DNA from: Gammaproteobacteria bacterium
GTDB lineage: Bacteria > Pseudomonadota > Gammaproteobacteria > Steroidobacterales > Steroidobacteraceae
Direction of reading: 5' to 3'
NCBI GenBank assembly: GCA_043752035.1
Contig: JAYUZE010000175.1
Span: forward strand, 1 to 52,409
Length of the DNA stretch: 52,409 bases
Position 1 is the first letter of the stretch. Each line of letters starts with the position of its first letter. Positions 1 to 52,409 of this stretch are shown piece by piece. The notes beneath the pieces are model-generated. The model did not search any database. It had not been told where the DNA came from and saw only the letters and a program-made list of their open reading frames with translations. The position numbers and the translations under genes are program-made.

Positions 1-869
1 ATGCGTTCGACGATCCGGGAATTGAACCAAGAAGCGAAACCCATGGAGATCGCGCACAGCGCAAACATCGAGGGCATCCAGCTGGCGTGGTGAAACACGT
101 CGGCGAAAATCTGCTGCACCATCGCCACGTAGGCCAGCAGTGAGCCGAACATCACCATCAGCGCCAGCGTGTAGCACAGCGAGGTGCGATCGCCGAGCAC
201 GATGCGCAGCGCCCCGGCGATATGGCTGGCAGTCAGCGTCAGCCGGTATTCAGGATGCAGCGTCTCGCGCAGCCGCCACCAGGCCCACAGCCAGATGGCT
301 GCGCCGAAGACGGCGAACACCAGGAAGATCGCCCGCCAGGGCGCGAGCAACAGGATCAGCTGACCAACACTGGGGGCTATGATCGGTACGATCAGGAACA
401 CCACGAAGGTCAGCGACATCACGCGCGCCATCGTGCGCCCGGAATAAAGATCGCGGATCACCGAGCGCCCGACCACCACGCTGGCGGCGGCCAGGCCGTG
501 CAGCACGCGCCAGATCAGCAGGCCCTCAAAGCTCGTGCTGAGCGCACATAGCAGTGCGGCCAGTGCGTACAGACCGAGGCCGCACAGCAGGATGGGCCGC
601 CGCCCAAAGCGGTCGGACAGCAGACCCCAGAGCAGCTGGCCGGTGCCCACTCCGGCGAGATATGCCGTGACGATCCACTGGGCATGATTGGCATTGCGGA
701 CGCCGAGTTCGCGGCTGATGGTGGCCAGCGCCGGCAGCATGGCGTCGACCGCCAGCGCCTGCGTCGACATCATCGCCGCAATCAGCACCACGAACTCGCC
801 GAAGCCGGGCGCGTGCTGCGCAGCTCCAGCTGCCGTACCCCTGACCTCGGTACTCAAGACGAACCGCAC
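1..869 (-). CDS. Bcr/CflA-family MFS drug efflux transporter; C-terminus is cut by the window edge
   Basis: Manual minus-strand translation from GTG at 869 gives VRFVLSTEV..GEFVVLIAAMMSTQALAVDAMLPAL..LLSDRFGRRPILLCGLGLYALAALLCAL..RVLHGLAAASVVVGRSVIRDLYSGR, typical of Bcr/CflA MFS N-terminal halves. It is absent from the ORF track because it runs off the window. TTG at 857 is an alternative start. Confidence 0.7.
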   Translation of the reverse strand, partial: MRFVLSTEVRGTAAGAAQHAPGFGEFVVLIAAMMSTQALAVDAMLPALATISRELGVRNANHAQWIVTAYLAGVGTGQLLWGLLSDRFGRRPILLCGLGLYALAALLCALSTSFEGLLIWRVLHGLAAASVVVGRSVIRDLYSGRTMARVMSLTFVVFLIVPIIAPSVGQLILLLAPWRAIFLVFAVFGAAIWLWAWWRLRETLHPEYRLTLTASHIAGALRIVLGDRTSLCYTLALMVMFGSLLAYVAMVQQIFADVFHHASWMPSMFALCAISMGFASWFNSRIVER

Positions 870-893
870 CCAGAATGCAATTTGCGCACCGGC

Positions 894-1325
894 TTATTTG
901 CGCGCCAGTGCTTCGCGCGAGATGCCCGCAGTGACCCAGCCGTCATAGCGGCCACCGTGCTGCGCGGCCAGCGCACCAAGCGTGCGAGTCAGGCCCTGCA
1001 TGTCGGGCACCGAAACGCGTATCTTCTTGCGCGCGTGCAGCGTGTAGCTGACGCCGCGATCGGGTTCGAGCTGGCGAAAATCGACTTCGTAGCTCTCGGC
1101 GCGCAGCGTAGTTGCCACCTGTTCGCAGGCCGCGGCATCCGGCAGATCAAAGAAGAAGTCGACCTCATAAGGGCTGAAAGGATCGCCGCCCTGCGCGCGC
1201 AGATTCTTCACCAGGCGCTCGTCCCAGTCGTCCTGTTGCGCGTTGCGCGCATTGCGCATGATCAGGTACACGCGATAGGCCGCGATGGCCGCCGCGAGTA
1301 CCAGCAGGAGATTGGTGACCGACAT
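894..1325 (-). CDS. RraB-like (ribonuclease E inhibitor B family) protein with an N-terminal hydrophobic helix
   Basis: 143 aa ORF. The RraB-family pattern is DPFSPYEVDFFFDLPD...GGRYDGW. An N-terminal LLLVLAAAIAAYRVYLI segment looks like a membrane anchor. Confidence 0.65.
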   Translation of the reverse strand: MSVTNLLLVLAAAIAAYRVYLIMRNARNAQQDDWDERLVKNLRAQGGDPFSPYEVDFFFDLPDAAACEQVATTLRAESYEVDFRQLEPDRGVSYTLHARKKIRVSVPDMQGLTRTLGALAAQHGGRYDGWVTAGISREALARK

Positions 1326-1351
1326 GTGGGAACCTGGGCTGTCTTGCGAGG

Positions 1352-1666
1352 CTATTCTTCAGGAGCAATCGTCACGCGCAGGCCGTCGAGCACGGCGCCG
1401 AGCTGGACCTGGCATGAAAGGCGCGAGTTGGGCCGGTAGGACACCAGGTCCTTGAGCATGTCGGTCTCATCGGACATCGGCGCCGGCAACTTCGCCTGCC
1501 AGGCTTCATCCACGTACACGTGACAAGTGGCACAGGAACACATGCCGCCGCAGATGGCGGTGACACCATCGTCCATATCGCGCAGCGGCTCCATCAGCAC
1601 ACCGCTGGCCGGCGCGTTGACTTCCTGCTCCACTCCATCTCGATTCACGACACGCAACACGGGCAT
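1352..1666 (-). CDS. 2Fe-2S ferredoxin (adrenodoxin/putidaredoxin type)
   Basis: 104 aa with the cysteine pattern CGGMCSCATCHV...SRLSCQV. An AGGAG Shine-Dalgarno lies 5 nt upstream of the ATG. Confidence 0.85.
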   Translation of the reverse strand: MPVLRVVNRDGVEQEVNAPASGVLMEPLRDMDDGVTAICGGMCSCATCHVYVDEAWQAKLPAPMSDETDMLKDLVSYRPNSRLSCQVQLGAVLDGLRVTIAPEE

Positions 1667-1745
1667 GGACCACTCCTGGGGCAGGCAATAAAAGGCGTGT
1701 TAGTTTGACTAGCGGCGCGCCCGGACGCCAGCCCCGGCGCCGGGT

Positions 1746-3191
1746 TTAGCAGAAAGTTGGCGCAGCGCAACGCTCGGCGCGCGCCAGGTGCCAGGCCCAG
1801 GTCAGCGCCCGGTATACGAACGTGGCGGCCGGCAGGCGCCTGGCATCGCCGGCTGCGCCCAGCCCCGCGGCCGCCAGCAGCCGTTGCTGCAAGCTCGATG
1901 ACAAGGGCAGATGAGCTGCGATGCAGGCCATGTCATAGATAGGGTCGGCGAGCTGCGCGTATTCCCAGTCCAGCAGCCAGAGCTGCGAATTCTCGAGTAC
2001 GTTGCCGTAGGGCAGGTCGCCATGCACGATGACCGGGCGTGCCGCAGCGGCCTCGATCTCATCAAGGGCGCAGCGCAGCTGCCGCAACACTGCAGTGTTT
2101 TCGTCCGGCAGCGGACCGGCGCCGGCCGCCTGCTGCAGATAACTCTGGGTCAGCGCGTAGGGATCGAAGCGGGCCACCAGCGCTGCGGGCGGCGCGAGCT
2201 GGTGCAGCAGCGCGAGGCGCTCGCCCAGGCGCTGCAGGTTTTGCAGATCCTGAAAATCCGCGTCGCTCCAGGTGCGCCCCGGCAGAAACGCGCAAACCAG
2301 CAGCTGCGCTGCGGGCACAGCCAGTACGATCGGCGGTGCCAGACCAGCCGCAGCCGCGGCCGAATGCAACAACAGTTCGCGATTGCGCTCGACACCCGGA
2401 CGCATCGCGGCCGGGCCATCGAGGCGCAGCGTGTAACAGCCCGACACCGTATCGACGCGCCAGGTGTCATTGATATGACCACCCACCAGGCGCTGCAGCA
2501 ACTGCGGCGCCGCGCCCTGCTCCAGTCCCGGCACTAATGCCAGCGCGGCAGCCGGCGGACTCGCCACCTCGGCAGGCACGGCGGGCGCAGCCGACGACTG
2601 CGACTGCCATCGGCGCCGCCACGCGCGGAAACCAAAACAGGCAATGATCATGTAGGCGGCGAACAGGCCTGCGGTGTAGGGATAGCCCTGCCGCGCGAAC
2701 AGGAACACCATCACTGAATCGGCACAGATCCAGTACCACCAGTTCTCCAGCACCGAGCGCGTCACCATCCACGTGGCCACGAGACTGATCCAGGTCGTCA
2801 GGGAATCAAGCAGCGGCCAGGCCGCGTGGGTCTCGGTGGCCAGCAGCCGGGCGCTCAATGCACTGGCAATGGCAATCAGCACCAGCGCCACAGCGTGCTG
2901 CCGCCCGTGCCAGCGAAAGATGCGCCCGCCCTGCTCGCTGGCATTGCGCGCCCAGCTCCACCAGCCGAAGGCCGCCATCACCACGTAGTAGCCCTGCAGC
3001 GCGGACTGCATGGGCAGGTGCGCCAGTGCCGAGAGGTAGACGTAGATCGACGAACTAATGGCGCCGGCCACCCAGCCCCAGCGGCGGCGGCGCATGATCA
3101 GCACCACATAGACGATTCCTGTGACGACCGCGACCGCTTCCAGCGGCGAGAGCGTGCGCAGTACAGCCTGAAGAAAGGAGAGTAGCGCCAT
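1746..3191 (-). CDS. Fusion protein: PnuC-family vitamin transporter (PnuT-like) plus a C-terminal APH/choline-kinase-fold kinase (thiamine-kinase-like)
   Basis: The N-terminal half is a PnuC-like multi-TM region (LEAVAVVTGIVYVVL..NWWYWICADSVMVFLF). The C-terminal half carries VHGDLPYGNVL..LLDWEYAQLADPIYDMA. ATG at 3191 overlaps the TGA of the upstream TBDR (ATGA), so the longer 3389 start in the ORF track is rejected. Confidence 0.75.
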   Translation of the reverse strand: MALLSFLQAVLRTLSPLEAVAVVTGIVYVVLIMRRRRWGWVAGAISSSIYVYLSALAHLPMQSALQGYYVVMAAFGWWSWARNASEQGGRIFRWHGRQHAVALVLIAIASALSARLLATETHAAWPLLDSLTTWISLVATWMVTRSVLENWWYWICADSVMVFLFARQGYPYTAGLFAAYMIIACFGFRAWRRRWQSQSSAAPAVPAEVASPPAAALALVPGLEQGAAPQLLQRLVGGHINDTWRVDTVSGCYTLRLDGPAAMRPGVERNRELLLHSAAAAAGLAPPIVLAVPAAQLLVCAFLPGRTWSDADFQDLQNLQRLGERLALLHQLAPPAALVARFDPYALTQSYLQQAAGAGPLPDENTAVLRQLRCALDEIEAAAARPVIVHGDLPYGNVLENSQLWLLDWEYAQLADPIYDMACIAAHLPLSSSLQQRLLAAAGLGAAGDARRLPAATFVYRALTWAWHLARAERCAAPTFC

Positions 3192-5287
3192 CAAAGTCCG
3201 CGCGCCGAGTACAGCGCGGTGAGCCCGAATTGCCTGGGGTCGCCATTCTGCAGGTAGAGCTTTACTGGAAAATCCGGCGGTTGATCGCCGAAGTAAAAAC
3301 CCTGCACGGCGTAGCGCCGATCGAGGAGGTTGCGCGCCCAGAGACTCGCGCTCCATGCGCCGCGCCGCATGCCAAGGCGCAGGTTGCACAGCACGCGCGC
3401 CGCGGCCTGCTGGTCGTGACTGGCGCTGAAGTAGAAGCGATCCTGGGCACTGAGGTCGAAGCGTGCAAACGGACCCTGCGGAGACTGCCAGTTGGCCGCC
3501 AGCGAAAGCTGGTAGGCCGGCGCAAAGGCCTGCGCCCGGCCCTGCAGCGCCGAATCTGGCAGGTCGTAGGACAGGAAGCGCGTGCGCTGCAGCGCCAGCG
3601 TGCCATCGAATTGCCAGCGGGGTAGCGGACGCCAGTGCAATGCCGATTCGAGTCCGAGGTTTTCGCCGCGCGCAGCGTTGGCTGTGAAAAACACATATGT
3701 CAGCGGATTGTCGGATTTGAGCTGGCGCGAGTTGTAGACCTGCATATGCTCGCGCCGCATCGCATACATATCAGCCTGATAGTCGAGTGCTTGCGAGGCC
3801 AACTCGCCGTGCACGCCGAGTTCCAGGTTCCACAGCAGCTCGGCGCGAAACTGTCGCAGCGCCGGATCGATCTGGTCGCCGATGTTGTATCCGCCAGCCT
3901 TGTAGCCGCGCGCCACTGTCACATAGAGCTGCCGCTGCGCGTCGACGCGATGCGACCAGGACAGATTGCCTCCCAGCTTGCGATCGCGTGAGCGTGGAAA
4001 GGGCACATCCGAGCTGTCGGCATACTCGGAACTGCGCTGTTCGGTCCGCAGGCCGAGCTGCCAATGATCTTGCGCACCATGCTGCAATTCCAGCGAGCCA
4101 TACAGCGCCTCGTTGGTAGCCGTGTAGTCGCTGTAGAGCAGGCTGGAGCCGGCCCCGTAGTACTGGTCGTTCCAGCCATCGAACTGTTGTTCGCTCTCGC
4201 GCAGCCGCGCGAGGTAGAAACCGAGTACCGGGCGCAGCGTGCCGGAAGGGACCTCCAGAGGGTTCGCCAGGTAGCGCAGGTCCTGGGTCAGGTTGCGCCG
4301 CTCGCGCAGGTGACTCTCGAAATAGTCGTAAGGCGCGCTCGCACCCCAATAGAGGTCATTGCCCCAGTCGCCATCGAAGGAGTAGTCGATGTGCGAATCG
4401 GAACCGGTGCTGATCGCCAACAGCTCGCCATACGCGCCCTGATAATCCAGCCGCAGAGAAGCGCCGCTGGAGCGCTGCGCATCGCGTCCCGGCTGGTTTG
4501 AACGCGTCACCCTACTGTTATCTACCGACCAGGCATCGTAGCCATTGTCGAGGTCGGCATAGAGCAGGGCCAGCGTCGCGCTGAGCACCGGGGAGAGCTG
4601 CCAGTGCAGCTTGCCGCGCACAGTGCTTTCATCATAACCATTGGTGTCGTCGCGCCCAAGGTACACGTTGCGCCGGAATCCGTCGCTACGAAAGCGCTGC
4701 GCCGCGACGCGCCAGCCCGCCGAACCATCGGCGCGGCCATCGCCGAGCGCCACGCCTGCGGAGCGTGTGCCGTAGTTACCTAGCGTGGCCTCACCTTCCA
4801 GATCGAAGCCCGTGCCCGGATCACGACTGCGCAGGTCGATGAGCCCGGCGAGTGCCTTGGCGCCATACACGGTGCCTGCCGGACCGCGCGAGACCTCGAC
4901 TCGCGCCAGGTCGAACAGCGTCGCGGGCATGCCTACACCGGAGAAATCGATGTCGTCGATCAGGAAGCCTACCGAAGGGTTGGGCGCGCCCTGGTACTGC
5001 TCGGTCTCACCTACGCCGCGCAGCTGAAAATATCGTGGCCGTGAAGTGCCCGAGGCAAAACTCAGTCCTGGCACCAGGGTCAATACATCCTGCAGATGCT
5101 GCACGCCGGCGGCGCGCAGCGTATCGGCTCCCAGTACCGTGACGCTGGCCGGCAGCTCACCCAATGGCGTGGCACGCAGGCTTGCGCTGATGACGATTTC
5201 ATCCAGCGAGCCCTCGGCTGCCTGGGCAGGCATGCCAGTGACGAACGCCGCAGCGGCGGCAGCCATCATGATCATGAATCCGGACAT
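3191..5287 (-). CDS. TonB-dependent outer-membrane receptor (thiamine-regulated)
   Basis: 698 aa with a signal peptide (MIMMAAAAAAFVTGMPAQA), a plug domain (DEIVISASLR..VEVSRGPAGTVYG) and a long beta-barrel. It sits directly downstream of a TPP riboswitch. Confidence 0.9.
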   Translation of the reverse strand: MSGFMIMMAAAAAAFVTGMPAQAAEGSLDEIVISASLRATPLGELPASVTVLGADTLRAAGVQHLQDVLTLVPGLSFASGTSRPRYFQLRGVGETEQYQGAPNPSVGFLIDDIDFSGVGMPATLFDLARVEVSRGPAGTVYGAKALAGLIDLRSRDPGTGFDLEGEATLGNYGTRSAGVALGDGRADGSAGWRVAAQRFRSDGFRRNVYLGRDDTNGYDESTVRGKLHWQLSPVLSATLALLYADLDNGYDAWSVDNSRVTRSNQPGRDAQRSSGASLRLDYQGAYGELLAISTGSDSHIDYSFDGDWGNDLYWGASAPYDYFESHLRERRNLTQDLRYLANPLEVPSGTLRPVLGFYLARLRESEQQFDGWNDQYYGAGSSLLYSDYTATNEALYGSLELQHGAQDHWQLGLRTEQRSSEYADSSDVPFPRSRDRKLGGNLSWSHRVDAQRQLYVTVARGYKAGGYNIGDQIDPALRQFRAELLWNLELGVHGELASQALDYQADMYAMRREHMQVYNSRQLKSDNPLTYVFFTANAARGENLGLESALHWRPLPRWQFDGTLALQRTRFLSYDLPDSALQGRAQAFAPAYQLSLAANWQSPQGPFARFDLSAQDRFYFSASHDQQAAARVLCNLRLGMRRGAWSASLWARNLLDRRYAVQGFYFGDQPPDFPVKLYLQNGDPRQFGLTALYSARGL

Positions 5288-5292
5288 CGACC

Positions 5293-5381
5293 TGCTCCCT
5301 ACGCCGGTACTAACCGGATCAGGTTCAACGGGTTTGCCGGCTGCACCGGCATCTCAGGCTCTGCGCTCGAGCCACCCCAAG
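5293..5381 (-). promoter_or_regulatory. TPP (THI-box) riboswitch in the 5' leader of the TBDR gene
   Basis: The minus strand reads cuuGGGGUGgcucgagcgcagagcCUGAGAugccggugcagccggcaAACCCguuGAACCUGAUCCGGuuAGuACCGGCGUAGGGAgcaggucgAUG. All conserved THI-element blocks are present. The 3' AGGGAG doubles as the Shine-Dalgarno about 8 nt from the ATG at 5287. Confidence 0.9.
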
Positions 5382-5502
5382 GTTTGCGCTGCAAACTATC
5401 CACGGGTCGGCAGCGCTTTGCAACTGCGTTAAGATGGCCCGCCAGCGCGGGCGGAGCTGTCGGGGCCCCGCAGGCGTCTTGGCACTACCATCAGGGGATC
5501 AC

Positions 5503-6195
5503 ATGTCGGCTATCATTCAGCTACGCGGCGTATCCAGGCACTACCGCCGCGGCAACGAAGATCTCGCGGTGCTCAGCGATTTCGATCTCGATATCGAAGA
5601 GCGCGATTTCGTGGCCATCATGGGCCCGTCGGGTTCCGGCAAGACCACACTGCTGAATCTCATTGGCGGGCTCGATACGCCCAGCAGCGGCCAGATCGTC
5701 GTCGCCGGCAAGCGCCTCGACGAACTGTCCGGTTCGGCACTGGCGCACTGGCGCGCGCGCCACGTGGGTTTCATCTTCCAGTTCTACAACCTGATGCCGG
5801 CACTGACGGCGGAACGCAACGTCGAGCTGCCGCTGCTGCTCACTTCGCTGTCGACCGCCGAGCGCAAGCGGCGGGTTGCCGCGGCACTCGAACTGGTGGG
5901 CCTGGCCGATCGCGGCCGCCACAAGCCCGGCGAGCTTTCGGGCGGACAGCAGCAGCGCGTGGCCATTGCGCGCGCAGTGATCGCTGATCCTACGTTGCTG
6001 GTGTGCGATGAGCCAACCGGCGATCTCGATCGCCACACCGCCGAAGAAATTCTCGGCCTGCTGCAGGCACTCAATCGCGATCAGGGCAAGACCGTCATCA
6101 TGGTCACGCACGATCCCAAGGCCGCCAGCTACGCCAGTCACCAGCTGCAGGTCGACAAGGGCCGTCTGGTGCGCGTGGCCGCCGCTGGCGCCTAG
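5503..6195 (+). CDS. ABC transporter ATP-binding protein (MacB/LolD-type)
   Basis: Walker [10 protein letters not shown], signature [14 protein letters not shown] and Walker B LLVCDEPT. Start taken at [10 protein letters not shown] (5503) rather than the longer ORF start at 5434. Confidence 0.9.
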
Positions 6196-6211
6196 CGCCA
6201 GCCAGCATTGC

Positions 6212-7231
6212 ATGACCGACCGCGACAAACTGCTGGGCGAGCTGCGCATCGATCGCTCGGCGCCGGAGCCCCTGAGTTCCCGTCGCGGGCTCTACATTGC
6301 GCTGGCGGCGCTGCTGGTAGCGGTAGTTGTAGGTGGCTGGTATTACTGGCACCAGCGCTCGGTAGCGGCCGAACGCGCTGCCCAGGCGGCGGCCGCCGAG
6401 GCCGCCAGCGCTGCCGCTGCGGCCGCGAGCCACCGGAGTGGTGGCACCTCCTCGCTGCTCGATGCTTCGGGCTTCGTGGTCGCGCGCCGCCAGGCCACGG
6501 TGTCGGCCACCGTGGGCGGGCGTGTGACCGAGGTGCTGATCGATGAAGGCAGCCGCGTCACCGCCGGCCAGATCATTGCGCGACTCGATGATCAGCCCTA
6601 CCGCCTCGCGCTCGATCAGGTCAGCGCCCAGGCGGCCGCCAGCCATGCCCAGCTGCAGGCCGCGCAGACGGCGTTCGACAATGCCCAGCCGATCTACGAG
6701 CGCAACCAGAAGCAGCGCACAGCCGGATTTCTGAGCGCGCAGGATTTCGATGCCGCGCACGCGGCCTTCGATGCCGCGCACAGCGCACTGATCGTGCAGC
6801 AGCGTGCGGTGGTGGTGAGCGACGCAACGGTAGCCTCGGCGCGCCGCAATCTCAGCGACACGGTCATTCGCGCACCTTTTACCGGCGTGGTCACATATAA
6901 AGGCGCACAGCCGGGCGAAATCGTCTCGCCCGCAGCTGCCGGCGGCGGCTATACCCGCACCGGCATCGGCACCATCGTCGACATGGATTCACTCGAGGTC
7001 GAGGTCGACGTCAGCGAAAATTTCATCACCCGCGTGCATCCCGGCCAATCGGCCGCGATCCGTCTCAATGCCTACCCTGATTGGGAAATTCCGGCGAGTG
7101 TCATTGCGGTGATTCCGACCGCCGATCGCTCGAAGGCGACCGTGAAGGTGCGGGTCGGCTTCAAGACCCGCGATGCACGCATACTCCCGGAGATGGGCGC
7201 ACGCGTGGCATTCGAGGCCGGCAGCTCATGA
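6212..7231 (+). CDS. HlyD/MacA-type periplasmic adaptor (membrane fusion protein)
   Basis: N-terminal TM helix, then lipoyl-like, coiled-coil and beta-barrel pattern (VGGRVTEVLIDEGSRVTAGQIIARLDD..IRAPFTGVV). ATG at 6212 lies 14 nt after the ATPase stop. Confidence 0.85.
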   Translation: MTDRDKLLGELRIDRSAPEPLSSRRGLYIALAALLVAVVVGGWYYWHQRSVAAERAAQAAAAEAASAAAAAASHRSGGTSSLLDASGFVVARRQATVSATVGGRVTEVLIDEGSRVTAGQIIARLDDQPYRLALDQVSAQAAASHAQLQAAQTAFDNAQPIYERNQKQRTAGFLSAQDFDAAHAAFDAAHSALIVQQRAVVVSDATVASARRNLSDTVIRAPFTGVVTYKGAQPGEIVSPAAAGGGYTRTGIGTIVDMDSLEVEVDVSENFITRVHPGQSAAIRLNAYPDWEIPASVIAVIPTADRSKATVKVRVGFKTRDARILPEMGARVAFEAGSS

Positions 7232-8139
7232 ACCGGGTACGCGTATTCCAGGTCGATGCCTTTACGCAGCAGCCCTTCAGCGGCAATCCGGCCGGCGTGG
7301 TGCTCGATGCCGAGCGGCTCGATGCGCACCAGATGCAGCTAATCGCGCGCGAACTCAATAACGGCGACACCGCCTTCCTGCTGCCTGCCGACGGCAGCGA
7401 TCACGACCTGCGGGTGCGTTTCTTTACGCCGCGCAGCGAAGTGGGTTTCGTGGGTCATGCTACCGTGGCAGCGCACGCAGTGCTCGCCGATCTGGGTCTG
7501 GGTGTGCGCCGTCTGCAGAAGCAGCGCAACGGCATTGTGGCGATCGAGCGTGTCGAGAGCAGTCAGGGACCGCGCTTCACCTTTTCACAGCCGGCACCCG
7601 TACTGCGCGGCCCGATCGATGCCGCCCTGCGCGGCGCCCTGCTCGCGGCGCTTGGGCTCGCTGCAGCCGATCTCGACGAGCGCTGCCCAGCAACGCTCGC
7701 GGGCGAACACAGCACCCGTCATCTGATCGCGGTGCGCGCAGGCTCGGTACTGGCACGCTTGCAGCCCGACCTGGCGCGGCTCGCGGCGCTGACGGCTGCC
7801 GGAGCTGCACCCGGAACCTTCGTCTATACGCTGCACCCCACGTTGGGCGAATGTGATACCGAAGCGCGCATGTTCTGCCCGGCGCTGGGCATCGCGGAAG
7901 ACCCGGTGAGTGGCAACGCCCATGCCATGCTCGCCGCGCTACTGTGCCGGCAGCAACTACTCCCCGGCGGAGCCGTGCGCGGCAGTTTTCGGGCCCGCCA
8001 GGGTCACCACATGGGACGCGCCGGTGAGCTGCAGGTCGACGTGCACTACCAGAATGGTGCGCTACATACGGTGAGCGTCACTGGCGCGGCCGTGGTGGTG
8101 TTTGCAACCAGCATAACGCTCGCGGAGAAGGCGGCATGA
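7228..8139 (+). CDS. PhzF-family (phenazine biosynthesis-like) isomerase/epimerase-fold protein
   Basis: MNRVRVFQVDAFTQQPFSGNPAGVVLDAE..DTAFLLP..RFFTP..EVGFVGHATVA is a classical PhzF N-terminus. The start overlaps the adaptor stop (ATGA) and the stop overlaps the next start (ATGA). Confidence 0.85.
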   Translation: MNRVRVFQVDAFTQQPFSGNPAGVVLDAERLDAHQMQLIARELNNGDTAFLLPADGSDHDLRVRFFTPRSEVGFVGHATVAAHAVLADLGLGVRRLQKQRNGIVAIERVESSQGPRFTFSQPAPVLRGPIDAALRGALLAALGLAAADLDERCPATLAGEHSTRHLIAVRAGSVLARLQPDLARLAALTAAGAAPGTFVYTLHPTLGECDTEARMFCPALGIAEDPVSGNAHAMLAALLCRQQLLPGGAVRGSFRARQGHHMGRAGELQVDVHYQNGALHTVSVTGAAVVVFATSITLAEKAA

Positions 8140-9302
8140 GTGTCCTGAAGTTTTTCCCGCTGCTGCGTGCCAACCTCTGGCGCCGGCGCATCCGCACGCT
8201 GCTCACCTTCTCCTCGGTGGCCACGGCTTTCCTGCTGTTCGGATTGCTGATGGCGCTGCGTCACGCGATCACCGGCGGCATCGAACTCACGGGCGCCGAC
8301 CGGCTGATCACGATGCACAAGGTGTCGTTCATCATGTCGCTGCCGCGCAGCTACGTGCAGCGCATTGCCGCGGTCGAGGGCGTGCGCGCGATTACCGCCG
8401 CCAGCTGGTTCGGTGGCTACTATCGCGACGAGCGGGCTACGATCGTCGCGCAGGTGGCCGATGCCGATTCGCTGTTCGATGTCTATCCCGAAATCAACCT
8501 GCCGGCCGAGCAGCGGCGTGCCTGGGTCGCCGACGCCACCGGCATGATCGTGGGTACAGCGCTGGCCAATGCCTACAAATGGAAAGTCGGAGACGTGATT
8601 CCGCTGCATTCGAACATCTATCGTAAGCGCGATGGCAGCAACGTCTGGGATCTGCGCGTCGATGGCATCTACCGCAACACCGCCAGCGGCGACACCAATG
8701 CCTTGTTTTTTCACTACCAGTATTTCAACGAATCGCGTTCCTTCGAGCGCGATCGGATTGGCTGGTTGATACTGAGGGTCAAGGACCCGGCACAATCGCC
8801 GGCCGTGGCCAGGCGCATCGATGCGCTGTTCGCCAACTCCGATTCCGAAACAAAAACGTCGAGCGAGCGCGCCTTTGCGCAGAGTTTCATCAATCAGGTC
8901 GGCAACATCGGCGCCATCATTGCGATTGTGGTGGGCGCGGTGTTCTTCACGATGCTGCTGGTGACGGCCAACACGATGGGGCAATCGATTCGCGAGCGCA
9001 CGCCCGAGCTCGCCGTGATGAAGACTCTGGGGTTTCGCGGCGGGCAGATACTGGCGCTGGTGCTGAGTGAATCGCTGTTACTCACGCTGCTGGGCAGCAT
9101 GGCCGGCATGTTGCTGGCGCGCGCTATCGCCGCGGTCGCGCACCGGGCCCTGCAGCAATACCTGCCCCTGCTCGGCGTACCGCCCGGCGCCTGGCTGGCC
9201 GCGCTGGCCATTGCCGCCGGCCTGGGGCTGCTGGCCGGCGCGCTGCCAGCCTGGAACGCCTGGCGGCTGCGCATCACCGACGCCCTGCGCCAGGGAGGCT
9301 AG
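8136..9302 (+). CDS. ABC transporter permease, FtsX/MacB-like (permease 1)
   Basis: 388 aa: N-terminal TM helix, large periplasmic domain, then the C-terminal FtsX TM bundle (RERTPELAVMKTLGF). Confidence 0.85.
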   Translation: MSVLKFFPLLRANLWRRRIRTLLTFSSVATAFLLFGLLMALRHAITGGIELTGADRLITMHKVSFIMSLPRSYVQRIAAVEGVRAITAASWFGGYYRDERATIVAQVADADSLFDVYPEINLPAEQRRAWVADATGMIVGTALANAYKWKVGDVIPLHSNIYRKRDGSNVWDLRVDGIYRNTASGDTNALFFHYQYFNESRSFERDRIGWLILRVKDPAQSPAVARRIDALFANSDSETKTSSERAFAQSFINQVGNIGAIIAIVVGAVFFTMLLVTANTMGQSIRERTPELAVMKTLGFRGGQILALVLSESLLLTLLGSMAGMLLARAIAAVAHRALQQYLPLLGVPPGAWLAALAIAAGLGLLAGALPAWNAWRLRITDALRQGG

Positions 9303-9305
9303 AGC

Positions 9306-10499
9306 ATGAACCTCAACAGTCTGCGGCAACTCGGCGCCATTACGCTGATGAACCTGCGCAATATGCCGAGTCGCCTCTCCACGTCGCTGGTAGCGGCTAT
9401 TGGCGTTGCCGGCGTGGTCACCATTCTGGTCGGTGTGCTGTCGATGAGCGAGGGCTTCCGCTCGGTGCTGCAATATGCCGGCCACGATGATGTGGCGATC
9501 GTGCTGCGCGGCGGATCCAATGACGAAATGGCTAGTGGCCTGGCGCTCGATCAGACACGGTTGATCGCCGACGCGCCGCAGGTGGTTCGTGCCGCCGACG
9601 GGCCGCTGGCCTCGCCCGAGCTCTATGTGATCATCGACGTGCCGATGCGCACCACCGGCACTTCAGCGAATGTCCCGCTGCGCGGCGTTGGCCCGCACGC
9701 GCCGGCGCTGCGCCAGGACTTTCACATGCTGAGCGGCCGCATGTTCGCACCCGGCAAGTTCGAGGTCATCGTCGGGCAGAGCGCCGCCCGCCAGTTTCGG
9801 GGCCTCACCACTGGCAGCACGGTGCACTGGGGCAGCACTGACTGGTATGTCGCCGGCATCTTTGCCGATCGCGGCAGCGTCGCCCAGGGTGAAGTGTGGA
9901 CCGACGCCACCGTCCTGCAGAATGCCTACAACCGCGGCACCAGTTATCAGTCGGTGCGCGTGCAGCTGCACAGTGCCGCGGATCTCGCGCCTTACACGGC
10001 CGCGTTGAAGGCGGATCCGCGCCTTACGGTACGGGTCATGTCCGAGCGCAGCTTCTATCAGGAGCAGTCGCGCATCATCACCACGATGATCGAGTCCCTG
10101 GGTACCATCATCGCGATGCTGATGGGCCTGGGCGCGATCTTTGCCGCGCTCAATACCATGTATTCCACGGTGGCTGCACGTACGCGCGAGATCGCCACGC
10201 TGCGCGCCATCGGCTTTGGCGCGACGCCCGTGATCACCTCGGTGCTCACCGAAGCCATGCTGCTCGGCCTGGCCGGCGGACTGCTCGGTTGCCTCGCGGC
10301 CTGGTTGGGCTTCAACGGCATCGAGACCTCGACAATGAACTGGGCCAGCTTCAGCCAGATCACCTTCGCCTTCAAGGTCACGCCGGCGCTGATGATCCGC
10401 GGACTGAAATACGGGCTGCTGCTGGCGCTGATCGGCGGCTTGTTGCCGGCAATACGCGCAGCGCGCCAGAGCGTGGTGGCCGGGCTGCGCGCCAATTAA
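9306..10499 (+). CDS. ABC transporter permease, FtsX/MacB-like (permease 2)
   Basis: 397 aa paralogue with the same architecture (ARTREIATLRAIGF). It starts 3 nt after permease 1. Confidence 0.85.
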   Translation: MNLNSLRQLGAITLMNLRNMPSRLSTSLVAAIGVAGVVTILVGVLSMSEGFRSVLQYAGHDDVAIVLRGGSNDEMASGLALDQTRLIADAPQVVRAADGPLASPELYVIIDVPMRTTGTSANVPLRGVGPHAPALRQDFHMLSGRMFAPGKFEVIVGQSAARQFRGLTTGSTVHWGSTDWYVAGIFADRGSVAQGEVWTDATVLQNAYNRGTSYQSVRVQLHSAADLAPYTAALKADPRLTVRVMSERSFYQEQSRIITTMIESLGTIIAMLMGLGAIFAALNTMYSTVAARTREIATLRAIGFGATPVITSVLTEAMLLGLAGGLLGCLAAWLGFNGIETSTMNWASFSQITFAFKVTPALMIRGLKYGLLLALIGGLLPAIRAARQSVVAGLRAN

Positions 10500-10504
10500 G
10501 GCAG

Positions 10505-11491
10505 CTAGCCCTGGTGGTTGGGAACCAGGTCGCCGATGTTCTGGTGGGTACCAGACGGCGCCTCGCGCAGCGCACGAAATACCATATTGGGCAGGCGCGT
10601 TTCATCATCGTTGCCGTTAGCGGCGCGCTGATCGATCAGCAGGATCGCCAGCTGCTGTCGCAGCGCCATCCACATTCGCGACTGACCCAGGCCGCGCACG
10701 AACACCACGTCGTGGGCAATGAAGGGCTCGGCACCGTGAGCGCTGGAGGCCAGCCAGAGTCCGAACCCACGTCCTGGATTGTCGCTGCCCGGCTGCTGCA
10801 GGCGCAGCGCCCAACCCGCGGGCAATACCTGAGTGCCTTCGAAGCGGCCATCGGCCATCACGAGCTCGGCCAGTCGCAGCCAGTCGCCGGTGCGCGCGAG
10901 GAAACAACACCCCCCCGGCGCAGGCGCATTCACCGCCGGCAACAGGATCTGCGCCGCCGCCGCGTTCAGGCGTTGCCAGAGGCTGCGCGACAGGAATTGC
11001 GGGTAGCTCATGCGGCTGGCCGTGGCAATGCCGGCCGCCAGCGAGTCGCCCGATGGCAGGCCCTGCGGATTGTTCATGCCGTAGTCGCGCACCGCGACGC
11101 CAGTTGCAAGCGCCGTCAGCAACTCTGCGAATGCACCGCCATCGACGTTGCTGCGCCCATCCATACCGGAACCATAGTATTCGACCACCAAGTGTGCGTG
11201 GCGCGTTACCAGCAATGCCTGCGTGCCGCTGCGGCGCGCGTAGTCCACGAGCTGCTGCACGCCCGTGGTGTCGAAGCCCTCGGATTCCGGTGCCGCGCGC
11301 GGCAGACCGCCGCCGTCGCCACCGGGCACTGCCACGCTGGCTGGAGTCGCTCTTGAGGTGTACCGCCAGTAACCGATGCCGACCGCGCCGATCAGGGCGA
11401 TCGATGCCCATAGCAACCAGCGCGAGCTCCACTTTATATGCAGGTCTGCCACGATCAGCTCCGCCGCGCCGCGCGACGCGCGCGGCCGCAA
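10505..11491 (-). CDS. Membrane-anchored beta-lactamase/transpeptidase-fold protein, apparently lacking the SxxK catalytic motif
   Basis: N-terminal TM helix, then a serine-hydrolase-family layout (GFDTTGVQQLVDYA..ALLVTRHAHLVVEYYG..GGCCFLARTGDWLRLAELVMADG..GFGLW). AFAE sits where SxxK is expected. The start is uncertain: the longest ORF overlaps modF by 37 nt, and GTG at 11453 is an alternative. Confidence 0.5.
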   Translation of the reverse strand: MRPRASRGAAELIVADLHIKWSSRWLLWASIALIGAVGIGYWRYTSRATPASVAVPGGDGGGLPRAAPESEGFDTTGVQQLVDYARRSGTQALLVTRHAHLVVEYYGSGMDGRSNVDGGAFAELLTALATGVAVRDYGMNNPQGLPSGDSLAAGIATASRMSYPQFLSRSLWQRLNAAAAQILLPAVNAPAPGGCCFLARTGDWLRLAELVMADGRFEGTQVLPAGWALRLQQPGSDNPGRGFGLWLASSAHGAEPFIAHDVVFVRGLGQSRMWMALRQQLAILLIDQRAANGNDDETRLPNMVFRALREAPSGTHQNIGDLVPNHQG

Positions 11492-12987
11492 TATCGTACT
11501 ACGCCGGAGCCGAGCTCGAGTTCCTGTGTCACCGCGCCTGGCCAGTCGTCGCGATGATGGGTCGCCATCACAATGGCCAGCTCACGCAGCGCGCGGCTGT
11601 CCACCAGCGCGCGCAAGGCCGTGCGTGTTGCGCTGTCCAGCCCGGTAAAGGGCTCATCCAGCAGTAACATTTGCGGGGCCGGTGCCAGCGCGCGCGCAAA
11701 CAGCACCCGCCGCGCCTGGCCGTAGGACAGGCTGCCGATTTCGCGCTGCGCGAGCGCCGCGGCACCGACGAGCCGCAGCGTGCGCAGCGCGCGCCGGTGC
11801 TCCGCAGCGCTGACTGGTGCATCCAGCATGAAGCTGCCGCGCAGGCCCGTTACTACAGTCTGCAGAGCACTGAGCTGGCGCGGCAGCGCGAGCTGCAATT
11901 CCGGCGAGACGCGTCCCAGTGTGCGCTGAAACTCATACAGCGGCGTACCCGGTACCACGCCGCGGCGCCACAGTTGCGTATTGGATGCCAGCGCATATTC
12001 GCCGTAGAGCGCACCCAGTAACGTGGACTTGCCGCTGCCATTGCCACCGTGCACGACCACGCGCTCACCGCTGCCGATCTCGAGCGACAGGCCGCGCAGC
12101 ACTCTGCGCCCCTCACGCCATAGCGTAGCCTTGCGCAGCCGCAGCAATGGCGCCGCCGCGCCCGATGCCGCAGGGTTCGGCGACGGCGCGTGTGCACGCG
12201 ACGCGCGCGCTGGCGCTCGTCGCAGCGGCCAGGGCATGGTGCGCAGCCGTCCATCTTTCAGCAATGCGCGATGGGTGATGCCCGCCGGCGCTTCCTCGAG
12301 TCGATGCGTCGCGTAGACGATCGGCAGCGGCGAGTCGTGCAAGCGCCGCAGCACCCGCAGAAAACGCTGGCGATTTTTGGCATCCAGGCCGTTGAGCGGC
12401 TCGTCGAGCAGCAGCAACCGCGGCTGCCACGCCAGTGCGCGCGCCAGCAGTACCAGGCGACGCTCACCGTAGGACAGCGTCAGAAACCGCCGCTGTGCCA
12501 GCACGGCCAGGCCCAACCCCCGCAGCAGCGCCAGCATTTGCGCACGCATGGCGCTCGACAGCGGCGCCAGCGGAATGTCAGTGCGTTGCCTGCCGGTGCC
12601 TACCACGCTCAGTACGCGTTGATTCCAATGATAGTGCTCATAGCGATCCTGGCGTTCCGCGCCCAGATAGGCGATGTGCTCGCGCACCAGCCACGGTTCG
12701 CTGAACTGCTCGCGATTCAAAGTGTAAACGCGCTGTGCGTTGCGGCCGGGCTGCGGCCACACATCACCGGCCAGTAGCTTCAGCAGCTGGGTCTTGCCTG
12801 CGCCATTGTTCCCCTGCAGCAGCCAGCACTCACCAGGGCGCAGCTGCCAATGCAAGTCGCGCAGCACGCGACGCCCGCCGCGCCACAAGGAGATGTGCCT
12901 GAGTTCGACTTCGAGAAACGCCGCGACGCTACGCTGGCTTGCGGTCACTGTGCGTCTGCGCTTGGCGACATTGAGGTCGATGGGCAT
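11455..12987 (-). CDS. modF: ModF-like soluble ABC ATPase with two tandem nucleotide-binding domains
   Basis: Two full ABC cassettes are present (GNNGAGKTQ / LSYGERRLVLLARAL / LLLLDEPLNGLD and GGNGSGKST / LSYGQARRVLFARAL / LLLLDEPFTGLD). There is no TM domain. Confidence 0.8.
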   Translation of the reverse strand: MPIDLNVAKRRRTVTASQRSVAAFLEVELRHISLWRGGRRVLRDLHWQLRPGECWLLQGNNGAGKTQLLKLLAGDVWPQPGRNAQRVYTLNREQFSEPWLVREHIAYLGAERQDRYEHYHWNQRVLSVVGTGRQRTDIPLAPLSSAMRAQMLALLRGLGLAVLAQRRFLTLSYGERRLVLLARALAWQPRLLLLDEPLNGLDAKNRQRFLRVLRRLHDSPLPIVYATHRLEEAPAGITHRALLKDGRLRTMPWPLRRAPARASRAHAPSPNPAASGAAAPLLRLRKATLWREGRRVLRGLSLEIGSGERVVVHGGNGSGKSTLLGALYGEYALASNTQLWRRGVVPGTPLYEFQRTLGRVSPELQLALPRQLSALQTVVTGLRGSFMLDAPVSAAEHRRALRTLRLVGAAALAQREIGSLSYGQARRVLFARALAPAPQMLLLDEPFTGLDSATRTALRALVDSRALRELAIVMATHHRDDWPGAVTQELELGSGVVRYCGRARRAARRS

Positions 12988-13046
12988 TGCGCTCCTGCGG
13001 CGATAGGGTAGATTGCGCAGCCTGGGTAATCAAGGAGCGCGGGAGC

Positions 13047-13724
13047 ATGAATCACAACACATTGCGACGATGCGTGGCACAACTCAGCGGCGCCGCGCTC
13101 GCGCTCGCCTTCGCGCTGAGCGCGTGCACTCAGGCGCCAGCACCGGCCGTGAGCACGCCCGCGCCGGAAGCTGCGCCAGCAGCAGCCGCAATGCAGCCTG
13201 CAGCAGCAGTTGCACCTGCCGCGCCCGCGGCGGAAGCAGCGCCGGCAGCGGCACCACAACCTGTGGTACACAAGAGCCGTGCGCCCAAGCACGGGCAGCG
13301 CCATGCCGCGACATCAGCTGCCGACAAAGTTGCAGCCAGCAGCAGCAACCCTGAACCGACAGCGGCACCTGCGCGCCAGCCGATCACGGTTTGTACGACC
13401 TGCGGAATTATCACTGCGATCACGCCGGTGAAAACTGCAGGCAAGGGCACGGCGCTAGGCGTAGTCGCCGGTGGCCTGGCCGGGCTGATCGTCGGCAATC
13501 AGATCGGCGGCGGCACGGGCAAGACCATCGCCAAGGTGGCCGGCGCGGCCGGCGGTGCGTACGTCGGGAACAAGATCGAGAAGAGAGTTCGTGCGGAAAT
13601 CAGCTACGAAGTGAAGCTCAGGCTCGATGACGGCACTGAAACCACCGTGACCCAGGCTACCGAACCGAAACTGGCCGTAGGCGCCGCCGTCAGGATCGTC
13701 GACGGCAACGTAGTGGCGAAGTAG
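13047..13724 (+). CDS. Glycine-zipper (17 kDa antigen/SlyB-like) outer-membrane lipoprotein with an Ala/Pro-rich linker
   Basis: Lipobox LSAC after the signal peptide MNHNTLRRCVAQLSGAALALAFA. Glycine zipper GVVAGGLAGLIVGNQIGGGTGKTIAKVAGAAGGAYVG. AAGGAG lies 9 nt upstream of the ATG at 13047. Confidence 0.8.
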   Translation: MNHNTLRRCVAQLSGAALALAFALSACTQAPAPAVSTPAPEAAPAAAAMQPAAAVAPAAPAAEAAPAAAPQPVVHKSRAPKHGQRHAATSAADKVAASSSNPEPTAAPARQPITVCTTCGIITAITPVKTAGKGTALGVVAGGLAGLIVGNQIGGGTGKTIAKVAGAAGGAYVGNKIEKRVRAEISYEVKLRLDDGTETTVTQATEPKLAVGAAVRIVDGNVVAK

Positions 13725-13726
13725 GC

Positions 13727-14719
13727 TCAACGGTCGGGGCGCATCCGCAGCTGCAGCTCGTGGCGGCGATAGTCGATGATCAGTGTATCGAGCAGGCCGA
13801 TCACGTCCATGCCGATCAGCAATGCCGGCTCGTCGGTGAGCTGCCAGTGCTTGAAGATATTCATGTCGGCGAAGGTCATGTGGTCGCTGCGAATCTCCAG
13901 CTTGCCGAAGGTGATCGGCGGCGGTGCGTAGCCCTCGCCCAGCTGCACGTCCCGTGTGACGCCTTCTATTTCATCGACGGTGGCGTGACGCGCGGAGCGG
14001 CGGCTGATGGCGCGTTTGAGGGCGAGATTCGCCACGGTTGCCTGGCCACCGGTGTCGATGATCGCCTTGCAATGCACGCTGCCCACCTCGGCATCGACCA
14101 CCAGCAGCCGGCCGCGCTCGAACTTGAAGGGAATCATTTCGAAACCCGAGGGCGCGAGCTGATTGTGCGAGCGCGCGATCACGATCAGGTCGCGCTTGAA
14201 GTCGATGAACACCCGCCGGTCTGCCAGGCCCTCGGTGCCAAGTATGCCTTCCGCCCCGCCGAGCGCATCAGGCAGTATCGGCAGGCGCGAAGTCTTGATC
14301 ATCACGTCGCCGACCAGCAATGAATCCACATGAATCGTCGATACTGGCGTAGAGCCGGTTACACCGTGCAGCATCAGGCGCGAAGAGCCATCTGGGGTCA
14401 GATGCAGGGCATCGGCCACGCTGGCAACCACGCCCGAGCGGTTCGCGCCGGTGTCGAGCACCATGCGGAATGGACCCTTGTTGTTGATGTATACCGGCGC
14501 CCAGATGCGACCGATGCGATCGCGGCGCGTCGGCGCCACATAGCGCGGCTCAGGCGCCTGCACCACGATTTCTTCCAGCACCTGGGAATCCGCACTGCTG
14601 GCAGGCTCATCGGCGGCCACCACCACCGGCGCCCAGAGTATCGGCGCCAGCGCGCACAGCAGCGCGGCAGTACCGACTCTGCCAAAAACGCGGGAGCGAT
14701 GCTGGGTGTTGCTGGTCAT
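13727..14719 (-). CDS. Secreted two-domain retropepsin-like (clan AA) aspartic protease
   Basis: Two retropepsin-type modules occur in one chain, each with its own catalytic triplet (MVLDTGANRS and AIIDTGGQAT). The signal peptide follows MTSNTQHRS. Start taken at ATG 14719 (M29 of the track ORF). Confidence 0.7.
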   Translation of the reverse strand: MTSNTQHRSRVFGRVGTAALLCALAPILWAPVVVAADEPASSADSQVLEEIVVQAPEPRYVAPTRRDRIGRIWAPVYINNKGPFRMVLDTGANRSGVVASVADALHLTPDGSSRLMLHGVTGSTPVSTIHVDSLLVGDVMIKTSRLPILPDALGGAEGILGTEGLADRRVFIDFKRDLIVIARSHNQLAPSGFEMIPFKFERGRLLVVDAEVGSVHCKAIIDTGGQATVANLALKRAISRRSARHATVDEIEGVTRDVQLGEGYAPPPITFGKLEIRSDHMTFADMNIFKHWQLTDEPALLIGMDVIGLLDTLIIDYRRHELQLRMRPDR

Positions 14720-14850
14720 ATATGACGGGCTCGCGCGGTTGCTCGACGTTGCCGATGCCTGGCGCGGCCGATTATAGGCAACGTGGCGCGGCGCTGCCGA
14801 CAATAAATCGTGGCCTGGTCGATGAACTGCGCGACGGGCAGCGGTTACAA

Positions 14851-16149
14851 TTGCGCACGACCAAGCAGTGCCGCTCAGCGCGCGGTTCCCGGCTCAGCGG
14901 CGTCGGCTTGGCGCTGCTGCTGGGCGTTGCCGCTGGGCGCGCCGCCAGCGCCGCTGACGCTGACGCTGCTCACGAAGGCAGCGTGGATATGGCCAGCAGC
15001 GGCAGGCTCGGCGAGTACCCGATGATGCGCGACGCTTCCGGCACCTCCTGGCAACCCGACAGCGCGCTGATGTCCGGCGCCCACGGCCAGCTGGGTAACT
15101 GGTCCACGATGCTGCACGGCTACCTCTACGCGATCACTGATCATCAGGGTGGGCCGCGCGGTGCACAACTCAATTTCAGCGAGAGCATGCCGATGCTGAT
15201 GGCCCAGCGCAATGCCGACACTGTACGCGTGGCGCTCAAGGCGATGCAGTCGCTCGACCCACTGATGGGCAAGCGCGGCTATCCGCTGCTGTTGCAGACC
15301 GGCGAGAACGCCGATGGCATCACGCCGCTGATCGACCGGCAGCATCCGCATGACCTGTTTATGGAACTGGCGGCGAGTGCCAACCTGCCCCTGAGCGAAC
15401 GCACCTCGGCTTTCGTATACGCAGGGTATCCGGGCGAGCCCGCGCTGGGGCCGCCGACTTTCATGCATCGTTATTCGGCCTACGGCAAGCCCGAAGCGCC
15501 GATCAGCCACCATTGGCTGGATTCCTCGCACACCAGCTACGGCGTGTTCACCAGCGGACTGGTATCGGGCCACTGGAAAACCGAGCTCTCGGCCTTCAAT
15601 GGTCGCGAGCCCGATCCGTTCCGTTGGAACCTCGATCCGCTGCGCATTGATTCCTGGTCGGGGCGGTTGAGCTGGAATCTGCTGTCTTCATTGGCGCTGC
15701 AGCTCAGCTATGGCGCCATTCATTCTCCCGAAGCGCTGGAGCCTGAAGTCAACGTACGTCGCTCCACGATTTCGGCGGTACTCGACCGGCCGCTCTCGCC
15801 TGGTCACTGGCAGACGACGCTGGCATGGGGACAAAACCGCGTCGCGCCCGGTGCGGCTTCTGCGGCATGATGGCTGGAAGGCACCCTGGGCTACGTGCAT
15901 CACATCTTCTATGCGCGCGCCGAGAGCGTCGGCAAGAATGAACTCGTGGTGGCTGGCGCGCTGAGCGGCCAGTTCTACACCGTGAGAAAATTCAGTGCCG
16001 GCTATCTGTACGAATCCCGGCTGGCGCGCCATCTGAACCTGGGTTTCGGCGCCTTGGTGAGTGCCTACGCGCTGCCCACAGCGCTCGAAAGCGTATACGG
16101 CTCGCACCCGAGCTCGTATATGCTCTACACGCGCTTGAACCTGCGATAG
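14851..16149 (+). pseudogene. Putative outer-membrane beta-barrel protein interrupted by one in-frame TGA (15868-15870)
   Basis: Track ORFs 14722-15870 and 15895-16149 share one frame and are separated only by a TGA (..APGAASAA*WLEGTLGYVHHIFYARAE..). The signal peptide is RSARGSRLSGVGLALLLGVAAGRAASA. The start is uncertain (TTG 14851 or ATG 14755). Family not recognised. Confidence 0.55.
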
Positions 16150-16196
16150 CCGCTGGCACCCGCGATGTAACCACCGGCTGCGACGCCCAGGAGCAA

Positions 16197-18215
16197 TCAG
16201 CTGGTCGCGGCTTCGGTACGAAAATCAACCAGCTCGCTGCCCTCCACCACCTGCTCGCCCACCGCTACATTGAAAGCCACGCACACGCCATCCGCTGGGG
16301 CACTGAAGGTCTGCTCCATTTTCATCGCTTCCAGCACCAGCAGCGGCTCGCCCTTTCTGACCCTGGCACCCGGCTGCACCAGCAGCGCCACGACCCGGCC
16401 GGGCATCAGCGCGCGCACGCCACCTTCCACGGCCATGGCTTCGCCCACATGCGCGAGTGGATCGAGGCGCTCGAAACTGTAAGAGTCGCCTTGGGCAAAG
16501 AGCTCGCAACGCGTATCGCGGATCACGACGTCAGCGTGGTAGTCTCGATCGCCCACAGTGGCGCGCACCGTGTTGTCGCAGATCAGGGCCAATCTGGCAG
16601 GGCGCGCGCTCTCAGCGTCGGCAACGGCGCCCTCAGCAGTCACTGTCAGCAGGTAACCCCCGGCTGCCAATTGCAGATGCACACTGCGCCGCTCGCCCAA
16701 CGTTGCAAACTGCAGTCTGCGTTCAGCCGGTGCATTGAGCCGCCATCCTTCGACACTGTCCCATACTGAACCGGCGGCGACCGCTACCGCCGCCTGACGC
16801 TCACGCTCGATGATATACATCGCGGCGAGGGCGAGCATATCGTCGGGCACCGGCGCCGCCGGCGGGAACAGTGCCGCGTGTTCGCGTTCGATCAGTGCGG
16901 TGTCGAGATCGGCATTTGCAAAAGCGGTGCTCGCCACGAGTCGCGAGAGGAACTGCACGTTATTGCCAAGGCCGGCGATGCGAAAGTCAGCCAGCGCTCC
17001 GCTCAGGCGCGCGCGCGCTTGTTCACGCGTCTCGCCCCAGGCAATCAGCTTGGCGATCATCGGATCGTAGTAAGGCGAGATCGCATCGCCCTGCACCACC
17101 CCGGAATCGATACGGACGAATTCACCACTCGGCGGCGTTGCCAGGTATCCGAGCGCGCCTATGCAGGGCAGGAAATCGCGCTGCGGATCTTCGGCGTAGA
17201 TGCGCGCCTCGATGGCATGGCCGCGTATGGTGAGTTGTTCCTGGCGCAGCGGCAAGGGCTCGCCACCCGCCACCCGCAGCTGCCACTCCACGAGGTCGAG
17301 CCCGGTGATCATTTCGGTCACCGGATGCTCTACCTGCAGCCGCGTATTCATCTCCATGAAGTAGAACTGACCGTCGGGCCCGGCAATGAATTCCACGGTG
17401 CCGGCGCCGACATAGCCCACGGCCTGCGCCGCAGCCAGCGCCGCAGCACCCATCTGCGCACGACGCGCGCTCTCCATGCCGGGGGCCGGAGCCTCCTCCA
17501 GCACCTTCTGGTGCCGACGCTGCACCGAACAGTCGCGCTCGAACAAATGCACAGCGTTGCCGTGGTTGTCGGCAAAGATCTGCATTTCGATGTGTCGAGG
17601 CTGCAGCAGGTATTTCTCGACCAGCACACGGTCATCGCCGAAGCTCGCAGCTGCTTCGCGCTGACATGAGGCCAGGGCCGCAGCGAAATCGGCGGCGCGC
17701 TCGACCCGGCGCATGCCCTTGCCACCGCCTCCGGCACTGGCCTTGATCAACACCGGATAGCCGATCTGATCGGCTTCGCGCTGCAAGGCCTGCGCTGATT
17801 GTTCCGCACCGTGAAACCCCGGCACCAGTGGTACGCCGGCCCGCTGCATCAGCGCCTTGGCTGCGGACTTCGAGCCCATCGCGCGGATGGCCGCGGGCGG
17901 CGGACCGATGAATACCAGCCCCGCGGCGGCGCAGTCGTCGGCGAACTGTGCGTTCTCTGACAGGAACCCGTAACCCGGATGAATCGCTTCGGCGCCAAGC
18001 TTGCGGGCTGCCGCAATGATGACATCGCCGCGCAGATAGCTTTCCCTGGCCGGCGCCGGCCCGATGCGCATCGCCTCTTCGGCCTGGCGTACGTGTAAGG
18101 CTCCGGCATCCGCATCGGAGTACACGGCAACGGTGGCGACCCCGAGGCGCCTGGCCGTGCGTTGTATGCGGCAGGCGATTTCACCGCGATTGGCGATCAG
18201 GATTTTCTTGAACAT
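16197..18215 (-). CDS. mccA: 3-methylcrotonyl-CoA carboxylase alpha subunit (biotin carboxylase plus BCCP domain)
   Basis: MFKKILIANRGEIACRI biotin-carboxylase N-terminus, an ATP-grasp region, and a C-terminal biotinyl motif LEAMKME. It is adjacent to the carboxyltransferase subunit and ivd. Confidence 0.9.
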   Translation of the reverse strand: MFKKILIANRGEIACRIQRTARRLGVATVAVYSDADAGALHVRQAEEAMRIGPAPARESYLRGDVIIAAARKLGAEAIHPGYGFLSENAQFADDCAAAGLVFIGPPPAAIRAMGSKSAAKALMQRAGVPLVPGFHGAEQSAQALQREADQIGYPVLIKASAGGGGKGMRRVERAADFAAALASCQREAAASFGDDRVLVEKYLLQPRHIEMQIFADNHGNAVHLFERDCSVQRRHQKVLEEAPAPGMESARRAQMGAAALAAAQAVGYVGAGTVEFIAGPDGQFYFMEMNTRLQVEHPVTEMITGLDLVEWQLRVAGGEPLPLRQEQLTIRGHAIEARIYAEDPQRDFLPCIGALGYLATPPSGEFVRIDSGVVQGDAISPYYDPMIAKLIAWGETREQARARLSGALADFRIAGLGNNVQFLSRLVASTAFANADLDTALIEREHAALFPPAAPVPDDMLALAAMYIIERERQAAVAVAAGSVWDSVEGWRLNAPAERRLQFATLGERRSVHLQLAAGGYLLTVTAEGAVADAESARPARLALICDNTVRATVGDRDYHADVVIRDTRCELFAQGDSYSFERLDPLAHVGEAMAVEGGVRALMPGRVVALLVQPGARVRKGEPLLVLEAMKMEQTFSAPADGVCVAFNVAVGEQVVEGSELVDFRTEAATS

Positions 18216-18224
18216 GGCTCAGGC

Positions 18225-19832
18225 TCACATCCGGAATACGCCAAACCGTGTCTCGGCAATCGGCGCCGCCAGGCTCGCGGCCAGCCCCAGCCCCAGGCAG
18301 CGGCGCGTATCCAGGGGATCGATAATGCCATCGTCCCACAGCCGCGCGGTGGCGTAGTAAGGGTGTCCCTGCTGCTCATACTGTGCGCGTATCGGCGCGG
18401 TGAAGCTTTGCTCCTGCTCGGCGCTCCACTCGCCGCCCTTGGCGGTGATGGCATCGCGGCGTACGGTGGCGAGCACGCGCGCGGCCTGTTCGCCGCCCAT
18501 CACGCTGATGCGCGCGTTGGGCCACATCCACAGGAAACGCGCTCCATACGCACGGCCGCACATCGCGTAGTTGCCGGCCCCGAAGCTGCCGCCGATGATC
18601 ACGGTGAGCTTGGGCACCTGGGCGCAGGCCACCGCCGTTACCATCTTGGCACCGTGCCGGGCGATGCCTTCGTGTTCCACTTTCTTGCCGACCATGAAGC
18701 CGGTGATGTTCTGCAGGAACACCAGCGGCACGCGCCGCTGGCAGCACAGCTCGATGAAGTGCGCGCCCTTCTGCGCCGACTCGGAAAACAGGATGCCGTT
18801 GTTGGCCACGATGCCGATGGGCATGCCCCACAGGTGCGCGAAGCCCGTGACCAGCGTGGCGCCATAGCGGGCTTTCCATTCGGTGAATTCGCTGTCATCG
18901 ACCAGGCGCGCAATGATCTCGCGCACCTCGTAGGGCTTGCGCGGATCGGCCGGCACGATGCCGTAGAGCTCTTCGGCTGCATAGCGCGGCTCGGCTGGCG
19001 CGCGGACCGCAAGCTCAGCGTAGCGCGCCGGCGCCAGCGTCGCAACCGCGCGGCGCGCCAGCGCCAGCGCGTGCGCGTCACTTTCGGCGAGATGATCGGC
19101 GACCCCCGAGAGGCGCGTATGCACATCGCCTCCACCCAGCTCCTCGGCGCTGACCACCTCACCGGTGGCGGCCTGCACCAGCGGTGGCCCACCCAGAAAA
19201 ATCGTGCCCTGCTCGCGCACGATGATCGATTCATCGCTCATGGCCGGCACATAGGCACCGCCAGCGGTGCAGCTGCCCATCACGACAGCGATCTGCGCGA
19301 TGCCTTCGGCCGACATGTTGGCCTGGTTGTAGAAGATGCGGCCGAAATGTTCGCGATCGGGGAATACCTCGTCCTGACTGGGCAGGTGCGCCCCGCCGGA
19401 GTCGACCAGATAGACGCACGGCAGCCGGTTCTCGCGCGCAATCTCCTGCGCGCGAAGATGCTTCTTGACGGTGATCGGGTAGTAGGTGCCGCCCTTGACG
19501 GTCGGGTCGTTACAGATCACCAGGCACTCGCGGCCGGCGATGCGGCCGATGCCGGTGATCAGGCCGGCGCCCGGCGCCGCATCCTCATAGAGGCCGGTAG
19601 CGGCCAGCTGCGAAAACTCGAGGAACGGCGCGCCCGGATCGAGCAACAGATTGACGCGCTCGCGCGGCAGCAATTTGCCGCGCGCCAGGTGCCGATCGCG
19701 CGCGGCCTGGCCGCCACCCTGCGCGGCCGCCGCCACCCGCGAGCGCAACTCACGGACCAGCGCCTCCATTGCAGTGCGATTGGCGAGGAATGCCGCGCTG
19801 CGGGCCTTGACGGTACTGCTGTAGATCGCCAC
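18225..19832 (-). CDS. mccB: 3-methylcrotonyl-CoA carboxylase beta subunit (carboxyltransferase)
   Basis: The carboxyltransferase domain is conserved throughout ([33 protein letters not shown]). The in-frame GTG at 19832 gives 535 aa beginning [22 protein letters not shown], as expected for this family. The longer track ORF start at 20132 would overlap ivd. Confidence 0.88.
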
Positions 19833-19920
19833 CGCTGCCACTCCCAAACGGCATACCCCTTGCCAGGGACTGCCCGATTGTCCGACAATAACGCAATTAC
19901 CCGAAGACAGGCAAGCCGTC

Positions 19921-21093
19921 ATGAGTGTATTGGATAACTGTGAACTGGATTTCGGGCTGGGCGAAACGATTGCCGAGGTGCGCTCCCAGACGCGGCGTTT
20001 TGCCCGCGAGGAAATCGCGCCGCTAGCCGCCGCGGCCGATCGCAACAACGAGTTCCCGCGCCAGCTATGGCCCAGGCTCGGGGCGCTAGGCCTGCTGGGG
20101 CTGACCGTGCCGGAGCGCTGGGGTGGTGCCAACCTCGGTTACCTGGCGCACATCATCGCCATGGAAGAAATCTCGCGCGCCAGTGGCGCAATCGGGCTCT
20201 CGTACGGCGCGCATTCGAACCTGTGCGTGAATCAGCTCAGCCTGCACGGCAGCGATGCCCAGCGTGAGCGTTACCTGCCACGGCTGCTCTCGGGCGAGCA
20301 TGTGGGTGCACTGGCGATGTCGGAGCCTGAAGCCGGGTCTGACGTGATGTCGATGCAGCTGCAGGCAGTTCGCCAGCGCGATCACTACCGGCTGAACGGC
20401 CGCAAGATGTGGATCACCAACGGCCCGGACGCCGATCTGCTGATCGTCTACGCCCGTACCGATCCCGAAGCTCACAAAAATGCCCTCACGGCCTTTCTGG
20501 TCGAGAAGAATTTCCCGGGCTTTCGCAGCGCGCAGAAGCTCGACAAGCTGGGCATGCGTGGCTCGAACACCTGCGAACTGGTGTTCGAGAACTGCCTGGT
20601 ACCGGCAGACAATGTGCTCGGCGGCCTCGGTGAGGGTGCGCGCGTACTGATGAGCGGCCTCGACTACGAACGCGCGGTGCTGGCGGGCGGTCCGCTGGGG
20701 CTGATGGCCGCAGCGCTCGATCTCACCCTGCCCTACCTGCATCAGCGCAAGCAGTTCCGGCACGCAATCGGCACTTTCCAGCTGATGCAGGCCAAGGTCG
20801 CCGACATGTACGCCAGCCTCAATGCTGCGCGCGCCTATGTGTACGCGGTCGGCCGCGCCTGCGATGCCGGACGCTGCACGCGCCAGGACGCCGCCGCCGC
20901 GATCCTGTTTGCTGCGGAACATGCCACGCAGGTGGCACTGCAGGCGATCCAGGCGCTGGGCGGCAACGGCTATATCAATGACTACCCCGCTGGCCGGCTG
21001 CTGCGCGATGCCAAGCTCTATGAGATCGGCGCCGGCACGCAGGAGATCCGCCGCATGCTGATCGGCCGCGAACTCTACCGGTTGACCGCATGA
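19921..21093 (+). CDS. ivd: Isovaleryl-CoA dehydrogenase
   Basis: 390 aa acyl-CoA dehydrogenase with IVD-type sequence ([52 protein letters not shown]). It is transcribed divergently from the mccBA genes. Confidence 0.9.
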
Positions 21094-21830
21094 ACCTGCA
21101 GTTTGCACCGATACTCGCCGAACCCAGTTACCGGCGCGTAGCCACGGCATTGGTCGATCACATCGTCGCCGGGCGGCTGCGCGCTGGCGACCGGCTGCCG
21201 CCCGAACTCGAGCTCGCACGCCAGTTCGGCGTGAACCGCTCGACAGTGCGTGAAGCGCTGCGCGAACTCGACAGCGCCGGATTGCTCGGTCGTCGCCCGG
21301 GTTCGAAACGCATGGTGGTGATGCGCCCGGGTCCGGCCCAGGTGGGCGCCGGTGTGCGCCGCGCGCTGGTGCTGCACGAAGTCACCTTTGTCGATGTCTG
21401 GGAAGCACTGATGATCCTCGAGCCACCGCTGGCGGCGCTGGCGGCGACCCGTCGTTCACGCGCCGCGCTCGCCGGCCTGAAACTCACGCTGCAGAACCTA
21501 ATTGCCGATGATGATTCCGCGGCGACCGTGGTTCATGTGGGCGAGTTCTTTCGCGCGCTTGGTTCGGCCGCCGCTAATCCCGCGCTGCTGCTAGCACACG
21601 AACCGCTGATCCAGTTGCTCGAACCCTCGCTGGCGGCGATGATCGATCAGGTGCCGCAGGCTCGGGCCCGCATCATCGGCGCGCAACGCCGGCTGTGCGA
21701 GGCGATCAGCGGGCGCGATGGCGAAGCGGCGCGCAACTGGATGGTCAAGCACATCCGCGATTTCAAACGCGGCTACGAACTGGCCGCTATCGATCTGCAC
21801 CGCAGCGTGGTGCAGCCGCGCGCGAGCTAG
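21090..21830 (+). CDS. GntR-family transcriptional regulator (FadR/FCD subfamily)
   Basis: N-terminal winged helix ([26 protein letters not shown]) plus a C-terminal all-helical FCD-like domain. The start overlaps the ivd stop by 4 nt. Confidence 0.85.
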
Positions 21831-23260
21831 CGCAGCGCCAGCCGATCTTGAAGTACATCGACGCGCATGGCTTCGAGTGCGCTGCGCTCGGCAAACAGCT
21901 TCTTGATAGCCTGCGCCTGCACAGCCCCGAAGTGCGCCAGCACGCTGCTCTCGAACTTCTGCACCAGCACCGGAATACCCTCGGCGCGCCGCTTGCGGTG
22001 ACCGATGGGAAAGTCGACTGCGATGCGCTGCGTCGTCGTGCCATCGCGAAAAAAAACCTGCACCGCATTGCCGATGTAGCGCTTGTCGGCAGCGTAGTAC
22101 TCGCGAGTGAACTCCGGGTTTTCCTTCACCACCATGCGCGCGCGCAACGCATCGACACTCGGATCATTCGCCACCTCGTCTTCGTAGTCGGCGGCGCCCA
22201 GGCGGCCGAACAGCAACGGAATTGCCACCATGTACTGGATGCAATGGTCGCGATCGGCGGGATTAGCCAGCTTCCCGGTCTTGTCGATGATGCGTACGCC
22301 CGGCTCCTGGGTCTCGATCACTACGCGCTCGATCAGCTCGAGCTTGTCGCGCACCTGGCTGTGCAGTGTCATGGCGGCCTCGACGGCGGTTTGCGCGTGG
22401 AATTCCGCCGGGTAGGAAATCTTGAACAGCACATTTTCCATCACGTAGCTGCCGAAGGTCTGTGGCAGGCTGATGGTCTTGCCCTTGAACAGCACATCCT
22501 GGAATCCCCACTGCTTCGCGCTCAAGGCCGAGGGGTAGCCCATTTCACCCTTGAGCGCGAACAGCGCCAGGCGCACCGCCCGGCTGGTGGCATCGCCCGC
22601 CGCCCAGCTCTTGCGCGAGCCGGTATTCGGCGCGTGCCGGTAGGTGCGCAGCGCACCGCCATCGATCCAGGCGTTGGACACCGCATTGATCACCTGCTCG
22701 CGCGTACCGCCCAGCATTGCCGCCACCACCGCAGTCGAGGCGACGCGCACCAGCAGCACATGATCGAGCCCGACGCGATTGAAGCTGTTCTCGAGCGCCA
22801 GCAAGCCCTGGATCTCGTGTGCCTTGATCATTGCGCTCAGCAGCTCGCGTACGGTGAGCGGCTTGCCATTGCGCGAGAGGTAGTCAGCCACGGCCAGGAT
22901 GCCGCCGAGGTTGTCGGAAGGATGTCCCCACTCCGCCGCCAGCCAGGTATCGTTGAAATCGAGCCAACGGATCATCGCGCCGATATTGAAGGCCGCATTG
23001 ACCGGGTCGAGCTCGTGACTGGTACCCGGTACCCGCGCCCCACCAGCCATGCCCGCGCCGGGTACGACCGGCCCCAGCAGTCGCGTGCAGGCCGGGTATC
23101 TCAGGGCCTGGAAGCCGCAGGCCAGCGTATCCATCAGGCAGTAGTAGGCGGTCTGGTACGCATTCTCGCTGCCGGGCTGGAAATCACGGGCATAGTCGGC
23201 AATATTCGCCAGCACCGCGTCGGCGGCCGGACGCTCGGCAGACCTGGGGTCATGACTCAT
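21827..23260 (-). CDS. prpD: 2-methylcitrate dehydratase
   Basis: MmgE/PrpD family sequence throughout. ATG at 23260 (MSHDPRS..) overlaps the prpC stop (ATGA), so the 575-aa track ORF is an over-extension. Confidence 0.9.
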
Positions 23261-24408
23261 GGACGCTGCGCCAGCGGCGTAAAGGGTAGATTTTCCGGGC
23301 CGGTGTAGTTGGCACTCGGACGGATGATCTTGCCGTCGAGACGCTGCTCGATGACATGCGCCGCCCAACCGGTGGTACGCGCAATCACGAACAGCGGCGT
23401 AAACATCGCGGTCGGCACCCGCATCAGGGAATAGGACACGGCCGAATACCAGTCCAGGTTCGGAAACATATTCTTGATTTCTTTCATCACGGCCTCGAGT
23501 CGCTCGGCGATCGCGAAGCGCAGGGTGTCGCCTGCAGCGCGCGCCAGTTCGCATGCCACTTCCTTGATGATCCCATTGCGCGGATCGGCGATCGTATATA
23601 CCGGGTGCCCGAATCCTACGATCACTTCTTTCGCCGCCACGCGGCGGCGTATGTCGCTCTCGGCGTCGCCGGGCGACGGGTAGCGGCTCTGGATCTCGAA
23701 GGCGACTTCATTGGCACCACCGTGCTTCGGGCCGCGCAGCGCGCCGATCGCACCGGTGAGGCAGGAGTACATATCGGAACCTGTGCCGGCAATCACGCGG
23801 GCGGCAAAGGTCGAGGCGTTGAATTCGTGCTCGGCGTACAGGATCAACGAGGTGTGCATCGCCCGCACCCACAATGCCGATGGCGCCTCACCATGCAGCA
23901 GATGCAGAAAATGTGCGCCCACCGATTCGTCGGCGGTCTCGACCTCGATACGCCGGCCGCTGCGGCTGTAGTGATACCAGTAGCACAGCATCGAACCCAG
24001 GCTGGCCACCAGCCGGTCGGCCAGGTTGCGCGCGGCATCGATGGCATGCGCCTCACCCTCCGGCTCGCAGCAACCCAGCGCCGAGACACCGGTGCGCAGC
24101 ACGTCCATCGGATGACTGGTCGCGGGCAGACTCTCCAGCACGGTGCGCACCTGCGGCGGCAAGCCGCGCGTCGACAAGAGCTTGCGCCGGTAGGCCGCCA
24201 GCTCGGCGCGGTTCGGCAGCCGCTCATGAATCAGCAGGTGGGCGATTTCTTCGAATTCACAGCGCTCGGCAATCTGCAGGATGTCGTAACCGCGATAACT
24301 GAGGTCATTGCCAGAACGCCCGACCGTGCACAAGGCGGTATTGCCGGCCACTACGCCGGACAACGCCACTGATTTCTTCGGCTTAAGCGCAGTGGGAACG
24401 TTGTTCAT
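23257..24408 (-). CDS. prpC: 2-methylcitrate synthase
   Basis: 383 aa citrate-synthase-family protein (GYDI..FGHPVYT..DPR..) located immediately upstream of prpD. Confidence 0.9.
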
Positions 24409-25373
24409 CAGCCAATGCGCTTCAGTTCCAAAGCGGTCAGGTGCAGCTGCGCTGCACTCAGGTCTTCTTCAAGGTGATCGATACGCGACGTGCCTGGAAT
24501 CGGCAACATCTCCGGCGACTTGGCGAGCAGCCATGACAGGGCGACCGTGGGCACCGGCAGATGTCGTTCACCGGCGATGGCAATCAGCGCGTTGAGCGCA
24601 TTGCCGGCGCTGCCGGGACCGTGCGGACGCTGCGCCAGCGGCCCCCAGGGCAGAAAGGCAATCTGCTCGCGCTCGCAGACCGCCAGCACATCCTCGGAAG
24701 TCCGGTCCGCCACGTTGTAGCGATTCTGCACCGAGACCACCTTGATGATGCCCTGCGCGAGACGCAGTTGCGGCACATCGACATTCGACAGGCCGATGTG
24801 ACGGATCTTGCCCGCAAGCTGCAGATCCTTGAGTGCACCCAGCGAATCGGCCAGCGGCACCTTGGGATCCGGCCGGTGAAACTGATAGAGATCGATACGC
24901 TCGAGGCGCAGTCGTTTGAGGCTCCCCTCGCAGGCTGCGCGCAGATGCTCAGGCCTGCCATCTGGCGTCCATTCTTCGCGGCTCGGCCGCAGCAGGCCGC
25001 CCTTGGTGGCGATCACCAGGCCGCGAGGATAAGGATGGAGCGCCTCGGCGATCAGCCGCTCGCTTACGGCCGGTCCATAGGCATCCGCGGTGTCGATGAA
25101 ATTCACGCCCAGCGACAATGCACGCCGCAGCAGCGCACGCGCCTCGCGCGTATCGCGCGGCTCGCCCCAGATACCGTCGCCCGTGATGCGCATGGCTCCC
25201 AACCCCAAACGCATCACCTTCATGTCGCCACCGATCACCAGAGTGCCTGCCGCAGCAACTCTGGCTGTTGCCGATCCAGATGCCGACCACGCCGGATGTC
25301 CCAGCGCACCGGCACAACACAGGGCCACGGATTGCTGCAGCAACACGCGACGCGACGAGAGTACGGTATTCAT
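24408..25373 (-). CDS. Aldo/keto reductase with a twin-arginine (Tat) signal peptide
   Basis: [26 protein letters not shown] is a Tat-type leader, followed by an AKR core ([30 protein letters not shown]). Its stop overlaps the prpC start (TGATG). Confidence 0.85.
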
Positions 25374-26085
25374 GGACTGCTCCTTTGGTCTGACTCAGCC
25401 GCCACAGTGTCTGATTTTGGTGCAGCCCGCGCAAGCGCGCCATCCTGCAGCGCCCGCCACCACCTGCTGCCCTTCAGCAACTCGAACCACCCCAGGCAGG
25501 CGGCACCGCCGAGCAGGCTCAGTGCCTTGTCGGTCGCCTGCAGCGGCGCGAACTGGAACAGCCGCTGCACGCGCGGAACTTCCTGTACCAGTGCAAGGCA
25601 GGCGCAGGTTCCAGCGACGACCCGCCACACGGCGGCATTGGGTGCCGACAACATTGCCAGCGCCGAGCGGGTCCACGAGCGGTTGTTCAGCATGATCATC
25701 ACCTCCGAAACCACGAGGCCCGCGAACACCAGCGCGCGCGCTGCGTTGGTGCTGTGTCCCAGGCGCGCCAGCCCGAAGATCGCCAGGCACACCAGCAAAA
25801 CCGCTAGTCCCTGCAGCAACGCGAATGCGACGATCGGTGCGGAAAACAACCGCGCACGCGGTGAGCGCAGTGTGCGCCGCATGATGTTTACTTCGGCGCC
25901 CTCAGCCTCGAAGACCAGTGTGCATGCCGGGTAGATGATCAGTTCCAGGTATACGATATGCACCGGCAGCAGTAGCAGTGGCCAACCCGGTATCAGCATT
26001 GGGATCATCGAGCAGCACCAGCGCGGCCGCTTCGCGCGCCACATCGGTGCCACGCCCGCCCGTTGCGACGCCGGTGTGGGCGGCC
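25370..26085 (-). pseudogene. Remnant of a cation-transporting P-type ATPase (C-terminal quarter only, with an internal out-of-frame deletion)
   Basis: One frame reads ..AAHTGVATGGRGTDVAREAAALVLLDD (hinge motif). After about 25990-26005 the homology continues in another frame as PLLLLPVHIVYLELIIYPACTLVFEAEGAEVNIMRR.. plus the C-terminal TM helices. No phosphorylation or nucleotide-binding domains lie upstream. Confidence 0.7.
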
Positions 26086-26093
26086 TGCCCATC

Positions 26094-26387
26094 GGCCCGG
26101 TCGCGCTCGCGGGCGCCAGGGCACTGGAACAGCCACTGCTGAGCGCGATCGGCGCCGCGCTGGTGGCAACGCTCGCGGCAATGGCCTACTGGCGCAAGCG
26201 CAAATACGATCCTGGCTTCACGACCCAGCTAGCAATGCTGGTCACTTACCTGCTCGGTGTGATCGCGATCGAGCAGCCGATAGTCGCGGCCGGTGGCTTC
26301 GTGGTTGTCTCAGTGCTGCTCGCGGGTCGCCGCGAGTTGCACCAGTTTTCAGTCATAACGCTCTCCAGAACCGAGCTGCGCGGCGCC
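26094..26387 (+). pseudogene. Internal fragment of an MgtC/DUF4010-type membrane protein
   Basis: AYWRKRKYDPGFTTQLAMLVTYLLGVIAIEQPIVAAGGFVVVSVLLAGRRELHQFSVITLSRTEL matches the central region of MgtC-DUF4010 proteins. No credible N- or C-terminus is present, and it abuts fragments of other genes on both sides. Confidence 0.45.
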
Positions 26388-26824
26388 AGCATTTCGAGCA
26401 CACGCAGTTTGGGCGTCGGAAACAATACATTGAAGGTCTCGATTTTTGCTTCGAACCCCCATTCTTTGAAGGGTGCGAGTATCCACTCGGCATTGTCCTT
26501 GTCGTAGGGTGAGCCGAGATGATGCGGACGCGCGCTCAGGCGTCGCATGTTCTCGCGGATCGCATCGGCCGTCACGCCCTGCCAGAGGCGCTGCACCCAG
26601 CCACGCTGTTCGATCGCACTGTGGGTGCTGTAGCCCAGCATCGCGGCCGTTGGCGGCACCGGCACCATGGCATCCGGTTGTGCAGCAAGCAGTGGCAGGG
26701 CCGCGAACATCAGACTGGCGACGAGCGCCTGCAGTTTGTTCAACGCGGGTCTAGCGTAAGCGCTTACAGCAAACCAGACGGAGAAGGCGAGTTTGGCCTG
26801 GGAACTCGGAATAGTGGTCGGCAT
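26363..26824 (-). pseudogene. N-terminal fragment of an M28-family (glutamate carboxypeptidase II / transferrin-receptor-like) peptidase
   Basis: Signal peptide plus IRENMRRLSARPHHLGSPYDKDNAEWILAPFKEWGFEAKIETFNVLFPTPKLRVLEML, which is the characteristic N-terminal region. The PA and catalytic domains are missing, and the ORF runs into unrelated sequence. Confidence 0.6.
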
Positions 26825-26959
26825 GAGGGCTCCCCTGAAAATTGATCCGTGAATGGGATAGTGCTGCTGCAGCACTACGCCTGTGCGCGTAGTCTTTTCC
26901 AAGGATAATATGGGGGCATATCTGGCAGCGCGTCACCTCAGCAAGAGCCGGCAGGGAGA

Positions 26960-26988
26960 TTGACAGTCGCGGACGGCGACTGTAAATT
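26960..26988 (+). promoter_or_regulatory. Sigma70-type promoter upstream of the TBDR gene (TTGACA-17 nt-TAAATT)
   Basis: TTGACA at 26960-26965, a 17-nt spacer, and TAAATT at 26983-26988. The LacI-type operator begins 14 nt downstream of the -10 element. Confidence 0.6.
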
Positions 26989-27002
26989 CCAATCGCAGAA
27001 AG

Positions 27003-27016
27003 TGGGAAGGTTTCCA
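27003..27016. promoter_or_regulatory. LacI-family operator half-palindrome TGGGAAGGTTTCCA
   Basis: This is one of three related 14-bp inverted repeats in the locus. It sits just downstream of the predicted TBDR promoter. Confidence 0.6.
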
Positions 27017-27164
27017 TTCGTGGTTGCTGATCGTCGCTTGCAACCACAGAAGCCGAAAAAGTGCCCACAAAGACTAGGCCGTGGATGTGGGGTAAAAGTC
27101 AAGGCATGCAGATGGGCCGGGGCCCCTCTGGATGCCTTTCCAATCATAAGTCAGGGGGTTTCAG

Positions 27165-30062
27165 ATGAAGAATCGTGCAGCGTATCGGGCTGGCCTGCGT
27201 ACTTCGCCTTGCCGTCCTGCGACTTTGAATACCGTGGCCGCGACCGTGGCTGCAATTCTTTATGGCGCCGGCGCCTCAGCTCAGGCAGCCGCTGCACCTG
27301 CCGGCGACGTGATCGAAGAAGTGATCGTCACAGGCCTGCGCCATTCGATCGAAACCTCGATCGCGACCAAGCGCAAGTCTGAATCGATCGTCGAGTCGGT
27401 GTCGGCTGAGGACATCGGCAAACTGCCCGACGTCAGCATCGCCGAATCGCTGGCGCGGCTGCCTGGTCTGGCGGCGCAACGCGTCAACGGCCGCGCGCAG
27501 GTCATCTCGATCCGCGGCATGGCGCCGCGCTACGCCTCCACGCTCCTCAACGGCCGCGAAATGGTCAGCACCGGCGACAACCGGTCGATCGAGTACGACC
27601 AGTTTCCCTCGGAGCTGATCAACCAGGCTAATGTCTACAAAACTCCGGACTCGACGCTCGTCGGCCAGGGCTTGTCTGGTACAGTCGACATGCACACCGT
27701 GCGGCCGCTAGATTTCCACAAGCGCACCTTCTCGTTCAATGCGCGTGGCGAAAACAACTCCAATGGCCAGCTCAATGCCGACACCAGCGCCAGCGGCGAG
27801 CGCCTCAGCGCGTCGTACATCGACCAGTTTGCTGGCGGCACCATCGGCCTGGCGCTCGGCTACGCCTACCTGAACACGCCGAACCAGGAACGCCATTACA
27901 AGTCATGGTGGTGGGCCGATACCAGCCAGTGGGGCGGACCGACCTGCGCGAATGCGAATCCCTGCAACGGCGGAACCGACCCGGGCAAGCCGATCTCGGC
28001 CATCGCGCTGCAGGGCCTCGAGGCCGGCGCGGCCTCGACCAAGCAGATTCGCAACGGCCTGATGGCGGTGGTGGAGTTCAAACCTAACGATCACATCCAC
28101 AGCACAGTCGACCTGTACTACTCGAAATTCAATCAGGTCGAGAACCGGCGCACGCTGATGTCCGATTTCAGCAGCGCGGACAGCGGTTGGGGCGGTGCCT
28201 ACTACGTTAATCCCATGACCAGCGTGATCGACGGCAACACGATCCTGACCAGCGGCGACCTGAAGGGTATTCATCCGACCGACCTGAGCACGCTGAACAA
28301 GCGCCAGGACGACATCAAGGCGGCGGGCTGGAACCTGGAGGCGGGTCTCGGCAAGTGGACCGGCGTATTTGATCTGAGCTATTCGAAGGCCCATCGCGAA
28401 GAACAGAACGCGGAACTGCAGGCCGGGTCCGTCGATAACCTGAACACACCGTTGGGGGTCAATTTCGACAACTTGCGCATTGTCGTTGGTCCCGGGCGCA
28501 CGACCCTAACGCCTTCGATCGATTATTCAAATCCGACCCTGAATCGATTGGGAGATCCGGGCGGCTGGCATCGCGACGGCCGCAGCGAGTTTCCAACCGT
28601 CGACGATCAACTGAAGTCAGCCCGCGTCGGATTCAAGCGTGACCTGGACGGATTCTTCAGCCACTTCGAGACCGGGGCCAATTATTCCGAGCGCTCGAAG
28701 GACTACTCGCGCACCGAGGTCTATTACTTCCTGAACAACAACCGCACGCCGGCGTCGGTCTCTTCGGACCTGCTGTTTCGACCGACTTCACTCCAGTTTG
28801 GCGGCATCCCAGGCAACCTGATGGCCTTTGACTTCTTTGGTGTGCTTGCCAAGTACTACACCCCCTGCACTTCGGCAACTACCTGCCCGCCCGGCTACCA
28901 GAATGTACCGCAGGATCTGGCGAAGAACTGGTCCGATCGCATCTGGTCGGTCGATGAAAAGGTGTCGACCGCCTACGCCAAAGTGAACTTCAGAAAGGAG
29001 CACGGCTCGGTCACGACCCACGGCAATCTCGGCCTGCAGGTGGTGCATGCGAACCAGCAGGCCACGGGCTTTTACTGGGATGATCTCAACAAGGCCAACG
29101 TGCCGCTGGTGGGTGGCAAGAGCTACACCGATATACTGCCCAGCCTGAACCTGGTACTCGACCTGCCGAAGGATTCCTATGTTCGCGTGGGTGTCGCCAA
29201 GGAAATGGCGCGACCGAACATGGAAGACATGCGGGCCGGACTGAGTGTGAGCGTAGGCGATCAGTCCTCGCACTACAACTGGTCCGCCAGCGGCGGCAAC
29301 CCGGGACTCGAACCCTGGCGCTCCGATTCCTTCGACGTGTCGTTCGAGAAGTACTTCGGCAAGCGCAGCTACTTCGCGGTGGCGACCTTTTACAAGCACC
29401 TGAAGAACTTTGTCTACTCGCAGTCGGTACCGTTCGACCCGACCGGGTTCATCGATCCGCGCCCGCCCACCGTGCCGCCGGCGCCACCGCTAGTCCCGGC
29501 GAATTGCAACCCGAGTGGCTGCTACAAGACGGTACTGGCGAATGGTCATGACGGCCTGGTCGCCGGTCAGGAATACACGGTAGTGTTGAATTTCGGGCTG
29601 TTCACGCAGTCACTGGATGGCTACGGCTTGGAAATGAACGCCTCCGATACGCGCAGCAATCTGCACGAGGGCAACGATCTGAATGTGCCGCTCGACGGCC
29701 TGTCAGGCCAGGTGATCAACATTACGGGTTTCTACGAGAAGCACGGCTGGTCGGCACGCATCAGCAATCGTCACCGCTCGAAGTTCACAACCACCGTGCG
29801 CGGCACCTTCGGTGCCAACGTGCCGAGTGCGATCCTGGCAGAGTCGATCGTCGATTTGCAGCTCGGCTACGCCTTCGAGTCCGGTCGCCTGCACGGACTG
29901 TCGGTGTTGTTCCAGGTCAACAACCTGCGCGATGCGCCCTACGAGACCCAGGTTGGCAATTCGACCAACTATGCGGCGCCGAATCCGGCGATGCTGTTTC
30001 CGGAGCGCTTCACGACCTACGGCCGCGAGTACCTGTTCGGAATCAACTACAAGATCAACTGA
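27165..30062 (+). CDS. TonB-dependent receptor, large Xanthomonas/Caulobacter-type (carbohydrate-scavenging TBDR)
   Basis: 965 aa with a signal peptide, a plug domain (EEVIVTGLRHSIETS..VSAEDIGKLPD..ISIRGM) and a long barrel. It lies next to glycoside hydrolases, and a GGGGG Shine-Dalgarno precedes the ATG. Confidence 0.9.
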   Translation: MKNRAAYRAGLRTSPCRPATLNTVAATVAAILYGAGASAQAAAAPAGDVIEEVIVTGLRHSIETSIATKRKSESIVESVSAEDIGKLPDVSIAESLARLPGLAAQRVNGRAQVISIRGMAPRYASTLLNGREMVSTGDNRSIEYDQFPSELINQANVYKTPDSTLVGQGLSGTVDMHTVRPLDFHKRTFSFNARGENNSNGQLNADTSASGERLSASYIDQFAGGTIGLALGYAYLNTPNQERHYKSWWWADTSQWGGPTCANANPCNGGTDPGKPISAIALQGLEAGAASTKQIRNGLMAVVEFKPNDHIHSTVDLYYSKFNQVENRRTLMSDFSSADSGWGGAYYVNPMTSVIDGNTILTSGDLKGIHPTDLSTLNKRQDDIKAAGWNLEAGLGKWTGVFDLSYSKAHREEQNAELQAGSVDNLNTPLGVNFDNLRIVVGPGRTTLTPSIDYSNPTLNRLGDPGGWHRDGRSEFPTVDDQLKSARVGFKRDLDGFFSHFETGANYSERSKDYSRTEVYYFLNNNRTPASVSSDLLFRPTSLQFGGIPGNLMAFDFFGVLAKYYTPCTSATTCPPGYQNVPQDLAKNWSDRIWSVDEKVSTAYAKVNFRKEHGSVTTHGNLGLQVVHANQQATGFYWDDLNKANVPLVGGKSYTDILPSLNLVLDLPKDSYVRVGVAKEMARPNMEDMRAGLSVSVGDQSSHYNWSASGGNPGLEPWRSDSFDVSFEKYFGKRSYFAVATFYKHLKNFVYSQSVPFDPTGFIDPRPPTVPPAPPLVPANCNPSGCYKTVLANGHDGLVAGQEYTVVLNFGLFTQSLDGYGLEMNASDTRSNLHEGNDLNVPLDGLSGQVINITGFYEKHGWSARISNRHRSKFTTTVRGTFGANVPSAILAESIVDLQLGYAFESGRLHGLSVLFQVNNLRDAPYETQVGNSTNYAAPNPAMLFPERFTTYGREYLFGINYKIN

Positions 30063-30066
30063 GCGC

Positions 30067-31575
30067 TTACGGGGGCTGCGCGGCGCAGTTGCTGGCAACG
30101 AATTCGCCGTGCGTCGGCATGACTGCGACGCACCGCCTGATCACGCTCTCGATGTTGCCGAGATAGTTGGCAATAGTCTCCGGCGTTTCCAGGTCGACCA
30201 GTGGGTCATAGCCCTGCGGCATGATGTGCTGGCCGACCATTACCTGCAGCCAGTTCTCTTCGGTGAACAATTCCTCGTTCTCGCGAAAGATGCGGCCGTT
30301 CGCGCGGAACAGCTCGATCTTGTGGCTGAGCGTGTCCGGAATCGGCATATTCCGGCAATACCTCCACAGCTCGGCGTCATCGCGCTCATTGGCCTTGTAG
30401 TGCAGGATGATGAAATCGCGGATCCGCTCATATTCAAAATCAGCGCTGCGATTGAACTGTGCGACCTCCGCGGGATCGACGCCGCGATGCGGGAACAGCC
30501 GCAGCAACCGCAACAGAGTCGACTGAATCAGATGAATGCTGGTCGACTCCAGCGGCTCGAGAAAGCCGCTCGCCAGGCCGACAGCAACGCAGTTGCGGTT
30601 CCAGAGCCGACGCCGCTTGCCAGGCCAAAAGGGGATCAGCCGCGGCAGCGACAGTGGCTTGCCATCGAGGTTGTCGAGCAGTACCTTCGCGGCCTGGTCC
30701 TCGCTGATGAAGCTGCTCGAGTAGACATGGCCGTTGCCGGTGCGATGCTGTAGCGGTATGCGCCACTGCCAGCCGGCGCGGTGGGCTGTAGAGCGCGTGA
30801 TCGGCAACAGCTCCGGCACCGCTTCGCAGGGCACAGCCAGTGCGCGATCACACGGCAGCCAGCGACTCCAGTCTTCATAGCCGGTGTGCAGCGCCTGCTC
30901 GATCAGCACGCCGCGGCTGCCGGAACAATCGATGAACAGGTCGCCGGCGACCTGCTCGCCACTCGCCAAAACTACGGCCTCGATGAAGCCGTCGCTGGCG
31001 CGCAGCTGCGTCGTGGCGATCAGCCCTTCAGTGCGCACTACGCCACGAGCTTCGCTGTACTGGCGCAGGTACCGGGCGTACAGGCTGGCATCGAAGTGGA
31101 AGGCATGCGTGATGTCGGCCAGCGGTGAGTTGGCCATGTCTGGGCGGCTGCGCATGAATCTGGCCTCGCGCGGCGCCACGGTATTGATCGAATACTCGCC
31201 AAGCGCGGGAGCCGCGCCCAACAGCCGCTGGCGCAGCCAGTACTGGTAGCAGCGCAGCAGCCCCAGGTCGTGACCGATGCGCCCGAAACCGTGGATGTAG
31301 CGATCGCCCACGCGACCCCAGTTCACAAACTCGATGCCAAGTTTGAAGGTGCCGTGGGTCTTGCGGATAAAATCGTCTTCATCCAGCTGCAAGGCGGTGT
31401 TGAAGGCCTTGATCGATGGAATGGTCGCTTCGCCAACGCCGATGGTGCCGATCTCGTCGGACTCGATCAGCCGTATCTTGAAGCCCCGCGAGAAGACTTT
31501 GGCAAACAGCGCGGCGCTCATCCAGCCGGCGGTGCCCCCACCCACAATGACGATATGGCGTAGCGGTGTGCTCAT
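30067..31575 (-). CDS. Flavin-dependent tryptophan-halogenase-family protein (copy 1)
   Basis: IVIVGGGTAGWMSA (GxGxxG), GVGEATIP, TFKLGIEFVNW, GWQWRIPLQ (WxWxIP) and GFLEPLESTSI. Confidence 0.85.
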   Translation of the reverse strand: MSTPLRHIVIVGGGTAGWMSAALFAKVFSRGFKIRLIESDEIGTIGVGEATIPSIKAFNTALQLDEDDFIRKTHGTFKLGIEFVNWGRVGDRYIHGFGRIGHDLGLLRCYQYWLRQRLLGAAPALGEYSINTVAPREARFMRSRPDMANSPLADITHAFHFDASLYARYLRQYSEARGVVRTEGLIATTQLRASDGFIEAVVLASGEQVAGDLFIDCSGSRGVLIEQALHTGYEDWSRWLPCDRALAVPCEAVPELLPITRSTAHRAGWQWRIPLQHRTGNGHVYSSSFISEDQAAKVLLDNLDGKPLSLPRLIPFWPGKRRRLWNRNCVAVGLASGFLEPLESTSIHLIQSTLLRLLRLFPHRGVDPAEVAQFNRSADFEYERIRDFIILHYKANERDDAELWRYCRNMPIPDTLSHKIELFRANGRIFRENEELFTEENWLQVMVGQHIMPQGYDPLVDLETPETIANYLGNIESVIRRCVAVMPTHGEFVASNCAAQPP

Positions 31576-31597
31576 GGGCGGTCATGGCTCCGGAGAC

Positions 31598-33097
31598 TCA
31601 AGCGGCACAATTTCGCGCGATGAAGTCCCGGTGCAGCGGCATGACCTCCGCGCAGCGCCCGATGACAGTTTCGATGTCGGCCAGGTAGCGCGCAATCAGC
31701 TCGGGCGCCAGCGCGTCGACCAGCGGATCGTAGCTGCGCGGCATGAGGTGTTGGCCGATCATCACCTGCAGCCAGCTATCCTCGGCAAACAGTTCGTCGT
31801 TTTCCCGGAAGATGCGGCCGTTGGCCCGAAACAGCTCGATCTTGCGCTGCAAGGTCTCGGGGATCGGCATGGTGCGGCAGTAATCCCACATCGGCGAATC
31901 GTTCCGCTCCGTTGCCTTGTAGTGCAAGATGATGAAATCGCGAATCCGCTCGTATTCAAACTCCGATTCGCGGTTGAAGAGTTCGATCTCCGCGGCATTG
32001 AACTCCTGGTGCGGAAACAGCCGCGTCAGGCGCACGATCGCAGTCTGGATCATGTGTATGCTCGTCGATTCGAGCGGCTCGAGAAAACCGCCAGCCAGGC
32101 CGACTGCGATGCAGTTGCGGTGCCAGGCTTTGCGGCGCCTGCCGGGCTGGAACGGAATTGTGCGCGGCGCCGCCAGCGGCCTGCCATCCAGATTCGCGAG
32201 CAGTATCGCTGTTGCCTCGTCCTCGCCCAAGTAGCGGCTCGAGTACACGTGACCATTGCCGATGCGGTGCTGCAGCGGAATGCGCCACTGCCAGCCGGCG
32301 CGATGCGCAGTCGAACGCGTCATCGGCAGCAGCACCTGATCCGATTCACAGGGCACGGCGATCGCACGATCGCAGGGCAACCAGTGACTCCAGTCTTCGT
32401 AGCCCGCATGGAGCGCCTGCTCGATCAGCAGTGCACGTGTGCCGGAACAGTCGATGAACAGCTCGCCGGCAATGCATTCACCACTTGCGAGCACCAGGGT
32501 TTCGATGAACCCGTCGGGCTCGCGCAGCCGCACCTCGACGATTCTGCCCTCGGTGCGCACTACGCCGCGCGCCTCGGCGTACTGACGCAGAAATCGTGCG
32601 TACAGGCTGGCGTCGAAATGGAAGGCATAGGCGATGTCGGCCAGTGGCGAATCCTTCATCTCCGGACGGCTGCGCATGAATTTCGCCTGCCGTGGCGCCG
32701 CGGTGTTGATGGAGTAGTTGGCCAGGTCCGACACACTCCCCTGCAGACGCTGGCGCAACCAGTATTGGTAACATTTGAGCGAGCCCCAGTCCTGGCCGAT
32801 GCGGCCGAAGCCATGCACGTAGGCATCGCCCAACCGCCCCCAGTTCACAAACTCAATGCCGAGCTTGAAGGTGCCCTGCGTCTTGCGCATGAATTCATCT
32901 TCATTGAGATCGAGCGCCTTGTTGAATTTGGCGATAGCCGGAATCGTGGCCTCGCCCACGCCGACCGTGGCGATCTGATCGGACTCCACCAGCCGGATGC
33001 GATATCCGCTGGGCAACAGTTTCGACAGCAATGCCGCGGACATCCAGCCCGCGGTGCCGCCACCGACGATCACGATATTTTGGATCCGCTCTGCCAT
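31598..33097 (-). CDS. Flavin-dependent tryptophan-halogenase-family protein (copy 2, tandem paralogue)
   Basis: It carries the same motif set as copy 1 (IVIVGGGTAGWMSA, TFKLGIEFVNW, GWQWRIPLQ, GFLEPLESTSI). The two copies are clearly similar at the nucleotide level. ATG at 33097 lies 2 nt after the upstream stop; 33115 is an alternative start. Confidence 0.85.
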   Translation of the reverse strand: MAERIQNIVIVGGGTAGWMSAALLSKLLPSGYRIRLVESDQIATVGVGEATIPAIAKFNKALDLNEDEFMRKTQGTFKLGIEFVNWGRLGDAYVHGFGRIGQDWGSLKCYQYWLRQRLQGSVSDLANYSINTAAPRQAKFMRSRPEMKDSPLADIAYAFHFDASLYARFLRQYAEARGVVRTEGRIVEVRLREPDGFIETLVLASGECIAGELFIDCSGTRALLIEQALHAGYEDWSHWLPCDRAIAVPCESDQVLLPMTRSTAHRAGWQWRIPLQHRIGNGHVYSSRYLGEDEATAILLANLDGRPLAAPRTIPFQPGRRRKAWHRNCIAVGLAGGFLEPLESTSIHMIQTAIVRLTRLFPHQEFNAAEIELFNRESEFEYERIRDFIILHYKATERNDSPMWDYCRTMPIPETLQRKIELFRANGRIFRENDELFAEDSWLQVMIGQHLMPRSYDPLVDALAPELIARYLADIETVIGRCAEVMPLHRDFIARNCAA

Positions 33098-33099
33098 GC

Positions 33100-34218
33100 T
33101 TAGGCACGCAGCCACAGGTCAATCGGTTTCCTGGCCGCACTCGTGAACGGCAACATGACCTTGCGACCCGTACCTGCCGATTCATAGGCAGCAAACAACA
33201 CTTCGAGCACCGCACGCCCATCCTCGCCGCTAACCAGCGGCTGGCGATCGTTCTGCACACAATCCACGAAGTGCGCCATCTCGGCGTGAAAGCCGTAATT
33301 CCACGCCTCCTCGTAGATTGGAAAACTCCAGCCCGCCGTTGAGCCTGCTTTCTCGACCGCGTAACCGTAGCCGCTGCTGCTGTAGGCCTCGAGGGCATTG
33401 CCGTGCAGCAGGTCGGCGTAGGCCACACCCTTCGAGCCGTGCACTTCGGCACGATCGTCCATGCCGCCGAGCTTGGTCCAGCTCTCTTCGGCCAGCGCAA
33501 CGGTGCCATCGGCAAACTCGAGTATCAGCAACGCGTTGTCCTCGCCCCGGGTTTTGGCTCGATGCACCGAGGTATTCAGCTGCGCATAGACCGATTTCAC
33601 CGGCGGGCGTCCCAGCATCCACCGAAAGAACTCGATTGCATGGCAACCCATGTCCATCAGCACACCGCCGCCGGAGCGATTGACGTCCCAGAAGTGAGCG
33701 GCGTGCGGGCCGTCGTGCTTCTCGGATTGCTTGATCAGCGTCGGCTTGCCGAGCGCGCCTTCATCCAGCAGCGATTTGAGGCGCACGTACTTGGGCGCAA
33801 AGCACAGCTCCTCGGCATACATCAGTTTCACCTGCGACTGCTGGCAGGACGCGATCATCCGATCGGCCTCGGCAAGATTCAGGCACAGGGGTTTTTCCAT
33901 CACTATGTGTTTCCCGGCCGCGGCCGCAGCCAGCGCGATCTCGCAGTGCAGGTCATTGGGCACACCGACCACCACCATGGCGATCATGGGGTCGGCCAGC
34001 AGCTTGCGGTAGTCGGTGTAACAGCGGGCGATGCCGTGGCGTTCCGCAAATCGCGTCGCATTGCCAGGCGTCGGCGATGCTACCCCGAGCAGCTGTGCCT
34101 GCCGGCAGCCGCGCAGCGCCTCGGCGTGAATGCCAGAAATGAATTGCGACCCTATGATGCCGACCCCTACCTGCTGACCAGCTACCTGCTGAACAGAGGT
34201 CCCGCTATGATCGCGCAT
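33100..34218 (-). CDS. Gfo/Idh/MocA-family NAD(P)-dependent oxidoreductase
   Basis: Rossmann N-terminus VGVGIIGSQFISGIHAEAL, an EKPL motif (VMEKPLCLN) and a C-terminal alpha/beta domain. No signal peptide is visible. Confidence 0.85.
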   Translation of the reverse strand: MRDHSGTSVQQVAGQQVGVGIIGSQFISGIHAEALRGCRQAQLLGVASPTPGNATRFAERHGIARCYTDYRKLLADPMIAMVVVGVPNDLHCEIALAAAAAGKHIVMEKPLCLNLAEADRMIASCQQSQVKLMYAEELCFAPKYVRLKSLLDEGALGKPTLIKQSEKHDGPHAAHFWDVNRSGGGVLMDMGCHAIEFFRWMLGRPPVKSVYAQLNTSVHRAKTRGEDNALLILEFADGTVALAEESWTKLGGMDDRAEVHGSKGVAYADLLHGNALEAYSSSGYGYAVEKAGSTAGWSFPIYEEAWNYGFHAEMAHFVDCVQNDRQPLVSGEDGRAVLEVLFAAYESAGTGRKVMLPFTSAARKPIDLWLRA

Positions 34219-34222
34219 GGGA

Positions 34223-35242
34223 TCAGTCCCGCGCCGGCGTGATCACGATGTTGCGAAACGCGACGCGGCCCTCCTCGCTCCCCTGCAGCAGGATCGGGCC
34301 CGAACTCCCCTCACGGGTGTCGAGCGCTCCGCCGGTGGTGCCTGGAATCTCCTCATTGTCGATGATCGTCTGGCCGTCGAGCACTACCGTAACGTACCGG
34401 CCTTCGAGCGTGAGATCGTAGGCATGCCACTCGCCGGCCTGGATGTGTGGCTTGGGCTGCGGCGCCAGGAAGCCGTAGACACCGCCCAGTCCCTGGTTCG
34501 CCGCATCGGGCGGCGGTCCGACTTCGATCTGCACCTCATAGCGGCCGCGCAGGTACACCCCGCTGTTCGAGATTGGTGCGCAGTTGAATTCAATGTGCAG
34601 TTTAAAATCTCGGAAGTTTTTCTGAGTCTGCAGATCGGGCCCCTGCCCCTGACTCAGCAATGTGCCGTCGGTGACCAGCCAGCGGCTATGCGCGCCAGGA
34701 TCGCTGATGTGCCAGCCTCGCATATCGCGGCCGTTGAACAGCGTGATGGGTTTGCCCCAGACAATCACGGGCGGAGGTTTGAGCGCCGGCGCCGGAACGG
34801 CGTGCCAGGTCCATGGCGTGCCATCTGGCCCGGTGGTCGTGCCATTCAGCGAGTGCCCACGCAGGCGTCCGTCGAAAGTCATGTCGGAATCGATGCGGCC
34901 CTCCTCTTCCTTGGGCGACACGAAATGAATACGATCGCCGGTGATACTGGCCTCCGGCAGTACGCGCGCGTGACCCCAGCGGCCCACCATGCGCACCTGC
35001 ACGGCACCGTTCACCGTGGCGATTTCCAGCCACGAGGAATAGTCGCGCTTACCGGCCTTTAGCGTGACATTCCAGCGACCCAGAAAGGGCTGGGCCTCAA
35101 CCGCGCCGCTGCACACACTGCTGAACGCACTGAGCGCACCGAGCGTTACCAACAGCACTGCGCGCGAGCACCTCGGCCGCCGCGCGGTCATTGCGCGCCG
35201 CTGCATCGTTGAAACCACCATGGCGCTTACTCCTCTGTCCAT
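34223..35242 (-). CDS. Secreted DUF1080 (3-keto-disaccharide-hydrolase-like, concanavalin-fold) protein
   Basis: Signal peptide, then a C-terminal DUF1080 pattern (LFNGRDMRGWH..WLVTDGTL..KNFRDFKLHIEF..NSGVYLRGRYEVQI..ILLQGSEEGRVAFRNIVI). Start taken at ATG 35242, just after the GH30 stop. Confidence 0.7.
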   Translation of the reverse strand: MDRGVSAMVVSTMQRRAMTARRPRCSRAVLLVTLGALSAFSSVCSGAVEAQPFLGRWNVTLKAGKRDYSSWLEIATVNGAVQVRMVGRWGHARVLPEASITGDRIHFVSPKEEEGRIDSDMTFDGRLRGHSLNGTTTGPDGTPWTWHAVPAPALKPPPVIVWGKPITLFNGRDMRGWHISDPGAHSRWLVTDGTLLSQGQGPDLQTQKNFRDFKLHIEFNCAPISNSGVYLRGRYEVQIEVGPPPDAANQGLGGVYGFLAPQPKPHIQAGEWHAYDLTLEGRYVTVVLDGQTIIDNEEIPGTTGGALDTREGSSGPILLQGSEEGRVAFRNIVITPARD

Positions 35243-35244
35243 TG

Positions 35245-36699
35245 TCACTTCGCTCCCCATGCAAAAGTAGCCACGGCACCCGCGGGCAAATCATAGGCCA
35301 GGGTGCGCCGCGAAACTCTCACCGAAAACCTGCGCGCCCCCGCCGCACCGTTGTACACCAGCAGGGCCAGCGAACCATCATCGCTGTTACGGAAGGCCAC
35401 GGTTCGCAGACCATCCAGATTGGAGGTCGAGTCGATACGCCGGGCACCGGGCCGCACAAAACGCCCCAGATGCGCCAGACTGTAGTATTCGACGTTGCGG
35501 GTCACCGCGCCCGTGCCCGAATTTATGGTCACCACACCGCGGCAATCGTCGCACCCTCCCAGGTGCGGGCCGTAGCGTTCATCGAGCGCCAGGTTCCACA
35601 GGATCGTTCCGCTACCCCAGTTACGGCCGCCTTCGATCAGCAACATGCCTGCAAACCAGCGCAGCCCACCAGCCCAGGACGGTTCCCATTCACCGCCTGA
35701 GCACTCCGTCATCAGCGCGGACAATCCCGGGTGGGCATTGTGCACCAGCGATTGCGCGGCAATTTCACCGCCGTAACAGTGCCAGGCGACGCCGGCGACA
35801 AAGCGTCCTGCCACCGGGTCATCCAACACCTGAAGCGGTGACTCAGAGACATCCCAGTTGTGATCGTACTCGAAGAACAACGGCGCCCCTGCGTGGCGGG
35901 CCAGTTTCGGGCCGAGGTGCTGGGCAATGAAGCGGGCGCGGTCCGCGGGTTCGAAACGCATGCCCGGATAGTCGGTCGGCTCGAATCCCGGCTCGTTCTG
36001 GGCGGTGAGGCCATACAGCGGCACGCCGGCCTGCCGGTAGCTGTCGGCGAAACGCAGCAGGTAGTCGGCGAAAGCATCATAGTGCTCGGGCAGCAAGTGG
36101 CCCTTGACCAGGCTGCCGGAACTTTTCATCCAGCCCGGCGCGCTCCAGGTCGAGCCGATCAGTCTCATCGACGGATTGATCTCATGTGCCGCGCGCACCA
36201 GCGACAGCACGCGCTTGCCGTTGGCACCTAGATCGAAATGCGCGAGCGCCGCGTCGGCTTCTCCCGACGCCAGATCGTCGAAGGAATAGTGTTCGGCGGA
36301 AAAATCTGAAGCCCCAATCGGCACCCGCATCAGGCTGAGCCCGATACCCGGCGGCGGACCGAACAGCTCGCGCAGCAGCGCAGCACGCGCCGGCGGCTCA
36401 AGCCGGCGCTCGAACAGCAACGCGGTGGCGTCGGTAAACGCTGCGCCTACACCGAGGAATTCCTGGTAGCGCCGATGCGCATCGACATCGATGTTGAGCG
36501 CCAGAGGCGCCGCAGCTGCAAATTGCAGATCGGCGTCGCGCGCCAGCAACCGGGTACGGTCGGCGGTAGTTACCCACACCTGCACTGCAGGTTCACGGAC
36601 GTGCGCTGCGCAGGCAACCATGCTCAGCACCATCAGTGCACCGAGCGCGCCACGGGTCGCCGGGCGTTGCGCGGTAACTTCGCAGTGTCGGGAGCTCAT
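35245..36699 (-). CDS. Glycoside hydrolase family 30 (glucosylceramidase / beta-1,6-glucanase-like)
   Basis: GVGAAFTDA, LTAQNEPGF (acid/base Glu) and LMTECSGG (nucleophile Glu), with a signal-anchor N-terminus. ATG at 36699 lies directly after the ABC ATPase stop. Confidence 0.85.
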   Translation of the reverse strand: MSSRHCEVTAQRPATRGALGALMVLSMVACAAHVREPAVQVWVTTADRTRLLARDADLQFAAAAPLALNIDVDAHRRYQEFLGVGAAFTDATALLFERRLEPPARAALLRELFGPPPGIGLSLMRVPIGASDFSAEHYSFDDLASGEADAALAHFDLGANGKRVLSLVRAAHEINPSMRLIGSTWSAPGWMKSSGSLVKGHLLPEHYDAFADYLLRFADSYRQAGVPLYGLTAQNEPGFEPTDYPGMRFEPADRARFIAQHLGPKLARHAGAPLFFEYDHNWDVSESPLQVLDDPVAGRFVAGVAWHCYGGEIAAQSLVHNAHPGLSALMTECSGGEWEPSWAGGLRWFAGMLLIEGGRNWGSGTILWNLALDERYGPHLGGCDDCRGVVTINSGTGAVTRNVEYYSLAHLGRFVRPGARRIDSTSNLDGLRTVAFRNSDDGSLALLVYNGAAGARRFSVRVSRRTLAYDLPAGAVATFAWGAK

Positions 36700-36700
36700 A

Positions 36701-37807
36701 TCAACGTCGCTCCCCACTGGTGACATCAAACAATGAAACAGCCTCCACATCGATGGCGACGCTCAGCATGTCACCACGATTGTAGCGCTGTCCTTGATGG
36801 TTCAGTGCCGCGACCGTGCCGCACTCGAGTTCCATCCATATGATTTCGTGGCTGCCCAGCGGTTCAATCAGCGTCACCCTGCCCTGAGTGTTGGCTGCGC
36901 CCTGCGCGTGCGCCGCGCCCTGCTCCGCGACTGCGAGCCGCAGGTGTTCCGGTCGCACGCCAAGAGCCAGCGGCTCGCCGTGGGCCGGTGGCGCAGCACT
37001 GAATACCTGCGCAGGTAGTTCGATGCGCAGCCCGGCAGCGCAGAATTGCCTGCTCGCACCGACCGTCGTAACATTGCCCTCGATGAAATTCATTGCGGGC
37101 GAGCCAAGGAAACCCGCCACATAGCGATTCACGGGTCGCCGGTACACTTCGTCGGGCGTGCCCAGCTGCTGAATGCACCCGCCCTGCATCACAGCCAGCC
37201 GGGTCGCCAGCGTCAGGGCTTCGACCTGGTCATGAGTGACATGAATCATCGTCGCGCCCAGACGCTGGTGCAACAGCTTCAACTCGCGCCGCAGCGTGGC
37301 ACGCAGCCCTGCATCCAGGTTGGAGAGCGGCTCGTCGAGCAGCAGCAGGGCTGCCTCGCGCACCAGCGCACGACCGATGGCCACACGCTGGCGCTGCCCG
37401 CCGGAGAGCTGCGCGGGCCTGCGATCCAGCAGGGATTCGAGCTGCAGCAGCTGAGCCGTGCGCAGCACCCGCTGTCGCACTTCGGCGCGCGCCACGCCAC
37501 GCGCGCGCAGCCCGAAACTCAGATTGCCCTCGACCGACAGGGTCGGATACAGCGCATAGGACTGAAACACCATGCCCACGTTGCGTTCACCCGCATCGCA
37601 CCGGGTGCGATCGATGCCATCGATGAGCACCCGCCCGGACTGTGGCGCCTGTAATCCAGCCACGGTGTGCAGCAGTGTCGACTTGCCGCAACCTGAGGCC
37701 CCCAGCAGCACCAGGAACTCGCCGGAATCCACCTGCAGATCGAGCTGGTCGATCACCGTGCGACCACCCAGCTGCACACATAACTGCTCTACGGTAAGTG
37801 CCGTCAT
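36701..37807 (-). CDS. Sugar ABC transporter ATP-binding protein (MalK/UgpC-type)
   Basis: GASGCGKSTLL, LSGGQRQRVAIGRAL and LLLLDEPLSNLD, plus a C-terminal TOBE-like regulatory domain. Confidence 0.9.
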   Translation of the reverse strand: MTALTVEQLCVQLGGRTVIDQLDLQVDSGEFLVLLGASGCGKSTLLHTVAGLQAPQSGRVLIDGIDRTRCDAGERNVGMVFQSYALYPTLSVEGNLSFGLRARGVARAEVRQRVLRTAQLLQLESLLDRRPAQLSGGQRQRVAIGRALVREAALLLLDEPLSNLDAGLRATLRRELKLLHQRLGATMIHVTHDQVEALTLATRLAVMQGGCIQQLGTPDEVYRRPVNRYVAGFLGSPAMNFIEGNVTTVGASRQFCAAGLRIELPAQVFSAAPPAHGEPLALGVRPEHLRLAVAEQGAAHAQGAANTQGRVTLIEPLGSHEIIWMELECGTVAALNHQGQRYNRGDMLSVAIDVEAVSLFDVTSGERR

Positions 37808-37810
37808 GCT

Positions 37811-38677
37811 TCAGGCCTTGAGCGCGCCGGCGGCAATGCCGCGCACGAACCAGCGGCCTGCCAACGCGTAGATCAGCAGCGGCACCAGTGCCGTGAGCAT
37901 GGTCGCCGCCATGTCGACGTTGTACTGGCGCGTGCCTGTGGTCGTGTTGACCAGATTGTTGAGCTGCACCGTCATCGGTAGATGATCGCGCCCTGCGAAT
38001 ACCAGGCCCAACAGGTAGTCGTTCCACACGCCGGTGGCCTGCATGATGGCGGCCACGGCCAGCATCGGCAGCGACATCGGCAGCATCAATCGCACAAACG
38101 CATACAGGAAGCCGGCGCCGTCGAGGCGCGCCGCCAGGAACAGTTCGCGCGGCAGCGCTGCGTAGTAATTGCGAAAGATCAGCGTCATCACCGGCATGCT
38201 GAAAATCACGTGGACAATGATGATGCCGGTGAGTGAACCGACCAGATGGAACGGTGCCAGCAGGCGCACCAGCGGCAACATCATCACCTGGATGGGCAGG
38301 AAGGCGCCGATCATCAGCACCGCAAATAGCAGGCCGGCACCACGCAGTCGCCAGCAGGCCAACGCGTAGCCGTTGAGTGCGCCGAGCCCGACCGCGATCA
38401 GCGTGCTCGGGATCACGATCAGCACTGAATTCCAGAAGCCCGCGCTGATACCGTCGCAGGCTACTCCCGTGCAGGCACTGCTCCATGCGGCACGCCACGC
38501 CGTAGTGTTCAGGTGCAGCGGCAATGCGAATAGCGAGGTGTTGCGTACCTCCTCCATGCTCTTGAAGGAGGTAAGACTCATCACGTACAACGGCAGCAGG
38601 AAGCACAAGGCCGCCGAGATCAACAGTGCCAGCAGGCCGAGCCTCGCCGGATCGGCATACCAGCGTCGCGCGCTCAT
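37811..38677 (-). CDS. Carbohydrate ABC transporter permease (MalG-like)
   Basis: 288 aa, 6-TM binding-protein-dependent permease with an EAA-like loop (ELFLAARLDGAG). Confidence 0.88.
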   Translation of the reverse strand: MSARRWYADPARLGLLALLISAALCFLLPLYVMSLTSFKSMEEVRNTSLFALPLHLNTTAWRAAWSSACTGVACDGISAGFWNSVLIVIPSTLIAVGLGALNGYALACWRLRGAGLLFAVLMIGAFLPIQVMMLPLVRLLAPFHLVGSLTGIIIVHVIFSMPVMTLIFRNYYAALPRELFLAARLDGAGFLYAFVRLMLPMSLPMLAVAAIMQATGVWNDYLLGLVFAGRDHLPMTVQLNNLVNTTTGTRQYNVDMAATMLTALVPLLIYALAGRWFVRGIAAGALKA

Positions 38678-39546
38678 GTACGCACCCGGCTGGCGCGCGC
38701 ACGTGCATAGATCAGCGGCATCATCGCGATCAGCGCCGTGGCAACCAGTACGGTAGCGCCAGCAGAGGCCAGCGCGATATTGGCGCGCCCGAACAGGTGA
38801 TCCATGATGAACTTGGCCGGCACTTCACTCGCGGTGCCCGGCCCGCCCTGCGTCATCGCCACCACGGCGTCGTAGAGTTTCACCACGCCCGTCAGCAGCA
38901 ACAGCGCGGCAGTGGCAAAGGGTGCCGCTAGCATCGGCGCGATCACCGACAGGTGCAGCCGCCACGCAGGTATCGCCTCGATGCGCGCGGCACGCCAGAT
39001 ATCCGGATCGATCCCGCGCATGCCGGCAAGCAGTATCGTCATCACCAGGCCCGAGGCCTGCCAAACCGTCGCGATTACGATGGTGTAGAGCACGTGATCC
39101 TGATCGACCAGCCAATCGAAGCGAAACTGGCTGAAACCCCAGCGCCGCACGGCCTGCTGGATGCCGAGCTCCGGATTCAGCAACCATTGCCACACCAGAC
39201 CTGTGGCAATGAATGACATCGCGTAAGGGTAGAGGAACACCAGCCGCAGCGCGCCGCCGATGCGCACCTCGCGTTCGATCAGGATCGCCAGCAACCAACC
39301 GATGATCAGGCAGGCGAGCACAAACAGCAGGCCGTAGCTCGCCAGGTTGCCGAGCGAGTGCAGCCAGCGTTCATTGCTGAAGAGCCGGCGGTATTGCGCC
39401 AGACCGACGAAATCGGCTACCGGAAAGCTGCGTGAACTGGTCAGCGAAATGCGCAACGACCAGAGCGTGGCGCCCAGATAACACGCCAGTGCCACCACGG
39501 CCATCGGCAGCAGGGCCAGATGCGCGCGGCTGAATCCAGTTTTCAT
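38674..39546 (-). CDS. Carbohydrate ABC transporter permease (MalF-like)
   Basis: 290 aa permease with an EAA-like loop (DIWRAARIEAIP). It has a 4-nt overlap with the downstream permease gene. Confidence 0.88.
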   Translation of the reverse strand: MKTGFSRAHLALLPMAVVALACYLGATLWSLRISLTSSRSFPVADFVGLAQYRRLFSNERWLHSLGNLASYGLLFVLACLIIGWLLAILIEREVRIGGALRLVFLYPYAMSFIATGLVWQWLLNPELGIQQAVRRWGFSQFRFDWLVDQDHVLYTIVIATVWQASGLVMTILLAGMRGIDPDIWRAARIEAIPAWRLHLSVIAPMLAAPFATAALLLLTGVVKLYDAVVAMTQGGPGTASEVPAKFIMDHLFGRANIALASAGATVLVATALIAMMPLIYARARASRVRT

Positions 39547-39557
39547 CGGGCGCAGGC

Positions 39558-40805
39558 TCAGTCGGCCAGCGCAGCCGCGATGCGCTGCTGCACCACGCTC
39601 ACGGACAGATCGCGATTCCAGTATTCGGTGAGGATATCGGCCAACGCCCCATTCTGGTCGGGCGTGAGCCAGGTTTCATCGTTGCCGAGCTGGCGCGAAT
39701 GATCTTTCATGATCGCCACGCCGAGGCGCGCGCACTGATCCAGTGTACTGACATCCACATCGGCGCGAATCGGAATCGAGCCCTTGAGTGCGCTGAAGGC
39801 CAGTTGCGTGGAGCGGCCGGTGATCGCGCTGGCGAGCAGTTTCTGCGCGCGCAAGGTGGCCGGATTGCCGCTGCGCGGAAACACGAAGGCATCGCCCTGG
39901 ACGATATAGGGCGAGTGCGGGCCAAAACCGGCTATACAGCCGTAGTCACGCCCCGGTAATCTAGCGGCACTGGAAAATTCCGCCTTGACCCAGTCGCCCA
40001 TGATCTGGAAACCAGCGCGGTTGGCCATCAGCAGTGCAGTGGCGTCGTTCCAGTTGCGGCCCGGCGAGCCGGCATCCACATAGCTGTGCAGCCGTTTGAA
40101 GGTGGTCAGCACTTCGCGGAACTGCGGTGAGGCAATCGCGGCGGCGTCACGATTGCGGAATAAATGCAGATACAGCTCGCGGCCGCCGAGGTTGGCGAGC
40201 ACCGCACGAAACACGATGCTGTCCTGCCAGGCCTGGCCGCCGTGCGCGAGCGGAATCAGGCCCGCCGCTTTCAGTTTATCGAGCGCCGCAAACAGCTCCG
40301 CGAAACTGGCCGGTTCCTTTGCTACGCCGGCCTTGTGCAGCGCTGCCTTCGAATACCAGATCCAGGTGGGCATATGCAAGCTGACGGGCGCCGCATAGTA
40401 GTGGCCGTTGACACGCACGGCATCGAGGATGGGCTCAGGTAGGATTGCATCCCAGCCCTCGCGCTGCGCCACATCATCCAACGTAATGAGCAGATTCTGA
40501 TCGATCAGCTCGCGAAACTGACGCGAAGCATTGAACAGCGCGGCGGCCGGCGCGTCGTTGCCGACAATGCGGCTCAGCGCCACCGCACGAGCCTGTTCGC
40601 TGCCGGCGATCGCGGTGTCCACCCACACACCACCGGCGGCGCGATAGGCCTCCGCCAGCGCGCGCACGGCTCCAGCTTCGCCGCCGGAGGTCCACCAGTG
40701 AATGACTTCGGCCCGTGGTTGCGCGACACGCACCGCATCGGCACTCGCAGCAGTCGCAGCCACCGCAGCAGTGCACAGCAGTGCCAGGCCCGAAAGCGCT
40801 AGCAC
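39558..40805 (-). CDS. Extracellular solute-binding protein (family 1) of the sugar ABC importer
   Basis: Family-1 SBP sequence from ..EVIHWWTSGGEAGAV.. onward. The longest ORF (GTG 41000) contains the predicted promoter and operator, so the real start must lie downstream. The in-frame GTG at 40805 gives a typical 415 aa but remains uncertain. Confidence 0.75.
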   Translation of the reverse strand: MLALSGLALLCTAAVAATAASADAVRVAQPRAEVIHWWTSGGEAGAVRALAEAYRAAGGVWVDTAIAGSEQARAVALSRIVGNDAPAAALFNASRQFRELIDQNLLITLDDVAQREGWDAILPEPILDAVRVNGHYYAAPVSLHMPTWIWYSKAALHKAGVAKEPASFAELFAALDKLKAAGLIPLAHGGQAWQDSIVFRAVLANLGGRELYLHLFRNRDAAAIASPQFREVLTTFKRLHSYVDAGSPGRNWNDATALLMANRAGFQIMGDWVKAEFSSAARLPGRDYGCIAGFGPHSPYIVQGDAFVFPRSGNPATLRAQKLLASAITGRSTQLAFSALKGSIPIRADVDVSTLDQCARLGVAIMKDHSRQLGNDETWLTPDQNGALADILTEYWNRDLSVSVVQQRIAAALAD

Positions 40806-40965
40806 GAGCGGCAGCCATGCCGGCCGGACTGCCGGCGAGGCCGCTGCATTGAGGCTGTATACTCTGCTCGTACGACCCCCAAGGTCCGTTATGGACGCGT
40901 CGCGTAGCGGCGCCTGCGGATTATAGAGGGCCAGCGCCTGATTCCTTGCGTTCGGCGTAGCACTA

Positions 40966-40979
40966 TGGAAACGTTCCCA
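40966..40979. promoter_or_regulatory. LacI-family operator TGGAAACGTTCCCA
   Basis: Imperfect 14-bp palindrome in the divergent region between the SBP gene and lacI, 12 nt downstream of the predicted minus-strand -10 box. Confidence 0.65.
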
Positions 40980-40990
40980 GTTTTCAGGGC

Positions 40991-41020
40991 AATATAGCAC
41001 TGGCGGAAATTCGGCGTCAA
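40991..41020 (-). promoter_or_regulatory. Sigma70-type promoter for the nine-gene minus-strand sugar operon (TTGACG-18 nt-TATATT)
   Basis: The minus strand reads aTTGACGccgaatttccgccagtgcTATATTgccctgaaaacTGGGAACGTTTCCA. Confidence 0.55.
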
Positions 41021-41027
41021 TTTCACG

Positions 41028-42068
41028 ATGTCTACTATTAAAGATGTTGCGCGGCTCGCAGGCGTAGGCCTCGGCACCGCCTCAAGGGTCGTCAGCGGCA
41101 AGGGTTCGGTCGCGCCGTCGACGGCCAAGCGCGTGCGCCGTGCGATCGAACAACTGAATTTCCGGCCCTCGCACGCTGCGCGCTCGCTGCTCTCAGGCTC
41201 GACACAGATGATCGGCGTGTACATTCCGATCCTGAAGGGCACTTTCTATACGCCCATATTGCAGGCCATCGATGCCGAGTTGCGCGCCGGTGGACGCCAC
41301 ATGGTGGTGGCCTTCGGTCATGGCTCCGCGGACGAGCGCCGCCAGGCTATTGAAGGCGTGCAGTTCCTGATCAACCGCGATTGCGACGGGCTGATGGTGA
41401 TGAGCAACGCGCTGCTCGAAAAGGACATCGTCGCGCTCGGCCGCGAGCAACCCAAAATCGTGGTGCTCAACCGCGTGTTCGAGAGCATGCGCGAGCAGTG
41501 CTTCTGCGCCGATCACCTGCACGGCGGCGCGGTGGCAGCACAGGCCCTGCTGCAGCACCAGCATCGGGAATTTGCGGTGATCGCGGGTCCAGCGACTTCG
41601 CAGGATAACGTCGCGCGTATCTCCGGCTTCATGAACGAGTTGTGTCGACAGGGAATCGACCCGCAGACCGTGCGCATCGTCGACAGCGACTTCTCGCCCG
41701 AAGGCGGCTGGGCCTCGGCCAAGGCGCTGCTGGCCTCGAAGCACCGCTTCACCGCGGTGTTCTGTGCCAATGACGAGATGGCAGTCGGCGCACTCTCCTA
41801 CTTCCAGGAGACTGGCCTGACAGTGCCGCAACGTGTCTCCGTGCTGGGCTACGATGACACCCAAAGCGCAGAGTATTCAGCGCCGCGACTGACCTCGGTG
41901 CATATCCCCTTGCGCGAAGTCACGGTCAGCGGCCTCAATTTTCTGCTCAATCGCTGCTACGATTCATTGTTGCCGGTGCAGCGCGAATTCCCGATCAATG
42001 TGACCTGGCGCGCCTCGATCGCCATGCCGCCGCAGGCGCGTCCCGCCGCGGACCACACCCGGCCCTGA
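41028..42068 (+). CDS. LacI-family transcriptional regulator
   Basis: HTH region MSTIKDVARLAGVGLGTASRVVSG plus a periplasmic-binding-protein-like sugar-binding core. Confidence 0.9.
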   Translation: MSTIKDVARLAGVGLGTASRVVSGKGSVAPSTAKRVRRAIEQLNFRPSHAARSLLSGSTQMIGVYIPILKGTFYTPILQAIDAELRAGGRHMVVAFGHGSADERRQAIEGVQFLINRDCDGLMVMSNALLEKDIVALGREQPKIVVLNRVFESMREQCFCADHLHGGAVAAQALLQHQHREFAVIAGPATSQDNVARISGFMNELCRQGIDPQTVRIVDSDFSPEGGWASAKALLASKHRFTAVFCANDEMAVGALSYFQETGLTVPQRVSVLGYDDTQSAEYSAPRLTSVHIPLREVTVSGLNFLLNRCYDSLLPVQREFPINVTWRASIAMPPQARPAADHTRP

Positions 42069-42128
42069 ACCCGCTCCGGCCCGCCCTACCAGCGCCACAG
42101 GCCCGCGGAATTGGCGCCCATTCGGGAG

Positions 42129-42142
42129 TGGAAAGCTTTCCA
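42129..42142. promoter_or_regulatory. LacI-family operator, perfect palindrome TGGAAAGCTTTCCA
   Basis: Perfect 14-bp inverted repeat 88 nt upstream of the GH1 start codon. Confidence 0.7.
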
Positions 42143-42229
42143 GCGATGCGGTAACGTAAACCTTCCTGTGGTGGCGCGACCTGCACGTCGAGTCGTCATG
42201 GGCGACGGATTCAAACCACAAGAGAATCA

Positions 42230-43618
42230 ATGAGCCTCGCACCTGCCCCCGCCGCTGCATCGCTGCTTGCCGCCACTGCGCCCGCGCTGCGGCGCGCCGA
42301 CTTTCCGGCCGACTTTCGCTGGGGCTGCTCCACGTCTGCCTATCAGATCGAAGGCGCCGCTACGCTGGATGGTCGCGCGGAATCGATCTGGGATCGCTTT
42401 TGCACTGTGCGCGGCAATATCCGCGACGGTTCGAGCGGTGCCATTGCCTGCGATCACTATCATCGTTGGCCCGAAGACCTCGATCTGGCCGCGCAGCTGG
42501 GCCTGGGCGCGTATCGCTTTTCAATTGCCTGGCCGCGGATTCTTGCCGATGGTGCGGGCAAGCCGGCCAATGCCAGGGGTCTGGATTTCTATTCGCGCCT
42601 AATCGACGGCATGCTGGCACGCGGCCTCGAGCCCTGGGCCACGCTCTATCACTGGGATCTGCCACAGCGTCTGCAGGAGCGCGGCGGCTGGGCGCATCGC
42701 GACACCGTGGCCGAGTTTGCCGAATTCACCGACGTGGTCAGCCGCCGATTCGGCGATCGCGTGCGCCGCTGGATCACGCACAACGAACCCTGGTGCAGCG
42801 CCTTCATCGGCTGCTACGACGGCACGCATGCGCCGGGGCTGCACGACTGGCGCGCAGCACTGCAATCCTGCCACCACGTGCTGCTCTCGCACGGCCGCGC
42901 TGTACAAGTACTGCGCGCCAATGTGGCTGGCGCGCAGATTGGCATCGCGCTGAGCCTGCATCCGCACAGCAGCGCGAGCGCCTCGGCCGCTGATGTTGCC
43001 GCGACGCGCCGCTACGATGGCTTGCGTAACCGCTGGTTCCTCGATCCTTTGTACGGCCGCGGCTATCCGGCCGACATCTGGGCACTATGTGGCGCTGATG
43101 CGCCGCGAGTCGAGCCTACAGATCTGGCGATCATTGCCGCGCCCACGGATTTTCTGGGCGTGAACTACTATTTTCCGGAGACCATCTCCCACGCGACCGA
43201 CGACGGTCCGATGGCCGCGCGCGTGGTGCCCACCCCTGGCGCTGAGCGCACCGATCTGGGCTGGGAAGTGTCGCCCGCGGGACTGCTGGTACTGCTCGAG
43301 CGCCTGCGGCGCGAATACGGCGTCACGCAGATCTACATCACCGAGAACGGTGCCAGCTATGAAGATCACCCTGCCGCCGACGGCACGATCGATGATGTCA
43401 AGCGCTGCCAGTATCTGCAGCATCACCTGCTGGCGGTACGCGAAGCGATTGCGCGCGGCCTGCCGGTCAAGGGCTATTTTGCCTGGACCTTGATGGACAA
43501 CTTCGAATGGGCCGAGGGCTACACACGCCGCTTCGGCCTGGTGCACGTGGATTTCGCCACGCAACAGCGGCGCCTCAAGCACAGCGGCGCGTGGTACCAA
43601 AGTTTCCTGCGGGAGTAA
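42230..43618 (+). CDS. GH1 beta-glucosidase
   Basis: FRWGCSTSAYQIEGA, ITHNEPW (acid/base) and YITENGASY (nucleophile). No signal peptide, so it is presumed cytoplasmic. Confidence 0.9.
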   Translation: MSLAPAPAAASLLAATAPALRRADFPADFRWGCSTSAYQIEGAATLDGRAESIWDRFCTVRGNIRDGSSGAIACDHYHRWPEDLDLAAQLGLGAYRFSIAWPRILADGAGKPANARGLDFYSRLIDGMLARGLEPWATLYHWDLPQRLQERGGWAHRDTVAEFAEFTDVVSRRFGDRVRRWITHNEPWCSAFIGCYDGTHAPGLHDWRAALQSCHHVLLSHGRAVQVLRANVAGAQIGIALSLHPHSSASASAADVAATRRYDGLRNRWFLDPLYGRGYPADIWALCGADAPRVEPTDLAIIAAPTDFLGVNYYFPETISHATDDGPMAARVVPTPGAERTDLGWEVSPAGLLVLLERLRREYGVTQIYITENGASYEDHPAADGTIDDVKRCQYLQHHLLAVREAIARGLPVKGYFAWTLMDNFEWAEGYTRRFGLVHVDFATQQRRLKHSGAWYQSFLRE

Positions 43619-43622
43619 GTCG

Positions 43623-45566
43623 ATGAGTTCAAAGCAACGCTACAGTCTGGGTTTCGCACTGCTGGTCACGCTGACGTCGGCGGCGCTGGGCGCTGCTACT
43701 GCAGCAGAACAGCGCGCTGCAGCCCGACAGCAGCCTGGCGTAGCACATCCGCAGCTCTGGCCCGCGACCCGCAGTCGCGGACTGATCGATGCCGGCACCG
43801 AAGCGCGCATCACGGTGCTGCTGGCGCGCATGAGTGTGGAAGAAAAAGTAGGCCAGGTGATCCAGACCGACATAGACTCGATCACCCCGAAAGATCTGCG
43901 GCGTTACCCCTTGGGTTCAATACTGGCCGGCGGCGGTTCCGGGCCCAATGGGAATGATCGCTCGCCACCGGCCGCCTGGGTACAACTGTCACGCGATTTT
44001 CGCGCGGTGGCGCTCGAAGCGCGTCCCGGCCATGAAGCCATTCCCTTGCTGTTCGGCATTGATGCGGTGCACGGGCACAACAACATGGTCGGCACCGTGC
44101 TCTATCCGCACAACATCGGTCTTGGCGCCGCGCATGACGCGGAACTGATAAGGCGCATCGGCGCCGCGACCGCCGAGGAAGTCGCGGCCACTGGCATCGA
44201 CTGGACCTTCGCGCCGACACTGGCGGTGCCGCAGGATGTGCGCTGGGGCCGCAGCTACGAAGGCTTTGCGCAGGACCCGGCGTTGTTGCGCGACTACGCT
44301 GCTGCAGCTGTCGAAGGCCTGCAGGGACGGCCCGGGCAGGCCGCTACCCTGCAGCAGGGCAAGGTGGCAGCGACCGCCAAGCATTTCCTCGGCGATGGCG
44401 GCACGGCTGGCGGCGTCGACCAGGGCGATACCCGGATTAGCGAAAGCGAACTGATCCGCGTGCATGCGCAAGGCTATGTCGGCGCCATCAATGCCGGTGT
44501 CTATACCGTCATGGCCTCATACTCGAGCTGGCAGGGACACAAGATGCACGGCAATCGCTCGCTGCTCACCGAGGTTCTCAAGGGCCGCATGGACTTCGAA
44601 GGCTTCGTGGTCGGCGACTGGAATGCGCAGGCGCAGGTGCCCGGCTGCAGCAGCGATCACTGCCCGGCGGCTTTCAACGCCGGGGTCGACATGTTCATGG
44701 CGCCCTACAACTGGCAGTCCCTGTATGCCAATACGCTCGCCGACGCACGTGCCGGCGCCATCAGCGCGGCACGACTCGACGATGCGGTCAGGCGCATCCT
44801 GCGCGTGAAGTTCCGGCTCGGCCTGTTCGAGGCCGCGCGGCCTTACGAAGGCCGCATGGAACTGCTGGGCTCGCGGGCGCATCGCGAGCTGGCGCGCGAG
44901 GCGGTGCGCAAATCGCTGGTGCTGCTGAAAAATGCCGGCGCGTTGCCGATTCACGCCGGCGCGCGCGTGATGGTCAGCGGTCCGGGGTCCGAGAGCCTGC
45001 CTATGCAGTGCGGTGGCTGGTCGCTGACCTGGCAAGGGAGCGATACCAGCAACGCCGATTTTCCGGGCGCCACTTCAATCAAGGATGCAATCAAGGGCGC
45101 AGTCGAGGCCGGCGGCGGCAGGCTGGTGGATGGCGCTGATCTCACAGGCAGGGATCGCCCCGATGTCGCGGTGATCGTGTACGGCGAACAACCTTACGCC
45201 GAGATGTTCGGCGATGTGCAGCTGGCGCTGTACAATTCGGGACAGCCGCTGGAGCAGCTACGCCAGCTGCACCAGGCCGGCATTACTACCGTGAGCGTGC
45301 TGCTCTCCGGCCGGCCGCTGTGGGCCCGGCCCGAAATCGACTTGAGCGACGCCTTCGTCGCCGCTTGGCTGCCGGGCACGGAAGGCGCCGGCGTTGCGGA
45401 TCTGCTGATCGGCGACGCGTCCGGCAAGCCGCGCTACGATTTCAGAGGCCGGCTGTCGTTTGCCTGGCCCAACGGCACCGCACCCGTCGCGGGACGCACG
45501 GGTGCTGCACAAGCGAATACCTGGCCGATAGGCTACGGGATGAGCTACGCGCCAGCGGCGCATTGA
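43623..45566 (+). CDS. GH3 periplasmic beta-glucosidase / exo-beta-glucanase
   Basis: Signal peptide, then GH3 motifs (GQVIQ..ILAGGG..GIDAVHGHNN..KHFLGDGGT..GFVVGDWNA). Confidence 0.9.
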   Translation: MSSKQRYSLGFALLVTLTSAALGAATAAEQRAAARQQPGVAHPQLWPATRSRGLIDAGTEARITVLLARMSVEEKVGQVIQTDIDSITPKDLRRYPLGSILAGGGSGPNGNDRSPPAAWVQLSRDFRAVALEARPGHEAIPLLFGIDAVHGHNNMVGTVLYPHNIGLGAAHDAELIRRIGAATAEEVAATGIDWTFAPTLAVPQDVRWGRSYEGFAQDPALLRDYAAAAVEGLQGRPGQAATLQQGKVAATAKHFLGDGGTAGGVDQGDTRISESELIRVHAQGYVGAINAGVYTVMASYSSWQGHKMHGNRSLLTEVLKGRMDFEGFVVGDWNAQAQVPGCSSDHCPAAFNAGVDMFMAPYNWQSLYANTLADARAGAISAARLDDAVRRILRVKFRLGLFEAARPYEGRMELLGSRAHRELAREAVRKSLVLLKNAGALPIHAGARVMVSGPGSESLPMQCGGWSLTWQGSDTSNADFPGATSIKDAIKGAVEAGGGRLVDGADLTGRDRPDVAVIVYGEQPYAEMFGDVQLALYNSGQPLEQLRQLHQAGITTVSVLLSGRPLWARPEIDLSDAFVAAWLPGTEGAGVADLLIGDASGKPRYDFRGRLSFAWPNGTAPVAGRTGAAQANTWPIGYGMSYAPAAH

Positions 45567-45883
45567 CGCCAACGCAACGCCGGTCTATTCCGGCCAGGCC
45601 GGCGCGATGCCTGAGTCCGGCTGCATCACCAGGCTCACCGGCAGAGTCCGCGTATCAGCACCGACCGCGATGGATTCTGCCTTGTAGGCCTTGATGGCGT
45701 GCTCGTGCCACATGCTACGGGCGACACGATACCATCGTGCTCTACACAGTTTCTGTCGCCCCTCGGCCCTATCATTGTCCTATACGTTCTACGAATCCAC
45801 GCTTCGGGAATCTCAGCCAGAAGTGTCGATTCCGTTGGGTCATCCCTGCGACCTCATTCATTTCGGACGCTACCACAAGTGTC

Positions 45884-46357
45884 CTATGCCTTCCGATCCT
45901 TCACTCGCACGCTGATTTGTCCGTTGTTTTCCAGCATCGCAAAATGCACATCCTCCACGCTCGCGCACCCCGCCTGCCGCAGCGCTGCATCGAGCTCTGA
46001 TTGCGTTAGGCGCTCGCTCGCCATCACGTCCCGATACACGTGACCATTGTGGATCAGCACTTGGGGTTTGCCCTCAATCACCCGTGCCAGGCGCTTGCTG
46101 CGAAACGTGACGTAACCAACGACCCAGTTGATACCCACCAGGGTAACAGCCGACAACAGGCCACCGGTGATCGAGTTGTCGCCGCCATTCATGGCGTTCT
46201 GTAGCGCGTTACTGAGCACCAGCAATAACACCAGGTCAAACGGCGCCAGCTGCCCGACCTGCCGTCGCCCCGTAATACGCAGCAGCACCATCAGGAATAC
46301 AAACACTATGACTGCGCGTGCCACGAACTCCCACCACGGTACCGACATCTGCCACAT
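45884..46357 (-). CDS. DUF421 (YetF-like) membrane protein
   Basis: 157 aa. RAVIVFVFLMVLLRITGRRQVGQLAPFDLVLLLVLSNALQNAM is the typical DUF421 N-terminus. Confidence 0.7.
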   Translation of the reverse strand: MWQMSVPWWEFVARAVIVFVFLMVLLRITGRRQVGQLAPFDLVLLLVLSNALQNAMNGGDNSITGGLLSAVTLVGINWVVGYVTFRSKRLARVIEGKPQVLIHNGHVYRDVMASERLTQSELDAALRQAGCASVEDVHFAMLENNGQISVRVKDRKA

Positions 46358-46574
46358 ACAATCGCTCCTCCATTCATGAATGACACATACGGTGGCGATG
46401 ACTCATCACAACCGCCTCACCCGCCGGTCGGGTGCTCCACCGCGGCCCACTACTCTGCGTGACAGCGATGCCGAGCTCTTCTGCCTCCAGCCTAAACCCG
46501 AACCCGTCAACGCCTGGTGACTTTCGCTTAGTGGCCCGCCTGATCTTCGCTAGCTGCCGCGCGGCCAGGCCGAT

Positions 46575-47393
46575 TCACGGCCTCAGGTGAGCCAACATTA
46601 TCGTGATCCCGCAGAACACCTGCGTCGTGATTCCAGAGTGCCCTAGCGATCGCGCCACGCCCACATCCACCACGGATCCGCTCGACAGCAGGTAACTCCC
46701 TGCGACCAACCACTGCGCCGTGTCCGCCGCCCCGCTCTGGCGCGTACCAGAGAGTTCACCGCCGACGCTAATACGCTCGCTCATTGCGCGCGACAGGGAG
46801 GACGCCCACCCCCACTGCCAGTGACCCAGACTCGGATCGTCCGAGGTCAGGCGCGTGACAAAAACATTGCTGTCGCTGTGCCACATCCCTAGGTCCGCAC
46901 TGAAGATGCTGTTGATTGCGTAGGCGGTCTTTCCAACCCCGTCGCGTCCCGTCGGCTCAATCACGCCGCCTTCGACACCGACAGCCGCATTCCGGAGCGC
47001 GCCCCACGTGCCCCTGGCCCCCATGGCAAACCGGCGTTTGATGATGAGTGCGGTATCGCCGATGGCATAGCCCGGACCGTCTGAACTCTGGGTGTCACGC
47101 ACCCAGGCCTCGCCTCCCAGGCGAATTCCCCAATCTGGCGTAAACGCATATTTGAGTGCAAAAGGAACACTGTCGCGCTCGGCGCCGCCATTGCGTGCGT
47201 GCAGCAGTCCGAACTCTCCTTCCAGCCAGCCGGGCGACGACAATTGGGCGGGAGTCGACACGCTGGGCCGATAGGGCGTTACGGCGGGAGGAGATTCAGG
47301 ATTGGTCTCAGCCCGCGCAACCGTTACACCGACAATAGCGGCGTACGTCACCAACAACAGACCGCGGACTTTGGGAAGCTCGTGCTGAGGCAT
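46575..47393 (-). CDS. Outer-membrane beta-barrel protein (MetA-pathway/phenol-degradation-like transporter family)
   Basis: Signal peptide plus YRPSVSTPAQLSSPGWLEGEFG and an alternating beta-strand pattern. Confidence 0.55.
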   Translation of the reverse strand: MPQHELPKVRGLLLVTYAAIVGVTVARAETNPESPPAVTPYRPSVSTPAQLSSPGWLEGEFGLLHARNGGAERDSVPFALKYAFTPDWGIRLGGEAWVRDTQSSDGPGYAIGDTALIIKRRFAMGARGTWGALRNAAVGVEGGVIEPTGRDGVGKTAYAINSIFSADLGMWHSDSNVFVTRLTSDDPSLGHWQWGWASSLSRAMSERISVGGELSGTRQSGAADTAQWLVAGSYLLSSGSVVDVGVARSLGHSGITTQVFCGITIMLAHLRP

Positions 47394-47541
47394 CGTCTCA
47401 TTCCTATGTCACAGTACTGCGAACACTGTATGGACAATGCATCCACGGCTTCAGGATGACGCACGCTCCGCAAGCCCCGGCCCACGTTTGCAAGCCTTTC
47501 CATCGCGACCCACCATCAGCCGCGCGAGTCCAGCGAACACC

Positions 47542-47877
47542 TCAATGCTTCGGCCACAGCGCCAACACCAACACAATCGCCGTCACAATCGCCTGGCCCC
47601 ACGCCAGCCGATCCAAAAACCAAGCCACTAGGGGCGACACTGGTTTCTCCCGTGCCGCACCCATCTTCAGCAGAATCTGAGAGGGCCGCCCATAGTCGGA
47701 CTCCTCAACTACATAGATCCCTATTTCCGGATATCCCAGTCGACCCGGACCTAGTCCCGTTCCGTCATCCAGGTCTGGCTGCTCTCCGCCTCGCATGCAG
47801 GGAATACCCGCCGCGCGCAACGCCTCAACAGCGCGCTTGGCAAAACGAACGCCTTCGGCCATGTACACCAATCGCAT
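47542..47877 (-). CDS. DUF2007-like small protein with a C-terminal TM helix
   Basis: MRLVYMAEGVRFAKRAVEALRAAGIPC resembles DUF2007 (putative signal-transducing fold). GTG at 47913 is the alternative longer start. Confidence 0.4.
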   Translation of the reverse strand: MRLVYMAEGVRFAKRAVEALRAAGIPCMRGGEQPDLDDGTGLGPGRLGYPEIGIYVVEESDYGRPSQILLKMGAAREKPVSPLVAWFLDRLAWGQAIVTAIVLVLALWPKH

Positions 47878-48113
47878 CTGCGCGACCCTATCCTTGCCGA
47901 CGATCGAGTTCACCTAGCGAGCGCCCACGCCAGATGATGCCTTGAAAACGCCGCGGATCAGCGAAATAACGCGACAGGGTTAGTCCAGACCGAACCCGCC
48001 CCTTCAATGATCTGCTACAGTGTTCATAATGCCACAAGGCTCTCGAGGCTGCTCTCTGGCTGGTGACGGCTGCGGTAGACTGCGCCCCCTAACCCACAGC
48101 ACGATACAACACC

Positions 48114-48314
48114 ATGTCCCGCTTGCTGATCGCCATTGGATTGCTCATCGTGCTGATCGGTTTGCTCTGGCCATTCTTTGCCAAGTTGCATATCGGTCAC
48201 CTACCCGGTGATATCGTCATCCACCGATCCAACTTCACGATCTACCTGCCGTTGATGACGATGCTGATCGTGAGTCTCCTGCTCGGCTTGATTCGCTGGA
48301 TGCTCCGTAGGTAG
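48114..48314 (+). CDS. DUF2905 small membrane protein
   Basis: 66 aa with two TM helices and the family motif LPGDIVI. Confidence 0.65.
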   Translation: MSRLLIAIGLLIVLIGLLWPFFAKLHIGHLPGDIVIHRSNFTIYLPLMTMLIVSLLLGLIRWMLRR

Positions 48315-48423
48315 CCCTCGCACAACCCTTGTTCAGTGTTCGCCACAGCAAACACGAGCTGCAAAGAGGCGTCCGCCCTGGCAGTTGACTGCACGAATGC
48401 TGTGGACCATCTACCTCGTTCAC

Positions 48424-48999
48424 CTAATTCACCCTGATCACCTGTTGTATCGCCAGCAGGCTGCAGCAACCCCTATGTCCGTAGCCCATCCAGAAGACCT
48501 TGCCGTCGCCAGGGCGCTTCCAGCGTTCTCCAGCAAAGAAGCGCCCAACGAGCGTCGCAGCGACGTTCACGTATTTATTTCCGGCGCGTCGATAGACCAC
48601 CTCTAGAAGCCGCTTCATCGGCTTATCTTCAACTAACGGAATCGCGATGCCTTCCATGGTCAGTTCCTGAGGTCGACCCCGATCTGCTGTGACGCCACAG
48701 CAGTACACCGTCGCGGAAGTCCGCGTGCCACCCACTTCCAGCCAGATCCCCATCGACTCACGACACTCGCCGACATTGAGCGTGAAGTCTTCAAGTCCCT
48801 GACTGACCTGCCCACTGACCTCGACCAGCTTGTGATTTCACGTTTCCGGGTGCAACAGCAATTCGCACACGCTGGTGCGGACAGGCAACTTTACTGGCGT
48901 AAGCGCCGCGGCTTGCGCGGCCCCGTCGGCCCACGTGAACGATGCAACACCGCATTCAATCAATTCCGTCACAATCAGCACTCGCATTTTAGGGCTCAT
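48424..48999 (-). pseudogene. Hypothetical protein gene, probably interrupted by an in-frame TGA at 48838-48840
   Basis: ATG at 48999 has GAGG 9 nt upstream. It opens a 53-codon frame (MSPKMRVLIVTELIECG..) that is in phase with track ORF 48424-48753 and separated from it only by one TGA. No family recognised. Confidence 0.35.
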
Positions 49000-49140
49000 G
49001 TGTCACCGCCTCGGTCTACGGACCCCACAACGCCACACCCAAATCGCCCCACCGGCGTATCATCGCGCCCACTGGAAGCCCTCGCTATAGAGAGAGTGCT
49101 CTCCACGATCGCTCAGTCCCAATACCACCTGGAGTACCCT

Positions 49141-49368
49141 ATGAAACGCTTACTTACTGGCACACTCGCCGTCAGCTTTTTGCTTATCGGCGCCGGCGCC
49201 TACGCCGCCGCACCCATGGACAAGAACCACTCTGCCGAGAAGGCCGAATGGAAAGCCTGCATGGACAAGATGGCGGCCGCCAATCCCAACATGAGCCACA
49301 AGAAGATGAAGATGGCCTGTCATGCCGAGATGCACCACGATGCCAAGGGAGCAGGCGCTCCTAAGTAA
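49141..49368 (+). CDS. Small secreted His/Met/Lys-rich protein (75 aa) with two Cys
   Basis: MKRLLTGTLAVSFLLIGAGAYAAAP signal peptide, with GGAG 8 nt upstream of the ATG. The 178-aa track ORF is an over-extension. A GC-rich nested hairpin follows at 49386-49418. Confidence 0.6.
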   Translation: MKRLLTGTLAVSFLLIGAGAYAAAPMDKNHSAEKAEWKACMDKMAAANPNMSHKKMKMACHAEMHHDAKGAGAPK

Positions 49369-49440
49369 GCCGACAACTGGGCTTGCCCCGGTAGCAGCGC
49401 AACGCTGCGGCCGGGGCAGTGCTCAAAAAACCCCCACGCC

Positions 49441-49764
49441 ATGCACTACGCCGCTCTCGTACTCTTCGAATATTCTTCCGACCAGCCCGGCTATGCCCCG
49501 CAGTTCGAATAGAGCCTGATTCTGGTCGTCGCGCTATCCGCCGACGACGCCAAAGCCAAAGTCGCCTACTTCGCCCACCAGCGCCAGCCGAGCTACCGCA
49601 CCGCTTCTGGCTCAACAATTCGCTGCACCCTGGCACTGATCGTGGGCGTCTCCTCGATTGCAGATGATCCAATGACCGACGGCACCGAGATCTACAGCCG
49701 GCATTTCCGGACACTTGCGGATTATGAGCGGTTCGAACATAGCGCACGCGATAGCACCGCCTAG
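49441..49764 (+). pseudogene. DUF4288-family gene with an in-frame amber codon (49510-49512)
   Basis: Manual translation gives MHYAALVLFEYSSDQPGYAPQFE*SLILVVALSADDAKAKVAYFAH..DGTEIYSRHFRTLADYERF. This is the DUF4288 pattern, continuous across the TAG. Confidence 0.55.
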
Positions 49765-49915
49765 AGTATCCTCATCGGCCAGTGCCCTCTCCAAACCACT
49801 GTTAGGGTGCGCCAGCACCGAGGCCGCATTCGCTTAACTGCGATTTCATCCGTAGGGCCGATGGTAGGCCGCGCGTGTGAGCGTCCTCCCCACTTTCAGC
49901 AATGCACTCGCCGCC

Positions 49916-50287
49916 TTACTTGACCTTCCCACTCTCAAACCACAACTCCGTTTCCGGCCGCCGCATCGATGCAAGGTACGTGTCCAACGCGTCCTTCCCA
50001 GCTCTCCGCTCCTCGTACTGGCCCCCAACGGAGTAGTCCACACAGAACACGTTCTTCTTTGGTCCCATCCACGCTGTGGGTCCAACCCCTATAAACAAAT
50101 CCGGTTTGGTAGCGATATGGTCTGAACTGATAATCGGTTTCGCCCACCGCCAGAAGTAACCTACGATCACCGGCACGTCCTCGGCATACTCCTCCCACCA
50201 TTTCACCCGATCACACATATGCCACTGGCCACTGGACCAGAACGGCCAGGCAGTCCATCGCTCGACTCCCGAGGTCGCCACCCGCAC
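49916..50287 (-). pseudogene. C-terminal remnant of a metallophosphoesterase (ApaH/PrpA-like)
   Basis: VPVIVGYFWRWAKP..NVFCVDYSVGG resembles the C-terminal third of such phosphatases. The N-terminal metal-binding motifs are absent, and a stop lies a few codons upstream of the GTG start. Confidence 0.35.
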
Positions 50288-50305
50288 CCGACCCGTGCCC
50301 TGGGC

Positions 50306-51832
50306 CTATTTCGGCCTCGCCGGCCTGTGCACTGCTGGCGTCACGCGACGCTTCTTCTTCGACGCGACCTTCCTGCGCGCCACCTTCCCGACTCGCAGGC
50401 GCATGAGCGACGTAACGATCGCCTCGACCTTCCGCCCCTTGAGCTGATCGATTTGTTGCAGCACCGCGGCTAGATCGGACTTTATCGCCTGATCAGTGAC
50501 ACCAGCCCGGAGCGAGCGCACAAAAGCGCTGGCTCGGCTCACCGCTTCTGCATCTACCACCGTCTCTTTGTTTTCAATCAGGTGTCCTGCGCTCTTCAGA
50601 ACTGCTGCTGCCGCCTTGGCCAGTGAGGGCGATCGCAGTACCTTCGAAAGCATCGGGAACTGCAAGCGCTCGAAGAGCGCCACCCATTCCCGGCCAGGCG
50701 CTGTCGTGGCCAACAGCCGATCGCGAATCCCACGCAGTGACATCAACATCGACCCACCAGAGAATAAAGGCAGGCCAATGACCTCGATGGCGCACACGGA
50801 CTGCTGCAGGAGCGAGACGATAGCGGACTTGGCATCGCGCTGTATCAGCGACGGATCCGCGGGATGAAACGAGTTGTCCACCGTATCGGCTGGCGGTCCG
50901 GTCTCAAAAGTAAATCCGTAGGTCTTGTACAGACTGGTGTCGGCCAGATGCCTTGCATACGCATAATCGCTCTGCGTGCCGGTCGTGGCGTAGAGCGCCC
51001 GCGAGGTCGCCGCAGTGTAGTTGCGACCTCGCACCGCATGAATGTCACTGACAATCTGCCGAGCTACCGTCGTGAACCGCTGCGCGTCGACAGGCAGCAT
51101 GTATTCCGAATAGGTGCCAGGCACGCTCGCGGTGCACGTATGCGTCGCAAGAGTGGCGAAGTTATTCGACGAGTCCTTGCTCTGCGTCGGCGCGTGCCCC
51201 CAAGGGTACAATACCAGCTCCGAATAAGAGTGCACGTCGACGAAACTCACCATGCGCTCGGTATCAAGCAAGTGCTTGACGTTTCGCGTTTCCGGCTCGC
51301 TGAACGCCGATGGCCCGCAGTAAATGTCCGTGCACGGTGAGCACGAGGTCTGGCCCTGGGCGACGCCCCAGACAATGTCCGCATTGCGATTCAGATCTAC
51401 CCCAAGGCAGGTCGACCCGGCGTTTACCCGGCGGTTCTTACGCCACAGGCTGTCGCCGCCGATTACCTGCTCGCGGCCATCGGGGTTCACGCAGGGCAGC
51501 AGCCAGATATCGAGGGACTCCAGAATGATCTTGATGTCATCCGCCGTCCAGGTGCGGCCGCCGTACACAATCGCTGTACCGTTGACATAGCTGAGGAAGA
51601 GGTCAATGGCCAGATCGACGATTGCATCCGGGTTCATCAACTCGCGGGCGTGCGTGCCGCCCGCCACCAGGACACCAGGCCGGCTGCCGGCTGCGCCGGC
51701 GCGCAGCCGCAACGCAAACACCGGTCTGCCTTCGACCGAGTTCTCCGGCATTTGCCGCTCCAGGAAGTAGTCCGGAAACCACTGCGACAGCAGGTGTATG
51801 GCCGAATTGATTTGCGCAGCGGTGCGGTACAT
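50306..51832 (-). CDS. M14-family zinc carboxypeptidase with a C-terminal extension of about 170 aa and a basic tail; no signal peptide
   Basis: HxxE (GTHARELMN), NPDG, WRKNRR, GVDLNRN, VDVHSYSE and catalytic Glu context GFTFETG. The tail is RRKVASKKKRRV. ATG at 51832 overlaps the upstream stop (TGATG). Confidence 0.85.
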   Translation of the reverse strand: MYRTAAQINSAIHLLSQWFPDYFLERQMPENSVEGRPVFALRLRAGAAGSRPGVLVAGGTHARELMNPDAIVDLAIDLFLSYVNGTAIVYGGRTWTADDIKIILESLDIWLLPCVNPDGREQVIGGDSLWRKNRRVNAGSTCLGVDLNRNADIVWGVAQGQTSCSPCTDIYCGPSAFSEPETRNVKHLLDTERMVSFVDVHSYSELVLYPWGHAPTQSKDSSNNFATLATHTCTASVPGTYSEYMLPVDAQRFTTVARQIVSDIHAVRGRNYTAATSRALYATTGTQSDYAYARHLADTSLYKTYGFTFETGPPADTVDNSFHPADPSLIQRDAKSAIVSLLQQSVCAIEVIGLPLFSGGSMLMSLRGIRDRLLATTAPGREWVALFERLQFPMLSKVLRSPSLAKAAAAVLKSAGHLIENKETVVDAEAVSRASAFVRSLRAGVTDQAIKSDLAAVLQQIDQLKGRKVEAIVTSLMRLRVGKVARRKVASKKKRRVTPAVHRPARPK

Positions 51833-52158
51833 CACCCACCATCCTTGCGTGGTATCCCCTTGACGCGTCTCTCGAGTGAATGCTGCGCCTGCACGTCTGT
51901 CATCACCAATGACTTCTCAAGGGGGGCGATTGGAATAACCGCCAGTAGCTTTACGGCAATACCCTGCTCGAGGAGGCAGTTTGCTTCATCCGCCGAGATC
52001 AGGACATGGATCCTCCCGTTCCGATCGGGCAAACGATCAAGCGCAAGCTCCGACACCAAGGCGATGGACTTGCTTCGTTCCGTGTCGGGCAACACCGCCG
52101 AGTAGCGAACGGCTGGCCCTTCGTTCTCATGCTTACCGGACTTTCTGGGTGTCTGCAT
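51832..52158 (-). CDS. Hypothetical 108-aa protein, translationally coupled to the M14 peptidase (possible detached pro-domain/inhibitor)
   Basis: ORF with a 1-nt stop/start overlap with the peptidase gene. The pattern of hydrophobic strands and helices (VRYSAVL..IALVSELALDRL..RIHVLISADEANCLLEQGIAVKLL) loosely mirrors M14 pro-segments. Confidence 0.5.
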   Translation of the reverse strand: MQTPRKSGKHENEGPAVRYSAVLPDTERSKSIALVSELALDRLPDRNGRIHVLISADEANCLLEQGIAVKLLAVIPIAPLEKSLVMTDVQAQHSLERRVKGIPRKDGG

Positions 52159-52235
52159 GGATTCGCTCGAAGTGCGATACCTGCCCTGTCTTCAGGTCGA
52201 AGTGACCTGGACGCTGCTCTCAAGTGTGTTCGTTG

Positions 52236-52409
52236 TCAAGCGGCACTACAAAGCGGCCCACCCGCAACTTGGTGCGCAGTCCTCTTAGCCGACCGAATGG
52301 GCTCTTCCACCCTAGGGAAGCTCTGCACAGGGTCTATGGAATGACCGATAATGTGAGCAGTAAACATGATCGGTGAGGTCTGTAACCTGATGAAGCAAAC
52401 GACGTTTTC
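52236..52409 (-). CDS. 3' end of an unidentified ORF running in from beyond the window
   Basis: An open frame runs from the window edge to TGA at 52236-52238 (..FIRLQTSPIMFTAHIIGHSIDPVQSFPRVEEPIRSAKR..). No family recognised. Confidence 0.3.
   Translation of the reverse strand, partial: ENVVCFIRLQTSPIMFTAHIIGHSIDPVQSFPRVEEPIRSAKRTAHQVAGGPLCSAA

Follow-up and report, generated by a model that had tools for sequence, protein, structure and literature searches.

Two BrvH/Xcc4156-type flavin-dependent halogenase genes as the last cistrons of a sugar-import operon with a probable LacI-type operator

Introduction

Tryptophan halogenases such as PrnA, RebH, PyrH and Thal cover the active site with a long loop, which contacts tryptophan through its amino and carboxylate groups (PMC5945002). 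Another group of flavin-dependent halogenases includes BrvH of Brevundimonas sp. BAL3 (PDB 6FRL), Xcc4156 of Xanthomonas campestris B100 (PDB 6Y1W) and an enzyme of Pseudoalteromonas sp. L11 (PDB 9LUQ). In vitro, indole and indole derivatives, but not tryptophan, are brominated by BrvH and by three enzymes from Xanthomonas; those who solved the BrvH and Xcc4156 structures proposed a peptide substrate (PMC5945002, PMC7336383). Since the turnover of indole by the characterized enzymes is very low, indole itself may be a surrogate substrate.

Halogenase genes next to genes for TonB-dependent receptors (TBDRs) have also been described (PMC2938197). Iyer et al. (2010) reported a neighborhood consisting of a TonB receptor, one to three halogenase homologs, SapC and a JmjC/2OG oxygenase, and predicted that it produces a halogenated siderophore-like metabolite, which is taken up via the neighboring receptor (PMC2938197). 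The carbohydrate-utilization (CUT) loci that Blanvillain et al. (2007) described in Xanthomonas and Caulobacter contain a TBDR, an inner-membrane transporter, glycoside hydrolases and a LacI-family regulator; the word "halogenase" occurs 0 times in their text (PMC1790865). An earlier note on the DNA studied here held that no substrate or reaction had been assigned to TBDR-linked halogenases. This stands for the native substrate but not for the reaction, as members of the clade brominate indole in vitro (PMC5945002, PMC7336383). Here we characterize two tandem halogenase genes, Hal1 and Hal2, in a 52,409-nucleotide stretch of DNA, hereafter the window (Table 1).

Table 1 Features of the halogenase locus; gaps are to the next cistron of the operon
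Feature	Coordinates	Strand	Gap (nt)	Description
Promoter-like site before TGGGAAGGTTTCCA	26960-26988	plus		TTGACA, 17-nt spacer, TAAATT
Operator TGGGAAGGTTTCCA	27003-27016	plus		upstream of TBDR
TBDR	27165-30062	plus		carbohydrate-type; 965 aa; plug domain; TIGR01782
Hal2	30067-31575	minus		flavin-dependent halogenase; 502 aa; ninth and last cistron; Hal1 paralog
Hal1	31598-33097	minus	22	BrvH/Xcc4156-type flavin-dependent halogenase; 499 aa from ATG; eighth cistron
Gfo/Idh/MocA oxidoreductase	33100-34218	minus	2 (Gfo stop to Hal1 ATG)	PF01408, PF02894, PF22725; 372 aa; cytoplasmic
DUF1080 protein	34223-35260	minus	4	PF06439, 134.7 bits, residues 171-340; signal peptide
GH30	35245-36750	minus	2 with internal ATG; -16 with longest ORF	PF02055, PF17189; similar to endo-beta-1,6-glucanases
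MalK-type ABC ATPase	36701-37807	minus	1 with internal ATG 36699; -50 with longest ORF	PF00005, PF17912, PF08402
ABC permease 2	37811-38677	minus	3	PF00528
ABC permease 1	38674-39546	minus	-4	PF00528
SBP_bac_1 sugar-binding protein (SBP)	39558-40805	minus	11	first cistron; Pfam match
Operator TGGGAACGTTTCCA	40966-40979	minus		divergent lacI/SBP region
Promoter-like site before TGGGAACGTTTCCA	41020-40991	minus		TTGACG, 18-nt spacer, TATATT
LacI-family repressor	41028-42068	plus		divergent from operon; NCBIfam LacI-family models, up to 202 bits
Operator TGGAAAGCTTTCCA	42129-42142			perfect palindrome, 88 nt upstream of GH1
GH1 beta-glucosidase	42230-43618	plus		cytoplasmic; TIGR03356, 607 bits, above cut-off
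GH3	43623-45566	plus		signal peptide; partial matches to exo-beta-1,3/1,6-glucosidase models

Results

Hal1 and Hal2 share 71% identity in a gap-free alignment, and both match the whole Pfam profile PF04820 (Trp_halogenase), with 645.5 and 637.6 bits, respectively (cut-off 21). The longest Hal1 ORF starts with a GTG at 33115. All the halogenase motifs quoted in the earlier note were found in both proteins, namely GGGTAG, GVGEATIP, TFKLGIEFVNW, GWQWRIP (the WxWxIP motif) and EPLEST. The Lys/Glu pair is in place as well, with K78 and E343 of Hal1 aligning with K79 and E346 of PrnA. Hal1 lacks a signal peptide, and the window contains no flavin reductase gene. The codon-position GC of both genes matches that of their neighbors. 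Comparison with the orthologs on a related contig, L002, gave dN/dS values of 0.10 for Hal1 and 0.14 for Hal2; with values of 0.10–0.18, both copies are under strong purifying selection.

The previous designation of these proteins as tryptophan-type was not borne out. Among PDB sequences they match 6Y1W, 9LUQ and 6FRL best, over the full length and with E-values of 1e-145 to 1e-160 (1e-149 to 1e-160 for Hal1), in comparison with ~1e-72 to 1e-85 for the tryptophan halogenases. Likewise, they score 500–536 bits against BrvH, Xcc4156 and 9LUQ but 250–306 bits against LooH, PrnA, RebH and PyrH, with the tryptophan halogenases PrnA, RebH, PyrH and Thal reaching 250–290 bits. The alignments with PrnA, RebH, Thal and LooH end around residue 426–430, those with PrnA, RebH and Thal at about 426. 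With their three nearest relatives of solved structure they share 47–49% identity, and a Foldseek search with the predicted structure, a moderate model (pLDDT 65), placed the same three on top with TM-scores of 0.75–0.77. Hal1 and Hal2 share with these three enzymes the catalytic Lys/Glu pair, WxWxIP, a short open loop, the indole-contact residues and the group-C motifs ATIPxI and HxFGx (PMC8269204); by alignment numbering, the indole contacts M442, F443 and S447 of BrvH are L436, F437 and S441 in the window enzyme. The long loop of PrnA, RebH, PyrH and Thal is missing. We therefore rejected a tryptophan-type identity: by score, these are halogenases of the BrvH type rather than ordinary tryptophan halogenases.

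Among 100 homologs, the short loop has the BrvH length without any indel in all, and K, E, WxWxIP, H95, F97, F437 and W442 are 99–100% conserved. At the indole-contact positions, F437 and W442 occur in 99, L436 in 79 and S441 in 73 of the 100. These features suggest that Hal1 and Hal2 are cytoplasmic FADH2-dependent "non-tryptophan" indole halogenases of the BrvH/Xcc4156 type, with presumed halogenating activity. They are members of the widespread, already described TBDR-linked halogenase group, in which they belong to a distinct subfamily, being ~48% identical to the characterized BrvH, Xcc4156 and 9LUQ enzymes versus 55–66% to proteins from 80 genome loci. The BrvH gene likewise adjoins a halogenase paralog (PMC5945002). 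Unlike the genes described for BrvH, Xcc4156 and 9LUQ, those in the window are the distal cistrons of an operon for an ABC importer and a glycoside hydrolase, and unlike PrnA, RebH, PyrH and Thal they lie outside any biosynthetic gene cluster.

The operon comprises nine minus-strand genes in the order SBP, two BPD_transp_1 permeases, MalK-type ATPase, GH30, DUF1080, Gfo/Idh/MocA, Hal1 and Hal2. This order, and the gaps of -4 to +22 nt reported before, were confirmed when GH30 was taken from its internal ATG. The likely SBP start is the GTG at 40805, directly followed by the signal peptide, and the ortholog on another related contig, L001, is annotated with 410 aa; the longest ORF for SBP begins at 41000, within the promoter-like site. 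The GH30 signal peptide contains a lipobox-like MVAC, and the likely GH30 start is the ATG at 36699; against NF053856 it scored 269 bits, below the cut-off of 700. GGAG precedes the start of Hal2. No promoter-like or terminator-like signal within the operon rose above the shuffle background. With gaps of at most 22 nt and no convincing internal promoter or terminator, the operonic link of the halogenases with the sugar genes holds, and co-transcription seems likely. Directly upstream of Hal1, the adjacent Gfo and DUF1080 genes (Pfam now names the latter "3keto-disac_hyd", a 3-keto-disaccharide-hydrolase family) recall the families of an oxidative glycoside-cleavage pair, in which a Gfo 3-dehydrogenase acts with a DUF1080 3-keto-glycoside hydrolase. 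The window Gfo differs in that no specific NCBIfam model matches it above the cut-off; the one for glycoside 3-dehydrogenase gave 33 bits.

As noted earlier, the operon converges on a carbohydrate-type TBDR: the receptor scored 567 bits against TIGR01782 "TonB-Xanth-Caul" (cut-off 310) compared with 50 bits against a siderophore model, and its stop codon lies 4 nt from that of Hal2, with no significant hairpin at this junction. From the convergent layout, the halogenase and receptor genes are predicted not to be co-transcribed. The window contains exactly three copies of the 14-bp palindrome TGGRAANNTTYCCA, one in the TBDR promoter, one in the divergent lacI/SBP promoter and one upstream of GH1. 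None of 100 shuffled controls reached three palindromes, and a -10-like hexamer lies just upstream of two of the three sites. The palindrome is kept in L001 at all three sites and in L002 at the TBDR, and has no match in the other 1.47 Mb of loci; its recurrence at the same places supports a single LacI regulon. Thus, the operon, the TBDR and the GH1–GH3 pair very likely share a LacI-type operator at which LacI would act as repressor, in line with the co-regulation with GH1, GH3 and GH30 suggested previously.

We then compared related loci. In both L001 and L002, the halogenase genes lie within the same ABC/GH30 operon, convergent with a TBDR. L001 keeps the order Gfo then Hal, whereas L002 retains Hal–Hal without Gfo and DUF1080; the pair is thus not tied to the halogenases. 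Hal also directly follows MalK in L003, L010 and L019, and the window/L002 lineage and L003 have each kept two copies, independently of one another. Among 82 loci, an adjacent same-strand TBDR followed by Hal was found in 51 (gaps of 65–238 nt in the 37 pairs measured), one gene intervenes in 5, and the two genes are divergent in 4 and convergent in 2; among the loci with enough flank, only 4 lack a TBDR. The neighboring enzymes vary: GH30/GH3/GH1, GH13/GH31/GH97 with MalEFG, PF10091, GH95, or GH32 with amylosucrase, the locus types being beta-glucan, alpha-glucan, beta-1,2-glucan, sucrose and fucoside. Hence the constant, near-universal partner of this family in Alpha-, Beta- and Gammaproteobacteria is a carbohydrate-type TBDR and no particular glycan or enzyme set. 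Cupin_8/JmjC-like or 2OG oxygenases are also frequent in related loci (PMC2938197).

Across the loci, identity to the window halogenases stays at 55–66%, while that of the TBDR drops from 48% to 25%. Within versus between locus groups, identity is 60% versus 46% in the outer, substrate-side "pyramid" region and 71% versus 62% in the core. The greater divergence of the pyramid region leaves room for locus-specific substrates. A neighbor-joining tree loosely grouped the halogenases of beta-glucan loci from three proteobacterial classes; pairwise identities lend this grouping no support. We propose that, in the window lineage, the halogenase gene left its usual position immediately after the receptor gene, came to close the ABC/GH operon and was duplicated.

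Discussion

Since the constant partner is a TBDR whatever the glycan, the role of these halogenases is most likely one common to TBDR-based nutrient uptake. We consider it somewhat more probable than its negation (roughly 0.55) that Hal1 and Hal2 are regulon-linked BrvH-type halogenases that serve such a general role by acting on a shared indole-bearing substrate, which could be a small molecule or else a tryptophan residue within some peptide or protein. As in the family at large, reduced flavin, O2 and halide would yield hypohalous acid, which the Lys78/Glu343 pair would steer onto an electron-rich aromatic ring, most likely an indole-like one. The substrate would sit in a short-looped, solvent-open pocket, and free tryptophan is not expected to serve. 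LacI would repress the nine-gene operon, the adjacent TBDR and the GH1–GH3 pair through the three palindromic operators, and under this shared control the halogenases would be made whenever the beta-glucan/beta-glucoside uptake system is induced. Judging from protein families and signal peptides, oligosaccharides would enter via the TBDR, GH30 (as a lipoprotein) and GH3 would trim them in the periplasm, the products would cross the inner membrane by way of the binding protein and ABC system, and GH1 would complete hydrolysis in the cytoplasm. Many paralogs each lie beside their own receptor, an arrangement that could also mean receptor-specific or cargo-specific roles.

The earlier note suggested a flavin-dependent step on a glycoside or its aglycone. 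On such a reading, Hal would halogenate or oxidize the glycoside, an aromatic aglycone or an enolisable 3-keto-glycoside supplied by the adjacent Gfo. An operon and regulon common to Hal, GH30, GH1, GH3, DUF1080 and Gfo fit this idea, as do the Gfo order kept in L001, the variable substrate-side region and the 2-nt spacing of Gfo and Hal1, which suggests translational coupling. However, the accompanying enzymes vary with glycan type, which makes it unlikely that Hal acts on a single particular glycoside or aglycone. Homologs that are 47–66% identical and invariant in their catalytic and indole-contact residues sit next to TBDRs in loci for alpha-glucan, beta-1,2-glucan, sucrose and fucosides, which have no common aglycone, beta-glucans themselves bear no aromatic group, and the L002 operon dispenses with Gfo and DUF1080. 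DUF1080, moreover, has a signal peptide whereas Hal is cytoplasmic, and the conserved WxWxIP is held to prevent monooxygenase chemistry (PMC5945002). The idea is thus weakened by the TBDR partnership and the near- or fully invariant residues, and we regard transformation of the imported glycoside as unlikely. A different proposal, in which Hal modifies a tryptophan in a peptide or protein of the uptake machinery, such as the receptor precursor before export, and so takes part in TBDR function or biogenesis, would account for the near-universal pairing in three proteobacterial classes and with many cargo types. It also agrees with the open, solvent-exposed active site, a feature known from the peptide halogenase MibH, with the strong conservation of F437 and W442, with the peptide substrate proposed by the structure authors (PMC5945002, PMC7336383) and with the oxygenases in related loci, which are typical peptide modifiers (PMC2938197). 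Nevertheless, no halogenated outer-membrane proteins have been reported, Hal and the receptor occupy separate transcription units in the window, L001 and L002, and halide for bromination is scarce in soil and fresh water; we consider this proposal improbable.

Hal could also be a passenger, carried with a receptor–halogenase module and attached by rearrangement, with little or no glycan role and an unrelated housekeeping function in halogenation or detoxification. The window order, unlike the usual TBDR then Hal, indicates that rearrangement has occurred, and no family member has an assigned function. Yet we doubt that the genes are mere passengers: strong purifying selection acts on both copies, the tight operon position is kept in L001, L002, L003, L010 and L019, two copies were kept independently in two lineages, and the receptor link persists across classes. 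Very improbable is a role in making a halogenated secondary metabolite taken up via the adjacent receptor, as predicted for the TBDR, halogenase, SapC and JmjC neighborhood (PMC2938197). The catalytic residues of Hal1 and Hal2 are intact, and the window shares with that neighborhood a halogenase homolog that retains its Rossmann fold and catalytic Lys intact and adjoins a TonB receptor, tandem paralogs and, for the family, a distribution in Alpha- and Gammaproteobacteria. In contrast, the 52-kb window yielded no gene for NRPS, PKS, SapC, Cupin_8/JmjC or DUF6445, its receptor is convergent rather than co-directional and matches the carbohydrate rather than the siderophore model, the locus shares its LacI-type operator with glycoside hydrolases, and the great majority of neighbors in related loci act on sugars or transport them. 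A locus so plainly of the LacI-regulated carbohydrate type fits the siderophore-like prediction poorly. It resembles the CUT loci of Blanvillain et al. (PMC1790865), which likewise combine this TBDR type with an inner-membrane transporter, glycoside hydrolases and a LacI-family regulator; unlike them, it uses an ABC system for the inner membrane and has two halogenase genes in the operon.

Conserved halogenase genes in tandem

We characterized Hal1 and Hal2, the tandem halogenase genes that form the eighth and ninth cistrons of a nine-gene minus-strand operon, by family matching and by alignment with 100 homologues. The PF04820 (Trp_halogenase) profile, whose curated cut-off is 21 bits, matched both proteins end to end (profile positions 1–457 of 458), with 637.6 bits for Hal2 and 645.5 bits for Hal1, and the two proteins are 71% identical with zero gaps. 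The motifs quoted in an earlier note, which had been made from the DNA alone, were seen in both (GGGTAG, GVGEATIP, TFKLGIEFVNW, GWQWRIP and EPLEST). GGGTAG, the GxGxxG FAD-binding motif, occupies residues 12–17 of either protein and is kept in 98–99 of the 100 homologues. WxWxIP, which in Hal1 reads W269-Q-W271-R-I-P274, aligns with SGWTWKIP of PrnA and is kept in all of them. The Lys/Glu pair that the note had proposed to inspect is also in place: K78 (in TFKLGIEF) and E343 (in EPLEST) of Hal1 match K79 and E346 of PrnA, and every homologue has Lys and Glu there. Halogenating activity of Hal1 and Hal2 is predicted from these family motifs.

Compared with their orthologues in L002, one of the two closest related loci, Hal1 and Hal2 gave dN/dS values of 0.10 and 0.14, respectively, and comparison of Hal1 with Hal2 gave 0.18; purifying selection acts on both copies. 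We considered a foreign origin of the two genes and rejected it, as their GC1/GC2/GC3 values (0.62/0.44/0.79) agree with those of their neighbours, with no compositional anomaly. Neither protein has a signal peptide, and the same holds for the Gfo/Idh/MocA oxidoreductase (Gfo) and GH1; signal peptides were found in the sugar-binding protein (SBP), GH30 (with a lipobox-like MVAC), DUF1080 and GH3. Pfam scans of the window ORFs revealed no flavin reductase gene. A simple gene caller preferred a longer antisense ORF over the halogenase genes.

Hal1 and Hal2 resemble BrvH and Xcc4156

The best sequence matches in the PDB were Xcc4156 (6Y1W), the Pseudoalteromonas sp. L11 enzyme (9LUQ) and BrvH (6FRL), with E values of 1e-145 to 1e-160, followed by LooH, PrnA, RebH, PyrH and Thal at about 1e-72 to 1e-90. 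In bit scores, this corresponds to 500–536 for BrvH, Xcc4156 and 9LUQ versus 250–290 for PrnA, RebH, PyrH and Thal. Identity to the first three is 47–49%, and Hal residues 4–499 align with BrvH 10–502, Xcc4156 16–502 and 9LUQ 4–493, that is, over the full length including the C-terminal region. The alignments with PrnA, RebH, Thal and LooH end at around query residue 426–430. An AlphaFold model of Hal1, built from 13 sequences and of moderate quality (pLDDT 65, pTM 0.66), served for the fold search only; Foldseek returned the same top three with TM-scores of 0.75–0.77. The pLDDT of this model falls below 50, its lowest level, precisely in the motif regions that are conserved best (residues 43–53, 75–101, 253–280 and 335–346), which likely reflects the shallow and uniform 13-sequence alignment rather than disorder.

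In BrvH, a short loop (432–444) stands where RebH has a long one that covers the site and holds tryptophan by its amino and carboxylate groups; the BrvH active site is open to solvent, with M442, F443 and S447 contacting indole (PMC5945002). The long C-terminal loop for free tryptophan (RebH 440–467) is likewise absent from Hal1 and Hal2, and all 100 homologues have the short BrvH loop length with no indel. The BrvH contacts correspond to L436, F437 and S441 of Hal1 in a stretch aligned without gaps. Of the 100 homologues, 97 have L, M or F at position 436, 97 have S, G or A at position 441 and 99 have F437. The group-C pattern, ATIPxI and HxFGx without the Trp3 and Trp4 motifs (PMC8269204), was also found, as ATIPAI and HGFGR in Hal1 and as ATIPSI and HGFGR in Hal2. 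The neighbours of the halogenase genes are sugar transport and hydrolysis genes, not a secondary-metabolite cluster, and Pfam/NCBIfam scans of the window ORFs detected no NRPS or PKS gene in the 52 kb.

The earlier note had described the two proteins as tryptophan-type halogenases. The ranking by PDB and Foldseek, the missing tryptophan-binding loop and the lack of a biosynthetic cluster in the window all speak against that description, and by sequence comparison Hal1 and Hal2 are almost certainly BrvH/Xcc4156-type halogenases and not tryptophan halogenases. The note also knew of no assigned reaction, which no longer holds for this clade: in vitro bromination of indole and indole derivatives, but not of free tryptophan, has been described for BrvH and three Xanthomonas enzymes. 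Their activity is very low, and a peptide substrate has been proposed for them (PMC5945002, PMC7336383).

The halogenase genes in a predicted LacI regulon

The order of genes that the note had read upstream on the halogenase strand was confirmed: SBP, two permeases, a MalK-type ATPase, GH30, DUF1080 and Gfo. Pfam currently names the DUF1080 family '3-keto-disaccharide hydrolase'. The gaps of -4 to +22 nt between cistrons also hold, for GH30 and DUF1080 only if internal ATGs serve as starts, as their longest ORFs run 50 and 16 nt into the genes upstream. The SBP probably starts at the GTG listed in the table below, which leads straight into a signal peptide; the alternative start at 41000 falls within a promoter-like site, and the SBP orthologue in L001, the other of the two closest loci, is called at 410 aa. 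The stops of the convergent Hal2 and TonB-dependent receptor (TBDR) genes are 4 nt apart, and no significant hairpin that could act as an intrinsic terminator was found at this junction (z-scores -1.0 and +0.2). With a receptor, an inner-membrane transporter, glycoside hydrolases and a LacI regulator clustered together (Pfam/NCBIfam), the window has the composition of a carbohydrate-utilisation (CUT) locus with a TBDR.

Features of the window
Feature	Position	Strand	Remarks
Second, smaller TBDR	3191-5287	minus	698 aa; Plug domain; no halogenase beside it
TPP riboswitch	5277-5389	minus	Rfam RF00059, 75.7 bits (cut-off 54.3); directly upstream of second TBDR
P-type ATPase fragment	25370-26092	minus	240 aa; PF00689; cation-transporting type, C-terminal domain only
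ORF	26246-26902		matches no family
Predicted operator, upstream of TBDR	27003-27016		15 nt after promoter-like TTGACA-17-TAAATT
TBDR	27165-30062	plus	965 aa; stop at 30062; TIGR01782 (Xanthomonas/Caulobacter subfamily), 567 bits (cut-off 310)
Hal2	30067-31575	minus	502 aa; stop at 30067
Hal1	31598-33097	minus	499 aa from ATG; mechanical ORF list reaches GTG 33115
SBP start, probable	40805	minus	GTG
Leader, apparent	40806-41000		about 185 nt between promoter-like site and SBP GTG; short out-of-frame ATG ORF from 40849
Predicted operator, lacI/SBP divergent region	40966-40979		12 nt after promoter-like TTGACG-18-TATATT on the operon strand
Predicted operator, upstream of GH1	42129-42142		88 nt 5' of the GH1 ATG
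tRNA-Arg(ACG) call	44810-44897	plus	ARAGORN, 88 nt; within GH3 coding sequence
Low-GC region	46000-50300		GC 0.58-0.61; GC skew about -0.18

A similar palindrome was read in each of the three relevant intergenic regions. We therefore searched the whole 52-kb window for TGGRAANNTTYCCA, with one mismatch allowed, and obtained exactly three sites, all of them perfect, against a chance expectation of 0.14; three sites were reached in 0 of 100 shuffles. L001 has the palindrome at all three places and L002 has it upstream of the receptor, with zero further occurrences in 1.47 Mb of the other fetched loci. Within the operon, no internal promoter-like or terminator-like signal rose above the shuffle background. 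The three sites lie at three promoter regions and lend good support, at the level of sequence, to the proposal of the earlier note that a LacI-type repressor co-regulates the halogenase operon with GH1, GH3 and GH30. One LacI regulon of three units, namely the receptor, the nine-gene operon and GH1-GH3, is likely, with operator binding and co-transcription both predicted. With the halogenase genes in a sugar-importer operon, and with one predicted operator for this operon, the receptor gene and the glycosidase genes, we predict a sugar as the physiological trigger.

Related loci pair the halogenase with a receptor

The family is large, with at least 8000 protein clusters (90% identity) matching at E <= 1e-50, and genes annotated as 'tryptophan halogenase' are very common beside carbohydrate-type TBDRs in Caulobacterales, Sphingomonadales, Burkholderiales, Xanthomonadales and Alteromonadales. 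The closest named relative, from a Steroidobacteraceae genome bin, is 86% identical. L001 has a divergent lacI, then SBP, permease, permease, MalK, GH30, DUF1080, Gfo and a single halogenase gene, followed by a convergent TBDR. L002 has SBP, permease, permease, MalK, two halogenase genes and GH30, followed by a convergent TBDR, and is without Gfo and DUF1080.

Scanning one genome per species yielded 80 loci, spread over Alpha-, Beta- and Gammaproteobacteria, whose halogenases are 55–66% identical to Hal1. Homologues of the window proteins were mapped by tblastn; receptors were detected with an HMM made from the loci, and a second class of receptors, marked by a CarboxypepD_reg domain at the N terminus, was added. 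Over all 82 numbered loci, the TBDR gene lies directly upstream of the halogenase gene and co-directional with it in 51; a GH3 gene intervenes in 5, the two genes are divergent in 4 and convergent in 2, and the TBDR lies elsewhere in the locus in 5. The flanking sequence was too short to judge in 11, and 4 have no TBDR. The receptor was thus adjacent or one gene away in 62 of the 82 loci, and the gap was 65–238 nt for the 37 same-strand pairs measured. The second receptor class (CarboxypepD_reg and OMP_b-brl_4) is encoded directly upstream of a window-like halogenase gene in L037, L052, L055, L066, L071, L079 and L082, from Rudaea, Rhodanobacter, Steroidobacteraceae and others, often with a PF10091 protein alongside. 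Thus, the halogenase link extends beyond TIGR01782 receptors.

The sugar genes in the neighbourhood vary. GH30, GH3 and GH1 accompany the halogenase in Sphingomonas, Caulobacter, Brevundimonas and some Betaproteobacteria; in Caulobacter, a halogenase gene presumably follows malA. In many Burkholderiales and in Lysobacter, the companions are GH13, GH31, GH97, a MalEFG-type transporter, glucokinase and an esterase, and in Rudaea, Rhodanobacter and Steroidobacteraceae they are the second receptor class and the PF10091 'glucoamylase' domain, which we take to be the GH144 beta-1,2-glucanase family. Sulfatases, DUF6445 and Cupin_8 occur at other loci. Annotated records of cultured strains gave TBDR, halogenase and GH95, in this order, in Asticcacaulis excentricus CB 48, and LacI, TBDR, 2OG oxygenase, halogenase and amylosucrase, beside GH32 and an MFS transporter, in Catenovulum adriaticum.

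A halogenase gene comes straight after the MalK gene in L002, L003, L010 and L019. L003 (7242-21328; a Casimicrobium sp. genome bin) combines both arrangements, reading TBDR, halogenase, GH3, GH1, SBP, permease, permease, MalK and halogenase. Tandem arrays of 3–5 halogenase paralogues, 26–61% identical to Hal1, follow or face one TBDR in L039 (154-11488), L051, L063, L064 and L078; the longest, with five, is that of L039. In three Lysobacter loci (L015, L016 and L057; about 2500–4050 and 10001–11488), an Xcc4156 orthologue (69%) occurs with Cupin_8, a window-like halogenase (62%) and GH13. These loci tie the biochemically studied Xcc4156 to the same kind of sugar locus.

The receptor as constant partner of the halogenase

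Halogenase identity to the window halogenase stays at 55–66% while the identity of the adjacent receptor drops from 48% to 25%. Across the alignment of 100 homologues, H95 and F97 are as invariant as the catalytic Lys and Glu and WxWxIP, and W442, like F437, is kept in 99. When loci were grouped by glycan type and bacterial class, the mean halogenase identity between groups was nearly flat (55–63%), and the halogenases of betaproteobacterial beta-glucan loci were no closer to those of alphaproteobacterial beta-glucan loci than to those of betaproteobacterial alpha-glucan loci. Cargo-specific clades had been suggested by a neighbour-joining tree, without bootstrap, that joined the beta-glucan-locus halogenases of three classes; the flat pairwise identities give them no support, and we rejected them. 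In the same tree, the Hal1/Hal2 duplication is common to L002, and the two L003 copies are each other's closest relatives, so that two copies were retained there independently of the window lineage.

In these comparisons as a whole, the constant partner of the halogenase is the receptor, and the immediate aromatic pocket does not change with the sugar of the locus. The substrate-side 'pyramid' region is more variable (60% identity within groups and 46% between groups) than the core 'box' (71% and 62%), and some recognition may be locus-specific.

Possible functions

We propose that Hal1 and Hal2 are two cytoplasmic BrvH-type halogenases that would apply hypohalous-acid/lysine chemistry to an indole-like ring, not to free tryptophan; that they would be produced within a LacI-controlled regulon for the uptake of beta-glucans or beta-glucosides; and that they would fulfil a function shared by receptor-based uptake systems instead of transforming the particular cargo of this one. 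We assign this three-part account a probability of about 0.55; its last element, a general, receptor-linked role with an indolic substrate, has about even odds. The earlier note had instead favoured a step on the imported glycoside or its aglycone, and one version of that reading has the halogenases act on a 3-keto-glycoside that the neighbouring Gfo enzyme would supply. The variety of glycan loci weakens it, as does L002, which keeps its halogenase genes without Gfo and DUF1080; moreover, maltodextrins, sucrose and beta-glucans, which are among the sugars of these loci, have no aromatic part. We regard a cargo-directed step as unlikely.

The open active site, the pairing with receptors and the frequent Cupin_8 and 2OG neighbours would fit halogenases that act on tryptophan in some peptide or protein of the uptake machinery, a reading that we nevertheless hold to be quite improbable. 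We give equally little credence to the view that the halogenases are passenger genes, against which purifying selection and conserved placement argue. Production of a halogenated siderophore-like metabolite (PMC2938197) is very improbable, since the type of receptor and the predicted LacI operator speak against it and scans of the window detected no biosynthetic genes. Beyond the three-part account that we prefer, halogenation might be a regulated part of receptor-mediated foraging, and hence of primary metabolism rather than antibiotic synthesis; the receptor-linked halogenases, Hal1 and Hal2 among them, would then modify one common indole-bearing target of these uptake systems. In its boldest version, a tryptophan of the TBDR or of another envelope protein would be halogenated before export. 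This proposal is a long shot; if true in that version, it would provide the first halogenated transport protein.

Relation to published systems

The association of the family with TBDRs has been published (PMC2938197), and the clade is known from enzymological and structural work (PMC5945002, PMC7336383, PMC8269204). As in the TBDR-halogenase neighbourhood of Iyer et al. 2010 (PMC2938197), a receptor gene adjoins the halogenase gene in the window; however, the published order is co-directional, whereas that of the window, L001 and L002 is convergent. The published partners SapC and JmjC (Cupin_8)/2OG oxygenase are absent from the window, where Pfam scans of the ORFs detected no SapC, Cupin_8, DUF6445 or 2OG oxygenase gene, although Cupin_8, DUF6445 or 2OG occurs in some related loci. 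Full-text literature searches returned no paper that assigns a physiological role to these halogenases or links them to sugar uptake, and the Shewanella sugar-pathway paper is silent on halogenases. What the window adds is a variant placement, a tandem duplicate at the distal end of an ABC-importer/glycoside hydrolase operon and convergent with the receptor, together with a clear, conserved operator signature that would place all parts under one predicted sugar-responsive repressor.

Why halogenases travel with sugar receptors is a question worth testing. The window offers a clean case, with halogenase genes inside a sugar-importer operon and a predicted LacI operator common to the receptor and the glycosidases, and the survey narrows the hypotheses by identifying the receptor, not the glycan, as the partner that needs explanation. 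The window organism is uncultured and by itself does not make the question testable, but the survey names culturable models in Caulobacter vibrioides (L009), Sphingomonas species, A. excentricus CB 48 and C. adriaticum. L009, from C. vibrioides DSM 9893, has LacI, TBDR, halogenase, GH3 and GH30. Should halogenation turn out to belong to nutrient uptake, environmental surveys of organohalogen production would have to count these abundant 'halogenase' genes differently.

Other features of the window

The second TBDR, preceded by the TPP riboswitch, looks like a thiamine-controlled outer-membrane transporter. At the position of the P-type ATPase fragment, L001 has a full 887-aa P-type ATPase gene between the receptor gene and the aldo-keto reductase and citrate synthase genes, which points to a truncation or deletion beside the receptor promoter (25370-26092 with 26093-27164). 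Rfam gives no tRNA at the site of the tRNA-Arg(ACG) call, which is probably a false positive. The low-GC region, between the GH3 and M14 carboxypeptidase genes, is unlike the rest of the window in its GC content and strongly negative GC skew, and it contains short ORFs only, most of them without a Pfam match.
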